A stretch of 64,000 nt of DNA, taken from positions 3,658,001 to 3,722,000 of the forward strand of contig JBLDXI010000013.1 of assembly GCA_047495785.1 (NCBI GenBank), read 5' to 3'. Below the pieces are notes generated by a model. It made no database searches, was not told where the DNA came from, and worked only from the letters and a program-made list of their open reading frames with translations. Source of the stretch: Lepidodermella squamata. Its lineage: Eukaryota > Animalia > Gastrotricha. Shown one piece after another: positions 1 to 64,000 of this stretch (the first letter of the stretch is position 1; each line of letters opens with the position of its first letter). A program made the translations under genes and the position numbers.

Positions 1-816
1 TGGTGATGAGATACAAACGCATGTTTTGTCATCTACTTGAGTGAGCGATCCTCGAAAAGGTCACATGACGCTCTACAAAAAACGACATCTGGTCGACGTG
101 CGCAATTATTTAGAGCTCGATTTTCATTGATGCTTGCCTTCGTCAAAAATAAGTGCAAAAAATAAGCGCGTTTCAACTTTGTCCAATTTCAATCCGCGCA
201 CCCACTCGTATAACAAAATCCCCCATGCCGCTGTCCGACAAAAAAGTAGGTCAAATTCGCAGCGGGTTCTAGACACAAAAAAATCACTTGCTAGTCCGTG
301 ATGAATTTTAATTGAACCAACTGATTTTCAGCATAGCTAACAGCTTTTGGGCGCCGTGTACCGCCATCAATCAGGGTTTCGCCAGAGTTTTCGAACCTCT
401 ACCAAGTTCTATGCGGTTTCGTTAAGCTATTTTTCATTATATTTTCATTCAGGTGCTTTCAAAACAGCAATTTAGTCGCGATTTCTTCGAAGCAACCTCT
501 GCCATTGGCCATTGGCCCCGGTCTCATCAGGTTGAAATTTTCGAAAACCTGGAAAATATTTCGACAATATTAGACATTTTTATAATTTCTATTCAGGAAG
601 TTGAGGAAAATGTCATCCTTTATTTTTAAACTATCGACACATGAAGAATCAAGTTAAAGCTAGTTTTATCGCAACTCGTCTCGTGAAAGCTTCTTCAATG
701 TTATTTTCTCTCGTAAGATAGTAAGATAGACGGCAGCTTATAGCTCAAGTGCCTTTCAAGTCTTTAAGCAAAATCAAGCATTATTTTCGTCAAATGGTCA
801 AAGTTTTGCCAATAAT

Positions 817-1773
817 TCAGAATGTGCTTTGAGGGCGCTTCTGAATCCAAGCGGCAATGCTAGGAATAGCTTCAACGGTCTTGCGAACTTGAGCCAGTTC
901 AGGAAACTTGGCCTCGAACTCCTCAATGGTCAACAAAGCGTCGCGTCTGGCAGCTAAATAAGAAGTAGAAAATACAGAAAATAAACATATTAACTTCACC
1001 AACTGGGCATAACGTTATATTCGTGAGTTGCGAATGCGACAGCAGCGATAAAAGACATATCAGCATACGTCAGCTATGAAAAAAATTAATCATTATATTA
1101 TTAATTATTAGAAAAATGAATATAATGAATTACCGAATCGCCACCAGCGACAAATTTTCCGCCTCCCTCCTTGTGAATTTTAGTCAACAAGTTGAACACA
1201 GCCATCAGCTGACCGTCCTTGAAGGCATTGAAAGCCTGTTCCTTCTTAGCAGGATCCTGTTCCCAAACGATCTTAGCGTTGGTTGGAAAAAAATCCTGGA
1301 TGCTAAATTATATCAAGCGTTAAGAATTGAGCGCGTAAAAATACTCAGATTTGTTCACCTTTCGTAGATGATATCGGCACTTGTGATTTCCTTCTCGGTT
1401 TTGCCCAGGAAGTCGAAACGGCGAGCAAGAGCTCGCAGAATCGCTCCGGACTGAACCATGCAGTGATGCTGGCCGTTTTCGTCGTCAAACTCGAAAATCG
1501 GCAGTTGACCGATTGGGGTAGCTATAATCAAACAAAATTCAAAGACTGAAATCATCAATTTTCAATAAAAACTTACTAGGCTTGACTTTTCCCCAGTCAG
1601 CTACCGGGACGCGTACGTCTTCAAACGGGATCTGTTAGAAATTACTCTTGACATTAAAAGCTTAAATTCGAGGTCAAACTCACGTTGAGGTATGCCAAGG
1701 CTATGCGAGTTGCTTCGGCCTTTCCTTGGCCGGGAAAGTAGGTCACCTTGGCGTTCTTGATAACGGGAGCCAT
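817..1773 (-). CDS. Sigma-class-like glutathione S-transferase, GST1 (6 exons)
   Basis: Exons 1773-1684 (MAPVIKNAKVTYFPGQGKAEATRIALAYLN), 1631-1577 (IPFEDVRV..WGKVKP), 1521-1359 (TPIGQLP..QSGAILR) and three more ending FPELAQVRKTVEAIPSIAAWIQKRPQSTF-TGA; GT-AG introns keep the frame. Confidence 0.93.
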
Positions 1774-2579
1774 TTTTATATTTGATGAAAAGTCTACGTC
1801 AATAAACGCCGAACAGAATGCTTCGATGCTAGCCTTCGTCAATAAATAGAGCAAAAAAATAAGTGTGTCAAGTTTATTTCAACGCTTTCCAATTTCAATG
1901 CTTGCAGCCGAGCACCTGCTCGTAATAATCCCCACGCCGCTGTCCGACAAAAAGTCGGTCAAATTCTCAGCGTGTTCTGGTCACGCAAAAATCACGTACT
2001 CTCGCTGGTCCGTGATGAATTTTTTATTTTTATCCAAAACTAACTGATTTGGAGCTTAGACGAGATCAATCAAGATTTTGTCAGCGTTTCAAAGAGGCTT
2101 CGTTAGGCTGTTTTCAGGATATTTTTCATTTAGGTGCATGCAGGACATGTCAGCGGCATCATTAGTGTTGGAAGGCTTCGATTATTCTTGCTATTCTCAG
2201 CTTGGCCTGTGCAATTGAACTCATCGGGTTAAAACTTTCTACTTTCTACAACCTGAAAAATATATTTCGAAATTTTCTGGGAATTTCTATTTTCCTTGCT
2301 TACTCGGATTTCATTTTTCTCTTAAGCAAACCTATCCTGTTATATCTAAAATCATGAAAGAAGACGGCCGATAAAAGCTGAAATTGCTCCAAAATATCGT
2401 CTCCATTATTGAATTTTTATCGGAGGGATCAGGTCGTATTAAATAGACAGGTAAAATTTTCGGGATTCTGACGCATAAAGATCCGAGTTTAATCTAAATT
2501 TATCGCCAGGGCGTTTCTTTACTCTCCCCGAAATTTCGCAATACACAGTCTTAGGAAGCGGATTGAAGATATTGGCATG

Positions 2580-3800
2580 AAAACGATTTTATTATACAAC
2601 CTTTGCCTCTCGGCACTCGCGGCGCGTTAACTCATGCCCGCACTGTGCTTTCACAAAAATATAAAAGCCATAACGATCACATATATATGTTATAATTATT
2701 TATAAAACAAGCAGACATTTTTATATGATTTTGTTTCTTCTTCATGCCGTTTTTCGTTAATTTCTGTTGATTTTTCACTAATTTCGTTCTTAGCGTTCGA
2801 TATCTAGCCATACGCGGTTGTCTGCTGAGATTATTTCGGTTCTGGTTTTGTTTCGCAAATGCCATGCGGGACATTTTTGCTCCAAACTTTGACGGGATTT
2901 TTCATCCGCTGGTGCGATCTTGGCGACGTATTTGATATTCTCCGCCATGTCAAGACCAGCCGCTAAGCAGCGGCCTCCATATCGCTCAAAAGCTGTCATG
3001 AACACTTCTTCGATGGATTCGACTCCAGCGAAGGCAAGGGCGTCACAAGGCTCAACTTCGAAGGGCAGATCAAGGAGGGCTCTAAGGCAGTGGGCTTGCA
3101 GATCCGTCAGCTGTTTCCAGGATGACAAGGGCATGCAGCGCAAGGCAGGTGCTCCGTAGGCAACCAAGGACTCTAGAAGGGATTTAAACAGAAGAACGCA
3201 GGTGCGCTTATTATGTTGCGTTTACAAAGGGCGTATAGTGACCCCACCCGGGCCTGAGCTTCGCGGCTACAACGCTTATGTGGTAGTTCCAGATGTGCCT
3301 TTCGCGACACGATGGGAGCCGTCGTCTGGCTTGGAATCCTTCGGCTGCATTTCTGCAGCGTAAAAAATGAATAGGAGGGGCGACAGTGGCGAGCCTTGCG
3401 GCACACCACAGCAGATAGGCAGATAGAAATGAATCTGAACACTGGGTCGATGGTAGATCAAAGGAACCTAAAACCATATTGTTAGCGAGGTAGGAGGTTC
3501 CTGGACTCTAGAAAGCGATACAGAAATTTTGCAACAATAATTTCAAGCCCTTTGCTCAAATCAGGCAGTTGGGAGACAGGTCGATAGGAATCCGCAAGTC
3601 TCGAATCCTTACCATCTTTCAGGATTGGTACAATGATCGCGACCTTCCACGCCCTAGGGACATAGCCACTGTTGAGGCTTAACTGGTAGAGGTAGCGCAA
3701 GTGGGATGCCAGCTTTTTGACGCCCTGTTTCAACAAAACATTCGAGACATTAGGCTTGTTTTCATTTAAAAGTTTCGCTAAATTTTTCAGCAATCTTTCG
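2580..3800 (-). mobile_element. Degenerate, 5'-truncated non-LTR retrotransposon (LINE) reverse-transcriptase remnant
   Basis: Motifs GYVPRAWKVAIIVPILKDGKD..SYRPVSQLPDLSKGLE (ORF 3482-3901) and GVPQGSPLSPLLF (3276-3461); stops and frameshifts; AATAAA near 2590 at the presumed 3' end. Boundaries approximate. Confidence 0.85.
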
Positions 3801-4146
3801 CAAGCCTTGATTTTTTCTACAGCTAATAGGCTTTTGATGTTTTTAGAAATACGATTAATTTCCGGATTGAGCGGATTGAAGCTATTACCGCATGTTACCA
3901 TGGTTTTCGGGCAATGAAGCCTTCTATATAGCTCTCATCTTTGCATTTCAAGGAGAGCTTCAGTAGTGGGCGACTCGAAAATTCAGAGAATTAAGCTAAG
4001 ACCAACAACTCGTGAAAGCTTGATTATTTTCGTACGATAATTATCAGCGGCAGCTTATAGCAATAGCCTTTCAAGTCTTTAAGCAATCAAGCAGTAATTT
4101 CGTCAAGCGGTCAAAGTTTTGTCGATTCATTATTTGCGATTTTTAC

Positions 4147-5103
4147 TCAGAAAGTGCTTTTAGGGCGCTTCTGAATCCAAGCGGCAATGCTCGGAATAGC
4201 TTCGACGGTATTGCGAATTGCAGCCAGTTCAGGGTACTTGGCCTCGAACTCCTCATTGGTCAACAGCGGGTCACGTCTAGCAGCTAAAAATAAAAAAAAA
4301 CAGGAAAAAATGCGTTCAAAAATAAAAACTTGAAAGACACAAACTTGGAATTACTTGGAAATCTTGGGTCACGACTACGATGACGGCAATAAGAGAAAGA
4401 TCAGCATAAGTCAGCTAAGGGGATAAAAATTAATAATTATAAAGAAAATCGAAATAAAAATTACCGAATCTCCGCCAGCGACGAATTTGCCGCCTCCCTC
4501 CTTGTGAATTTTAGTCAACAGATTGAAAACAGCCGGCAGTTGAACGTTCTTGTAGACATTGAAATCCTGTTCTTTCCTAGCCGGGTCCTGTTCCCAAACG
4601 ACCTTAACGTTGGTTGCCATCAAATCCTGGATGCTGAATTACAACACACTTTAAGAAGTGAGCGCAAAAAAATTCAAATATCCAGCACCTGTCGTAGATG
4701 ATATCAGCATTTGTGATTTCCTTCTCGGTTTTGCCCTGGAAGTCGAAACGGCGAGCAAGCATTCGCAGAATCGATCCCGACTGATTCAAGCAGTGATGCT
4801 GGCCATTCTCGTCGTCATATTCAAATGTCGGCAGCTGACCCATTGGGGTAGCTATAATCAAGCAGAATTCAAGGCTTGAAATCATTAATTTTCAATAAAA
4901 ACTCACTTGGCTTGACCTTTCCCCATTCATCTAGCGTGACGTGTACGTCTTCGAATGGGATCTGTTAGAAATTGTTAGTGACGTAGCAAGCTTAAATTCG
5001 AGGTCACACTCACGTTAGCGTAAGACAAGGCCAACCGAACAGCTTCGGCCTTTGCTCGGCCGGGAAAGTAGGTCACTTTGGCGTTTTTGATAACGGGCGC
5101 CAT
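4147..5103 (-). CDS. Sigma-class-like GST, GST2 (6 exons)
   Basis: MAPVIKNAKVTYFPGRAKAEAVRLALSYAN..TPMGQLP..KRPKSTF-TGA; same intron positions and phases as GST1. Confidence 0.93.
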
Positions 5104-5184
5104 TATTATTTGATGAAAATTCTACCTCAATAAAAGCCGAGCAAAAGATTTTTGTGAAAATACTTTCAGGAAGAAACCAAGCTG

Positions 5185-5530
5185 TTTTATAGGCAACTAA
5201 GCAACACGTGCGGCATGATGATAAGAAGAGCAGCCACGCCGGCTAACCGGCTAATGTATTTTAATTTCTGCGGTGTGTCAAGTAGGGGCGTGTTTTGTCA
5301 ATATCATGGCTGAAAAAAACACGCGTTTGGCAAAGAATTATATGCACACGATAGCACACGCGGTTTTTGCCACTCTAAATTTTGTAACATATCGCATGAA
5401 TAAATGCTACTTGGAACCTGGATGAAAGGCTTCGAGTAAACATGTTCAGGTAACGCGGCATTAGCTGAGACGATTTTCTATAAATAAAAGAGTGGCTCTT
5501 CAATCAATTACATTACACACCGTCGAAAAA
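5185..5530 (-). promoter_or_regulatory. GST promoter cassette: TATAAA, E-box CACGTG, GC-box-like element and a conserved distal block
   Basis: TATAAAA about 85 nt upstream of the ATG, CACGTG at 5205-5210, GCCACGCC and TAGGGGCG elements, and the block GAGTGGCTCTTCAATCAATTACATTACACA. Equivalent elements lie upstream of GST3, GST5 and GST6, and partly GST4. Confidence 0.55.
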
Positions 5531-6845
5531 ATACAGCTGAGCATGAAATTACTGATTAGGCACTGAGTTGAAAAAGGCTTCAAAGTAAACAATACCAAGC
5601 ACAATTTAATCAGCCGTAATGCCTTTTTTAATGAGCACATGTGACTGGGATACTGAGATAAGTTTTCTTTTGTAAATATTGCATGGGAAAGGTTACCTAA
5701 AGCGAATAAAAGTTGAAACAGTTCCTTATGCTATACCAAAAGGAATTAGAATATTCGCGCTAATTTATTTGAATTTGTTGCAAGAAAAAAATCGATAGGT
5801 TCAAAAGTCAGCCCGCGCAAGAAAATTCCACGGCAAGTCGACTTTTTTCCCAAACATGAAAATTGCTACAATTTTCTACACATTCGCGATTTTTCTACAG
5901 TATAAAGTTATTTTTTCCAGCAGATAATAATTGAATTTGTGCAAAATTCAGAACTTGTAAGCCATTGGCAAGCGTGTCATTGTTTATCAGGCGAAATCGA
6001 TGAGAATGGTTCGACTCCTCGTGGGGTCAAGCCGTATTTTCAACTCATCGTCGTCCCGGCTTTTTTTAAGCGCACAAGCATCCCCATTGGGTGTGCTTTT
6101 TTATTCACCCCAGAATTTCGGGAATCTCAGGCTGAGGCAGTGGATGACAGATTTCTCCGTGTAAACATCAGAGGTTTTCGGGCAATGAAGTCTTCTATAC
6201 AGCTCCAAATTTTCATTTTAAGATGAGCTTCAGAAGTGGGCAACCCGAAAATTCGGGGTGATAAAAAACAAACCCATTCATCGACACTTTGCACACTTTT
6301 CTGGTTGTATTTTTCGTAGGAAAAATATGGTTGTATTCTCTTCATTTTCTATTCGAATCAGTAGAAAATACAGGAGAAATATACAATATTTCTGTAGCGA
6401 TTTTCGAACGCAAAAAACTGTAGATGTAGCTGTGTTTTCTGTTGCGAATAAAAAAAAACCCGAGAGCTGTAAAAGTCCCTTAGGCCTTAGGCTCCACTTT
6501 GAACCAATCAGCGTTAGAACCACAATTTATGAGTTGAATGAGTATTAGGGCAAACTTTAATTGTATTGCTAACCTCACCAGGCCGGTGCATTTGGCCTCA
6601 TCGGATTCAAATTTTCTAGAACTGCAGGATGTTTTTTTAATTTTCTGAAATTCAAAGTTTAATTTCTCTCCCCTACGACTGTATTTTTGTAAAATGTTTT
6701 GAAACAAGTTAATTCTGAATATTTCGTTTTTATTGCGACAATACAATAACGTGGCAGCATAATATAACGCTTCACGTGTCATTCACGTATGTAATAGCAG
6801 CAATCAAGCAGCTATCGTCAATGAATAAAAGTTTAAGCTGACACC

Positions 6846-7790
6846 TCAGAATGGGCTTTGAGGGCGCTTCTGAATCCAAGCAGCAATGGTCGGAATAGCT
6901 TCGACGGTCTTGCGGACTTGAGCCAGTTCAGGGAACTTGGCGTCCAACTCCTCCAGCGTGATTAAGGGGTCACGTCTTGCAGCTGAATAAACAATAACGC
7001 CAACGTAAAATAAGCTCGAAAACAGAAATGAAGCCACTAACTTGGCATAACGGTGAATTCGTGAGTCACAAGGACGACGATGCAAACCAAAGCAATATCA
7101 GCGTAGGTCAGCTATGAAATAAAAATAATCATTAGAACTTCTTTTTGAATAAATAAATTACCGAATCGCCACCAGCGACGAATTTACCGCCTCCTTCCTT
7201 GTGAATTTTAGTCAGCAGATTGAAAACAGCCGGCAGTTGAACGTCCTTGAAGGCATTGAAAGCCTGTTCCTTCTTAGCCGGGTCCTGTTCCTGAACGACC
7301 TTGCCGTTAGTTAGCATCAAATCCTGGATGCTGAATTATCAAAAAATAGAACGGAGAGCGAAAAACTTGAATTTGTTCACCTTTCGTAGATAATGTCGGC
7401 ATTCGTGATTTCTTTCTCGGTTTTGCCCTGGAAGTCGAAACGGCGAGCAAGGGCTCGCAGAATGGATCCAGATTGATTCATGCGGTGATGTTGACCATTC
7501 TCGTCGTCAAACTCGAAAATCGGCAATTGACCGATTGGGGTGGCTAAAAAAACAAAGACAATCAAAATTAACAATTTTTAGCTCGAACTTACTTGGCTTG
7601 ACCTTTCCCCATTCAGCTAGCGCGACGCGTTCGTCTTCGAACGGAATCTTTGAGAAATTACTGGTAATACTCAAATACTTAGATTCTATGCCGAACTCAC
7701 GTTGAGGTATGACAGAGCAACGCGAATCGTTTCGCCCTTTCCCCGGCCGGGAAAGTAGGTCACTTTCGCATTCTTGATAGCGGGAGCCAT
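6846..7790 (-). CDS. Sigma-class-like GST, GST3 (6 exons)
   Basis: MAPAIKNAKVTYFPGRGKGETIRVALSYLN..TPIGQLP..KRPQSPF-TGA; conserved exon structure. Confidence 0.93.
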
Positions 7791-8987
7791 TATTATTTGA
7801 TGAAAAGTCTACCAAATACAAGCTGAAGTTTTTTTATTATTGAGGAAGAGACTATAGGCTGCTTTATAGGCTTTTCAGCGCCGCAACACGTGCCCTATAG
7901 CGATGACAAGAATATCTGTCACGCCAGCAGTTTGTCTGACTTGCTATGGTGCCATGTAGGTCGTATTTTGTCAATAAGTATTGTGTATTGCTGAGGAGAA
8001 CGCGTGCTTGGCAAAAAATAATTCAAAAAATCGTTCGTACATTTGCCACTCACCACACAGTAACAAATCGCGAGAATAATACTGCCTTGAAGTTGCAAGC
8101 CAAATTTGTCTTGTAACTTCGCGTCAGTCGATTTTTTAGAAATGAAAGAGCGGCTCTTCAATTAATTACATTACACATCTTTGAAAAACGTACAGCGGTA
8201 AACGGTGAGCAACTCTAAGCATTCTTTTGATCAATTTCAATCAATTTTTTAAAGAGCTCATGTCAGATGAAGAGATGAGCTTTGATCTTTTGAGTCAATA
8301 GAAAATGCAAGGATACCAGAAACGAATAAAAGTCGGCGACATTTGCCCAATCATGATGCCAGCCTATGGGCTAGCTTTTTATCCAATCAGAGTAAGAACC
8401 AATACGAGTAATCTCACAAATCCTCACGAACTAATTCCTCACCGATACCGAGAATTGACTGCTCAAAATTAAAAACCTCTCGAAAGGGGTTATTAATCAC
8501 CTAGAGTAGCTTTGATTGTAATGCAAACTTTACTAGGTCGATGAATGGCATCATCGGATTCAAATTTTCTCAAACGCGGAAATTATATTTCAATTTCGTT
8601 GAATTCAAGGTTTTGATTTTTTTACTAATAAATTTCTTGAAAAAATTATAATAAAGAATGACCAATATTTTTTTGCCTCGCATTTTTTAATAACTCCGAG
8701 ACAATGAGGAATTTTTTCAAAAATGGGAATTTTTAATTAAAACCGTAAACAGCATTTTCGTCACCAAGTTTTTTCGCTCGTATCCCATTTGAACGAAAAT
8801 TTCAGGATAAGTACTGATTTTTGCATTTTCCCGCTGTTCTTGCCTCCCTGTTTAGGTGCTAGTGGAGAAAAATAAATCGTCAAAAACTCGTCAAAAATCA
8901 ATTTTTTCTGAATACATGTTCACGTTTCATTCACATATTGAGCAATTGAGCACTGATAGTCAAGTAATAAAGGTTTTAGCTGACACC

Positions 8988-9925
8988 TCAAAATGGGCTT
9001 TGAGGACGCTTCTGAATCCAAGCTGCAATGCTAGGAATAGCTTCGACGGTCTTGCGGACTTGTGCCAGTTCAGGGAACTTGGCGTCTAACTCCTCCAGCG
9101 TGATCAACGGATCGCGACAGCCAACTAAATAAACAAAAGGCAAATTAAAATAAGCTCGAAAACAGAAAATTATACGACTAACTTGGAATAACGGTGAATT
9201 CGTGAGTCGCGAGGACGACGATGCAAACAAAAGCAATATCAGCGTAGGTCAGCTTTTGAAAAAATTTAATTATGAGAATTGTTTTGATTAAAATAAATTA
9301 CCGAATCTCCGCCAGCAATGAATTTGCCACCTGCCTCCTTGTGAATTTTAGTCAACAGATTGAAAACAGCCGGCAGTTGAACGTCCTTGAAGGCATTGAA
9401 AGACTGTTCTTTCTTAGCAGGGTCCTGTTCCACAACGACCTTGCTGTTAGTTGCCATCAAATCCTGGATGCTGAATTATCGAAAGATAAGAATAGATCGA
9501 AAGAAGGAAAGCTGTTTACCTTTCATAGATGATATCGGCACTTGTGATTTCCTTCTCAGTTTTGCCCTGGAAGTCGAAACGGCGGGCAAGGGTTCGCAGG
9601 ATGGTACTAGACTGAATCATGCGGTGATGCTGGCCATTCTCGTCGTCAAATTCAAACATCGGCAACTGACCGATTGGGGTAGCTAAAAATTATATTAAAA
9701 ATATACTTTTTTTTAGCAAGAACTTACTTGGCTTGACTTTTACCCAGTCAGCTAGCGACACTCGTTCGTCCTCGAATGGAATCTATAAGATATTTCTTGT
9801 GAAATTGAAATAGGTAAATTCGATGTCGAACTCACGTTGAGGTATGACAGGGCTACGCGAATCGTTTCGGCCTTTCCTCGGCCGGGAAAGTAGGTCAATT
9901 TGGCGTTCTTGATGACGGGAGCCAT
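8988..9925 (-). CDS. Sigma-class-like GST, GST4 (6 exons)
   Basis: MAPVIKNAKLTYFPGRGKAETIRVALSYLN..KRPQSPF-TGA; conserved exon structure. Confidence 0.92.
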
Positions 9926-10289
9926 TATTATTTGATGAAAAGTCTACCCAAATAGAAGCCGAAGTTTTTATTAATGAGGAAGAAACCATGCAGCTGAACA
10001 GCAAAGCCCTAATGATTACAAGAACATCTGCCACGCCAGCAATCCGTGTGCCAAGTAGGGGCTCATATTATTATGAATTGCTGAGAAAATCGCGTGGTTC
10101 TTTGAAAAAAAATCATACGCAGAATTGTACGCATTTTTGCCACTCACGGACAAAGCGCGTGAATAATCGCGAGTTAACCCCGCCGTGAACTCGGCCACTT
10201 TTTCGCTTTTTCCAACTTAGCAAGTCAGGTGGATTTTTAGAAAATATTTGGCAAACACAGCATTCGAGATGAGTTCCTTGGCTATTTAA

Positions 10290-10360
10290 AGCTGGGTTCA
10301 CGGACTCGGCGAATGCGCGCGTGACGCATCAGTGCGCGACAAATCGCTAGGGTGTTCACG
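10290..10360. mobile_element. Fragment of the PIF/Harbinger-like MITE family seen at 23775-24489
   Basis: TAA followed by AGCTGGGTTCACGGACTC, the same terminus as the 23775-24489 element, then matching internal sequence (CGCATCAGTG, CGCTAGGGTGTTCACG). Confidence 0.6.
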
Positions 10361-11265
10361 ATATTCTATAAATAACGAGTGGCTGTTCAATCAATTACAG
10401 TACACGCCTTCGAAAAAAATGGCTTTGGCATTAGTAAAAATTACTGATTACTGTGTAAAAAAGGCTTCAGAGTAAACACCACTTACTTACAATGTTATAA
10501 TACTACAGGGTGGCCAAAAAATTCCGCAGAAGGTGAATTCGATGCGCATCAATTAATGAGGAGTTTCAAGAAGTTGTAGAATTTCAAGCATTCTTTTGCC
10601 AACGCATTTTTGTATTGTCGCAATAAAAAAATATTCAGGAAAAGTTATTTATGACGAGATTTTGAAAACTTAATTTTATGGGAACAACAACAAAGTCCTA
10701 TGTTGTGTTTTATAGGTTGCATTGGTATGGCAAGTCTTATTGTCTTATGGCTTGTCTTATGGCAAGTCCCACTCTTTTCTGCAGCGTGTCCCATAAGTAA
10801 CGCAAGCAAAGAAAATACATAGAAAGGGTTCAGAAACTCTAAAATGAGAGGCCAATTCACATCTAACGGGCAGAAAATATTTAGAAAAATTCAAAAAATT
10901 ACGACAATGGTAATCAAGTATGCCAGTTGTTAAAAGGATTAAAAAAATCCGGATAAATTTTGTCCAACGGGGTAAAATACCGAAAATTACCGAACCAGTT
11001 ACCATCGGGATTTTCCGGGTTTTCTCCGGTAAATTTTTCATTTCTTCGGTTGAATCGCTGATAATAGTCGGACTTTTCTCTCGATAGGGTTAATTTTGAA
11101 AAATTATTTGAATTTCCTACAAAAAGTTGCCAAATTGAAAAATAGTTTCGTAACTTTTGGGACACGCTATATAAAACAATTCAATAACCCGATGGGCGAG
11201 CTTGGAAAATATTCTGTTTATATCGGCGTGAATGATAACAATTGTTGTTAAATTATTACCAAGTA

Positions 11266-11451
11266 CAGTGGAACCCCGATTTCCCGTCACCTGATTTTCC
11301 GTCTGGCGGGAAATCGCGGCATGAAATATTTAGGAGAGACTTGAGCCCGCAGAGGGCAATTGCACACGAACTACTTAGATTTCCCGTCAATTTTGATTTC
11401 CTGTCAGGATTTTCGTGGAACCGCAGAAGGCGGGAAATCGGGGTTCCACTG
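11266..11451. mobile_element. MITE, Tc1/mariner-pogo type
   Basis: Perfect 21-bp TIR CAGTGGAACCCCGATTTCCCG at both ends, flanked by TA on each side. Confidence 0.85.
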
Positions 11452-12140
11452 TATATTGATTATTGTTAAATTATACACTTTTTCAGGAAAATTTATCAGT
11501 CGCAGAGGGAAGAGAAATTAAACCTCGAATTTCAGGAAATTTAAAAAATCCTCTTTCCCATGCAATATTGACAAATCAAAGCTTTTATCTCAGCACCACT
11601 GTCACATGAGCTCTTTAAAAAATTGATTACTATTGATTAAAACGTGCTTAGTGTTGTTCACTTTGAAGCCTTTTTAACTCAATAATCAGTAATTTTAAAC
11701 CGCATAGTGACGGTGTGTATAATGTATTTGATTAAAGATCCACTCTTTTATTTATAGAAAGTCGTCTCGGCTACTGCCGGGTTAAAACTGAACACTGAAC
11801 ATTGTTTACTCAAAGCCTTTCTATTCCGCATCCAGGTCTCAAGTGTAGTATTTATTCATACGATTTTTTACAGAGCCCTGCGGCAAAAAACCTCTACTTC
11901 TGTGTATAATTTTTCGCCGAACGCGTGTTTTTCTCAGCCGTAATATTGACAAACTACGCCCCTACTTGACACACCGCAGAAATTAAAACACATAGCTGGC
12001 GTGTCTGCTTTTCTTGCCAACATACCGCACGTGTCGCTTTGTTATTCAGCTTATAAAAGCAGCACGGTTTTCTTCCTGAAAATTTTTCATAACAGAATTT
12101 GGTTCGGCTTTTATTGCGGTAGAATTTTCATCAAGTAATA

Positions 12141-13101
12141 ATGGCTCCCGTTATCAAGAACGCCAAGGTGACCTACTTCCCCGGCCGAGGAAAGGCCGAA
12201 GCAACTCGCATAGCCTTGTCATACCTCAACGTGAGTTTTACCTCTAATTTAAGCTTTCAATGCCACCATTAATTTCTAACAGATTCCGTTTGAAGACGTA
12301 CGCGTCTCGCTAGCTGACTGGGGAAAAGTCAAGCCAAGTGAGTTTTTATTGACAATTGCTGATTTCAGGTTTGGAATTTCGATATATTTCAGCTACCCCA
12401 ATCGGTCAGCTTCCGACTTTTGAATTTGACGACGAGAATGGCCAGCATCACTGCTTGAATCAGTCCGGAGCGATTCTGCGAGCCCTTGCCCGCCGCTTCG
12501 ACTTCCAGGGCAAAACCGAGAAGGAAATCACAAATGCTGATATCATCTACGAAAGGTGAACAAATTTGAGTGTTTTTACGCTCAATTCTTAACGCTTGAT
12601 ATAATTTAGCATCCAGGATTTTTTTTCAACCAACGCTAAGATCGTTTGGGAACAGGACCCTGCTAAGAGGGAACAGGCTTTCAATGCCTTCAAGGACGGT
12701 CAGCTGATGGCTGTTTTCAATCTGTTGACCAAAATTCACAAGGAGGGAGGCGGTAAATTCATTGCTGGTGGCGATTCGGTAATTTAATAATCAATTTTTC
12801 ATAATATAATTATGAATCTTCATTTCTTAGGTAACCTATGCTGATTTTTCTTTTATTGCTGCCGTCGCATTCGCGACTCACGAATTCACTGTTATGCCAA
12901 GTTGGTAGATTTAAAAGGTTTATTTTTCGAGCGCATTATTTGTTTTGTTGTTCATTTCATTCAGCTGCCCGACGTGACGCTTTGATGACCATTGAGGAGT
13001 TCGAGACCAAGTTCCCTGAACTGGCCGCAGTCCGCAAGGCCGTTGAAGCTATTCCGAGCATTGCCGCTTGGATTCAGAAGCGTCCTCAAACCACATTCTG
13101 A
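12141..13101 (+). CDS. Sigma-class-like GST, GST5 (6 exons; the only inverted copy)
   Basis: MAPVIKNAKVTYFPGRGKAEATRIALSYLN..KRPQTTF-TGA; TATAAAA at 12052 and CACGTG at 12028. Confidence 0.93.
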
Positions 13102-13865
13102 ATGAATGTCGCAAATAATGAATCGGCAAAACTTTGACCATTTGACGAAAATAACGTTTGATATTTCTTAAAGACTTGAAAGACACTTGAGCTATAAGCT
13201 GCCGTTGATCTTACTATCTTACGAGATAACATAAAAATAAAGAAGCTTTCAAGAGTTGCGATGTAACTATTTTCACATTTATTCTTCATGCGTCGATATT
13301 CTAAAAATAAAGAATGAAAATTTCCTCTATAAAAAGGTGTAGAATTGTCGACATATTTTCTCGGTTTTAGAAAATTTCAACCTGAGATGAGACCGAGGCC
13401 AATGGCCAATGGCAGAGGTTAACAAAACAATCGAAGCTTTCGCCACTAAATTGCTGTTCTGAAAACACCTGAGTGAAAATCGAATGAAAATCGAACTTGA
13501 AAATTGCGCACGCGGAAGATGTCGTTTTTTTTTAATTTCCAGGTGCCTTTCGAAGATCGCCGACATGGATGAATGGGTGAAATTGAAACCGAGTGAGTTT
13601 GATCTCCTGACCTTTTTTGCATAATATTCGTCAATGAATTTCGAATTTCCAGCTACTCCGAGTTGCGAATTTTATTGCGAAAATCAGGTCCAATCAGTCC
13701 ATGTCAAAGTCCGCAGGTACAAGTAGGTAAGCTGGCTCACACAAGGGGAAAGGCTTGATTGTATTGCTGTTCCCGAAAGGCTGGTGCGCTGGTGCACTTG
13801 GCCTCATCGGATTGAAAATTTCTATGACATGGAAATTATTTTCTTATTTTTTGAAATTCAAGGTT

Positions 13866-14941
13866 TATTCCCACATAGGCATGGTTAAATTTTGCCATGG
13901 AGAAACATATGTTTCTCTATGGCTAGAAATGTTTCTCCATGGCAACCAATAATTTCTCTTTGGGTTGAAACTGCCACAAATTTGGGCAGCATTTCGCTCA
14001 GAATTTGCCTCAAAACCCCCAGAAAAGTCACTTGAAAGTCACTAGAACAGTGAAAACCCCAATTTTATTTAAAAGCAATTTCGCGTCCAAAAATAAAAAT
14101 TTGACCAAATGAGGCCGAAAGCGAGGTCGTCGAAATCTCTTGCTGGCAGCTGAGGCGATGCCGATCCGGTTTTCCCTCCGGAATCGCGGTTTTGAGCAGC
14201 AACAGAACGTCAGCGACTAGCCATAGCAACGTTAGAGGCGACAATGACTGCTTTCTCGGCGAGTCTTCGACCGGCAAAATTGACCCATATCCACGATTAA
14301 TTTCCGCCGCGACCTGAATACCATCGGATACCATGAAGCGAGCGGATGGCTTTTATCGTTGCCAGTCTCCCAAACGACGCGATGTAGATTCATTGATTTC
14401 TGTGCGAAACCAGCTGGCTGACGATCGACTTGAGTGGCTTCATGGAGGCAACGCTTTGTTTGTTTCCAGAATCCATCGAACCAATGCAACTGATGATGCC
14501 GGCTTGATGATCGGGGCTTGATATCGGCGCTCTGTTCCATGAATCTTGACTACTGATGCTTCGGCCAGCCGGAGAGCATGACGATTTCGACGACGAATGA
14601 GGGTTGACCAAAAATCAAGTTGCAAACAAGAAAAAATTCGCCGGAATGAAAAATGATTTTCTTTAAAAACGAAGAATCATTTTCGTGAAATTTTAAGTTG
14701 GATGTTTTATTTTCTCAAAATGGTTACTGTGAATTCACCCCTGTGTACCTAAATCACCCATTTGTGGAGCCCAGGAGTGTTATGCGTATGTGGGAATAGG
14801 ATTACTCTATGGCAAACCATGGAGAAATATAATTTCCCCCCTCTCTGGAACCCCTCGATTCGTTTGGCTGCGCCAAACTCACTCGGGGTTCCAGATCGGG
14901 GGGAAATTATATTTCTCCATGGTTTGCCATAGAGTATTCCC
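13866..14941. mobile_element. Probable non-autonomous DNA element with palindromic ends
   Basis: TATTCCCACATA (13866) is inverted at TATGTGGGAATA (14787); CCATGGAGAAA motifs occur at both ends; the segment interrupts a GST 3'-flank that is contiguous in the paralogous flanks near 6650 and 8610. Confidence 0.5.
14803..14936. repeat. Long inverted repeat (hairpin or cruciform)
   Basis: Perfect 39-bp arms TACTCTATGGCAAACCATGGAGAAATATAATTTCCCCCC (14803-14841 and 14898-14936), extended inward by TCTGGAACCCC/GGGGTTCCAGA. Confidence 0.9.
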
Positions 14942-15256
14942 TTATTTCCCTTACACGCGACTGATAAATTTCCTGAACAAATTATGAGCTTTAATTAATA
15001 AAGTAATTCATATTAATTGCTCCTTTTTCAAGCTGATGAACGCAATATTTTTCTATCTCCCTCATCTCCTTCGGGTTATCTACAATTTGGAGGAAAGAGT
15101 AGGACGTAGGACTCGCCATAAGAATTATGTACCTGAATATTTTTTATTGCGACAATACAATGAAGTGGCAGCTTAACATATAACGCTTCAGGTGTCATTC
15201 ACGTGTAATAGCAATCAAGCAGCTATCGTCTATTAATCAAAGTTTTAGCTGACACC

Positions 15257-16201
15257 TCAGAATGTGTATTGAGGACGCTTCTGAAGCCAAGCGGCAATGC
15301 TCGGGATAGCTTCGACGGTCTTGCGAATTGCGGCCAGTTCAGGGAACTTGGCCTCAAACTCCTCAATGGTGATGAACTTGTCGCGTTTTACAGCTGAGAA
15401 AATATAACGCCAACGTAAATTACGAGCGAAATCAGAAAATTATACGACTTACTTGGCATAACCATAATTTCGTGAGTCGCGACGAAGACGATGCAAGCAA
15501 AAGCAATATCAGCGTAGGTCACCTTATGCAATAAATATTAATTATGAGAAATTTTGTAGAATAAATAAATTACCGAATCGCCACCAGCGACGAATTTACC
15601 GCCTCCCTCCTTGTGAATTTTAGTCAACAGATTGAAAACAGCCGGCATTTGAACGTCCTTCAAGGCATTGAAAGCCTGTTCCTTCTTAGCCGGGTCCTGT
15701 TCCTGAACGACCTTGACGTCAGCCACCATCAAATCTTGGATGCTGAATTATCAAAAAATAAGAATACATCGAAAGAATGAAATTTGTTCACCTTTCGTAG
15801 ATGATATCAGCATTTGTGATTTCTTTCTCGGTTTTGCCCTGGAAGTCGAAACGGCGGGCAAGGGCTCGTAGAATCGATCCCGACTGGATCAGGCAGTGAT
15901 GCTGGCCATTCTCGTCGTCAAACTCGAAAATCGGCAATTGACCGAGTGGGGTGGCTAAAGATCAAAGATATTCCAAACTTATGCAATTTTTAACAAAAGC
16001 TCACTTGGCTTGACTTTCGGCCATTCAGTCATCGCGACGAGTTTGTCTTCGAACGGAATCTGTAAAATAGCTGGTAGAAAATCATTGAATGGAATGCGAG
16101 GTCAAACTCACATTGAGGTAAGACAAGGCCACGCGAAGCATTTCGACCTTTCCTCGGCCGGGAAAGTAGGTCACCTTGGCGTTCTTGATAGCGGGGGCCA
16201 T
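15257..16201 (-). CDS. Sigma-class-like GST, GST6a
   Basis: MAPAIKNAKVTYFPGRGKVEMLRVALSYLN..TPLGQLP..AAWLQKRPQYTF-TGA; 6 exons. Confidence 0.92.
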
Positions 16202-17049
16202 TATTATTTGATGAAAAATCTACCCAAAAAAGAAGTTTTGTTTAAATGGCGAAGAAACCAAGCTGCTTTATAGCCTTTCTTCGGACGGGAAAGTAGGTCA
16301 CTTTCGCATTCTTGATAGCGAGAGCCATTATTATTTGATGAAAATCTACCCAAAAAAGAAGTTTTTTCATTAATGAGGAAGAAACCAAGCTGCTTTAATA
16401 GGCTGAACAACAAAGCATCACGTGCGCTATGATGAGGAGAAAAGCTGCCACGCCGGCAAATTGTGCGTGATAACCAGGGGCGTATTTTATTTTAAACACG
16501 CGTTTCACAAAAAAGTATATCTACACAAAAATGCCGCCCCAATTTAGACAGCTATTTGTTTTTTTTTAACTTTGCTAGCCAGGTGAATTTTTCAAACGAC
16601 CATCCAAAAAGTCGGTCAATTTAAGATGTTCTCAATCATGACGCTGGAGTGTCGGAATTGGGTTCAGTTTGTAGGGAAACCTCGATCATTGTGTATTGTT
16701 CAACCTCAGAACTAAGGCAACTTTGATACTGTCAGGAAATCCACTTCAAACCAAAACATTTTTGAACAGCGGCGCCTGTATGTATGGAAATAATGCAGGA
16801 GTTCTTAGGCTTGATGCCACGATTTTACCTCGATTTATGGCTAACTATTTAGTCCCACAGATTCCCGACGACTGAATAAGTGAGTGACGCTTCGATCAAT
16901 TACACATTACACACACCTTCCTTCGTTTGTGGCAAGCTTCCAAGTAAACACCACTAGAAGCAGATTTTATTGCCTAATCGTCAATGATATTTACGCAGAG
17001 ATAAGCTTTGATCCTAAGCATCAATTTGAACAAGAAAAGTCGATTGTTT

Positions 17050-17538
17050 TCAAAATTTGCTATCGGGTCGCTTGCTGAGCCAATCCGCAATCGCTGGGAT
17101 CGCCTCGATCGACTTTCGTAGCACAGCCAAACCCGGGTAGTTCGCTTGAAATTCTTCATCGGTGATAAGAATCGGTCGAAAGGCTCCTGAAAAAATCGAT
17201 GAATCATTCACTGCGATTTAATTTATTCAAAAGTTTACCTGGGGCGACTGTAAATTCGTGGCTCATTGAATAGACGACGACAATAAATGCAATGTCAGCG
17301 TAGGTCAACTAATTTATCAACATTTAAATTCAAAAATTCAAAAAAAAGAATTTTTATTGCTAAAAAACTTACTGAATCACTGGCGATGAATTTAGTTCCA
17401 CCAATTGTGTAAGTTTTCTCGAGGTGCTTCAGAACTGTCGGCAGTTGAACATTCTTCATTTCGTCGGCGGCTTTTTGCTTCCTAGCAGGGTCCATTTCCC
17501 AGACGACCTTGCCATTTGTAACAACCAGGTCTTGCAGG
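17050..17538 (-). pseudogene. Orphan exons 4-6 of GST7 (5'-truncated copy 1)
   Basis: Matches GST7 exons 4-6 (LQDLVVTNGKVVWEMDPARKQKAADE..KRPDSKF-TGA) with intact splice sites; exons 1-3 are not in the repeat unit. Confidence 0.88.
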
Positions 17539-18179
17539 CTGAAATTAAAATTGAAATAATTGATTGAACTGACAACGAAGGGAGTGCGTCATTTTGACCC
17601 AAGACACCTTGGCCTAACGTAACATTTCGACCCAATGACATTTTGACCTACGACACGCTGCCCCAATCGTCATCTTGACCCAACTATTTCCATAATAATT
17701 TATTTATTTGAAAAACGGGTGACGACATTTTGACCCAAAAGACATTTCGACCCAAATTAAGGTATCTCTGGAACCCCTCGATTCGTTTGGCTGCGCCAAA
17801 CTCACTCGGGGTTCCAGATCGGGGGGAAATTATATTTCTCCATGGTTTGCCATAGAGTATTCCCTTATTTCCCTTACACGCGACTGATAAATTTCCTGAA
17901 CAAATTATGAGCTTTAATTAATAAAGTAATTCATATTAATTGCTCCTTTTTCAAGCTGATGAACGCAATATTTTTCTATCTCCCTCATCTCCTTCGGGTT
18001 ATCTACAATTTGGAGGAAAGAGTAGGACGTAGGACTCGCCATAAGAATTATGTACCTGAATATTTTTTATTGCGACAATACAATGAAGTGGCAGCTTAAC
18101 ATATAACGCTTCAGGTGTCATTCACGTGTAATAGCAATCAAGCAGCTATCGTCTATTAATCAAAGTTTTAGCTGACACC

Positions 18180-19124
18180 TCAGAATGTGTATTGAGGACG
18201 CTTCTGAAGCCAAGCGGCAATGCTCGGGATAGCTTCGACGGTCTTGCGAATTGCGGCCAGTTCAGGGAACTTGGCCTCAAACTCCTCAATGGTGATGAAC
18301 TTGTCGCGTTTTACAGCTGAGAAAATATAACGCCAACGTAAATTACGAGCGAAATCAGAAAATTATACGACTTACTTGGCATAACCATAATTTCGTGAGT
18401 CGCGACGAAGACGATGCAAGCAAAAGCAATATCAGCGTAGGTCACCTTATGCAATAAATATTAATTATGAGAAATTTTGTAGAATAAATAAATTACCGAA
18501 TCGCCACCAGCGACGAATTTACCGCCTCCCTCCTTGTGAATTTTAGTCAACAGATTGAAAACAGCCGGCATTTGAACGTCCTTCAAGGCATTGAAAGCCT
18601 GTTCCTTCTTAGCCGGGTCCTGTTCCTGAACGACCTTGACGTCAGCCACCATCAAATCTTGGATGCTGAATTATCAAAAAATAAGAATACATCGAAAGAA
18701 TGAAATTTGTTCACCTTTCGTAGATGATATCAGCATTTGTGATTTCTTTCTCGGTTTTGCCCTGGAAGTCGAAACGGCGGGCAAGGGCTCGTAGAATCGA
18801 TCCCGACTGGATCAGGCAGTGATGCTGGCCATTCTCGTCGTCAAACTCGAAAATCGGCAATTGACCGAGTGGGGTGGCTAAAGATCAAAGATATTCCAAA
18901 CTTATGCAATTTTTAACAAAAGCTCACTTGGCTTGACTTTCGGCCATTCAGTCATCGCGACGAGTTTGTCTTCGAACGGAATCTGTAAAATAGCTGGTAG
19001 AAAATCATTGAATGGAATGCGAGGTCAAACTCACATTGAGGTAAGACAAGGCCACGCGAAGCATTTCGACCTTTCCTCGGCCGGGAAAGTAGGTCACCTT
19101 GGCGTTCTTGATAGCGGGGGCCAT
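18180..19124 (-). CDS. Sigma-class-like GST, GST6b (copy of GST6a)
   Basis: Second triplication unit, offset +2923. Confidence 0.9.
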
Positions 19125-19972
19125 TATTATTTGATGAAAAATCTACCCAAAAAAGAAGTTTTGTTTAAATGGCGAAGAAACCAAGCTGCTTTATAGCCTT
19201 TCTTCGGACGGGAAAGTAGGTCACTTTCGCATTCTTGATAGCGAGAGCCATTATTATTTGATGAAAATCTACCCAAAAAAGAAGTTTTTTCATTAATGAG
19301 GAAGAAACCAAGCTGCTTTAATAGGCTGAACAACAAAGCATCACGTGCGCTATGATGAGGAGAAAAGCTGCCACGCCGGCAAATTGTGCGTGATAACCAG
19401 GGGCGTATTTTATTTTAAACACGCGTTTCACAAAAAAGTATATCTACACAAAAATGCCGCCCCAATTTAGACAGCTATTTGTTTTTTTTTAACTTTGCTA
19501 GCCAGGTGAATTTTTCAAACGACCATCCAAAAAGTCGGTCAATTTAAGATGTTCTCAATCATGACGCTGGAGTGTCGGAATTGGGTTCAGTTTGTAGGGA
19601 AACCTCGATCATTGTGTATTGTTCAACCTCAGAACTAAGGCAACTTTGATACTGTCAGGAAATCCACTTCAAACCAAAACATTTTTGAACAGCGGCGCCT
19701 GTATGTATGGAAATAATGCAGGAGTTCTTAGGCTTGATGCCACGATTTTACCTCGATTTATGGCTAACTATTTAGTCCCACAGATTCCCGACGACTGAAT
19801 AAGTGAGTGACGCTTCGATCAATTACACATTACACACACCTTCCTTCGTTTGTGGCAAGCTTCCAAGTAAACACCACTAGAAGCAGATTTTATTGCCTAA
19901 TCGTCAATGATATTTACGCAGAGATAAGCTTTGATCCTAAGCATCAATTTGAACAAGAAAAGTCGATTGTTT

Positions 19973-20461
19973 TCAAAATTTGCTATCGGGTCGCTTGCTG
20001 AGCCAATCCGCAATCGCTGGGATCGCCTCGATCGACTTTCGTAGCACAGCCAAACCCGGGTAGTTCGCTTGAAATTCTTCATCGGTGATAAGAATCGGTC
20101 GAAAGGCTCCTGAAAAAATCGATGAATCATTCACTGCGATTTAATTTATTCAAAAGTTTACCTGGGGCGACTGTAAATTCGTGGCTCATTGAATAGACGA
20201 CGACAATAAATGCAATGTCAGCGTAGGTCAACTAATTTATCAACATTTAAATTCAAAAATTCAAAAAAAAGAATTTTTATTGCTAAAAAACTTACTGAAT
20301 CACTGGCGATGAATTTAGTTCCACCAATTGTGTAAGTTTTCTCGAGGTGCTTCAGAACTGTCGGCAGTTGAACATTCTTCATTTCGTCGGCGGCTTTTTG
20401 CTTCCTAGCAGGGTCCATTTCCCAGACGACCTTGCCATTTGTAACAACCAGGTCTTGCAGG
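19973..20461 (-). pseudogene. Orphan exons 4-6 of GST7 (5'-truncated copy 2)
   Basis: Second triplication unit, offset +2923 from 17050-17538. Confidence 0.88.
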
Positions 20462-21102
20462 CTGAAATTAAAATTGAAATAATTGATTGAACTGACAACG
20501 AAGGGAGTGCGTCATTTTGACCCAAGACACCTTGGCCTAACGTAACATTTCGACCCAATGACATTTTGACCTACGACACGCTGCCCCAATCGTCATCTTG
20601 ACCCAACTATTTCCATAATAATTTATTTATTTGAAAAACGGGTGACGACATTTTGACCCAAAAGACATTTCGACCCAAATTAAGGTATCTCTGGAACCCC
20701 TCGATTCGTTTGGCTGCGCCAAACTCACTCGGGGTTCCAGATCGGGGGGAAATTATATTTCTCCATGGTTTGCCATAGAGTATTCCCTTATTTCCCTTAC
20801 ACGCGACTGATAAATTTCCTGAACAAATTATGAGCTTTAATTAATAAAGTAATTCATATTAATTGCTCCTTTTTCAAGCTGATGAACGCAATATTTTTCT
20901 ATCTCCCTCATCTCCTTCGGGTTATCTACAATTTGGAGGAAAGAGTAGGACGTAGGACTCGCCATAAGAATTATGTACCTGAATATTTTTTATTGCGACA
21001 ATACAATGAAGTGGCAGCTTAACATATAACGCTTCAGGTGTCATTCACGTGTAATAGCAATCAAGCAGCTATCGTCTATTAATCAAAGTTTTAGCTGACA
21101 CC

Positions 21103-22047
21103 TCAGAATGTGTATTGAGGACGCTTCTGAAGCCAAGCGGCAATGCTCGGGATAGCTTCGACGGTCTTGCGAATTGCGGCCAGTTCAGGGAACTTGGCCT
21201 CAAACTCCTCAATGGTGATGAACTTGTCGCGTTTTACAGCTGAGAAAATATAACGCCAACGTAAATTACGAGCGAAATCAGAAAATTATACGACTTACTT
21301 GGCATAACCATAATTTCGTGAGTCGCGACGAAGACGATGCAAGCAAAAGCAATATCAGCGTAGGTCACCTTATGCAATAAATATTAATTATGAGAAATTT
21401 TGTAGAATAAATAAATTACCGAATCGCCACCAGCGACGAATTTACCGCCTCCCTCCTTGTGAATTTTAGTCAACAGATTGAAAACAGCCGGCATTTGAAC
21501 GTCCTTCAAGGCATTGAAAGCCTGTTCCTTCTTAGCCGGGTCCTGTTCCTGAACGACCTTGACGTCAGCCACCATCAAATCTTGGATGCTGAATTATCAA
21601 AAAATAAGAATACATCGAAAGAATGAAATTTGTTCACCTTTCGTAGATGATATCAGCATTTGTGATTTCTTTCTCGGTTTTGCCCTGGAAGTCGAAACGG
21701 CGGGCAAGGGCTCGTAGAATCGATCCCGACTGGATCAGGCAGTGATGCTGGCCATTCTCGTCGTCAAACTCGAAAATCGGCAATTGACCGAGTGGGGTGG
21801 CTAAAGATCAAAGATATTCCAAACTTATGCAATTTTTAACAAAAGCTCACTTGGCTTGACTTTCGGCCATTCAGTCATCGCGACGAGTTTGTCTTCGAAC
21901 GGAATCTGTAAAATAGCTGGTAGAAAATCATTGAATGGAATGCGAGGTCAAACTCACATTGAGGTAAGACAAGGCCACGCGAAGCATTTCGACCTTTCCT
22001 CGGCCGGGAAAGTAGGTCACCTTGGCGTTCTTGATAGCGGGGGCCAT
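21103..22047 (-). CDS. Sigma-class-like GST, GST6c (copy of GST6a)
   Basis: Third triplication unit, offset +5846. Confidence 0.9.
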
Positions 22048-22895
22048 TATTATTTGATGAAAAATCTACCCAAAAAAGAAGTTTTGTTTAAATGGCGAAG
22101 AAACCAAGCTGCTTTATAGCCTTTCTTCGGACGGGAAAGTAGGTCACTTTCGCATTCTTGATAGCGAGAGCCATTATTATTTGATGAAAATCTACCCAAA
22201 AAAGAAGTTTTTTCATTAATGAGGAAGAAACCAAGCTGCTTTAATAGGCTGAACAACAAAGCATCACGTGCGCTATGATGAGGAGAAAAGCTGCCACGCC
22301 GGCAAATTGTGCGTGATAACCAGGGGCGTATTTTATTTTAAACACGCGTTTCACAAAAAAGTATATCTACACAAAAATGCCGCCCCAATTTAGACAGCTA
22401 TTTGTTTTTTTTTAACTTTGCTAGCCAGGTGAATTTTTCAAACGACCATCCAAAAAGTCGGTCAATTTAAGATGTTCTCAATCATGACGCTGGAGTGTCG
22501 GAATTGGGTTCAGTTTGTAGGGAAACCTCGATCATTGTGTATTGTTCAACCTCAGAACTAAGGCAACTTTGATACTGTCAGGAAATCCACTTCAAACCAA
22601 AACATTTTTGAACAGCGGCGCCTGTATGTATGGAAATAATGCAGGAGTTCTTAGGCTTGATGCCACGATTTTACCTCGATTTATGGCTAACTATTTAGTC
22701 CCACAGATTCCCGACGACTGAATAAGTGAGTGACGCTTCGATCAATTACACATTACACACACCTTCCTTCGTTTGTGGCAAGCTTCCAAGTAAACACCAC
22801 TAGAAGCAGATTTTATTGCCTAATCGTCAATGATATTTACGCAGAGATAAGCTTTGATCCTAAGCATCAATTTGAACAAGAAAAGTCGATTGTTT

Positions 22896-25800
22896 TCAAA
22901 ATTTGCTATCGGGTCGCTTGCTGAGCCAATCCGCAATCGCTGGGATCGCCTCGATCGACTTTCGTAGCACAGCCAAACCCGGGTAGTTCGCTTGAAATTC
23001 TTCATCGGTGATAAGAATCGGTCGAAAGGCTCCTGAAAAAATCGATGAATCATTCACTGCGATTTAATTTATTCAAAAGTTTACCTGGGGCGACTGTAAA
23101 TTCGTGGCTCATTGAATAGACGACGACAATAAATGCAATGTCAGCGTAGGTCAACTAATTTATCAACATTTAAATTCAAAAATTCAAAAAAAAAGAATTT
23201 TTATTGCTAAAAAACTTACTGAATCACTGGCGATGAATTTAGTTCCACCAATTGTGTAAGTTTTCTCGAGGTGCTTCAGAACTGTCGGCAGTTGAACATT
23301 CTTCATTTCGTCGGCGGCTTTTTGCTTCCTAGCAGGGTCCATTTCCCAGACGACCTTGCCATTTGTAACAACCAGGTCTTGCAGGCTGAAATTAAAATTG
23401 AAATAATTGATTGAACTGACAACGAAGGGAGTGCGTCATTTTGACCCAAGACACCTTGGCCTAACGTAACATTTCGACCCAATGACATTTTGACCTACGA
23501 CACGCTGCCCCAATCGTCATCTTGACCCAACTATTTCCATAATAATTTATTTATTTGAAAAACGGGTGACGACATTTTGACCCAAAAGACATTTCGACCC
23601 AAATTAAGGTATCAGGACCGAAAAATAATTAAACTTCATTTTTATTTTTATTTTGATCATGCCACAGACCGGTTTTGATCGAAATAAGGCTTGAATCTTG
23701 AAATAATTTGAATGGGTCACCTGTCACCTTGGCAGGCCCATTTTCTGCCACAGGCAGCTCTCCGGTATGGCTAAAGCTAGGTTCACGGACTTTGCGACTG
23801 CGCGACAAGTGTCGCTCGCGACAACGCGACTGTCGCGGGTGTGTCGCACGAAAACAGCGACGCGACACACACAGATAGTCACGCTTGAAAATTCTGTCGC
23901 GCGCGACAAACTTTTGTTTTGGCTCAACTCCGGGCTCCGTCCGACTCCCAAGCGTGGGTCGCGCAATTGCGGGTAAAAGCGGAATAAAATTATGAAAAAT
24001 TACAAAAAAGTTTCTAAACATTTTTGGCCGCGCGCGCTGACGTCAAAGGGCTGCTTTACAATTTCGCGGCGGTTTTTGTTCTGAAATTAAATCTACACAA
24101 TTCTCTATCGAATGAATATAGGCTTCTCGCGCGAATAAATAAAGTTAAAGCCTATATACCTGATATCGAGTCCGAATAAGCGTTGTCGCGTTGTCGCGCC
24201 CAAAACAGCCGATTTTCCCCCTCGCGACGCGACACGCGACAAAATCCATTGTTCTTTCTGTCGCTCGCTGTTACGCAACGGCCGTCCAGCCCTATTGTTC
24301 GCGCGCCTGTCGCGTCGTTGAGTCCGTGAACACCCTAGCGTTTTGTCGCGCGCAACACTGATGCGACACCCGCGACACGCGCGACACCGCCGAGTCCGTG
24401 AACAACTGCGCGACTGTCGCGCGCGACTCCGGATTTGTCGCGCCGCTCAGTTGTCGCGCGCGACAAATCGCGAGTCCGTGAACCCAGCTTAACGTCTGGT
24501 AAACTTCGGCTCTAATCGGGTCGTTCATTGATGCGAAACGAAAATTTGAAACTTTCTTCGATCGCAATCCTGAGAGAATGCGAGATATCCTAGGCCAACT
24601 TTTTATTTTATTAGGAATTTCGGAAAAATTACGGATTCGACAGCTCGATTCAAAACACTACCGCTTATTTTTCGCTATATTTCCAGCGGTTCATCTAAAC
24701 GCTGGCCGTCTAAAAGGGCCATTTTCGCTTGGTTATCTGTTTTTTTTACTTTCAATCTCAGTCACCCAAAAGATAATTTTGGTCATCTAATCTAATCAGT
24801 CATCTAATCTGCAGCGTTTCCGACATGCCTAATAATAAAAATGTTGGCCCAATATAAACCGTGCGCGAGCCTCATCTCCTTTGTGTTACTCACAAGTGTT
24901 ACCCACCGCTGCTAGACGAGCTACTCAGCGGCGTGTTCAGCGCGCACGGCGGAAAATTAATCCGAGACACCACAAACACCTGACTCTATCGCCGATATAT
25001 GGACGCGCGCGCGCGGTTGAGTTACGCTCGTCAAACCGCAGCGAAAAGTAAACAATTTTGGGTCGAAATGTCGATGTAAGCCCCATTTTGCGAGTTGGGT
25101 GGCACGTGTTTTTATCACTTCAAGAGCTTCAAGAATCGTCATCAGGAAGAGCGCGCGCATAAAAATCAGTGATCAATCCTTGGGGTAGTAGTGTTATCTG
25201 TTCCACTTCCTCGAAGAAGACATCATCAATCATCAGTCCCCCGCCTTAACGGTGACCACATCGCTTACAGAATAACCGCGGTGAAAAAGTCAGCTGGCAA
25301 CACTGTCTAGGACGAGAGCCCCATAATTAGAAGCGCTTTCATTATCGGGAGACCTTTCAGGGCTAGGTAAATGAAAGGAACAAATACATTTGTTGCGCCA
25401 CTTTTCATTAATCCAACCGAATGCTAGCGTGAAAAGCGTGTTTCTGACTCTTTCGAAAATGGTATAGAATTCATAGAAATAGGGCGATGAAATGGCAAGG
25501 GAATGAAATCCGGAGATAACAGCATAAAAACCGACGCTAAATTATTTAAATTTTGTATCAAGTTTGTTTTTCTCTAATTTTTCAATTTCTCTCATAAAAC
25601 TTTCATGTGAGATATCTCAGCTATTCTGAGGTAAGTATTTGAATAATAATACTGAAATAGTAAATAAATGTTGGTTCTAAGTGTCGTTTGGGTCAAGGTG
25701 TCGCGGATTTTAAATAAAATTCATACAAATACAATTATTTTGGGGCAAAATGTCGATTAGTACAAAATGTCTTGGGTCAATTTGTCGCGATATCGATTTT

Positions 25801-26299
25801 TGCCAAGATGTTACGTTAGGCCAAGATGTCGTGGGTCAAGATGTCGTACACCCTAACCCTCGTACACATAACGAAAATTTTACCTTTCATAAACCGCATC
25901 GGCCTTGGTTATTTCGCGGTCAGAAGTTCCGTTCAAGCCAAACCAGCGAGCAAGGGTGCGAATAATAGTGCCTGATTGATTTATTAACTGATGCTCGCCG
26001 TTTTCATCATCGAATTCGAGAATTGGTATCTGCCCAACAGGGGTTGCTAAAAATGACCAGCATATTTAATAAAATGAAAATAAATGCCTAGAATGAATTT
26101 TACTCGGCTTGAGCTTTCCCCATTCCGGCATCGTGAGACGGACATCTTCAAAAGGTATCTGCGTAAAATGAACATTTCAATTTTTACTAAAGAATTATAA
26201 GAGACATACGTTGAGGTAAGACAAGGCGATGCGGATCATTTCAGCTTTACCCCGGCCTGTGAAATAAGTGACTTTGACGTTTTTCATTTGAGGAGCCAT
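22896..26299 (-). CDS. Sigma-class-like GST, GST7; intron 3 expanded to about 2.5 kb by transposons
   Basis: Exon 1 26299-26210 MAPQMKNVKVTYFTGRGKAEMIRIALSYLN; exon 2 IPFEDVRLTMPEWGKLKP; exon 3 TPVGQIP..ADAVYE ending near 25884; exon 4 starts at 23385; ends KRPDSKF-TGA; frame preserved. Confidence 0.88.
23427..25853. mobile_element. Foldback-type non-autonomous DNA transposon in GST7 intron 3
   Basis: Imperfect TIRs of about 46 bp (GGGAGTGCGTCATTTTGACCCAAGACACCTTGGCCTAACGTAACAT vs GGGTGTACGACATCTTGACCCACGACATCTTGGCCTAACGTAACAT); subterminal about 15-bp GACATTTTGACCCAA repeats in opposite orientation at the two ends; no clear TSD. Confidence 0.78.
23775..24489. mobile_element. PIF/Harbinger-like MITE nested in the foldback element
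   Basis: TIR AGCT(A/G)GGTTCACGGACT at both ends, TAA on both flanks (23772-23774 and 24490-24492), CpG-rich CGCGAC/GTCGCG internal repeats. Confidence 0.8.
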
Positions 26300-27296
26300 G
26301 GCTTATTGCTTGAAATCAAGAATATCAGTTCTGTATTCTGTTCTGCTGTATTCTGTATTAGCGTTCTAGTTTTAACTCGGGGTTTTTATTACCACTGCGT
26401 ATAGGTCAAGAGACGGATTTTGACCGCAGGGCAAAAGATGTCTACCAATGTGGGGCATAAACATAACGTAACATTACATTTTCTTTATTTTTGGGATTAA
26501 AAGAAGCAGTAACAAAGAAGCAGTAAAAAACAACAAAACAGGCGTGCTGAGAATAAAAATAATCACTCCGATGTACATAGACACCCTGTCGGTGGTGATC
26601 TGTCAAGCAAAGCGCGTGTCGGAGGAGGACCAGTCTAGAAAACCGATCCCAGTCAAACCGAAATAAATTTCCATCAATGAAACAAAATATATAAAATCCC
26701 ACTAGAAGTAACAGATTCACCAACCCAGACTATGAATTTTCAGCCGCCATTTATTTCTGCCCTTCGCTAAATCATCTGCATCCTCTACATTTTGGATTCC
26801 CAAGTTGTTCTTAATACAGTCGATCCACCTTGGTTTAGGCCTGCCTCTAGGCTGTTTCTAACCCTTCGGAACGTTCCAATGGGACATAAAACTAGGTTAA
26901 AATGTGAAGTGATTTATTAGAGGCTATGGTCGCGTTTTTTTTCTAACAAGACTTAATTGCAGATGAATTTACGTTCCCAAATTAATGTCTAGCCGTGTTG
27001 AATTGGCCTGCATAATACTTATGTTTATTGGGGAAATTTGGCGATTTAAAAGCAAGCTGAGTGCTGCGATTTTTAATTCTGCAATTTTTTATTCACACTG
27101 ATTATCGTAAATTAGCTGTACTATCTATTTGGGGTTGCTAATATTATTTTTTCCAATAAATTAGGAATGCTTAACACTGGAAGATATGTGCAGGAATGAA
27201 TATTGAGAGATGCGAATTATTTTTAGGGAAGCTGTTACCCTCAAATGATTTCAATCAGAAATTGTCAAACCAAAGTCATAAATGTGTGGATTATCT

Positions 27297-28320
27297 TCAG
27301 AACGGCGATTCTGGGCGCTTCTGTAGCCAAGCCTCGATAGCCGGAATAGCCTCGACAGTCTTACGTACTCGCACCAAACACGGGTATTTCGCTTCAATCT
27401 CTTCAATCGCAAACAACGGCGAGCGAGAAATTGCTGAAAAATTGTCACAATAAAAATTGAAGCCATGGTCTATTTTTAGAGTCTTACTAGGCCTGCAAGC
27501 CATGTCATGAGTCATTTGATACATGATGTGAGTCAAGTAAAGATCGGCGTAGGTTAGCTGTCGGAAAATAAAGCAGTTCTCAATGAAAGCCAGAGATAAT
27601 TTTGAAAAATTACCGAATCACCGCCTGCAATAAAATGTGTCCCACCCGCCTTGCATATTTTCTCCAGGTAGCCGAAAATGGTTGGGAAGGTTGTCTCTTT
27701 GAAATCGATGAAAGCCAGGGGCCTTTTCTCAGCGTCAGGTTCCCACATCGCCTTAGCATGGGTGTTATTTAAATCTTGGAGGCTTGAATAGTTTTTTCTT
27801 AATTTCTTGCGAGATTTAAATTGGTTGAAATATTACCATTCGTAAGCTTCATCGGCCAAAGAAGCTTCCTTGTCTGTTTTACCGCTCAGACCGTACCAGC
27901 GGGATATTGATCGAATGATCGAATGAGACTGGATCAGTACGTTATGCTCTCCATTTTCGTCGTCGTATTCAAACATTGGAAGCTGACAGAGAGGAGTATC
28001 TTTTAAATTAGAAAAAATGTATTCTAATTGAATTTAATTAAATAAAAAGTGCAATCTTTATCCGAAAATCGGTTCGAAAGATGGCAACCCAAGATATACA
28101 TCCTTACTCGCTTTAACTGAGCTGATCCATTCAGAGTATTCGATTCGATTATCTTCGAATGGAATCTGCAAAATGTCAAAAATTGTGGGTTACAGCTATC
28201 ACCTTCGGTTTTGGTTGCGTCAGGTCTTACTCCAAGGTAGCTTAGGGCAAATCGTATCGCTTCGGCTTTACCACGGCCATGTAGGAAGGAAAGCTTCGCG
28301 TTCTTGATCAATGGAGACAT
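27297..28320 (-). CDS. Sigma-class-like GST, GST8 (catalytic Tyr replaced by Phe)
   Basis: MSPLIKNAKLSFLHGRGKAEAIRFALSYLG..NTPLCQLP..AWLQKRPESPF-TGA; 6 exons in frame. Confidence 0.9.
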
Positions 28321-28499
28321 TGTGAGTTGAATAAGAAATGAAAATGGTATAATGATAACAAACATTACATCGGATGCTTTAGATACCCAGGTATGCTCTT
28401 GGAATGCGCCAGCCTAAGCTGAGCTAACAAAGGCACAAAATTATTCGTCAAATTCTTGTGATTTTAAAAAATTTGCCGAAATAAGATACAAATAAAATA

Positions 28500-28676
28500 C
28501 AGTGAGTCCTCGCCATAGTACACTCCGTTAAGGTGCACTTATTCGTCATAGTACACGTTTTGGCCGGTCCCAATTATGAGTTAACAAGCTAATTTTGACT
28601 CGCAAGGGTACACTTTTCGCTTAGGTACACCTTTTTCTTGTCCCCCGTGAAAGTGCACTATGGCGAGTACTTACTG
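28500..28676. mobile_element. MITE, Tc1/mariner-pogo type, about 180 bp upstream of the GST8 ATG
   Basis: 25-bp TIR CAGT(G/A)AGT(C/A)CTCGCCATAGT(A/G)CACT with TA on both flanks. Confidence 0.8.
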
Positions 28677-29135
28677 TATAAGACTTCCAGATCAGACTGA
28701 CCTGATCTCTATGAACACTTCATTACTCCAAATATTTGCTATTTAGACCTTGGTCTTTATTGATTCAGATTCAGCAGAACTGCTGACCAGACCGGAACCA
28801 AAAATAATGAATTTCGAAGCCTATATCCTGTTCCAATTCGAACTGGATATATTTTTCTCACAAATTATCGTTAAAATTCTGAAAAAGGGAAGTTCAGGGT
28901 TTAATGGAGGCACCTTTCGATATCGAAACATTGAGAAACACCCGAAAGGATATTTACTACTCGGGTTCCTCGGGGTGGGAGATGAGAGTGATTCACTTTT
29001 AACAATCCGCGACTAAATTAACATCCCCTCAGCTTTTTATTGAAATTTCATGTCTATTCCAACAATTATTCCGTGGTTCAACAAGTGATAGATTCGCTTC
29101 AATTCTTTTCAATATCGTTCTGAATATTTCGGATA

Positions 29136-30087
29136 TCAGAAACTGCTTTTCGGTCGATTTTTCATCCATTCATTTATTGCTGGTATTGCCATGACCGTAT
29201 TCCGAACCACCATCAATGTCGGATATTTGACCTCAAATTCTTCGATATCCATCAGAACCGGGCGCGATACACCTTTTCAAAAATCAACGGAAATTACGAA
29301 AATTTCGGAACGGAAACCATAATTACTTGGGTTGATAGCCATCTCATGAGTGATGAGATAAATTATGTGCGTCAGGGAAAGGTCAGCATAGGTGAGCTAG
29401 AATGATAAATTATGTCCACTCATTTTATAAAAAAAAGGTCATAATTTTTACCGAATCCCCACCCGCAATGAAATTTGCTCCGCCTTTTTTCGCGATTTTC
29501 TCCAAGTGGCCGAAAATCAACGGAATTTTGAATTCTTTGAGATCAGCAAAAGCTTGTGCCTTTTTATCAGGATCTTGCTCCCACAGAGCCTTGATGTGGA
29601 GGACAATGAAATCTTGCAAGCTGACAATTATAAAAATTTTGTTTGTGACCTTCGAAATAGTTAATAGATCACCATTCATAGACTTCATCTGCAATTGCAG
29701 CTTCCTTGTCCGACGTACCGCTGAACCCGAACCAGCGAGCTAATGATCGCAGGATTGAGTGCGACTGAATCATGACGTGGTGTTCACCCTGCTCATCGTC
29801 ATACTCGAAAACTGGCACTTGTCCGATCGGTGTAGCTACGAAAACAAAGGAAATTAGGTGACCCTTCTTAATGTGAAAATTACTTGATTTTATGGTATTT
29901 ATCCAATCAGTATGGCTGATTCGATAGTCTTCGAAAGCAATCTGGGAGTGAATGGAGATACTTTTATGGTTTCAGGCAATTCGAAGTCTAAACTTACTCC
30001 AGCGTAACTCAGAGCCATGCGAATGGTTTCAGCTTTTCCTCTGCCTTGAAAATAGGAAATCTTCGCGTTTTTAAGGACCGGAGCCAT
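29136..30087 (-). CDS. Sigma-class-like GST, GST9
   Basis: MAPVLKNAKISYFQGRGKAETIRMALSYAG..TPIGQVP..NRPKSSF-TGA; 6 exons. Confidence 0.9.
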
Positions 30088-30591
30088 TGAAATATAATTG
30101 ATCCTAAACTTAAAGGAACTGAGCCTTCAAAGCTGTAAGAAATATTATCGTTTAGCGTCAGATTTCCAATTTCCACCGCTGCTACGGAATTTCATGGAAT
30201 TCATGGAATTTTTCCAGCATTTTTGAGTCGAGTCGAAAAGCTGAGCAAACATCAAATAAAATGCGTTAGTGAGTTTTGCTAATCATGCCTCAGCGGGAAA
30301 AATGTCACCAAAAATTTTGAATTTTCCCGAGAGAATTCTGACAAATTCTGAGTAATTTTAACATTAGGAATGTAAATATAAAAAAAACCCTCAATAAAAT
30401 CTGATATTTTATTCAAGAAATAATTGAGAAATTAGGCGTTATTGAGAACATAAAGATTTCCGGCGTCAAAGTCATTCATGCGTATAAATTATTCATCTGT
30501 CGTAGTCGTGTTCATCTGTTTTGTTATTTCAGCAATAAAATTCGAATTAAAATGAACATGTTTAGCAAAACATTTCAAAGCACGTAAAAGT

Positions 30592-33194
30592 TCAACCGCG
30601 ACTTTCGCGATAACGAAGTACAAAATAGATGATCACCAAACACGTGACTTGCATCATCCAAACGTAGCGGTTGAAGCGGCCGAAAAGCGGCTGAACTGCA
30701 ACCGGGTCCCAGCCGCCCTCTTGTCCGGCCGTCGCGCCTGTCCTCAGGCCCAACTTCATCGCACCTTCCGAGCGGCACCGAATCGTCGAGCGCGCCTTAC
30801 AATGCCACGAATCCAGCTTATGAATCTTACTGATCGGCATCGGCTGTTGCATCCACCTTATCGCATCGTGCATAGTCACGACGAAAACATCGGGAAGCTT
30901 CGACATTTCAGCTAGAAACGCGTCCAAGGCTTTGACTAAATAGTCCTTGGTATGCCATTTCGAGCTGAAACTGAACATGATAGGCGCGCGATTGCCGCGG
31001 TGTTTGTAATTTCGGTACAAATTCAGTTGTAACATTGCCAGCATTTCCTTCTCGTCCTCAGGCTGGTGTTGGCAGTTATCGGCGAATCGGCATAGTTCGC
31101 CCTCGAGATCGGTTAGGAAGCTCATGGGCACCTCCCAGACGCCAGGGTGAGCCGAACCTGGGCACGGGTAGCTGGTACAATCGGCCATTGACGAGACAGT
31201 TGGGTTGAAGTCGAAGGTGAACGGGTAGAATTGATTGTGGAGGAAGGCGAGACGGCTGGCTCCGCTGTCGAAAGCTGCAAATTTCGATTTGTTAGCCGGG
31301 CGTTCTTCCTGTGGCTTAACCGGGTTTCGGTAGGTAAGAGTCTATTCAACAAAATTCCGAAACTTTCCAATTTCATCAATTCGAAAATGACTAGGAAATA
31401 ACTAACCGAATCGTAGAGAAATTTCGCGGATCTTAGAGCTGAGAATTGCTTATCACCGCCACTCTAAAAATAAAGAAGTAAAATTAGGAATTTGTGAAAA
31501 AAGACTGAAACTGAGGCCAATATTAGGCTGGAAAAATAAATCTGACAATTTTCTTGAAACAAAATTCCTATAATTTGCGAAGGCCGAGCATTTTTTAAGG
31601 AATCTCCATGAGAAACACTTCGAATAAACTTAATACAATCAATAAACGAATAAATAAATACAATAAATTCGAGGACAATATTTTTTACAGTAAAATCAAG
31701 GTAAGGTTACAATGTTACAGAAATAATTTTCCAATTTTTTGTAATTTCGGCCTCATCTACCCCGGATCTACGCTATAATGCTTTCTGGGACCTTGGGGAT
31801 TTGTTATAATTTTAGCGACCGAGTACAATCAGGTTGGTAAAAGGTTCCATTAAAAGTTTCCAAGGTTCCAAGAAATATTACTGATTTGAAGATCGATTTT
31901 GTTTATAAATGTCATCGAGCTTGGATAAGATCCCATTTCAGACGCCTTGTCTCCATTGCTTCAACCTAACAATTGGTCGTTTTTACTTGGCAATAAATGC
32001 AACTACTTGAATATATTTGACGAAAATGTGAACAGCTCTTTGTATCATTAGACTGATATCATTTAGAGTTTATAGGAATCTTTTGATATCAAATTCGAGT
32101 AATTCGCGAAATCCCATTTTATGCCAATTAAATAGCTGGAGATGGCTCCTTTCATTGGTCGATTTTATAGGTTTTAGAACGACAGTAATAAAAATGTATT
32201 CGTTAAGTTCGAAAACCTTTAAATTTAAGAAATCTAATTCAGAAACCCTAATTTTGGGAGGTCCACTAAGCACAGTCTTTATTACTAAGGCTAAATTTCA
32301 GTGTTGGTGGAGCCTGAATTTCTTTTGGGAGTTTCAACCAAATAAAAAATTAAAATTCCCAACCTGCGAAAAAGGTGTCCTCCAACCGCGAATTTCAGCC
32401 AACGGAATTTGCGACCTCTTATGCAGCTGAGTTCGAAAATCTGTCATCGCATCGCTGAGCTCTTCCACGGAGCCATGCTGCCAAAACTGCTGACCACGAG
32501 TTTGCGCCGACGACGTCGAACCAGTCAACGCAATTTCCATACCCCGCTCCCACAACTTGGCGACTAGGCAATAATCCGTCGAATTATTCACATCGACAAA
32601 AATGGTCGCAGCCTGTGCGCAACCGTGGGCATTACGCCTCGTCAACGGGAACAATTTCCGATACACCTCCAGCGAATCTTTCGAAACAGAATCGTGAAAC
32701 ACCATCAACACCATTTGCGGCGTGTTTTGAAGGGACATTCCATAGGGCGGCTGGGCAATGATGCATTGGCAAAATGGAGGCGGGCATCGTTCCAGGGAGC
32801 ATTGCATAGGCGCAGCGATATCAGCATCGGCCATCGCAGCTTCAGGTGAAGCTGGCGTCGTAGTTGTGGTCGACTTGTTTTTGCGCTTGTTTTTAATCGC
32901 TTGAAGCCGGGCGAGTTCGTCCTTACTCATAACCGCCTTCATTGTGAAGGTTTCGTCGGCTGGGGCGGCGGTAATTGGCCCCACTGAGCCTTGGTTGACC
33001 GCTGTTTCGATTTTAGGCGTGGTTGATGGGCGGTTTTTTCGTGCTTCTTTCTCTTTGTTGAGCGCTTCAATTTCTGCCGGCGAGAGAAATGGCTTCATAA
33101 CAACTTCGCCTTCTTCTACCGGAGGGTTCGCCCCGGTAAAGCTCAAAAGAATGACCAAAGTCAAGCATAAGGGCAAAATTAGTTTAGTTATCAT
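30592..33194 (-). CDS. Chitin deacetylase-like (CE4 / NodB-type) membrane-anchored protein, about 545 aa, probably catalytically inactive
   Basis: Exons 33194-32364, 31463-31407 and 31341-30592 join in frame; signal peptide; C..CPPPFCQC; PQMVLMVFHD; GWRTPF; FLYDS; YPFTFD; PGVWEVPM; NRAP; DVFVVTMHDAIRWMQQP (all typical of the animal CDA fold); C-terminal hydrophobic helix. Confidence 0.85.
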
Positions 33195-33484
33195 TTCTAG
33201 TAGAATTCAAGTGTTATTTTAAAATTTGCTGAATTGAATTTCATTCATAAAATGATCTTTAAGCGGCGCGTGTCGTCTGTTATTCGCAGCACGCGTTTTT
33301 TTTCTTGGGAAACAGATGGAGGTTTATAAGCGAATTTCCATTATTTTGTGAAAAATAAAATTCCGAAAATTGCCTCAAATATAAATGTAGCCTGCCAGTC
33401 GCTAGTTGTGTACTCTACAGGTATCCGTGAGAAATCGTTCACAACACAAAAATTGCTAGAATTTTCCCAGAAATAGGTATACCG

Positions 33485-34346
33485 CACAGGAAAAAAAAGG
33501 CATGAATTCAGGCTTTTTGCTAACATTAGCGAGCTCATACGCGATCCTTGTAATTCGGGCCCTATGCGTATCCTTATTCATGCCTTTTTAGAAAAGGCAT
33601 TAACCGCATGAACGTTTTTTACAGCCCCTGAATTCATGGGTTTTTAGTTTTTAGGATGTGTGAATATTTAAATGAGGGAAAAAATAGAGAGCAGAAAAAA
33701 TGACGCATTGGCGGGGACTCGAACCCTAGTCTCTAGAGTTACAGGCGAGGATTCTTACCACTTTACTACCAATGCTTAGATGAAAACTAATGCTCACATC
33801 GCCTAATCATCACCTTTTTCTGTTGGACTTGTGCTTTTTCAAATGAAGAATTTTCAGCGCCGAAACACTGGCATTTGGGCCGATGCGCCGCAGCTTTTTT
33901 AACACAGAAATGCTCAATTCCAATCTATACTGTAACCAAGATGCAATCTGGGTAATTTACGATCACTCGAATTGAAATAATTGATATCCTATTGATCATC
34001 GTGGAGAGTTTTCTGCTTTCTAAAGCTAAGAGATATAAAACTTGATTGAAATTGGGTGGATACCTCGTCTTGATGCTTATTGTAGCCCGTAAAGTTCAGT
34101 AACTGAAGAATAAATATCAATGCAGTGTGTTATTTCAATTCAATTTAATTGAAATATAATGCGCTTTGAAAAGCATGAAAATCAAGCACATGATTTACAA
34201 GCTTTCATAAAAAAGCGTGAATTCGGGTCGCAAAAGTCCCTGTATTTCATGCCCCCAAGTTAGGGCTCGATTTTTTTCCCCGAATTCATGTCGCGTGCTG
34301 AGATTCATGCCTTTGAAAACGGAATTCATGCCTTTTTTTTCCTGTG
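33485..34346. mobile_element. CACTA/EnSpm-like (CMC superfamily) non-autonomous element
   Basis: Perfect 25-bp TIR CACAGGAAAAAAAAGGCATGAATTC, 2-bp CG duplication, repeated CATGAA/TGAATTCATG subterminal motifs. Confidence 0.8.
33704..33775 (-). pseudogene. tRNA-Gly-derived pseudogene or Pol III promoter cassette inside the transposon
   Basis: GCATTGGTAGTAAAGTGGTAAGAATCCTCGCCTGTAACTCTAGAGACTAGGGTTCGAGTCCCCGCCAATGCG: perfect 7-bp acceptor stem GCATTGG/CCAATGC as in eukaryotic tRNA-Gly, A box, B box GGTTCGAGTCC, T6 tract 3 nt downstream; anticodon stem unpaired. Confidence 0.72.
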
Positions 34347-35847
34347 CGTAACGTGTGGCGATTGTGGACACGGCAACTTTGGACACTTTCGGTTTTGCAG
34401 GTGTTTAGCTTTTCAGGGTTGAACGTTTAAATCATGGGGGTTTTCGCATAAAATTCCCCGTCTCTTCACCTTTCGTTTGAAATAAAAATCAAGACTATTG
34501 GAGCTGAAATCGTATTTCAGAAAAAGTTAAACTTTGGGTGCCGTTTTGGGACCCCCCCTTCTATCTTTCTAATAATCGATCAGTTTTCAATAAAAGTTGG
34601 CATGATTATTCTCCTATCTTTACTCTCCCTATAATCAAAGAAAAAATGGCAATCCGTCGACGCATTTTAGCAGGGCATTTACTTGAAAAAAGGTGAAAAT
34701 TGGGGTAATTTTGGACACTTTTGGGCGGTTTAAGTATGCTGCTGCGCAGAATTGTATTTTTATTGAATTTCCGAGAAACAGATGATGCGCCCGCCATCTG
34801 TTCATAATTTTTTTCGAAATCTGACCGAAGATTAAATGAAAAACCATGAAAAACAGATAATTCACAATGAAATTGCAATGAAATTGCATATGCAAATGAG
34901 TGTCCAAAACTACCCTCTAATTGTCCAAAGTTACCAGAACACATTTCAATTTGCCGAAAAGCCAGGTAAAATTCTGAACATTCTGAACCTTTGGTGAAAA
35001 TGTCAGAAATTTAGGAGCAAAGGCTGATTTTCAATGTTCGAAAAACACGTTTTGTCCAAAGTTACCACACGTTACGGTAGGGTCCAAAAATATTTGCACC
35101 ACTTACTAAAAATGAGGTTCTAGCACTAAATTTAAGCGTCCTCAAAACTAGTGCTGGAACCCCAAATTTGGGGTGGACACTTGGCACTTGGCATACCCAG
35201 AAATAAACCTGTATTCACAGAGTCCTGACAATTAAAGTGTAGCGAGCAATTCTACAGGAATCCTTTATTACTGAAATAAATACATCATTAATCATAGATT
35301 CCCTAAGGTACCTGAGTTTGAAAAGGTTCAATGAGACCACGTACTACTTTAGAATTTGTATCACCTGCCTCTATTCCAGGAATAATTTTCGCCCCAATGA
35401 TAAGACCGGAAAAACGATTTCACTCAAAAAGGGGAAACTCAACCTGCCCCTGGAGATGTTCCCTTTTTATAGGCCAATTATGTATTAAGCCTTGCATTTT
35501 TTCCTCGGCAAATTTGAATTATTGTTCATCTGCATTCCTCACCTTCGTTTTCATATTAAATATCCTTGACGTAACGGCTAAATGTAGGCACACAAAAGTT
35601 TAGCCTACTCACCGCTACTCGGAATTTTCCAGACCCTCGGGAAGGAAGTTGGGCGATGGAAGCTTGAAATCTAAGAACGTTGACATTAATGGATCATCTA
35701 AAACTGTTGGCTACTTCCGCCCTTCATGCGTGAGTTTTACAGTGACGGGGCTTCGAAGGTACCACGCGTTGTACTTTACTTTCCCGGGATGAGCCCGATG
35801 CATTGCATTTTTTTCATGTTTTTACAGACATTTGAAAAATCTTCGAC

Positions 35848-38163
35848 ATGAAGCAAATAATCAGAATATGTCTTTACCTTCTCGTAGCGTTTGGTTGCTC
35901 AGCAAGCGATAAGCCGTTCACACTAGACATACTGTCAGTGATGGCTGTGAATGGTGTCGCTGGTACTGATTTCTACGTCTGTCGAGCCGCCCAGCAAATG
36001 GTCGCCGATATCGTGAACAACCGAAGCGACATTCTCCCGAAATACCGAGTTGCCTTCGACTTTCGCGATGAAGGTCTCATCGGTGGCTACACCGTTCATG
36101 TAACGTATGACTACATCAGAAAAAAGCGAAATAGCACTACAGTTATGTCCCCAATCATGGTTGGACCGTTCTTCTCTGCAGGTTGTAAAGCTCTAGCTTC
36201 ATTCGTTCATCACGAGAATATGGTGGCAATCGGCTTGTCCTGTACCTCGCCGAGCATAAGTGCGAAGAGAAATTTATACCCCAATTTCTACCGGGTAAAG
36301 AGTCCGAGCCAGGCTAGTCTCGTTGCCAGGCTGCACTTCATGAAAACCCTGGCAAAGAACTGGAAAAGGATAGCAATCCTGTTCCAACGAACGGCAACAA
36401 ATGCTGGTCAGAACGAGCTGGCAATGTACTTTTTCAATTTAGCGACAGAGGCTGGCTACGAAGTGGTCACTTATGAAGCTAGCCCTGACTTTGGTGATGA
36501 TCTTATGGCTAGCCTCAAGAAACTGGATGTTCGGATAATCACAGTGGAATCTGGAGATTACCTTGCTTATTTGACATTTCTGTGCCAGGCTTATCGGAAT
36601 GGTCTGAAAGGTCCGAGATACATGTTTTTCCTACCATCAGGTCAACTTTCGTTTCTGGGCGTGTTACCACCTGGCTTTCGATGCAGCTTGGATGAGATGC
36701 TCCAGCAACTGAAGATCACCATGTTGATCGGAGCTCCTCTTGAAGGCGTTGTTGGCATGAATTCGACCGCGAGTTCATTAGGGCATAATCTTGATAGTTT
36801 TGAAAAGGAATTCACACCGCGCTACAATCAATCTATTAAGGGGGACTATCCATTTCGCCACTCTTGCTATGATTTGGCTCTTCAAGCCGTTATGAAGCTG
36901 CATCAAACAGAGATTGAGCTTACCAAGCAGAATTTGTCCTTGATTAGCTACATCTCCGAACCGCATTTGGTCGCTAACATCGCGAACCAAACTGTAGCTT
37001 ATGGTGAAGAAGTCAATCAACTGAGATTCAGCCGTTTCCATTACTCACCACGCTTAGAATTCGATTATGAACCTCAATATTTAGTAACATATGACGCGAA
37101 AGGGAAAAACGATCGGTATGTAATCACATGCTTCGATGGCCCAGGCGTAAATTGCGAAAATTATAGTTCTCATCACATGGTAGCGATATCTCCACTTGAT
37201 TTCCCCATGCCGAGTGACGGCCCACGTCGGGAGGTTCGGTATCGAAATATCGAAAAGGAAGGCTTTGGAACAACAATTGCCTTTTCGGTATCGGCAAGCT
37301 TTCTTCAGATCGGCTTCTCCATACGGTTTTCCAGAAAATATTTCCTTCGTTTCGAACATCTTGTATCATGTCTCAGTTTAGTTCTCATCAACATTGCAGC
37401 CATCATTGCAACTGTTCCGAGACATTTGATGAGCAACGAATCTTGTTACATTGAGGTGCTACTGCCAATATTCGGAATTTCATGGCTTCATCTCGCAATT
37501 TTTTCTGGGGTAACGCGAGGCTTTGAAAAGCTGAAGAACAACAAAGCTTTGCGAGCTCTGTCTCGGATTACGTACATTCATGGTGATTTTTCCCCAACAA
37601 CCAGCGCGAACGAACGTCCTTCCAGCCAGGTTATTGCGGTTGAATTTGCAGAGGTTGGCTATTTTTCATTCATCGGTCGTTATCGGGACTTGTTGGTGAC
37701 AGGTGTCGCCACTCAAATTGGGACTGTATGCTTTTCAGCTTTACTTATCGCTGACTTCTGCGGCTTAAAGGACAGCCTCACTGATGTTACTTATGACGAT
37801 GCGACTGACGTCCGATCTGAGGAATGGAACACTGCTTGTGATTTCAATCGGTCACGATTTTTCACGTGGACAGGGTTTCTAATTGCACTCAACCTGATCC
37901 CGCCGCTGCTAGGCGTGATAAAGACAGTTTGCTATGGCCAACAGCTATTGAGCGGAAGTTCGAAGCCTGTGGCAGAGGTTCGGAGATTTGTCATCGCTAA
38001 TGTTTGCTTAATGACTTTGTGCTTTGCTCTTGCGGCAATCGCTTTCATGTCGTCTTCGGCTTTTGCATTCAGTATCGTCATGTGCGTCGGATGTTTAACC
38101 TACTCGAGCAGCGTATTTTGCGTCATCAATTCCGCTGTGATTTTCAAAAGGCACAAGCGGTAA
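35848..38163 (+). CDS. Orphan class C GPCR, GABA-B-receptor-like (Venus flytrap + 7TM), intronless CDS, 771 aa
   Basis: Signal peptide; VNNRSDILPKY, GPFFS..C, SPSISAKRNLYPNFYRV, WKRIAIL, LKKLDVRII, FLCQAYRNGLKGPRYMFFL (GABA-B-type ANF-receptor motifs); seven hydrophobic segments; no Cys-rich domain; very short C-tail. Confidence 0.85.
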   Translation: MKQIIRICLYLLVAFGCSASDKPFTLDILSVMAVNGVAGTDFYVCRAAQQMVADIVNNRSDILPKYRVAFDFRDEGLIGGYTVHVTYDYIRKKRNSTTVMSPIMVGPFFSAGCKALASFVHHENMVAIGLSCTSPSISAKRNLYPNFYRVKSPSQASLVARLHFMKTLAKNWKRIAILFQRTATNAGQNELAMYFFNLATEAGYEVVTYEASPDFGDDLMASLKKLDVRIITVESGDYLAYLTFLCQAYRNGLKGPRYMFFLPSGQLSFLGVLPPGFRCSLDEMLQQLKITMLIGAPLEGVVGMNSTASSLGHNLDSFEKEFTPRYNQSIKGDYPFRHSCYDLALQAVMKLHQTEIELTKQNLSLISYISEPHLVANIANQTVAYGEEVNQLRFSRFHYSPRLEFDYEPQYLVTYDAKGKNDRYVITCFDGPGVNCENYSSHHMVAISPLDFPMPSDGPRREVRYRNIEKEGFGTTIAFSVSASFLQIGFSIRFSRKYFLRFEHLVSCLSLVLINIAAIIATVPRHLMSNESCYIEVLLPIFGISWLHLAIFSGVTRGFEKLKNNKALRALSRITYIHGDFSPTTSANERPSSQVIAVEFAEVGYFSFIGRYRDLLVTGVATQIGTVCFSALLIADFCGLKDSLTDVTYDDATDVRSEEWNTACDFNRSRFFTWTGFLIALNLIPPLLGVIKTVCYGQQLLSGSSKPVAEVRRFVIANVCLMTLCFALAAIAFMSSSAFAFSIVMCVGCLTYSSSVFCVINSAVIFKRHKR

Positions 38164-39526
38164 GACTCTAAACCAATTATCAATGTCATCGATCAATTGA
38201 GATCATTACTACGTCAACATCGGTTACATTGATTGAAAAGAAGGTTATCGAGGATTCTTTTGCCGCTCTCGTTCGAAATCCAGCAATAAAGATTTAATTA
38301 TGCATTGCGAAAGCACACATTATCAAATAAATCAAACGAAATGAATGTCACTCGCTGTTAGCCTTAGTCTAAATTATCGCCGGTCTTTATTCACATTGCC
38401 GCATTATCTCAAGAAAAAAGCTGATTAACTAGGGCACCATCTGGAAAATTCAGCACGTCTAAAATGTCCCACTTAGAAAATTATTGGTCGACGGTTCGCC
38501 CCATGTTGCAGTCCCCATTTTCAAGGTGGATTGAAAGCTTAGTCTTATAAGCATTTCGCGTCCTTGTTATAAACAAGATTAATCGAAGAAAATATTCCCA
38601 TCGTGTTTGACCAATAGCTTTGCCGGATATTTGAAGTAGGGGCCTAGAAGAAAGAAGAGGATTTGAAGAAGGGGCGAAACAGGTTCTAGCTAATCTAATG
38701 CTAAAAGGGTTTGTCAGTAGCTCGAGGCTTCTCTTTCGCTCAGAAGCATTTTGAAGTTGTCAGGAAACGATAATTGAATCAGTTCGACATAACTTACCCT
38801 CGAGACTGCCACTTACATTATTCCGTTGAGTGACGGGTTTCACAAGCGTAGGTAATTTGCGTATGGTGACGTTTCAACTAAATAAGGGGAGTATACAAGA
38901 CAACTTGAACAGGCCACTGTGTCATACCATCCACTTAACATGTAAATGGGCCCAATTATCCTACTTATCAATGCTCCAGACTCCAGACACTGGGTGCCCA
39001 ATTTCTAGATCCAGGAACTAGTATACTGTACTTCATAGGAGTAATAACGGATTATTCGACTTGATAGATGCATGGATGCCCAACAATAATAGTGATGAGA
39101 TTGGTGTTGCCACCTGGCTTCCGCTAAGTACCGGTCTCTCAACCCAACACAGAGGCCATAACGCAGCAACGGATCATCAGATTGGAGCTCCATTGATGGA
39201 TGACCAGCAAGGCTGCTTGCTGTGCACACTGTGTGGTCAAACCCCAAAGTGGCTTTCCTAACACCAAGCACCCATATGTAAAGAGTTTTCTACGGGTTCT
39301 AAGATCCACCATCACAGAATTAGCCATAGACACACATCTTCACCTAGTTAGTTGTATTTCAACAGACAATTTGGGGACTTGGACTATCTAGACAGTCTCT
39401 CCTACAGTTGGGAATTCATTAGTGTCGGGCTATCAGCTGCATCGGAAGTGCCCCGCAACAACTCATCACTTGGGAGTCACTTAAAGAGCCTCGAATTATC
39501 TATTGCGTAGCGCTAAACTTCTATTT

Positions 39527-41911
39527 ATGTCCACAATATTTGGCTCTGTTATTCAGATTGCATTTTTAACTCAAATTATCATGCCTATCCTGTTTCTGAT
39601 GAGCATGTTAAGCTCGTATCTTATGGCAACGGAGAGTTCCCCATCGAAACCATATACTTTGGACATTTTATCCCTCACCGATGTCGACGGGGTAGCTGGA
39701 ACTGATTTCTTCGCTTGTCGAGCCGCCCAGCAGATGGTTGTCGACATTGTCAATACTAGGAACGATATCTTACCCAACTACCAAGTCTCGCTCGACTATC
39801 GCAAAGAAGGTTTCATTGGAACCTCTGTCGTTCACGTTACTTACAGCTTTATCCGGAAACCTCGCAATAGTTCTACAATCATGTCACCTATCGCCATTGG
39901 CCCGTTTTTCTCAGGTGCATGTAAAGCTCTTGGATCTTTCGTCCATCACGAGAATATGGTGGCGATCGGCTTGTCCTGTACCTCGCCAAGCATTAGTGCG
40001 AAGAGGAATTTATATCCTAATTTCTACCGGGTAAAAAGCCCGTGCCAGGCTAGTCTCGTTGCCAGGCTACACTTCATGAAAACCCTCGCAAAGGACTGGA
40101 AAAGGATAGCAATCCTGTTCCAACGGACGGCAACAAATGCTGGTCAGAACGAGCTGGCAATGTACTTTTTCAATTTAGCAACAGAAGCTGGTTACGAAGT
40201 TGTCACTTATGAAGCTAGTCCTGACTTTGGTGATGACCTTATGGCTAGCCTCAAGAAACTGGATGTTCGGATAATCACAGTTGAATCAGGAGATTACTTG
40301 TCTTATTTGACTTTTCTATGCCAGGCTTACCGCAATGATCTGAAAGGTCCGAGATACATGTTTTTCCTACCATCTGCACAGTTCTCCTTCGTCGAAGTTC
40401 TGCCGTCGAGCATCAAATGTAGCATGAACGAAATTCTCGAGCAAATGAAGATAACCCTATTGATAGGAGCTCCTTTGGATGCAGTCGCTGGGACTCATAG
40501 TAATTACAGTTCTCTAGGGCACGATTTGGCAAGCTTTGAAGCAGAATACTATCCTCGTTTCAATCAATCGAAGAACAGGGGCGATTATGTGTTCCGCCAC
40601 ACCTGTTACGACCTGACGCTCCAAGCCGTCATAAAGCTGCACCAGGCTGATCTACAATTACGAAAGCAGAACCTATCCTTGGCTGATTATAAATCGTTTC
40701 CAGAACAGATTTCTCGGATAGTAAACGAAACTGTAGCTTATGGCGAGGATGTCTACCAGGTGAGATTCGGTCGATTTCATTATTCGAAAAGATTGGAATT
40801 CGACTATGAGCCACAGTTGATCGCAACCTACTCCCCTGTAACCAAATCAATGCAGGATCGATACGTCATTACATGCCGAGAAGATGATTTCATCAACTGC
40901 GATAATTACACTTCACTCCAAATGAAAGCCATACTGCCTATTTTGACCGCGATTCCTAAGGATGGTCCGACAATGCAGAGAACGTTTCAAACCTTTGATC
41001 TACCTGGTTTTGCTGTTACAATTTGCGTCTCTGGTTGCCTCTCGCTACTTCAGCTGATATTCACATGCGACTTTTCGAAGAGATCTTATCTCCGACCTGA
41101 ATTCATCGGATCTTGCTTTGGATTGATTTTGCTCAATACTGCGGCAGTGGCGTTCACTTCGCCGAAAAACTTGGTAGGATCTTCGTCCTGTATTCTCCAA
41201 ATCTTGCTATCAACATTCGGAGTGTCCTGGCTTCATCTTACGATTCTAATCGGGATTTTGAGAGGTTTCGCAAAGCTTCGATATCGAAAGTCAATTAAAG
41301 CTCGAGCGAAGAGTTGGAAACAATTCTCACCCCCGGAATCCTCCTCAAAGCTTTCCAATGCCCCGGAAAGCTCAAGAGCAGGGTTAAAACTGCACCGGTT
41401 GAGGCTCAGGTCAAATTTCAAGCTGAGGAAGTACGTTGTGATTGCGGTTTCAATAGGCAGTGCAACGTGCTTACTGCTAACAGCATGGATGCTCGAAGAC
41501 TTTCATGGCTTGAAAACTTTCATCACAACCATCACCTACGACGAAGTTTCAGATGTCCAAACTGAAGTCTGGAGTGTTGTATGCGACTTGTCCCCAGGCT
41601 CTTACCCGACATGGCTTGGGTTGATAATTGCTGTCAATTTAATACCACCGATTTCAGGCGCAATTTCAACCCTGAGATTCGCCCAGCAATTGCTAATCGG
41701 CCGCTCGAAACTTGTCTGGGAAGTCAAATGTTACGTAATGGCTAATCTAGGTTTATTGCCGCTGTTTTTCGCTTTTCTAGCCATAGCTTTGATGTCAAAC
41801 TCCGCGTTCATGTTCGATATTGTCATGTGTGTAGGGTGTCTAGTTTATTCAAGTAGTGTCTTTCTCGTTTTAAACATTTCGAAGATCTTGAAACTCGGTG
41901 TCAGAAACTAG
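39527..41911 (+). CDS. Orphan class C GPCR paralog 2, intronless CDS
   Basis: Collinear paralog of 35848-38163. The start is uncertain (ATG 39527 or 39581; the ORF track begins at TTG 39503). Confidence 0.85.
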   Translation: MSTIFGSVIQIAFLTQIIMPILFLMSMLSSYLMATESSPSKPYTLDILSLTDVDGVAGTDFFACRAAQQMVVDIVNTRNDILPNYQVSLDYRKEGFIGTSVVHVTYSFIRKPRNSSTIMSPIAIGPFFSGACKALGSFVHHENMVAIGLSCTSPSISAKRNLYPNFYRVKSPCQASLVARLHFMKTLAKDWKRIAILFQRTATNAGQNELAMYFFNLATEAGYEVVTYEASPDFGDDLMASLKKLDVRIITVESGDYLSYLTFLCQAYRNDLKGPRYMFFLPSAQFSFVEVLPSSIKCSMNEILEQMKITLLIGAPLDAVAGTHSNYSSLGHDLASFEAEYYPRFNQSKNRGDYVFRHTCYDLTLQAVIKLHQADLQLRKQNLSLADYKSFPEQISRIVNETVAYGEDVYQVRFGRFHYSKRLEFDYEPQLIATYSPVTKSMQDRYVITCREDDFINCDNYTSLQMKAILPILTAIPKDGPTMQRTFQTFDLPGFAVTICVSGCLSLLQLIFTCDFSKRSYLRPEFIGSCFGLILLNTAAVAFTSPKNLVGSSSCILQILLSTFGVSWLHLTILIGILRGFAKLRYRKSIKARAKSWKQFSPPESSSKLSNAPESSRAGLKLHRLRLRSNFKLRKYVVIAVSIGSATCLLLTAWMLEDFHGLKTFITTITYDEVSDVQTEVWSVVCDLSPGSYPTWLGLIIAVNLIPPISGAISTLRFAQQLLIGRSKLVWEVKCYVMANLGLLPLFFAFLAIALMSNSAFMFDIVMCVGCLVYSSSVFLVLNISKILKLGVRN

Positions 41912-42921
41912 TTTGAGGGCGCCGTTTCAGGTAGGATGCGACTTGAGGTATCGCTTCGACATTTGCGATCACCCGAGCCAAACCGGGATAATTACTCTTG
42001 AAATCATCGTAATCCAGGACTGCCGGTCTCTCAGCAACTATTATATAGTGTTTATAATGTATCGGAAAATCGCAAATTAATAAACTAATTACCGGTGGGA
42101 ATCGGGACGTATGCTTCGATGAAGCAGTGAATGACCATAATCAGCATAAAATCTGCGTACGTTGGCTGCAAATAAAAAATTGTAATCAATTTGATTACTC
42201 AATATAATTAATTGATAGAAATTGATATTTTAAAATTGCAATTGAAATAAATTGAAATGTTAATAAAGAAATTAATTTTACCGAATCGCCTCCAGCCAGA
42301 TATTTCGATCCTGAGTCTTTTAGCTTCTTCTCCAAATGGCCGAAAATCGTTGGGAATCTGTTAAGCTTCAAATTTTTGGTAAATTCCTCCTTCTCCGCGA
42401 CGCTTTCCAATGTCCACACCAGCTTAGAAACATCTAAGAAAACTTCATTGAGGCTGGGTTGAAAATAGCCTAAATTTAGCGAAATTATAGGGTGGATCGA
42501 GAATTATTACCATTCGTAAATTTCATCAGCGTTGAGCTTTTCCGAGGTTGTTTTCCCGTCCAAACCCTTCCAGTGAGCAATGAACCTTAAGATGGCGCCC
42601 GATTGAATCATAACGCGACGATCTCCGTTTTCATCGTCATATTCAAGAACGGGAAGTTGTCCGACTGGTGTTGCTGTGAATGTCAACAAAATTAGGTCTA
42701 ATTAAAAGGTCTTATTTTAGCAACACTACTTGGCTTGACGTCATCCCAGTCCTCAGGAGTTACCCGCTTGTCTTCGAAAGGAATCTGAGGTTAAAATTAT
42801 GAAATAAATTGGTAATATTTTGCCGAGTTTGAAAGAAAATTACGTCCAAGTAAGCCAATACCAGCCGAATCACCTCGCTACGTCCGCGGCCATCAAAATA
42901 CGCTAATTTGATATTTTTCAT
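41901..42921 (-). CDS. Sigma-class-like GST, GST10 (most divergent, detached from the cluster)
   Basis: MKNIKLAYFDGRGRSEVIRLVLAYLD..TPVGQLPVLEY..VASYLKRRPQTSF-TGA (41901-41903); same six-exon structure. Confidence 0.9.
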
Positions 42922-43364
42922 AGAAATTATATTTGTAAAGAATGGGCAGTAAGCCGTTGTAAAAGAACTTTCGAAATGTAAATAGTGAAAGTACTTTTAT
43001 GGTGTGGTTTTTATGGCGTCACGCGTGAACGCGTGCCTCGTATGCTTTTCATACTTCCATTGCCACATTCATAACAAATATTGCATGAAGATGCTGCCAT
43101 CGGCTAATTTTTTTCAAAAAATATCTATGAAAATCATGTCTTGAGCATGAAACATATTTTTGTCCTAGCCCAATATTTTTTGAAGAGTTTTCATTTTCAT
43201 TTCGAGACCCCGGGTTTTGATGTGCCGAGCCGCCCTTAGCCCTGTAGTCACCCTACTGAAAAGGCGTGATTTTTATACGAAAAACGTTCCCATGCATTTT
43301 ATTCGAAAAAACTTCAGCCAAAAAAAACAAATAAAAATACTTTTTCTTTATTTTTTAGAAAAAT

Positions 43365-46145
43365 TCATTGTTCGTCATCGGAGCCTGAAATTTTGAAGCT
43401 AGTTCGGCCTTTTATCTCGAGTCGCGATTTTCCATTCGCTATTTTTGGCACTGTTCCATTGTCGGAACTTCTGAATGAACTGTCTCGAGCTAGCAACGAA
43501 GCAGCCGGCGCCATAGAATCGAAATTGTTAGCACTGCTGACCCGGTCGAGAGCCATAGAATCACTCGCCCTCAAACTGTTATCATTCCGCCGCAATCTAA
43601 AAGACGAGCCTTTTCGAAGAATCGAAGAATTCCTCTCAAGTGCTGCCGATGACGCTTCAGGAGATTTTCGGCGAATAATGACAAATGACGACCAGAACGG
43701 GTTAAGCGTACAGTCGACCAATTTTAGGACTATCGAATAGTGAATCATCGTCGATAGCGCTCGCCGTTGCGGCTGTTGCGCGTCGTAGCCGAGGTAGCCG
43801 AGTGCCGCTATTAGCGGCGCCATGCAAATGATATATTGGAGCAGGGACCAGGCTGCAAGGCGTGCTAGCACTTGCTCACGCCGCTTTTGATGCCGAAATT
43901 TATAGGCCATTATGTCGCCATCGCTTTTAGATCTGGTGATTTTCTTTTCTATTCTATGGGATACAGCATGAGCTCGGCGGATAAATATCCATAAATACCT
44001 GAAATCACGAGAAACAATTAATTAAGGGTCCAACAAATTTCCAACGAATCTTTGGTTCCTAATATTGTAAGCCCTTAAATAATTTCAAGTTTATGAAATT
44101 TTTAATTTTAATTTAATTTTTGTAATTTTCAATTTTTCAATTCTGGGATTTTTTATTTCAGCTACCTAAAACCCAATGTATGTGAAAAAATTAAACAAGA
44201 TGCTCCCAAGTCTGCAGATTTTGAATGCTCGAATGCTGAATTATTACTATTAAAAATTGGCCGTTAATTATGAAATTTAAAAAAAAATTTAACGAATTAA
44301 AAAACGTACGAATAATTGAAAATTGTGATCAGCAGAGGTAGCGTCATCGAAAATATGCCGTAAAGGTAGCTGATGGCTCCTGTGTTGAAAGTCAGCCTAG
44401 ATTCGATTGCGAAGCAAACATAAACCGGTTCGGCACCATTTTTCACCCCGCCGATGTAGGCTGGGAGAACCTGCATGGCATTGTCAGCATGCATCTGCCA
44501 TACATTCGCCGCGACTATGCAGAGAAAGACGCCGATAAGGGTGATGAGGAGCAGCCAGAAACGAGCGCGACAGGGCGCTCCTGTTTGTTGAGGCATTGAT
44601 GCGTTCATCGTGGTAACGCTGAGGTTACGCTCGACGCTAATTAGGGCGAATATGTAAAGGGTCATTGTCATGAGAACGCTGGAAACTGAAGTCGACATTA
44701 TACAGCCGAATAGGCCGAATGGGTCGTCAACTGACATTCTAAAAATAGCACAAAAAATTAGCTTCCGAAGTCAAGTAATTATAATCCTATTTTTAGTAAA
44801 GTAATCGATCGATTAAAAATCCTAATCCTAAAATTCTAAAATTGTAAATAATTTGAAGAAAATAAAAGTACAAATTTGAATATGGTTTACAAATTTAATC
44901 CGTGAATATCAATGAGAGAGCAAATTAATTCGAAATGTCGCGCAACTTAATGTCGAGTCTCGCGCTTTATTACTTTGCGCACACCTTAATGTTTTGCGCG
45001 ACGTTTTGATTTTATTTGCGCGCTGTTTCGAATTAATTTGCGCGACGCCTGTCCAAGACCCAATATCGAATAAGTTTTTTCTAAAAAGAAGGAAACTCAG
45101 AAAGTGTTTTAGGGATCGAGAACTAACTTTGAGGCTCCAGCACTACAGATGTTCCCAAAACAAGAATTTCCGAGGTTCAGCTTTTCTTTAAAATACAAAT
45201 CTTTCATGAGTTTTCTCAACCAATATATCTCAAATAAGCTTCTTAGTTCTGCAATACGGAGCCGATATCGATTTCTGGAATGCATTTATAAGAAGTGATT
45301 TTTCCGATATGAGCAGCCTCAAATCCAGCATTGAAAAAAATCCCATGGCAAAGGGTAACAAAGCCGCAAAATAAAAAATTCATGTTTGTAGGATGCAATA
45401 CTATTGATCAAAAAAGAAAAAACCCGACATTGGAAAAAATCAGAAAATTCTCATCAAATGCATTACGCCATTTGTTTCTATTTCCGGTATACTGTTACGG
45501 CGCGCAAATCGCGATATAGCCTTGAATTTTAACAAAATCATTCAAAATTTCGAATCAATTAAAAAAGCTTGAAATGTCTTCTTCCATGCTCAGAAAATTT
45601 CAAAAGACTTGCCACTGAAAATGCCACTGAAAATAAAAAATCCGGAGAAATTTTTTCCAGTCGGATGAAATACCGAAAATCCCGAACTGTGAGTTGTTCC
45701 GGGTTTTCTTCGGCAAATTTCAAATTTATTCGATGAAAAGGCATTTTTGACGACAATTTACGAAACCCTGTCTACCTAAATCATGTAATTTTATAAAATA
45801 CTGTAAAAAAATTCCTCACCTTTGAATTCCCTTCATTATTCCCATGGCGGCGTAGACCAGATTGCAAACAACAAGCGAGCTTGTAAGCATTAGGAATTCG
45901 CGGCTTATTCCTCGCCGGCGTTTGAAGTTCCACAACGCGATCAAATTGCAAGGAAACGCGCAAAAACTGACCGCCATAATTATCGCCGCTTCTACATAAT
46001 TGCAGTACCAATCGGATCTGTTAAATTGCTGCAGATACGCGAACAGACACTCATCCGCGGTGCCGTTGAATTCCGGTATGCAAATGTAAGACTTGTTGAC
46101 GGAGCTATCGACTGGAGCTACAAGACTCCAACATGTCTCTGTCAT
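43365..46145 (-). CDS. Orphan rhodopsin-like (class A) GPCR, about 462 aa, 3 exons
   Basis: Exons 46145-45820, 44738-44310 and 43998-43365 total 1389 nt in frame; TM1 PCNL; TM3 C..LISVERN; ECL2 Cys; TM5 LPLLITIFNY; TM6 YIICMAP; TM7 LNPFW; Ser-rich tail. Confidence 0.82.
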
Positions 46146-47626
46146 GATAATATAACCTACTTAATTAAAATATGTCCTGCTATTTAATTTTTTGGCCAGT
46201 GGGTAATAAAAATAATCGGTGAGGAAAGTAATAATGAAGTGGCACTTCCTGCAACCTCTATCGGAAGTAACTCCCTCCCCTGCAATAGAAAAAAAGCTAA
46301 TCAATATCAATTTTATAGTACAACGAAGCAAATTTCCTTAATTTTTTCGCATGAGCGTTTTCATTGAAAAATAGTAAGTTGAATCAGAAGCCCTGCTAGC
46401 AAATACTTATAGGGTATCAAATCAAGCCGTTGTTGAAGAAAAGTGGAAATAAGATTGAATCCCATTCAAATTAAGATAACAAGAGATGTCAACATGGAAT
46501 CGAATCGATATGGTTTAACCGCGCCGCGGGATTGACAGAATTTCCGCATAGGATGCAGACTATATGCTTCTTGCACAAAATCGATGTTTAAATCCTTATG
46601 AAGCCCTGCTAAATCAATTTGTATGTCGTAGTTTAGAGGTCCTCAACTAAACACAGAGAGAAATGGGATGTAAAACGGGGGTGCCTTGCCATATACTAAT
46701 ATTATGCCAAATTAGGGGCCGAAGGAAGTGTCATATATCAGCCTAGACGCAGCGCAAAAAACTCTGAACTATTGGACATGTGCCATTATTTGCTAAATGG
46801 ACAGATACGTCTTAAAATAAAAATTTAATCATTATAATAATTTGCTCCGCACCTACTAATCTAAAAATTTCTAAAGTTGAATGCGGCTGGTGTGTCGAAA
46901 AATTCGGCATTTATGGGCCTGAAAATTTGACCTTATGAGCCCGTCAGGCATTTACGCACATGTTTTCGATTTTTCAGATTGAGCAAATCAATTGTTTGCT
47001 GTAGTAATAGCTGAAATAGCTGAAAAATACTGGTGACTGGAGGGAGAACATGATCGATTAAATTGTTTTATACTAAATTGTACCCCGTAAAAGGCGCGAC
47101 TGCATGAGTCAGTTTCAACTGTCAAAATTCCCTTGTGGAAATTATAATATAACTGCGACAATAATTTTATTCGGCTGTCGAAAACATGGGGCGAAATGAG
47201 GGCAGGCGGACTTGCGATGACTAGGGCAAATTTATCTTTATTAATTTTTTAGAGCTTAAAGTGTTACTAAAAAGTACAAGAGGGGTCAAATCTGGATATC
47301 GCTCAGCTACTATAATAAGCATTTTGATTGATTTTCTAACCACCTACACCTTCTAAAATCCCGATTTCATCCCTATGCTCCAATTACGTAGTGTCCGGGG
47401 CGAGATGTCTGTGACTGATTCTGACACGAAATTGACCCATTTTTGACACTGCAAGCAATAAAATAAAAACCAACAAATTTCGGGCTTTATTTCCGCTGTA
47501 GTCGAAATGAGTTCGATGATTATATACGCTGTTATTTTTCATAAAATTGGCGATACATTTATTTTGGCGGAGTACTAACTAAAGCACAACAAACGCCTAT
47601 AAAATAGTTTTATAAAATTTCCGAAT

Positions 47627-48397
47627 TTAATTCGAGCAGTCAGTCACGTCGAGACCATTGTGCCATCGGTACCAAACTAAAAATTGAAAAAATTAGAAAA
47701 ACATTATTTTAATTAACAATTTATTTTTACCTGAGGAGGGAAAGGTGAATAAAGTCGATAGAAGCCAGCAAACATTAGCCGCGTTCAACACGAGGGAAAT
47801 CGCCGCCATAACCGTAGCGCAGCCAATCGAATTACAACCAGCAAGTTCCGGGTTCAAATTAGGCGCGTAATCTTCCGAGGGTGGCACAAGCAGTCCAGCC
47901 AGCAGAATCCCGACGCAAACAACCGAACCAGCGGCTAGAAAGGACCTGAATAGCGTCGTTTGCCTCAGCACAAGTTCCCGCTTGTCGTAATCGCCGAGTT
48001 GTAGCATTAAAAGCCGACCGAAAATCGCGAAAATTTGACTGGCGTTAATTCCCATTGAGATTGAAAATGCTGCTAGGAGGGTTTTGCTATCGCCCTGGAA
48101 GAGCTTTTTAACGACGAAGAACAGCCCTAGGCCGTCGACGATCAAAGCCAGGGTGGCTAGAGAGGCGAGTAGGATTAGGAAGAATTTGCGATCGCCGGCC
48201 ATAGGGGCGGATTTTGCGGCCTGGCGTTCGGCGTCGTAGGCTTCGAGTTTCCTCGCCGCCCCTCGGACTATTTCGTCGTTGGTCATAACGGAGCCGGCGT
48301 CGCTGGATGGGTAGCGGCGGATGGAGAGTGTACCGACTGTTGGTACCCCACCTGATGCGATGTTATTACTGTTAGCTGCCGCCTGGTCGCTTTTCAT
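47627..48397 (-). CDS. Four-TM protein TM-A (divergent family member, 238 aa)
   Basis: Exons 48397-47731 and 47676-47627 in frame; four hydrophobic segments; GCNSIGCATVM matches the family motif. Confidence 0.72.
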
Positions 48398-50521
48398 GCC
48401 AGATACAAGTGAAAGATCCGATAAGAAAATACTATAGGCCTGAGCCTGAATACTATAACAAAGGTATTATTAAAATTATAGAAGCCGGTGATTTCAGCAA
48501 AAAAGGTCGCGTGAGATGTAAGGAACCAAAAATTGAGTTGGAAACTTTTCTCCCAAGACTTTTCTCTCTAATCAGCGATGACAGATGAAAAAATTGTTCG
48601 AGAATGTTTTGTATTTAAAGACAATCGAATCTCCCGGACAATCGAATAAAGAAAAATTAAGTTTCCCTGCTTTTATTTCGATAAATTGCAATGGTATTCC
48701 TATAGTATATTCCTATAGTAAATGGTTCCTACAAAAATTCTTGAGATATTTCAAATTTCTTGATTATATCAGAAATCCAAATAAATTGCGTTTAAATTTT
48801 GCGTGAATTTCCATGAAGGGTCAAATTATCAATTTGAGAATAAGGATGAACCACAAGATAAGAAAAGGAATATACTCCGAAGTTTTAAAAGCCGGAAAGC
48901 CGTTTGAAAACGCCCCAAAATTGGACATTTCTATTCGTAATTTTAAATAACTTGTTAGAGATGGCTATCGATTTATGCTTTAAAGATTATGCCCTCATCA
49001 TTCAGCCGTGCGATTTATATAGGATAGGAACGATCATTGGCTCTAAGGTAAAGCCGACGTTTTCGAGGCCGTAGAAAGAACTCGGTTGTCGTAAGTTTTG
49101 GCGAGCTCTCAACTTTTCGACACGACAGCCCTTGATAGAAAACTAAGCGTGAGCAAAAGATCAGAGAAGTAGGACAGTAAGGATAAGGAATCGTCCTATA
49201 AGGGTCCGCCTCTTTCTGGTCTTTAGCTGAGTATACCACACGGACCTAACCCTAACCTGGTAGGGATCCCTACCATCCCATGCGGTACTTTGCTTTGCAA
49301 TGGAGGGAGATAGAGAGACAGATGCTCAAGATATATGGTCCACCTTTCAAGAGGTTTTCAAGATGGAATCAGGATCAAACCACTCAACCCAGGTCCCAAC
49401 CTCCATTAATCATTAAAATTGTATCAAAATAATAAATTTATGATGAAAAGATATCTCTAGTTCTAATTGAATTATAAAAAAAATTGTAAAGAGATACGAT
49501 GATAATTTTTCAAAGGAATATATTAAAATTTATTGCCGCCAGTTGTTGTTTCAAAATGTTTTGCAAGACTTTTCAAATGATGACGATAAGCGCCCGAGTT
49601 GCGGCACAATACTTTTTATTTCACCTAAAAAGAGATACACAGTACCTATATCAGTATGTTTTGATGGAGAGCGTGTAAAAAGCGGGCTCGTCACCATCAA
49701 CCAGCCACTCACTCACTCACTCACCTGTGCGCGCGAGAAGCGGGTGTAATAATAATGATAAAGCGCGCGCGCGCACATTTTAATGCGATACGCGCTTTGT
49801 TTTTGCGCCGCGCTAGATATAGGGCCAATTTACTTTTATTTGTGCGCGCCTCTGGCTATACGCAAAGAGCGTGGTGATATGCTGGTGGCGGTGCCGCGCA
49901 CTCTCGCCCGCCGTAAAGGTATCGCCTTAGCCACTATTAGCCGCAGCGTGTGTTTCCCGTCATTCAGCGCCGTTAATGTGTTTTGTTAGTGTTTGCTGTG
50001 ACTCGCTCACCTTGTTAAGCCGTCACATCGGCGCCGCGCTACACCTTGCACACGGCACAGGATAACAAAAATACGGCTTTTCGTTGCCTATTTTCACAAT
50101 ATCTCGCCGTGTTTATCCGGCGCCCGGCGAGATTTTCTGAGCCCGCCAGCAATAAAAAAGGCTTACGTAGGTTGAGTGTATATATAAATCGGGACCCTTT
50201 AAAGCTCGAGCAGCGGCGACTCGACCCGGAAACGCGCAAGGTGCGAGACAAGTGAGAAAAATGACTATCGCGCTTACTTACAAATCCAATGTTTATTCTG
50301 ACATATCGCGGTATACCTAAGACAAATAATATTCCATTATATATATATCACAGCAGTTCATTCAAACAATAATAATATTTATTATTCAAAAATTATTTCA
50401 AGTTGAAAACAAGACAATAATATAAGAAGCAAAATATATCAATCAATAAAACTGGTGCTTGCCAGAATCCTAGAAAATATATGGCAGGTTCGATTCTCTC
50501 GGTGGTATACATAGTATTGAT

Positions 50522-52268
50522 TTAGACTTTTTCTTCCTGAGATGCTGGCTGTGAGGTAGTCGCCTGATTTTGCCCGCCAGCATTCGTTTGCTGACCGGCA
50601 TTTTCTTCATCCTCACAGCAGATTCCGCAGCAGAGTATGCAGCAGCATGAGCAAATGCCGACGCAGAAAGCACACGGCAGGCAGATGGCGAGTAGGGCGA
50701 TGCGGCATCCGTAGTAAATACTCGCTGGAAAATAATATAAAAAATGGTTTAATATGAGGAATTCAACTGTGGGAAAATGCTCATTCCGAATTCAAGAGAA
50801 TCCTCCTTAATAGCTTCTATAGCAGTCCGATGTTATTTGTTGTTTTTTGGGACCTGCTTGACCCTTCAAATATTTGCACTGGCAATGTTAATGAAGTATT
50901 AATATGGGTCGACATATTGCGGGTGAACAAAAATATTGCACCACTCAAAAGTTATCAGCTCACAGAAGCGGTGAATGAATTCCAAGTATCAATTATTTTA
51001 CTAACAATTGCCATCTTTTTCAAGATTAAGATCCAGAAAGCGAGTTAGCTGAACAATAAAAATTGGACCTGAAGCTAAAATTGAGTGTTGATTTAAGGGT
51101 GGCATCCTGATCGCTCAAAATTGCCGATGAAAAAGCTATCCTTAAACAAAATTTTAGGATATTTTAATCATAGCTGAATCGGGTATCCAGAAGGGTATCC
51201 CTAATCCCTAATACAGGCTTTCGAGTCTGAATATTCGCACCACGAAAAGAGAGGTTGCACCAGTAAAATTAGTTTGCTATTTTCTGACATTTTGGTATTT
51301 CAACTATTTGCTGTACCTTGGGATTAAATCTTGGCAAGATCTTGGCGGATCTTTCCAAGATTCATCAAAGATCTGAATTAAAGAATTTAAAATTTATACA
51401 AGCTTAAGGATTCTCATTCGAGCTCTCTAACCTCCTCTTAATCATCTTACAAACAGGTTTCACAGGCTGCTGATTGAAGGCTGAGGTATGGCTCGTAAAC
51501 AAAAGGCCGATAGCGCGTCATAGTGAGATCTATCGATTAGGAATAGTAAGAAAAAATATTATATCATTGGGGAAACCTCTAGACCATAAAGATTACATAA
51601 AATTCAGTGGAATCTATAAGCGGAGTTTAGTTCTGGAATTTGGACTACCCGAATCTTCGCAGTTTTTGTCTCTTAAAAAATTCCGCTTTCAAGGCTTCCG
51701 ATATCAACAAATGCTTACCACAAACTGCCATAATGTTGGCACAGCCCCATCCATCGGCGCACCCGAACGACTCAGCGGGTGCGATAGGGGTGCTCGTTCG
51801 CAGGGCATGAACCAACAGGCCAAACGCGACACAGCCTCCAACAAAGTAAAACAAGTTGACCCCACCTGCAAAATAAATTACTTAGCTATTAACGTGCTGA
51901 AAAAATTGAAAAAATCTTCACGAACAATACAAAGTATCCCGCCAACGGCTTGACGGTTCCCCAACTTGTTTATCGCAAGTCAGCAGCATAAGCATTAAAT
52001 TCAGCAAAATTTCAGCACTAGTGATGCCGATGCAAGTTGCGAACGTGATTTTAAAGCACTGCTCATCGCCTCGAAATTGGCCCTGTAGCGTGTACATTAA
52101 ACCGGCGATGACGAAGCCGAGAATGCAGAAATTCGACCACATGTGGCCGCCCTCGCGTTTCGGGCTCGGTTTAACCGCCTTGGCCGCAATAGCCGCGGTT
52201 TTGCCGGTATTTTGGCCCGTGGTCAGGGCGACAGCTTGCTGCTGCTGGGTGTTATCAGTCGCCGACAT
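50522..52268 (-). CDS. Four-TM Cys-rich protein TM-B (about 230 aa)
   Basis: Exons 52268 to about 51926 (donor uncertain), 51865-51719 and 50724-50522; ALTTGQNTGK, KREGGHMWSN, FGCADGWGCANIM, tail CLPCAFCVGICSCCCILCCGICC. Confidence 0.8.
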
Positions 52269-52757
52269 TTCGCCCTTTGTGTTTTTTAGACCATAACAAT
52301 GTGAAGCTTCGTGCATTAGCGGTGGTAAAACCTTGAGCGAAGAATATAAGTATATATACGGCTGTGTGAAAAATAATTTGCAATTTAATATTCCATCAGC
52401 TCGGACGCGGCACACCGCCGCGTGTGGTCATTGTTTCCTTTCGCACACTATCGATAATTATCATCCTGCGTGAGCGTCAAAAATCGATTGGCCAAATATA
52501 GCATTTGCGCATTAAAATTAATATAATAATGCGCGCTCTGAAATTTCTAGGCGATTTACTTGTTTTTATTCGCATAACATCCAGGTATATAATAGGCAAT
52601 TTCATTGTCAGTTTTTTTAATCACAGTAAAATGAAGCTGAGTTGAATCGAAGGAGATAATCAATTATCCAGGCAGTGGAGCAAATTTCAAAATTTTGAAT
52701 TTTTTTAAATCGGTGGAATTATAAGATTTCGGAGTTCTCGAATGTTTAACAGATTTT

Positions 52758-53603
52758 TTAAAGGCGTGACGTGGCTTGTTTAGGTTGTTGAGCTTCAGCG
52801 TCACGGTTCGTTGATGATGAAGCGGCGGCTCCAGCAACGCAACAGGCCGAGCAGGCGCAGCAGCCGAGGCAGCAGAGGCACGGCAGGCAGATAACAATGG
52901 CGAGAAGTCGGAGACCATAAACCACAGCAGCTAAAAAAATATAAAAAATATAATTTAAATATTAATTTAAAATTAAATTAATTATTTCATGCGCATGAAT
53001 TTTAGAAAAATATACGCATTTTTAATTTTCCAACAATTCTCAAAATTTTATAATTTTTTTATAAATTCTTCTGAATGTTTTAAATTTCATTTACGGCTTA
53101 CCAATAACTCCCATGATGTTAGCACAGCCGAATCCATTAGCGCAGCCATATTTTTCATTCGGCTCCTCAGGTTTGCTAGTAAGTAAGGCCGCCACAAGAA
53201 GGCCGAAACAAACGCCGCAACTCGCGAGGTAAATCAAATTCGTCAAGGCGGCGAGACAAGCCGGGCCGCATTTTTTACAACACCCCGCATTTTTGTCATC
53301 ATCCTTATCGTCTTTCCGAGAGATGATTATGATGATGATGTTGAGGATTGTTTCGAAGCCACTGATTCCGATCGCGCTGGCGAAGGCGACTTTGAACAAG
53401 TGACCGTCGCCCCGGACTTGCTCTTTGATTGTTAGAACGAGACCGGCGATGCAAAACGATATGACGACGATATTTGACCACAAATGGCTGCCCTCGCGTT
53501 TTCGATTAGGCTGGACGGCCTTTGCGGCTAAACTTGGCGTTTTGCCGGTATCTTGGCCGGTCGTTAAAGACTGGGCCTGTTGCCGATTCGTCTGAGCTGA
53601 CAT
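52758..53603 (-). CDS. Four-TM Cys-rich protein TM-C (224 aa)
   Basis: Exons 53603-53102 and 52930-52758; SLTTGQDTGK, KREGSHLWSN, YGCANGFGCANIM, CLPCLCCLGCCACSACC. Confidence 0.85.
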
Positions 53604-55243
53604 TAAATTTTCTACAGGAAAATCGAAGAATTATATTAGAAAATCAGTTCACTGTTTATTAATCGAAGAAATTTTTCATTTTTTTTCACAGCTCTATTTA
53701 AAAATTTGGTAATAGGTTTATAACCGAGAAACACTATTCATATGGGCGGTGTATACAAAATTTGTTTATCACATGACCGCGCCATAATGACTTTGGTATT
53801 TGGAAAATGGTAAATAAAATTGAAGCCATGGTAGCGCCGCATTGAGGCCGATATTGATGATTGCGGCAAAACGTCTGCGGCTTGGGTCATCGTCATCAAA
53901 ACGCACGCCCCGCTGCGACGTGACCGCTTGAAATGTCACTGCTTTTTTATTGAGCGCACACGCGTGCTGTGAAAGCCGATGAAGTATTAGGCCACACCAT
54001 TCGTAATTTTGAAAATAATAAATATAAATAGCCGAAAACAGATGCTATTTTTAGATGATGCGATGCGTGATTTTGAATAGTAAAAAGACAGGTTTGAAAA
54101 CTAGTTTCCTTGCAAGTTATACTCGCTCTTATATTTAAGGTATTATCGGCAAAAAAATCGAAAAACATTATCTTTTGATAACCTAATATGAATGAAATTC
54201 CTCTTGAATTCCTGTGATTCACTGATGTTACTTTTTTTTGTAAAAGGCGAAAATTTGCGGCTGTTCCTCAGCGTGAATTTAACTGTGTCAATGAAAGTCC
54301 GATAAAAGGCCACTAAATTGCACTTGGACATGCGCACTTGAATACCTTATTACCTTATGCAGGGTAATGCAGGCTATTAATTAATGCAGGGCTATTTATT
54401 ATTGGGTCTAATTTGTGTTTTGCGAGGTTCCAGCATTAGATTTGAGCGTCCGACTCGAATTTTTCTGAATTTCAGCTTTCATATCCACACAGTTGTCCAC
54501 ATGACCATGAGATCTTTCATTTAAGCTTGCACCAGCTATAGCTGTTGAAACAAATTATGGCTTCAAATTCAATTATGGCTTCCGAGATAGCCAATATCGA
54601 AAAAATCAGTGATTTTTAAATTTCGATACTTGGAATTAATCGATATTTGCTCTTTAGTCTGAACTCTCATAGCGCAAAATACGTCTGATCGGTCTTTTAG
54701 CACTTTGAGTATTGAGAGTCGCGACTCATATTAGAACATGCACATGGGTCTAAATATTTGTACCACTTAAAATGAGGTTCCAGCACTAAATTTAAGCTTC
54801 CTGACACTACATTTTTCACATTCTTTGGAATTTCGGCTTTTTCGTTTTTTGATGGATACTGATGCCCTCCTTTAGCCTATGATCCTTTTAGCTACCTGGC
54901 GCCCTAAGTTACGTAGAAAAATAATCGATGTAGGGTTCCACGACGGCTGATATCGGAAAAATCACTGGTTTGTAAATCGATACTTGGAATCGATATCAGC
55001 TCCGCAGGCTAAGTATAGCTCATATACGGCCCGCTCATAGCGCAAAAATACGCGTAATATTGATTATGCAAAATGATATTATAGTGAGAAATTGAAAATA
55101 TTTATTTCAAATATCAGCTGCTGTAAAAATGAGAATAAAATCAACGGCAAACTTATGACGTAGCACAATGTCCTTTGCGAAAACGTATATAGCCATAATG
55201 ATTTTTTCGATCGGCCACCAATTCGATCACCTATCCAAGCTTA

Positions 55244-56128
55244 TCATTGCCTGGACGGCGACGAAGTCGGTTGTTGATCTGATGTTGGCTGGCGAGTAAC
55301 CGTTGAAGCAGTCGACTGCTGTGTGGCACGAGCTGAGCCACGCTCGGCCGAGTTGGGCGAAGAGCCATTGCTGTTCTGCGGGCAGCAACAGCCCATAAAG
55401 ATGGCACATGGTAGGCAAATGGCTATAATAAGAACTCGGAGGCCGTATATAACACAAGCTATATAGAAAACAGGGATGAATTCCGATTGGAAGATTAACT
55501 TTAGGATTCATTCTTACCGACTATTGCCATAACATTCGCACACCCGAAACCGCTCGCACATCCGTATTGCTCGCTGTAAGGCTCGTTATGGCTTGTAGCC
55601 AAAGCTGCAACTAGCAGCCCGAAACAACCACATGAACCGGCCAGGTAAACCATGTTGATAAAAACTGCAATAAATTTTTGAATAAATAATAGGAGAAGTT
55701 TAATGGTTTTTCATTGTTTTTCAAAAATTTCAATTTTTTAATTTTTAATTTTAATCCTGCTTACTTGCCAGACAGCAGGCTCCACATAACCGGCAGCAGC
55801 CTTCTTCGTTAATGTCCTTTGTGCCATGTCTTGTGATGATCATCAGCAGAATATTGAGTAAAATCTCCCCGCCACTGATGCCGATCGAATTGGCAAACGC
55901 AATTATGAACATGTAATGGCTGCCGCGAACCCGAAACTGCAGCGTGAGTACCAGCCCGGCGATGCAGAACGCGAGTACGATCAGGTTCGACCACAAATGG
56001 CCGCCCTCGCGCTTCTTGTTCGGCTGCGTGGCATTGGCGGCGAGAGCTGGCGGCGCCGACTTGCCCGTGTCGCGGCCCGTGGTCAGCGAGCGGGCCGCCT
56101 GCCGATCGGCCGAGTCGGCAGAGGACAT
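55244..56128 (-). CDS. Four-TM Cys-rich protein TM-D (241 aa)
   Basis: Exons 56128-55765, 55664-55518 and 55458-55244 in frame; SLTTGRDTGK, KREGGHLWSN, YGCASGFGCANVM, CLPCAIFMGCCC. Confidence 0.85.
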
Positions 56129-56240
56129 TTCCGCAAGATAATCCAAAGCAATTGTGATTATAACAGACTAAAAAGCGAACGACGCAAAAATTATAATTCT
56201 CAGGAATTATTCTGAAATTTTGAACTTTCCAACTTTCCTT

Positions 56241-56437
56241 TTGGGCAGACCGTCATAACAACAATAAGCCAAAACATAATCACGACAAAACAGCAGTTTT
56301 TCAATTTGCGTCATAACAGCAGAAATTAGACGCATCTTTTACAAAGAAAGTTTTCGCTGTTTCGTCGCGAAATAAAAAGTTTGCTGTTTTGTCACATTTG
56401 CTGTTCTGCGCAGTTGCTGTTTTGTCGCCATGCCCAA
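56241..56437. mobile_element. Small foldback/MITE-like element upstream of TM-D
   Basis: TTGGGCA..TGCCCAA termini; GACAAAACAGCA / TGCTGTTTTGTC inverted subrepeats. Confidence 0.5.
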
Positions 56438-58297
56438 TTTTATAAGCGCATTTCTAATTTTGTTTCTTTTTTGAGAAAATTAAGATAAATCAAATCGGAA
56501 AATCAAATCCCAGAAATGGAATTTTAAACCTGTCTCTCGATTTTATGAGCAAAAGAAGAAACTGCTTTTTACAGAATGCTCCGCTTCCGTGATGTCACCC
56601 CAAAATCACCCCTTTTTGAACCCTCAAAAAAACCTCCGGGAAAACCCATATTTCCCAACGGATTGAGGTCAAAGGTCAAAACCAATCCTAATAATCAAAA
56701 CTTATCGATTAAAATGAAACAAAAAATAATAATTTATACCATTTTGTTGCTTTGAAAATATGAGGATTCAAGGTCGTTTACATTCGTTTTTCGGTGAGAC
56801 AGGTATTTTTCTTCTTTAGATTTTATTACATGAAAATAGCATTCTGACACCGCTTTTTTCTTGTCATCTACCGCCTTAAAACTAACGTGAACAAAAAATC
56901 CGACTTTTTTAACGACGCTGACGATGTTATAAAGATCTGGTGGGTGAGTATAGCGCGTCAAAAACACCTTCACTTTGCCTGTAAACATTAAAGAAGCATA
57001 CACGAGTTTGATAAACTACCATGTTAGTCGCGGTTGAAGAATTCATTTCAAACAATTAATAATATTCCCAGAAGCTAAAATATGCGGAAATAAAGGAAAT
57101 TAAGGAAATTGGAAATTTGAAAATCGATTTTTTACAAATCGAACACGTAATATCGAAAAGGGATGAAACAGACGAACGGTGAATGATCTATTGCTTTCTA
57201 TTATTAGGTACATACCTACATACATACCTATAGAACATATGCTCATCTGTTTTCTGGACTGATATAGCATAGACAGGGGAATGGTACGCTAACATTGCAG
57301 ATAGATGTTATATAACGGTTGCTTGATTTCGCTTAACACGGCTATTTATTGTTATAACATTATACGATGCTATGGTTTTCATTATTCAAACCACGGGCGA
57401 TTTATCGCATTATTCCGAGTATTGCCTATAAGGAGCCGAGGGTAAAACTAATAGGCAAGCGCTGAATATTTCCTGTGGTTGTTTGCTTTAAGGATGCTGA
57501 GGAATAATTTGCTATTGGCGATATGTCCACCTTGAAGGTCTTCAAAAAACAGCCTCAATTGCATCCTAATATAAGAGTTTAGGGTTCATTTGTCCGTATC
57601 TAGTAGTTAAGGAAAGCTAAATAGTGTTCGCGGGTCTGCAAATGGGGCTTTATCTCCATAGCAGCCGTAATGAATGAATGGATCAAGTACCTTTCTGCAC
57701 TTTCGCTGTATAAACGCGCGGCCTGGGCAAATGAAACCGCCGCTGGGCGTAGTAATAATTAGTTCGAGTCGTTGAAAGATGGCGTCACGCACCTAAGACC
57801 ACGCGTTCAATTGAGCTGAATGGGCGGGCCATCGCAATTATAATATTTATTCTTACCAGTTTATATACCTATAAAAACAAGGCTGAAGATTATAATCGCT
57901 CACCTCAGATCATCAAATTTATTTTCCAAATTTTTTCAAACAATTTTTTTCCGGCAGCATATCAAAAAGAAGCAGTTATCCATTTTATGCAGTTAAATAA
58001 TGTTGAATTTCACAAATAATAACAATAATAGCATAAATCGGCAACACGAATAATTAAATATCAAGTTGTATAATAATATAAGAGAAGGCTTTTTGATGTT
58101 TTAAAATGTTTTTTTTCAGCAGAAAAAATTGTACAGGTAAATTAAACAGCACGTGATGATTTAAAGCATTCCCACAATAATTCAGAATCTATGCAGCAAA
58201 AATGTTGGAAGATGATGCAACAAATAAGCTTTCGACGAGCACACACGCTATATCCGTCAATATTGATGGCAGGTATTTAAAATTGGGTGTTTGCGGT

Positions 58298-59671
58298 TTA
58301 GAGATTCGCGTTTTGCTGCGCCTCGCCGCCGTCACCAGCCGCTGCAGCAGCGCAACACGCCGAACAGGCGCAGCATCCGGCGCAGATAATGCACGGCAGG
58401 CAGATCATGATTGCTAGAACACGGAAGCCGTAGATGATGCAAGCTAGAAAAAAAAGAAAAATGGAAAAATTATTTGAATTTATACAGGTAATCCTACCAA
58501 GTATGGGAACAATGTTAAGCGCAATTTGCGCAAACGAAAACTGCGCAACAAAAATTGAGCAGGCAATTTAGACCAAAACGACAAAAGAGCAAAATTAATT
58601 AAGAGATTTAACCGAGATCATTTGCTCAACGAATTGCTCAACGATAAAAGATATTAGGAATTTAGAGCAACGACTACTGAGCAACCTCTTCATTTTTTAA
58701 TAAAAGCTGCGCAAATTTCTTTGCTATAATATCACTGTGGAAATAATTGCTCTTTTGTCGTTTTTCGCTTTTTCGCTGTTTCATTTTGCTCTTTTTACGC
58801 TGCGCATTTGTTGTTTGCGCCAAAAGAGCGGAACAAAACTCAACCGTATAAGGATCAGAAGAACAAGTTTGCAGTATTTTTTTTTAATTTTAGGGAGCCA
58901 AATTTTGTAAGAAATTTAAACTCATTTTGAAATTTGTCCCAAAGTCGAAAAAATCGAAAATTATTCTATTATTCCTCATTCCGTAATAACCAATAGGATC
59001 CTAATTTATGATAATTTTTGAAAGATGGTCACTAAGATGGTAAGATGGCGGATGGTAACTTAGAATATAGTGATAAAAATGGCTCACCAATGATAGCCAT
59101 GATGTTGGCACATCCGAAGCCATTCGCACAGCCATAAATTTCATTCGGTTCAATTTCTTTGCTCGACAAAAGAGCCGCGACAAGGAAACCAAAACTGACA
59201 CAACAGCCGACAAGGTAAATGATGTTTGTGATACCTGAAAAATTAAATAAGTAATTAAATCGAAAGGCTTGAGGTGAGAACGATAAGTTTAGTTGGAAGC
59301 AAGTTTTGAATTTCATTACCTGACAAGCAGCAAACTCCACAGACTTTGCAGCACCCTGTTTGCTGGCCATCCTCGCCGGTCTTAGGCTTACAACACGCCA
59401 TCATGATGATGTTAAGGATGATTTCAGCACCAGTAACCCCGATGGCTACGGCGAACGCAATGAGGAAAAGTCCACTTTCGCCGCGAACCTGCTGCTTGAT
59501 GGTCAGCACAAGACCAGCAATGCAGAAGGCGAGTACGAAAATGTTTGACCATAAATGACCACCCTCGCGTTTTCGACTCGGCTGCTGAGCTTTCGCCGCC
59601 AGGCTTCGATTCTTCCGAGTATCCTGACCTGTTGTCAGCGACTGAGCGGCTTGTTGATTAGCATCAGCCAT
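58298..59671 (-). CDS. Four-TM Cys-rich protein TM-E (214 aa)
   Basis: Exons 59671-59320, 59234-59088 and 58443-58298 in frame; SLTTGQDTRK, KREGGHLWSN, YGCANGFGCANIM, CLPCIICAGCCACSACC. Confidence 0.87.
58511..58834. mobile_element. Foldback/MITE-like element in TM-E intron 2
   Basis: Inverted subrepeats AAAACGACAAAAGAGCAA / TTGCTCTTTTGTCGTTTT and GCGCAAAC / GTTTGCGC. Confidence 0.5.
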
Positions 59672-62459
59672 CTTTCAGTTGTTTAATCAGTCTAGATATT
59701 CTGAATATTCAAAAATTAATTGCCAATTGAAAAAAAATGTAAAATTGGTTGAAAAGTTGCCGGAAAGAGCAGCTATATAAATCGAAATGAGGAAATAATT
59801 TTCTAAACAATTCTCGAATTTCAATACCCGAAAAAACCAGGTTTCTATATTGTCGGGATTGATTTAGAGGCAAGGCTCGATCTCAAAAAATTAGAATTTT
59901 CTCCACATTTTAGAAAATTATTTAAAAAATAAAATGAAAAGCAAAGTTAAAGTGGGACAAATTGGGAAATTTTTAACATTTTTTCCGAATCATTAAAATT
60001 AGTTGCGGGCATTCGAAATCGTGTGGAGCGCCTTTTTCCTGAGTGTAATCTTGTAAAAAAAGTAGGTCATTGCGAAGTTGAAGATGGTGCATTCAAATCG
60101 CGGGTTATTGCGTAGCAATTAACGTCGCGACGCCGTCTGACCTTGATGCGTTGAAAACAGTGAGGCTGGCGTTGGCTAGTTAGTACAAAACGCGCGCGGC
60201 TATGAACGCAATTTCAGTGTTAATCTAACGCTGATGAAAATTGTTTGTTTGTTTGTTTCTTAGCGACTTCGTGATCTTCACCGCGTACAAAGGTGTCTGG
60301 GCTGCTGTCTATGCGCTCGGCAATTACTATACTAGAGTCTGGTTGGTACGCAGCTGCCGAGTAGAATACGCGCGATGACAAAAATGCGCGGCGATAAATT
60401 CTTGTTTTATTTATTTTACAGCTTGGCTACTGCATATTAGTGTTGTCGGCAAATAATTTGGCTACGCCATCGCCACTCAAGTGTTAGAAGGGTTATACGT
60501 TTTCGCCGTGTCGCATTTGCATTATTTTTAACCGCTTATCACGGCACGCTTGCCGAGTCATCGCTCGCGTGTGCTGATGAGCTTCAGGCGCTGCCGCTGC
60601 CGCGATTACGCACCACGATGAGCCTGGAATGGTTGCATTTTTTTTGTTTCATCCTCGAGTTGTTTTCTACCTATTATGCGTAAGCGCTCTTACAGAAGAT
60701 GAAACACTGCACAAGCATGTCTTCAGTATTTTTCCCCTCCTAATGGCCTAATGCGGAAAATTATGATTAAAACCGCGAATAGTCAGCCTTCTAAAAATTT
60801 TTTTAAAACTTTCTTGGTCCTTATTTGGCATTGCCGAACTTCGATAGTTTCGGCTGAGCTCAAAACTAAATTTCATTTTTTTAAATTAAAAGAAAAAAAT
60901 TCTGTGAAATGGAATCAAAATTGAGGAAAAAGATTCGATAGACTGATCGGAACTTGATTAATCAGATAAAATTAATGATTCCTAAGGTTAAATTTAAGTT
61001 TTAGGAGGATGATGTGCTCCTATGACCTATTTTTCCTATAGAGAGTTTGGAGGCGAAAATTAGCAAAAAATATTAGGAAATTATCGCGATAAAATTTGTT
61101 ATTGATAAACGACAGGCCATGTTTTGTTTGTGCCACCGGCCAACAATTTCGCGGCATCCTTATTTTCATCGCATTTCATCACCGCAAATATTTTCCGGCC
61201 GAGCAGATGTTTCGCGCGATGATATGAAACCAGCAATATATTATACAACTACGACCACAGCGGTTTAGAGAAGAGAGAAGTACAGTAGTAGTGAGAATCA
61301 ACAAACCTCTCGTATTTTTACCAAGTGTTATATGAGCTTTTTTCAAGATTATTTAGCAGCTATTTTTCTTATAATATGTGAAAAGGTATACTTTTTATGA
61401 TATCCAATGGTGTCATAGCCAGCGGTCAGATGCGAAAAGCGAACATCATCATGCACGGTCTCACACGGCAGCACACAAAAAATGACACGCGGTAGTTAAC
61501 ACGCGTGACAGGAAAAGTGAAAAAAAATTTCCAAGTCGCATGAAAACAGCCTTAATAAAACTGTGGGCGCAAAACTCAAGTGCGGCCTTGAGATGCCTGC
61601 TGCTCGCAGAGAATAAGGCGGTTAGCGTATATATCTACCTAAGAATGCATTATACGTCAAGTGTATTTTTGGAACGTGATATTACGGCGGTATATAAGGC
61701 TTTTGGCAAATACGTACAGCCCCCACCTGTGCATTTCACACATTGAGTTAACATTTTCATCAGCCTTTACTTTGGTTTAATATATAAGCCGCATATAACA
61801 GCAGGACAAACAGAAAAAAACCGGCGAGAAGCACTTGCCGCCTTACATAATAATGTTGTGATAAAGGTGGGTCGAGAGTCGAGGTGCCTTTGTAAAACGG
61901 GTATAACTAGCTGGTAATTGAATAAATTTGATACTTTTTTTCAACCAGTTTCAGCATTTTTTCATTTAGCCTTCAGAAAAAACTCAAGCACAGCGTGGGA
62001 GCATTTTCCTTAGCCGCAAATCTATTGAATCATTCATTTTGCTTACAAATCACGAAATTGCAGGGAAGCAGGTCCTGGGTCGTCACCAAGCCACTCTTCG
62101 GTTTCTCTTCGCATTTCACCCTAAGTATAGTGATATTTTCTCATTGTGAGTACGGTATCAATATAGTTCTTGTCATCATTTGCTTGAAAATCTCTGGAAA
62201 GCAACTGAATCCCAATTTTGTTATGAGGAGCAACACATGTTCGGACATTATACTCCCGTTTTGCAGGTCAAAGGTCACACGTGCACACGTGATCAAAACG
62301 TGTGATCAAAACACTAAACTTTAAGGTTGTTGCTAGTGTGGTAGTTTCGTCGTTTCGTCATTTCGTCATTTCGTCACCATGAAAAAAAAATTTGATTTTA
62401 TTTGTACTTGATCGGTTCTTATGAGTAGACAAAATTCCTTAGTATTTTTGTTCCAAGTG

Positions 62460-62553
62460 GTCCGATTTGGGATCACCACGGTGAAAATTATATTTAAAAT
62501 TTTTATAGGCGATTTTTAAATAAAATTTTCACCGCGGTGATCCCAAATCGGAC
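62460..62553. repeat. Near-perfect 94-bp hairpin
   Basis: About 40-bp arms GTCCGATTTGGGATCACC(A/G)CGGTGAAAATT(A/T)TATTTAAAA with 2 mismatches and a loop of about 14 nt. Confidence 0.85.
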
Positions 62554-62635
62554 TTCTATCACTTTGATTAATATCTCACGGTCAAATACCATGGTATTTA
62601 TTACCATAAACGAAGTTATTTTTTTCCACTGTCAT

Positions 62636-63282
62636 TCAAATCGCAGCTTCCACGCCTTGCGATGCTGGGGCTTGTCTGGAACCGCAGCAAGCCATGAAGG
62701 CAAGGAAAAACAGAGTCTTAACAATTGTCAGAACTCGACCACCGAATAATATGCAGGCTAAAAAGAGGTGAAGGAGGCTGAAGATGAAATCGATTGTTAA
62801 CACTAGCTGAGCTTACCTATAATCCCCATGATATTAGCACATCCGAAGCCATTTGCACAACCGTAAACGTCGTTGAATTCCAGGTTACTACTTGTAGCTA
62901 AAGCTGCGACCAGCAAACCGAATGCCGTGATACAGCAGGAGGCGTAAAACAGGTTTATAAGAACTGAAAAAGCAAAAAATGAGCCTTATTCTTCATTCTT
63001 CGAAATCGTGGCATTACTCATACCTGTGACGTAGGGGTTTTCGCATAATTCACGCTTAGTTCGTCGCAAGATTGAGCTGATAGATTCTGCTATCAATTCC
63101 GTCGCACTGTACGCTACTCCAAAGGCAAAGGCGACAAGGAATAGGTCGGGGTTACCTCGGACCAAGAGCTTGCCAGTTAGGCCTAGACCGGCTGCCGTGA
63201 AAGCAAGAAGAACAACACTCCCAGACACACTGAACGAATCTTGGCTACCTCCACGGTGCGGATTGTTGGTAAGATCATCCAT
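62636..63282 (-). CDS. Four-TM protein TM-F (175 aa, short N-terminus)
   Basis: Exons 63282-63024, 62963-62817 and 62757-62636 in frame; YGCANGFGCANIMGII; tail FMACCGSRQAP. Confidence 0.82.
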
Positions 63283-63783
63283 GAAACGATGCAGTTATTG
63301 TGTTTTCGTGTATTCGGGAGAAAAACTCTCTAGTTTTCTATTCAAATTAGAACTATTGCACACGAATGAACTGGGAGGTTTCATTTTTTGCCTCATGTGA
63401 GTTTACGAAATATTTCGTCATTCCTTTCTGTTTATACCTCTTACTTCTTAGCACCTAGGCATAAAGACTTTAAATGACAAATCTCTTTATTTTTAGAAAG
63501 GCATCCATTTTCTCTGTATAACTTTGTCATGACGATCAGGTGTACGAATTTTGTTAAATTTTTGAAAAAAATATACGACATAGAGACAAGTAAATCTGTA
63601 AGATGACGGCGAAATTAAATTCCAAGCCACTGAAACGCCAAGCTTTACTTAATCTTTCGCGTTTAATTGTAGTCACCCTAGATATATTTTCTTGGGACTG
63701 GTTTCAATAGTTCTCATCTAGCATCATTATCTGCTTGAAAATCCTTGATTCTTTATTTACCGGTTCTCATGAATATAATCAAT

Positions 63784-64000
63784 TTAGTATTTATTTTCCT
63801 CTTCCATTTCATTCCCAGCTTCCACGCCTCGCGATGTTGGGGCTTGTCTGGAACCGCAGCAAGCCATGAAGGCAAGGAAAACCAGAGTCTTAACAATAGT
63901 CAGAACTCGACCACCGAATCCGATGCAGGCTGCAGAGAAGAATGAATTTGACAATGAAAGCGATAGTTAATTAACCCAACACACCTATAATCCCCATGAT
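63784..64000 (-). CDS. Four-TM protein TM-G, 3' end only (recent duplicate of TM-F; runs off the window)
   Basis: IMGII, then a GT..AG intron, then ACIGFGGRVLTIVKTLVFLAFMACCGSRQAPTSRGVEAGNEMEEENKY-TAA; nucleotide sequence very close to the last exon of TM-F. Confidence 0.8.

Follow-up and report, generated by a model that had tools for sequence, protein, structure and literature searches.

Within the 64-kb window, by which we mean the whole stretch of DNA analysed here, seven paralogous genes (A to G) are confined to 47.6-64.0 kb, all of them on the minus strand and the last truncated by the window end. The gene models were rebuilt with GT-AG, phase-1 introns, giving spliced proteins of 175-241 aa, and are listed below with the family signature of gene E.

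47627..48397, minus strand: gene A, a divergent member of 238 aa (two exons, 48397-47731 and 47676-47627, separated by 54 nt of intron)
50522..52268, minus strand: gene B, about 222-229 aa (exon 1 starting at 52268 and ending at 51947 or 51926; exon 2 51865-51719, 147 nt; exon 3 50724-50522)
52758..53603, minus strand: gene C, 224 aa (exons 53603-53102 and 52930-52758)
55244..56128, minus strand: gene D, 241 aa from the second ATG (exons 56128-55765, 55664-55518 of 147 nt, and 55458-55244)
58298..59671, minus strand: gene E, 214 aa with 21 Cys (exons 59671-59320, 59234-59088 of 147 nt, and 58443-58298)
59089..59145, minus strand: family signature as exemplified by gene E, Y-G-C-A-N-G-F-G-C-A-N-I-M-A-I-I, where the TM3-TM4 outer loop (ECL2) ends and TM4 starts
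62636..63282, minus strand: gene F, 175 aa with 8 Cys, first unit of the F/G/H repeat (exons 63282-63024, 62963-62817 of 147 nt, and 62757-62636)
63784..64000, minus strand: gene G, represented by its 3' part (exon 3 63929-63784, preceded by the final 16 nt of exon 2 at 64000-63985)

Because the automatic splice-site scorer was ambiguous, the junctions were placed by homology to intronless copies. The joined spliced proteins entered only the translations and the hydropathy and charge counts; concatenated exon pieces were the basis for dN/dS, and the searches and folds took as input exon pieces, contiguous ORFs and P0001, a natural intronless homologue. In gene C the first intron is absent, so that TM1-TM3 and the motif form one ORF, and the gene matches the family profile with an E-value of 8.1e-57. 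The model of gene B is uncertain at the end of exon 1, since the sole phase-1 donors there (GTTGGC or GTTCGT) are not consensus; the gene retains the ECL2 motif (GCADGWGCANIM) together with a string of 12 Cys, and has no Cys-rich inner loop. Gene A, which matches the family profile at E 1.3e-48, is without a Cys string, and has Q and N in place of the TM2 Glu and TM4 Arg of the other members.

The original prediction from this DNA was an array of at least seven genes on one strand, with complete proteins of 175-241 aa and, for B, D, E and F, an exon 2 of precisely 147 nt. The strand and the exon length are reproduced, as are the sizes in the rebuilt A, C, D, E and F, and the array turns out to be larger than seven, because G crosses the window end (its full copy lies at C13:3721799-3722440) and is followed by H, I, J, a pseudogene fragment containing a stop codon, and L. 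With other clusters included, the genome has at least 21 loci. Among them, F, G and H form a young tandem repeat with a unit of 1,171 bp and 92% DNA identity between adjacent units, and the dS of 0.066 between F and G agrees with the expectation that these two are recent duplicates.

Every gene model has four hydrophobic segments by hydropathy, as had been anticipated. Two AlphaFold models reach a pLDDT of 82, and that of the gene A first exon, with pLDDT 82, shows four TM helices. Taken together, hydropathy, charge bias and the two AlphaFold models predict a protein with four membrane helices and both termini in the cytoplasm. The outer loop between TM1 and TM2 (ECL1) would be about 8-10 residues long, with no Cys and a conserved R-G, in accordance with the short R/Q-G loop described before. 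ECL2 has about 20 residues, is acidic and carries two Cys in an invariant G-C-x5-G-C pair, which belongs to the motif G-C-A-(N/D/S)-G-(F/W)-G-C-A-N-(I/V)-M. Of the 16 aligned copies, all have the G, C, G and C, and 15 have the A-N. The near invariance claimed for this motif before TM4 holds for the family, but gene A departs from it with GCNSIGCATVM. Conservation along the protein is highest in the half of ECL2 that adjoins TM4, and the fold model has two isolated bridge residues, 132 and 138, flanking the Cys pair. Nearly all the remaining loop and tail Cys are on the predicted inner side, in clusters adjoining the membrane, namely in the inner loop between TM2 and TM3 and in the segment that follows TM4. 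As previously noted, C, D and E have a Cys-rich TM2-TM3 loop, and B-E have a poly-Cys string after TM4. Among the features that mark the family, TM1 carries L-A-F-x-x-A-G-L, ECL1 carries R-G and TM2 carries A-F-A...S-x-x-E; the boundary between ECL2 and TM4 reads G-C-x-N-G-(F/Y)-G-C-A-N-I-M, TM4 has Y-G-x-R, and a phase-1 intron follows I-M-x-I-I. This intron site is also seen in metagenome relatives, where the ORFs run into 'GK' or 'GQ'.

For models of this kind, non-functional or mis-modelled ORF fragments, that is, a pseudogene array or a repeat, have to be considered. Gene B with its poor first donor and the stop-containing fragment past the window would fit such a view. Against it, about 20 copies keep all exons open despite saturated synonymous sites, the introns keep their positions and phases both among the copies of the genome and across other species, full-length intronless homologues exist, and the fold models are confident; the view is thus largely refuted and hardly credible. 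Among the older paralogs the synonymous sites are saturated (pS 0.73-0.85) but pN is only 0.25-0.41, which marks them as selected genes. Chance is excluded by the profile E-values per exon, from 1e-17 to 1e-57, together with cross-species homologues that share both the motif and the intron position. We regard the family as one of real, selected genes. The two read-archive contigs showed no poly(A) or other sign of a transcript.

When 1.84 billion representative proteins were searched with the profile, 18 matches were obtained, and all 11 of those whose source was checked come from metagenome or read-archive assemblies; a word search with gene C gave one match, P0001. Some relatives are concatenated, one being a concatemer of three units. 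A motif scan of JGI metagenome contigs gave six short matches, four of which, when scored with the profile, are one motif-only sequence without TM helices, while the other two have no profile score. Pfam scans of the exon pieces, P0001 and 44 family sequences found only scattered matches below threshold, including CD20, Claudin_2, DUF4199 and viral gL. Searching PDB sequences with the family profile gave nothing below E 0.2, and chains of CD20, FcεRI beta and sarcospan were not among the matches. The ESM Atlas feature and structure searches returned unnamed or fungal clusters at up to 0.90, and TMEM179 at a TM-score of 0.59. The structure matches to sarcospan, synaptophysin, tetraspanins and CD20 are within the range common for helical bundles. 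Judged by its sequences, this is a new lineage-restricted tetraspan family with no detectable homology to described families. This supports the original prediction of a lineage-restricted and still duplicating family outside the tetraspanins and claudins.

The known tetraspan systems differ from it in several respects. Compared with the tetraspanins (uroplakin, PRPH2/ROM1; PF00335), the new family has no large EC2, no CCG motif and no Pfam match, and compared with claudin/PMP22 (PF00822, PF13903) it is without the long W-GLW-C-C first loop, the Claudin_2 match being limited to one of the 44 family sequences at E 0.03. The MARVEL vesicle proteins, such as synaptophysin and synaptogyrin, have neither the ECL2 motif nor the Cys strings, and no PF01284 match is found in the family. 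In contrast to sarcospan and CD20/MS4A, ECL2 here is only about 20 residues long with its own invariant G-C-x5-G-C-A-N motif, and there are inner-side Cys strings with a conserved TM2 Glu and TM4 Arg. The Cys strings resemble that of the cysteine-string protein CSPα, with roughly 10 Cys in fewer than 20 residues on what is here the predicted cytoplasmic face. The Cys run of CSP is heavily palmitoylated. CSP is a soluble J-domain protein anchored by the string alone, whereas here the string extends a TM helix, and the likeness is one of analogy, not homology.

As the best explanation, with a probability of roughly 55%, we propose oligomerising four-helix-bundle proteins that organise the membrane or act as auxiliary subunits. 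The analysis itself shows the gene structure, selection, family size, hydrophobic segments, charge asymmetry, confident fold models and absence of detectable homology; the disulfide, the acylation, the oligomers and the scaffold role are inferences from these proteins' features. The G-C-x5-G-C-A-N hairpin at the start of TM4 would probably be closed by a disulfide, and the Cys strings in the inner TM2-TM3 loop and after TM4, which number up to about 10 Cys, most likely bear S-acylation (palmitoylation) at several positions, which would pin the inner segments to the inner leaflet. The proteins would then oligomerise as membrane organisers or auxiliary subunits, like sarcospan, CD20, MARVEL proteins and tetraspanins, and would be neither enzymes nor ligand-specific receptors.

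It had also been suggested that the genes encode MS4A-like chemosensors, GPCR accessory proteins or channel subunits. The family does show the CD20/MS4A layout of four TM helices, cytoplasmic termini and a larger, Cys-bearing TM3-TM4 outer loop, which is generic to several tetraspan families. Divergent CD20/MS4A-sarcospan members, serving as chemoreceptors or receptor co-subunits like MS4A, are nevertheless unlikely. Among 44 family sequences, gene C alone matches PF04103 (CD20), and its 16.0 bits (E 0.013) fall short of the cut-off of 27.9, while full-length P0001 gives no match; nor does the PF04103 profile find anything over the cut-off in the genome itself. Neither CD20 nor sarcospan appears in the PDB sequence search, and by structure the MARVEL proteins and tetraspanins score equally. 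Moreover, published work reports MS4A from jawed vertebrates alone, with invertebrate look-alikes judged spurious (PMC2826416), while the present family is found in a small, protostome-like invertebrate. The chemosensor role is further disfavoured because the TM4-proximal half of ECL2 is the invariant one among the paralogs, the opposite of a variable ligand-binding loop, and the GPCR-accessory role loses its support because relatives in another animal adjoin unrelated genes.

Oligomeric ion channel or pore subunits, in which the invariant Gly/Cys hairpin would form the outer mouth and the path would be lined or gated by the buried TM2 Glu and TM4 Arg, are quite improbable, since the structural matches to channels are generic with poor rmsd (up to 9.5 A), the monomer model shows no pore, and the Glu and Arg may merely pair together. 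In a related and similarly doubtful scheme, three or more units might assemble into a new small channel or transporter, as hard-wired in the concatenated relative, where the disulfide-closed G-C-A-N-G-F-G-C-A-N hairpin would be the outer mouth, the Glu and Arg the gate or ion path, and the acylated Cys strings would set the membrane location. Very unlikely, too, are membrane-bound thiol-rich metal or redox buffers, whose Cys strings would not be acylated but would serve as redox sinks or as ligands for Cu, Zn or Cd: the strings are in membrane-adjacent loops and tails, outside the bundle core, and gene A, gene F and the concatenated relatives have few or no string Cys in an otherwise conserved protein.

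Membrane-organising or auxiliary four-helix bundles of this kind would enlarge the short list of membrane-organising tetraspan scaffolds, so far made up of tetraspanins, MARVEL, CD20/sarcospan and claudins, with Cys strings fused to a TM helix as an extreme natural case and a sharply conserved outer motif suited to easy mutational testing. The family has at least 21 loci in one genome and is absent from named protein records, its known relatives all lying in unannotated metagenome and read-archive assemblies, and it is an example of a lineage-specific membrane proteome that, with short introns and no homologues, is missed by standard annotation.

Based on the ORF listing and on tblastn with ORF pieces, the paralogous exons of the tetraspan Cys-rich family are shown to lie all on the minus strand and to be confined to 47.6-64.0 kb of the window. 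The host assembly (121 Mb) is that of an animal with very short introns. Exon junctions were read base by base, and the seven paralogs A-G were then reassembled as follows:

Gene A: 48397-47731 + 47676-47627, minus strand, predicted model of 238 aa
Gene B: 52268-51947 or 51926 + 51865-51719 + 50724-50522, minus strand, predicted model
Gene C: 53603-53102 + 52930-52758, minus strand, 224 aa, first intron absent
Gene D: 56128-55765 + 55664-55518 + 55458-55244, minus strand, predicted model of 241 aa
Gene E: 59671-59320 + 59234-59088 + 58443-58298, minus strand, predicted model of 214 aa
Gene F: 63282-63024 + 62963-62817 + 62757-62636, minus strand, predicted model of 175 aa
Gene G: exon 3 at 63929-63784 and the final 16 nt of exon 2, minus strand, being all that lies inside the window

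The introns of the rebuilt models are GT-AG and phase 1 throughout, and the 147-nt exon 2 originally noticed in B, D, E and F is reproduced. The exon-1 junction of gene B is uncertain, since a good donor is absent there and only GTTGGC or GTTCGT is available. Exons were joined in local scripts for translation, hydropathy and charge counts, and dN/dS was computed from script-concatenated exon pieces; the queries of database searches and fold predictions were exon pieces, contiguous ORFs or natural proteins from databases.

Several other features are found in the window. Two intronless paralogous genes of 771 and 802 aa, at 35848-38163 and 39503-41911 (both plus strand), each place an ANF-receptor ligand-binding domain (E 1.5e-17 and 5.7e-14) ahead of a multi-pass membrane region and look like class-C-type receptors, very divergent ones, since a word search with the first gene gives no relative at E <= 1e-10. 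Between this pair and the tetraspan array, two ORFs at 43365-44737 (minus) weakly match rhodopsin-type 7TM receptors (E 8e-6 and 0.0017) and probably belong, as exons, to a single GPCR gene. The sole Rfam match in the window is a tRNA gene at 33704-33775 (minus, 34.9 bits). Adjacent ORFs of 125 and 139 aa at 2790-3901 (minus) look as if they came from the reverse transcriptase of a retroelement, and two ORFs of 198 and 286 aa at 30592-33194 (minus) have no Pfam match, the longer having Thr/Pro-rich linkers and a hydrophobic start that could be a signal peptide.

The extent of the family was mapped by a six-frame whole-genome search, flanking sequence and a local profile search. The original count of at least seven genes holds, and the array runs on beyond the window end, with at least 21 loci genome-wide as a lower bound. 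Besides A-F, these include (C13 being the contig of the window, which spans its positions 3658001-3722000 in assembly G000):

C13 3.7218-3.7258 Mb: genes G, H, I and J, array past the window end
C13 3.7344-3.7352 Mb: gene L, array past the window end
C13 3.6432-3.6484 Mb: three further copies, about 10 kb ahead of the window
Near C13 3.503-3.507 Mb: three copies
Contig C6: two copies
Contig C7: one copy

In addition, the extended array contains a pseudogene remnant, an isolated exon-1-like piece that is closest to gene L and carries an in-frame stop (minus strand, 8121-8381 of L026, the stretch extending past the window end, i.e. G000:C13:3729121-3729381). F and G were thought to be recent duplicates, and this is borne out: together with H they form a 1,171-bp tandem repeat (window 62617-64000, continued in L026 to about 65951 when counted from the window start), adjacent units sharing 92% DNA identity. 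The similarity comes in patches, with exons 2-3 identical in G and H and exon 1 nearly identical in F and G, which suggests gene conversion besides recent duplication. This young set has dN/dS of 0.4-0.6 at dS 0.07-0.15. The older paralogs show saturation at synonymous sites (pS 0.73-0.85) and non-synonymous differences of 0.25-0.41, with the strongest constraint in exon 2.

Outside the genome, 18 of 1.84 billion representative proteins match the family profile at E <= 1e-3, and nine at E <= 1e-10. The 11 source-traced matches all go back to metagenome assemblies of ENA or read-archive assemblies of Logan, none having an NCBI or UniRef record; P0018, a borderline cluster (E 4.5e-4), is in JGI as well, and scanning JGI metagenome contigs for the motif gives no true member. 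ENA matches with fetched contigs come from four ENA assemblies, with the same or near-identical contigs in all. P0001, encoded on eukaryote-like contigs of ENA metagenome assemblies, is a full-length, intronless homologue of 216 aa (36% identity) keeping the family TM layout, the motif and a Cys string. ORFs of several other relatives continue as 'GK' or 'GQ' precisely where the family has its last intron, showing that this intron position is conserved across species. The metagenome relatives are likewise tandem, with three genes on contig L032 and several on L046. One gene on the latter (L046:9592-11466, plus strand; ENA ERZ23486787 scaffold_3033) encodes a single polypeptide of three tetraspan units with 12 TM helices; its exons, to which P0007, P0009 and P0017 correspond, connect the TM3-TM4 part of each unit via a charged linker to the TM1-TM2 part of the following one, and the introns fall at the TM2/TM3 position of the family. 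The existence of such a natural concatemer speaks for the single-unit proteins functioning as oligomers. The Cys strings are absent from its units and from gene A, and thus are an accessory feature rather than the core of function.

The four hydrophobic helices originally proposed appear in Kyte-Doolittle windows of every model and in both AlphaFold2 models, of P0001 (alignment A3) and of the contiguous first exon of gene A (alignment A5), which have four long helices with pLDDT >90 (mean 82.1, pTM 0.66-0.67). Summed over seven proteins, Lys+Arg are more numerous in the N-terminal flank (29) and the TM2-TM3 loop (24) than in the TM1-TM2 loop (15) and the TM3-TM4 loop (5). The last of these is acidic (17 Asp+Glu), and this bias fits both ends being intracellular. 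The TM3-TM4 loop (ECL2) has exactly two Cys per protein, both invariant, while 57 of the 58 other counted loop and flank Cys are in the TM2-TM3 loop and the stretch after TM4; Cys content reaches its maximum of 9.8% in gene E. From alignment column counts, the signature is L-A-F-x-x-A-G-L-x-L-T in TM1, R-G in the first outer loop (G in 14/14), A-F-A...S-x-x-E in TM2 (Glu in 13/14), F-x-L-L-x-x-A-L in TM3 and Y-G-x-R in TM4 (Arg in 13/16). The motif before TM4 had been called near-invariant, and indeed G-C-x-N-G-F-G-C-A-N-I-M at the ECL2/TM4 boundary keeps G, C, G, C in 16/16 aligned copies; in the P0001 model, isolated bridge residues 132 and 138 flank the Cys pair. The TM2 Glu and TM4 Arg may form a buried pair, which Gln and Asn replacing them in gene A would fit; P0001, with Glu kept and Tyr at the Arg position, leaves this as only a lead.

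An MS4A-like identity, as suggested originally, is not sustained. No above-threshold Pfam match is obtained with exon pieces, P0001 or 44 family sequences, CD20 scoring 16 bits, where the cut-off is 27.9, in one of the 44 and being absent from P0001; the family profile finds nothing below E 0.2 among PDB sequences, and no PF04103 gene is found in the host genome. In a published survey, MS4A is assigned to jawed vertebrates and its invertebrate look-alikes are judged spurious (PMC2826416). By Foldseek, synaptogyrin is the top match (E 0.035) and CD20 chains follow at E 0.4-1.3; for gene A, the matches include synaptophysin (13.2), sarcospan (12.9 and 12.3), FcεRI beta (10.4) and CD20 (9.3), as well as LRRC8A, PRPH2/ROM1, synaptogyrin and uroplakin. 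Sarcospan has four TM helices with cytoplasmic ends, requires Cys bridges of its TM3-TM4 loop for structure, and forms homo-oligomers as a scaffold (PMC3599653); it is a useful functional analogue. As for the roles put forward earlier, that of chemosensor is disfavoured because ECL2 holds the most conserved part of the protein, not the most variable, and that of GPCR accessory finds no support, because the relatives' neighbours in the other animal differ (solute symporter and ABC transporter, Cys-loop receptor and RING-finger, and trypsin genes). A channel or metal binding is conceivable. Most likely, the members of the family would be tetraspan proteins that oligomerise and serve as membrane organisers or as auxiliary subunits. 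The invariant hairpin at the outer TM4 end, probably closed by a disulfide, may be an element of structure or contact common to all of them, and multiple S-acylation of the inner Cys strings is probable. Paralogs would differ through their N- and C-terminal tails, the inner loop and the first half of ECL2, which is variable and acidic.
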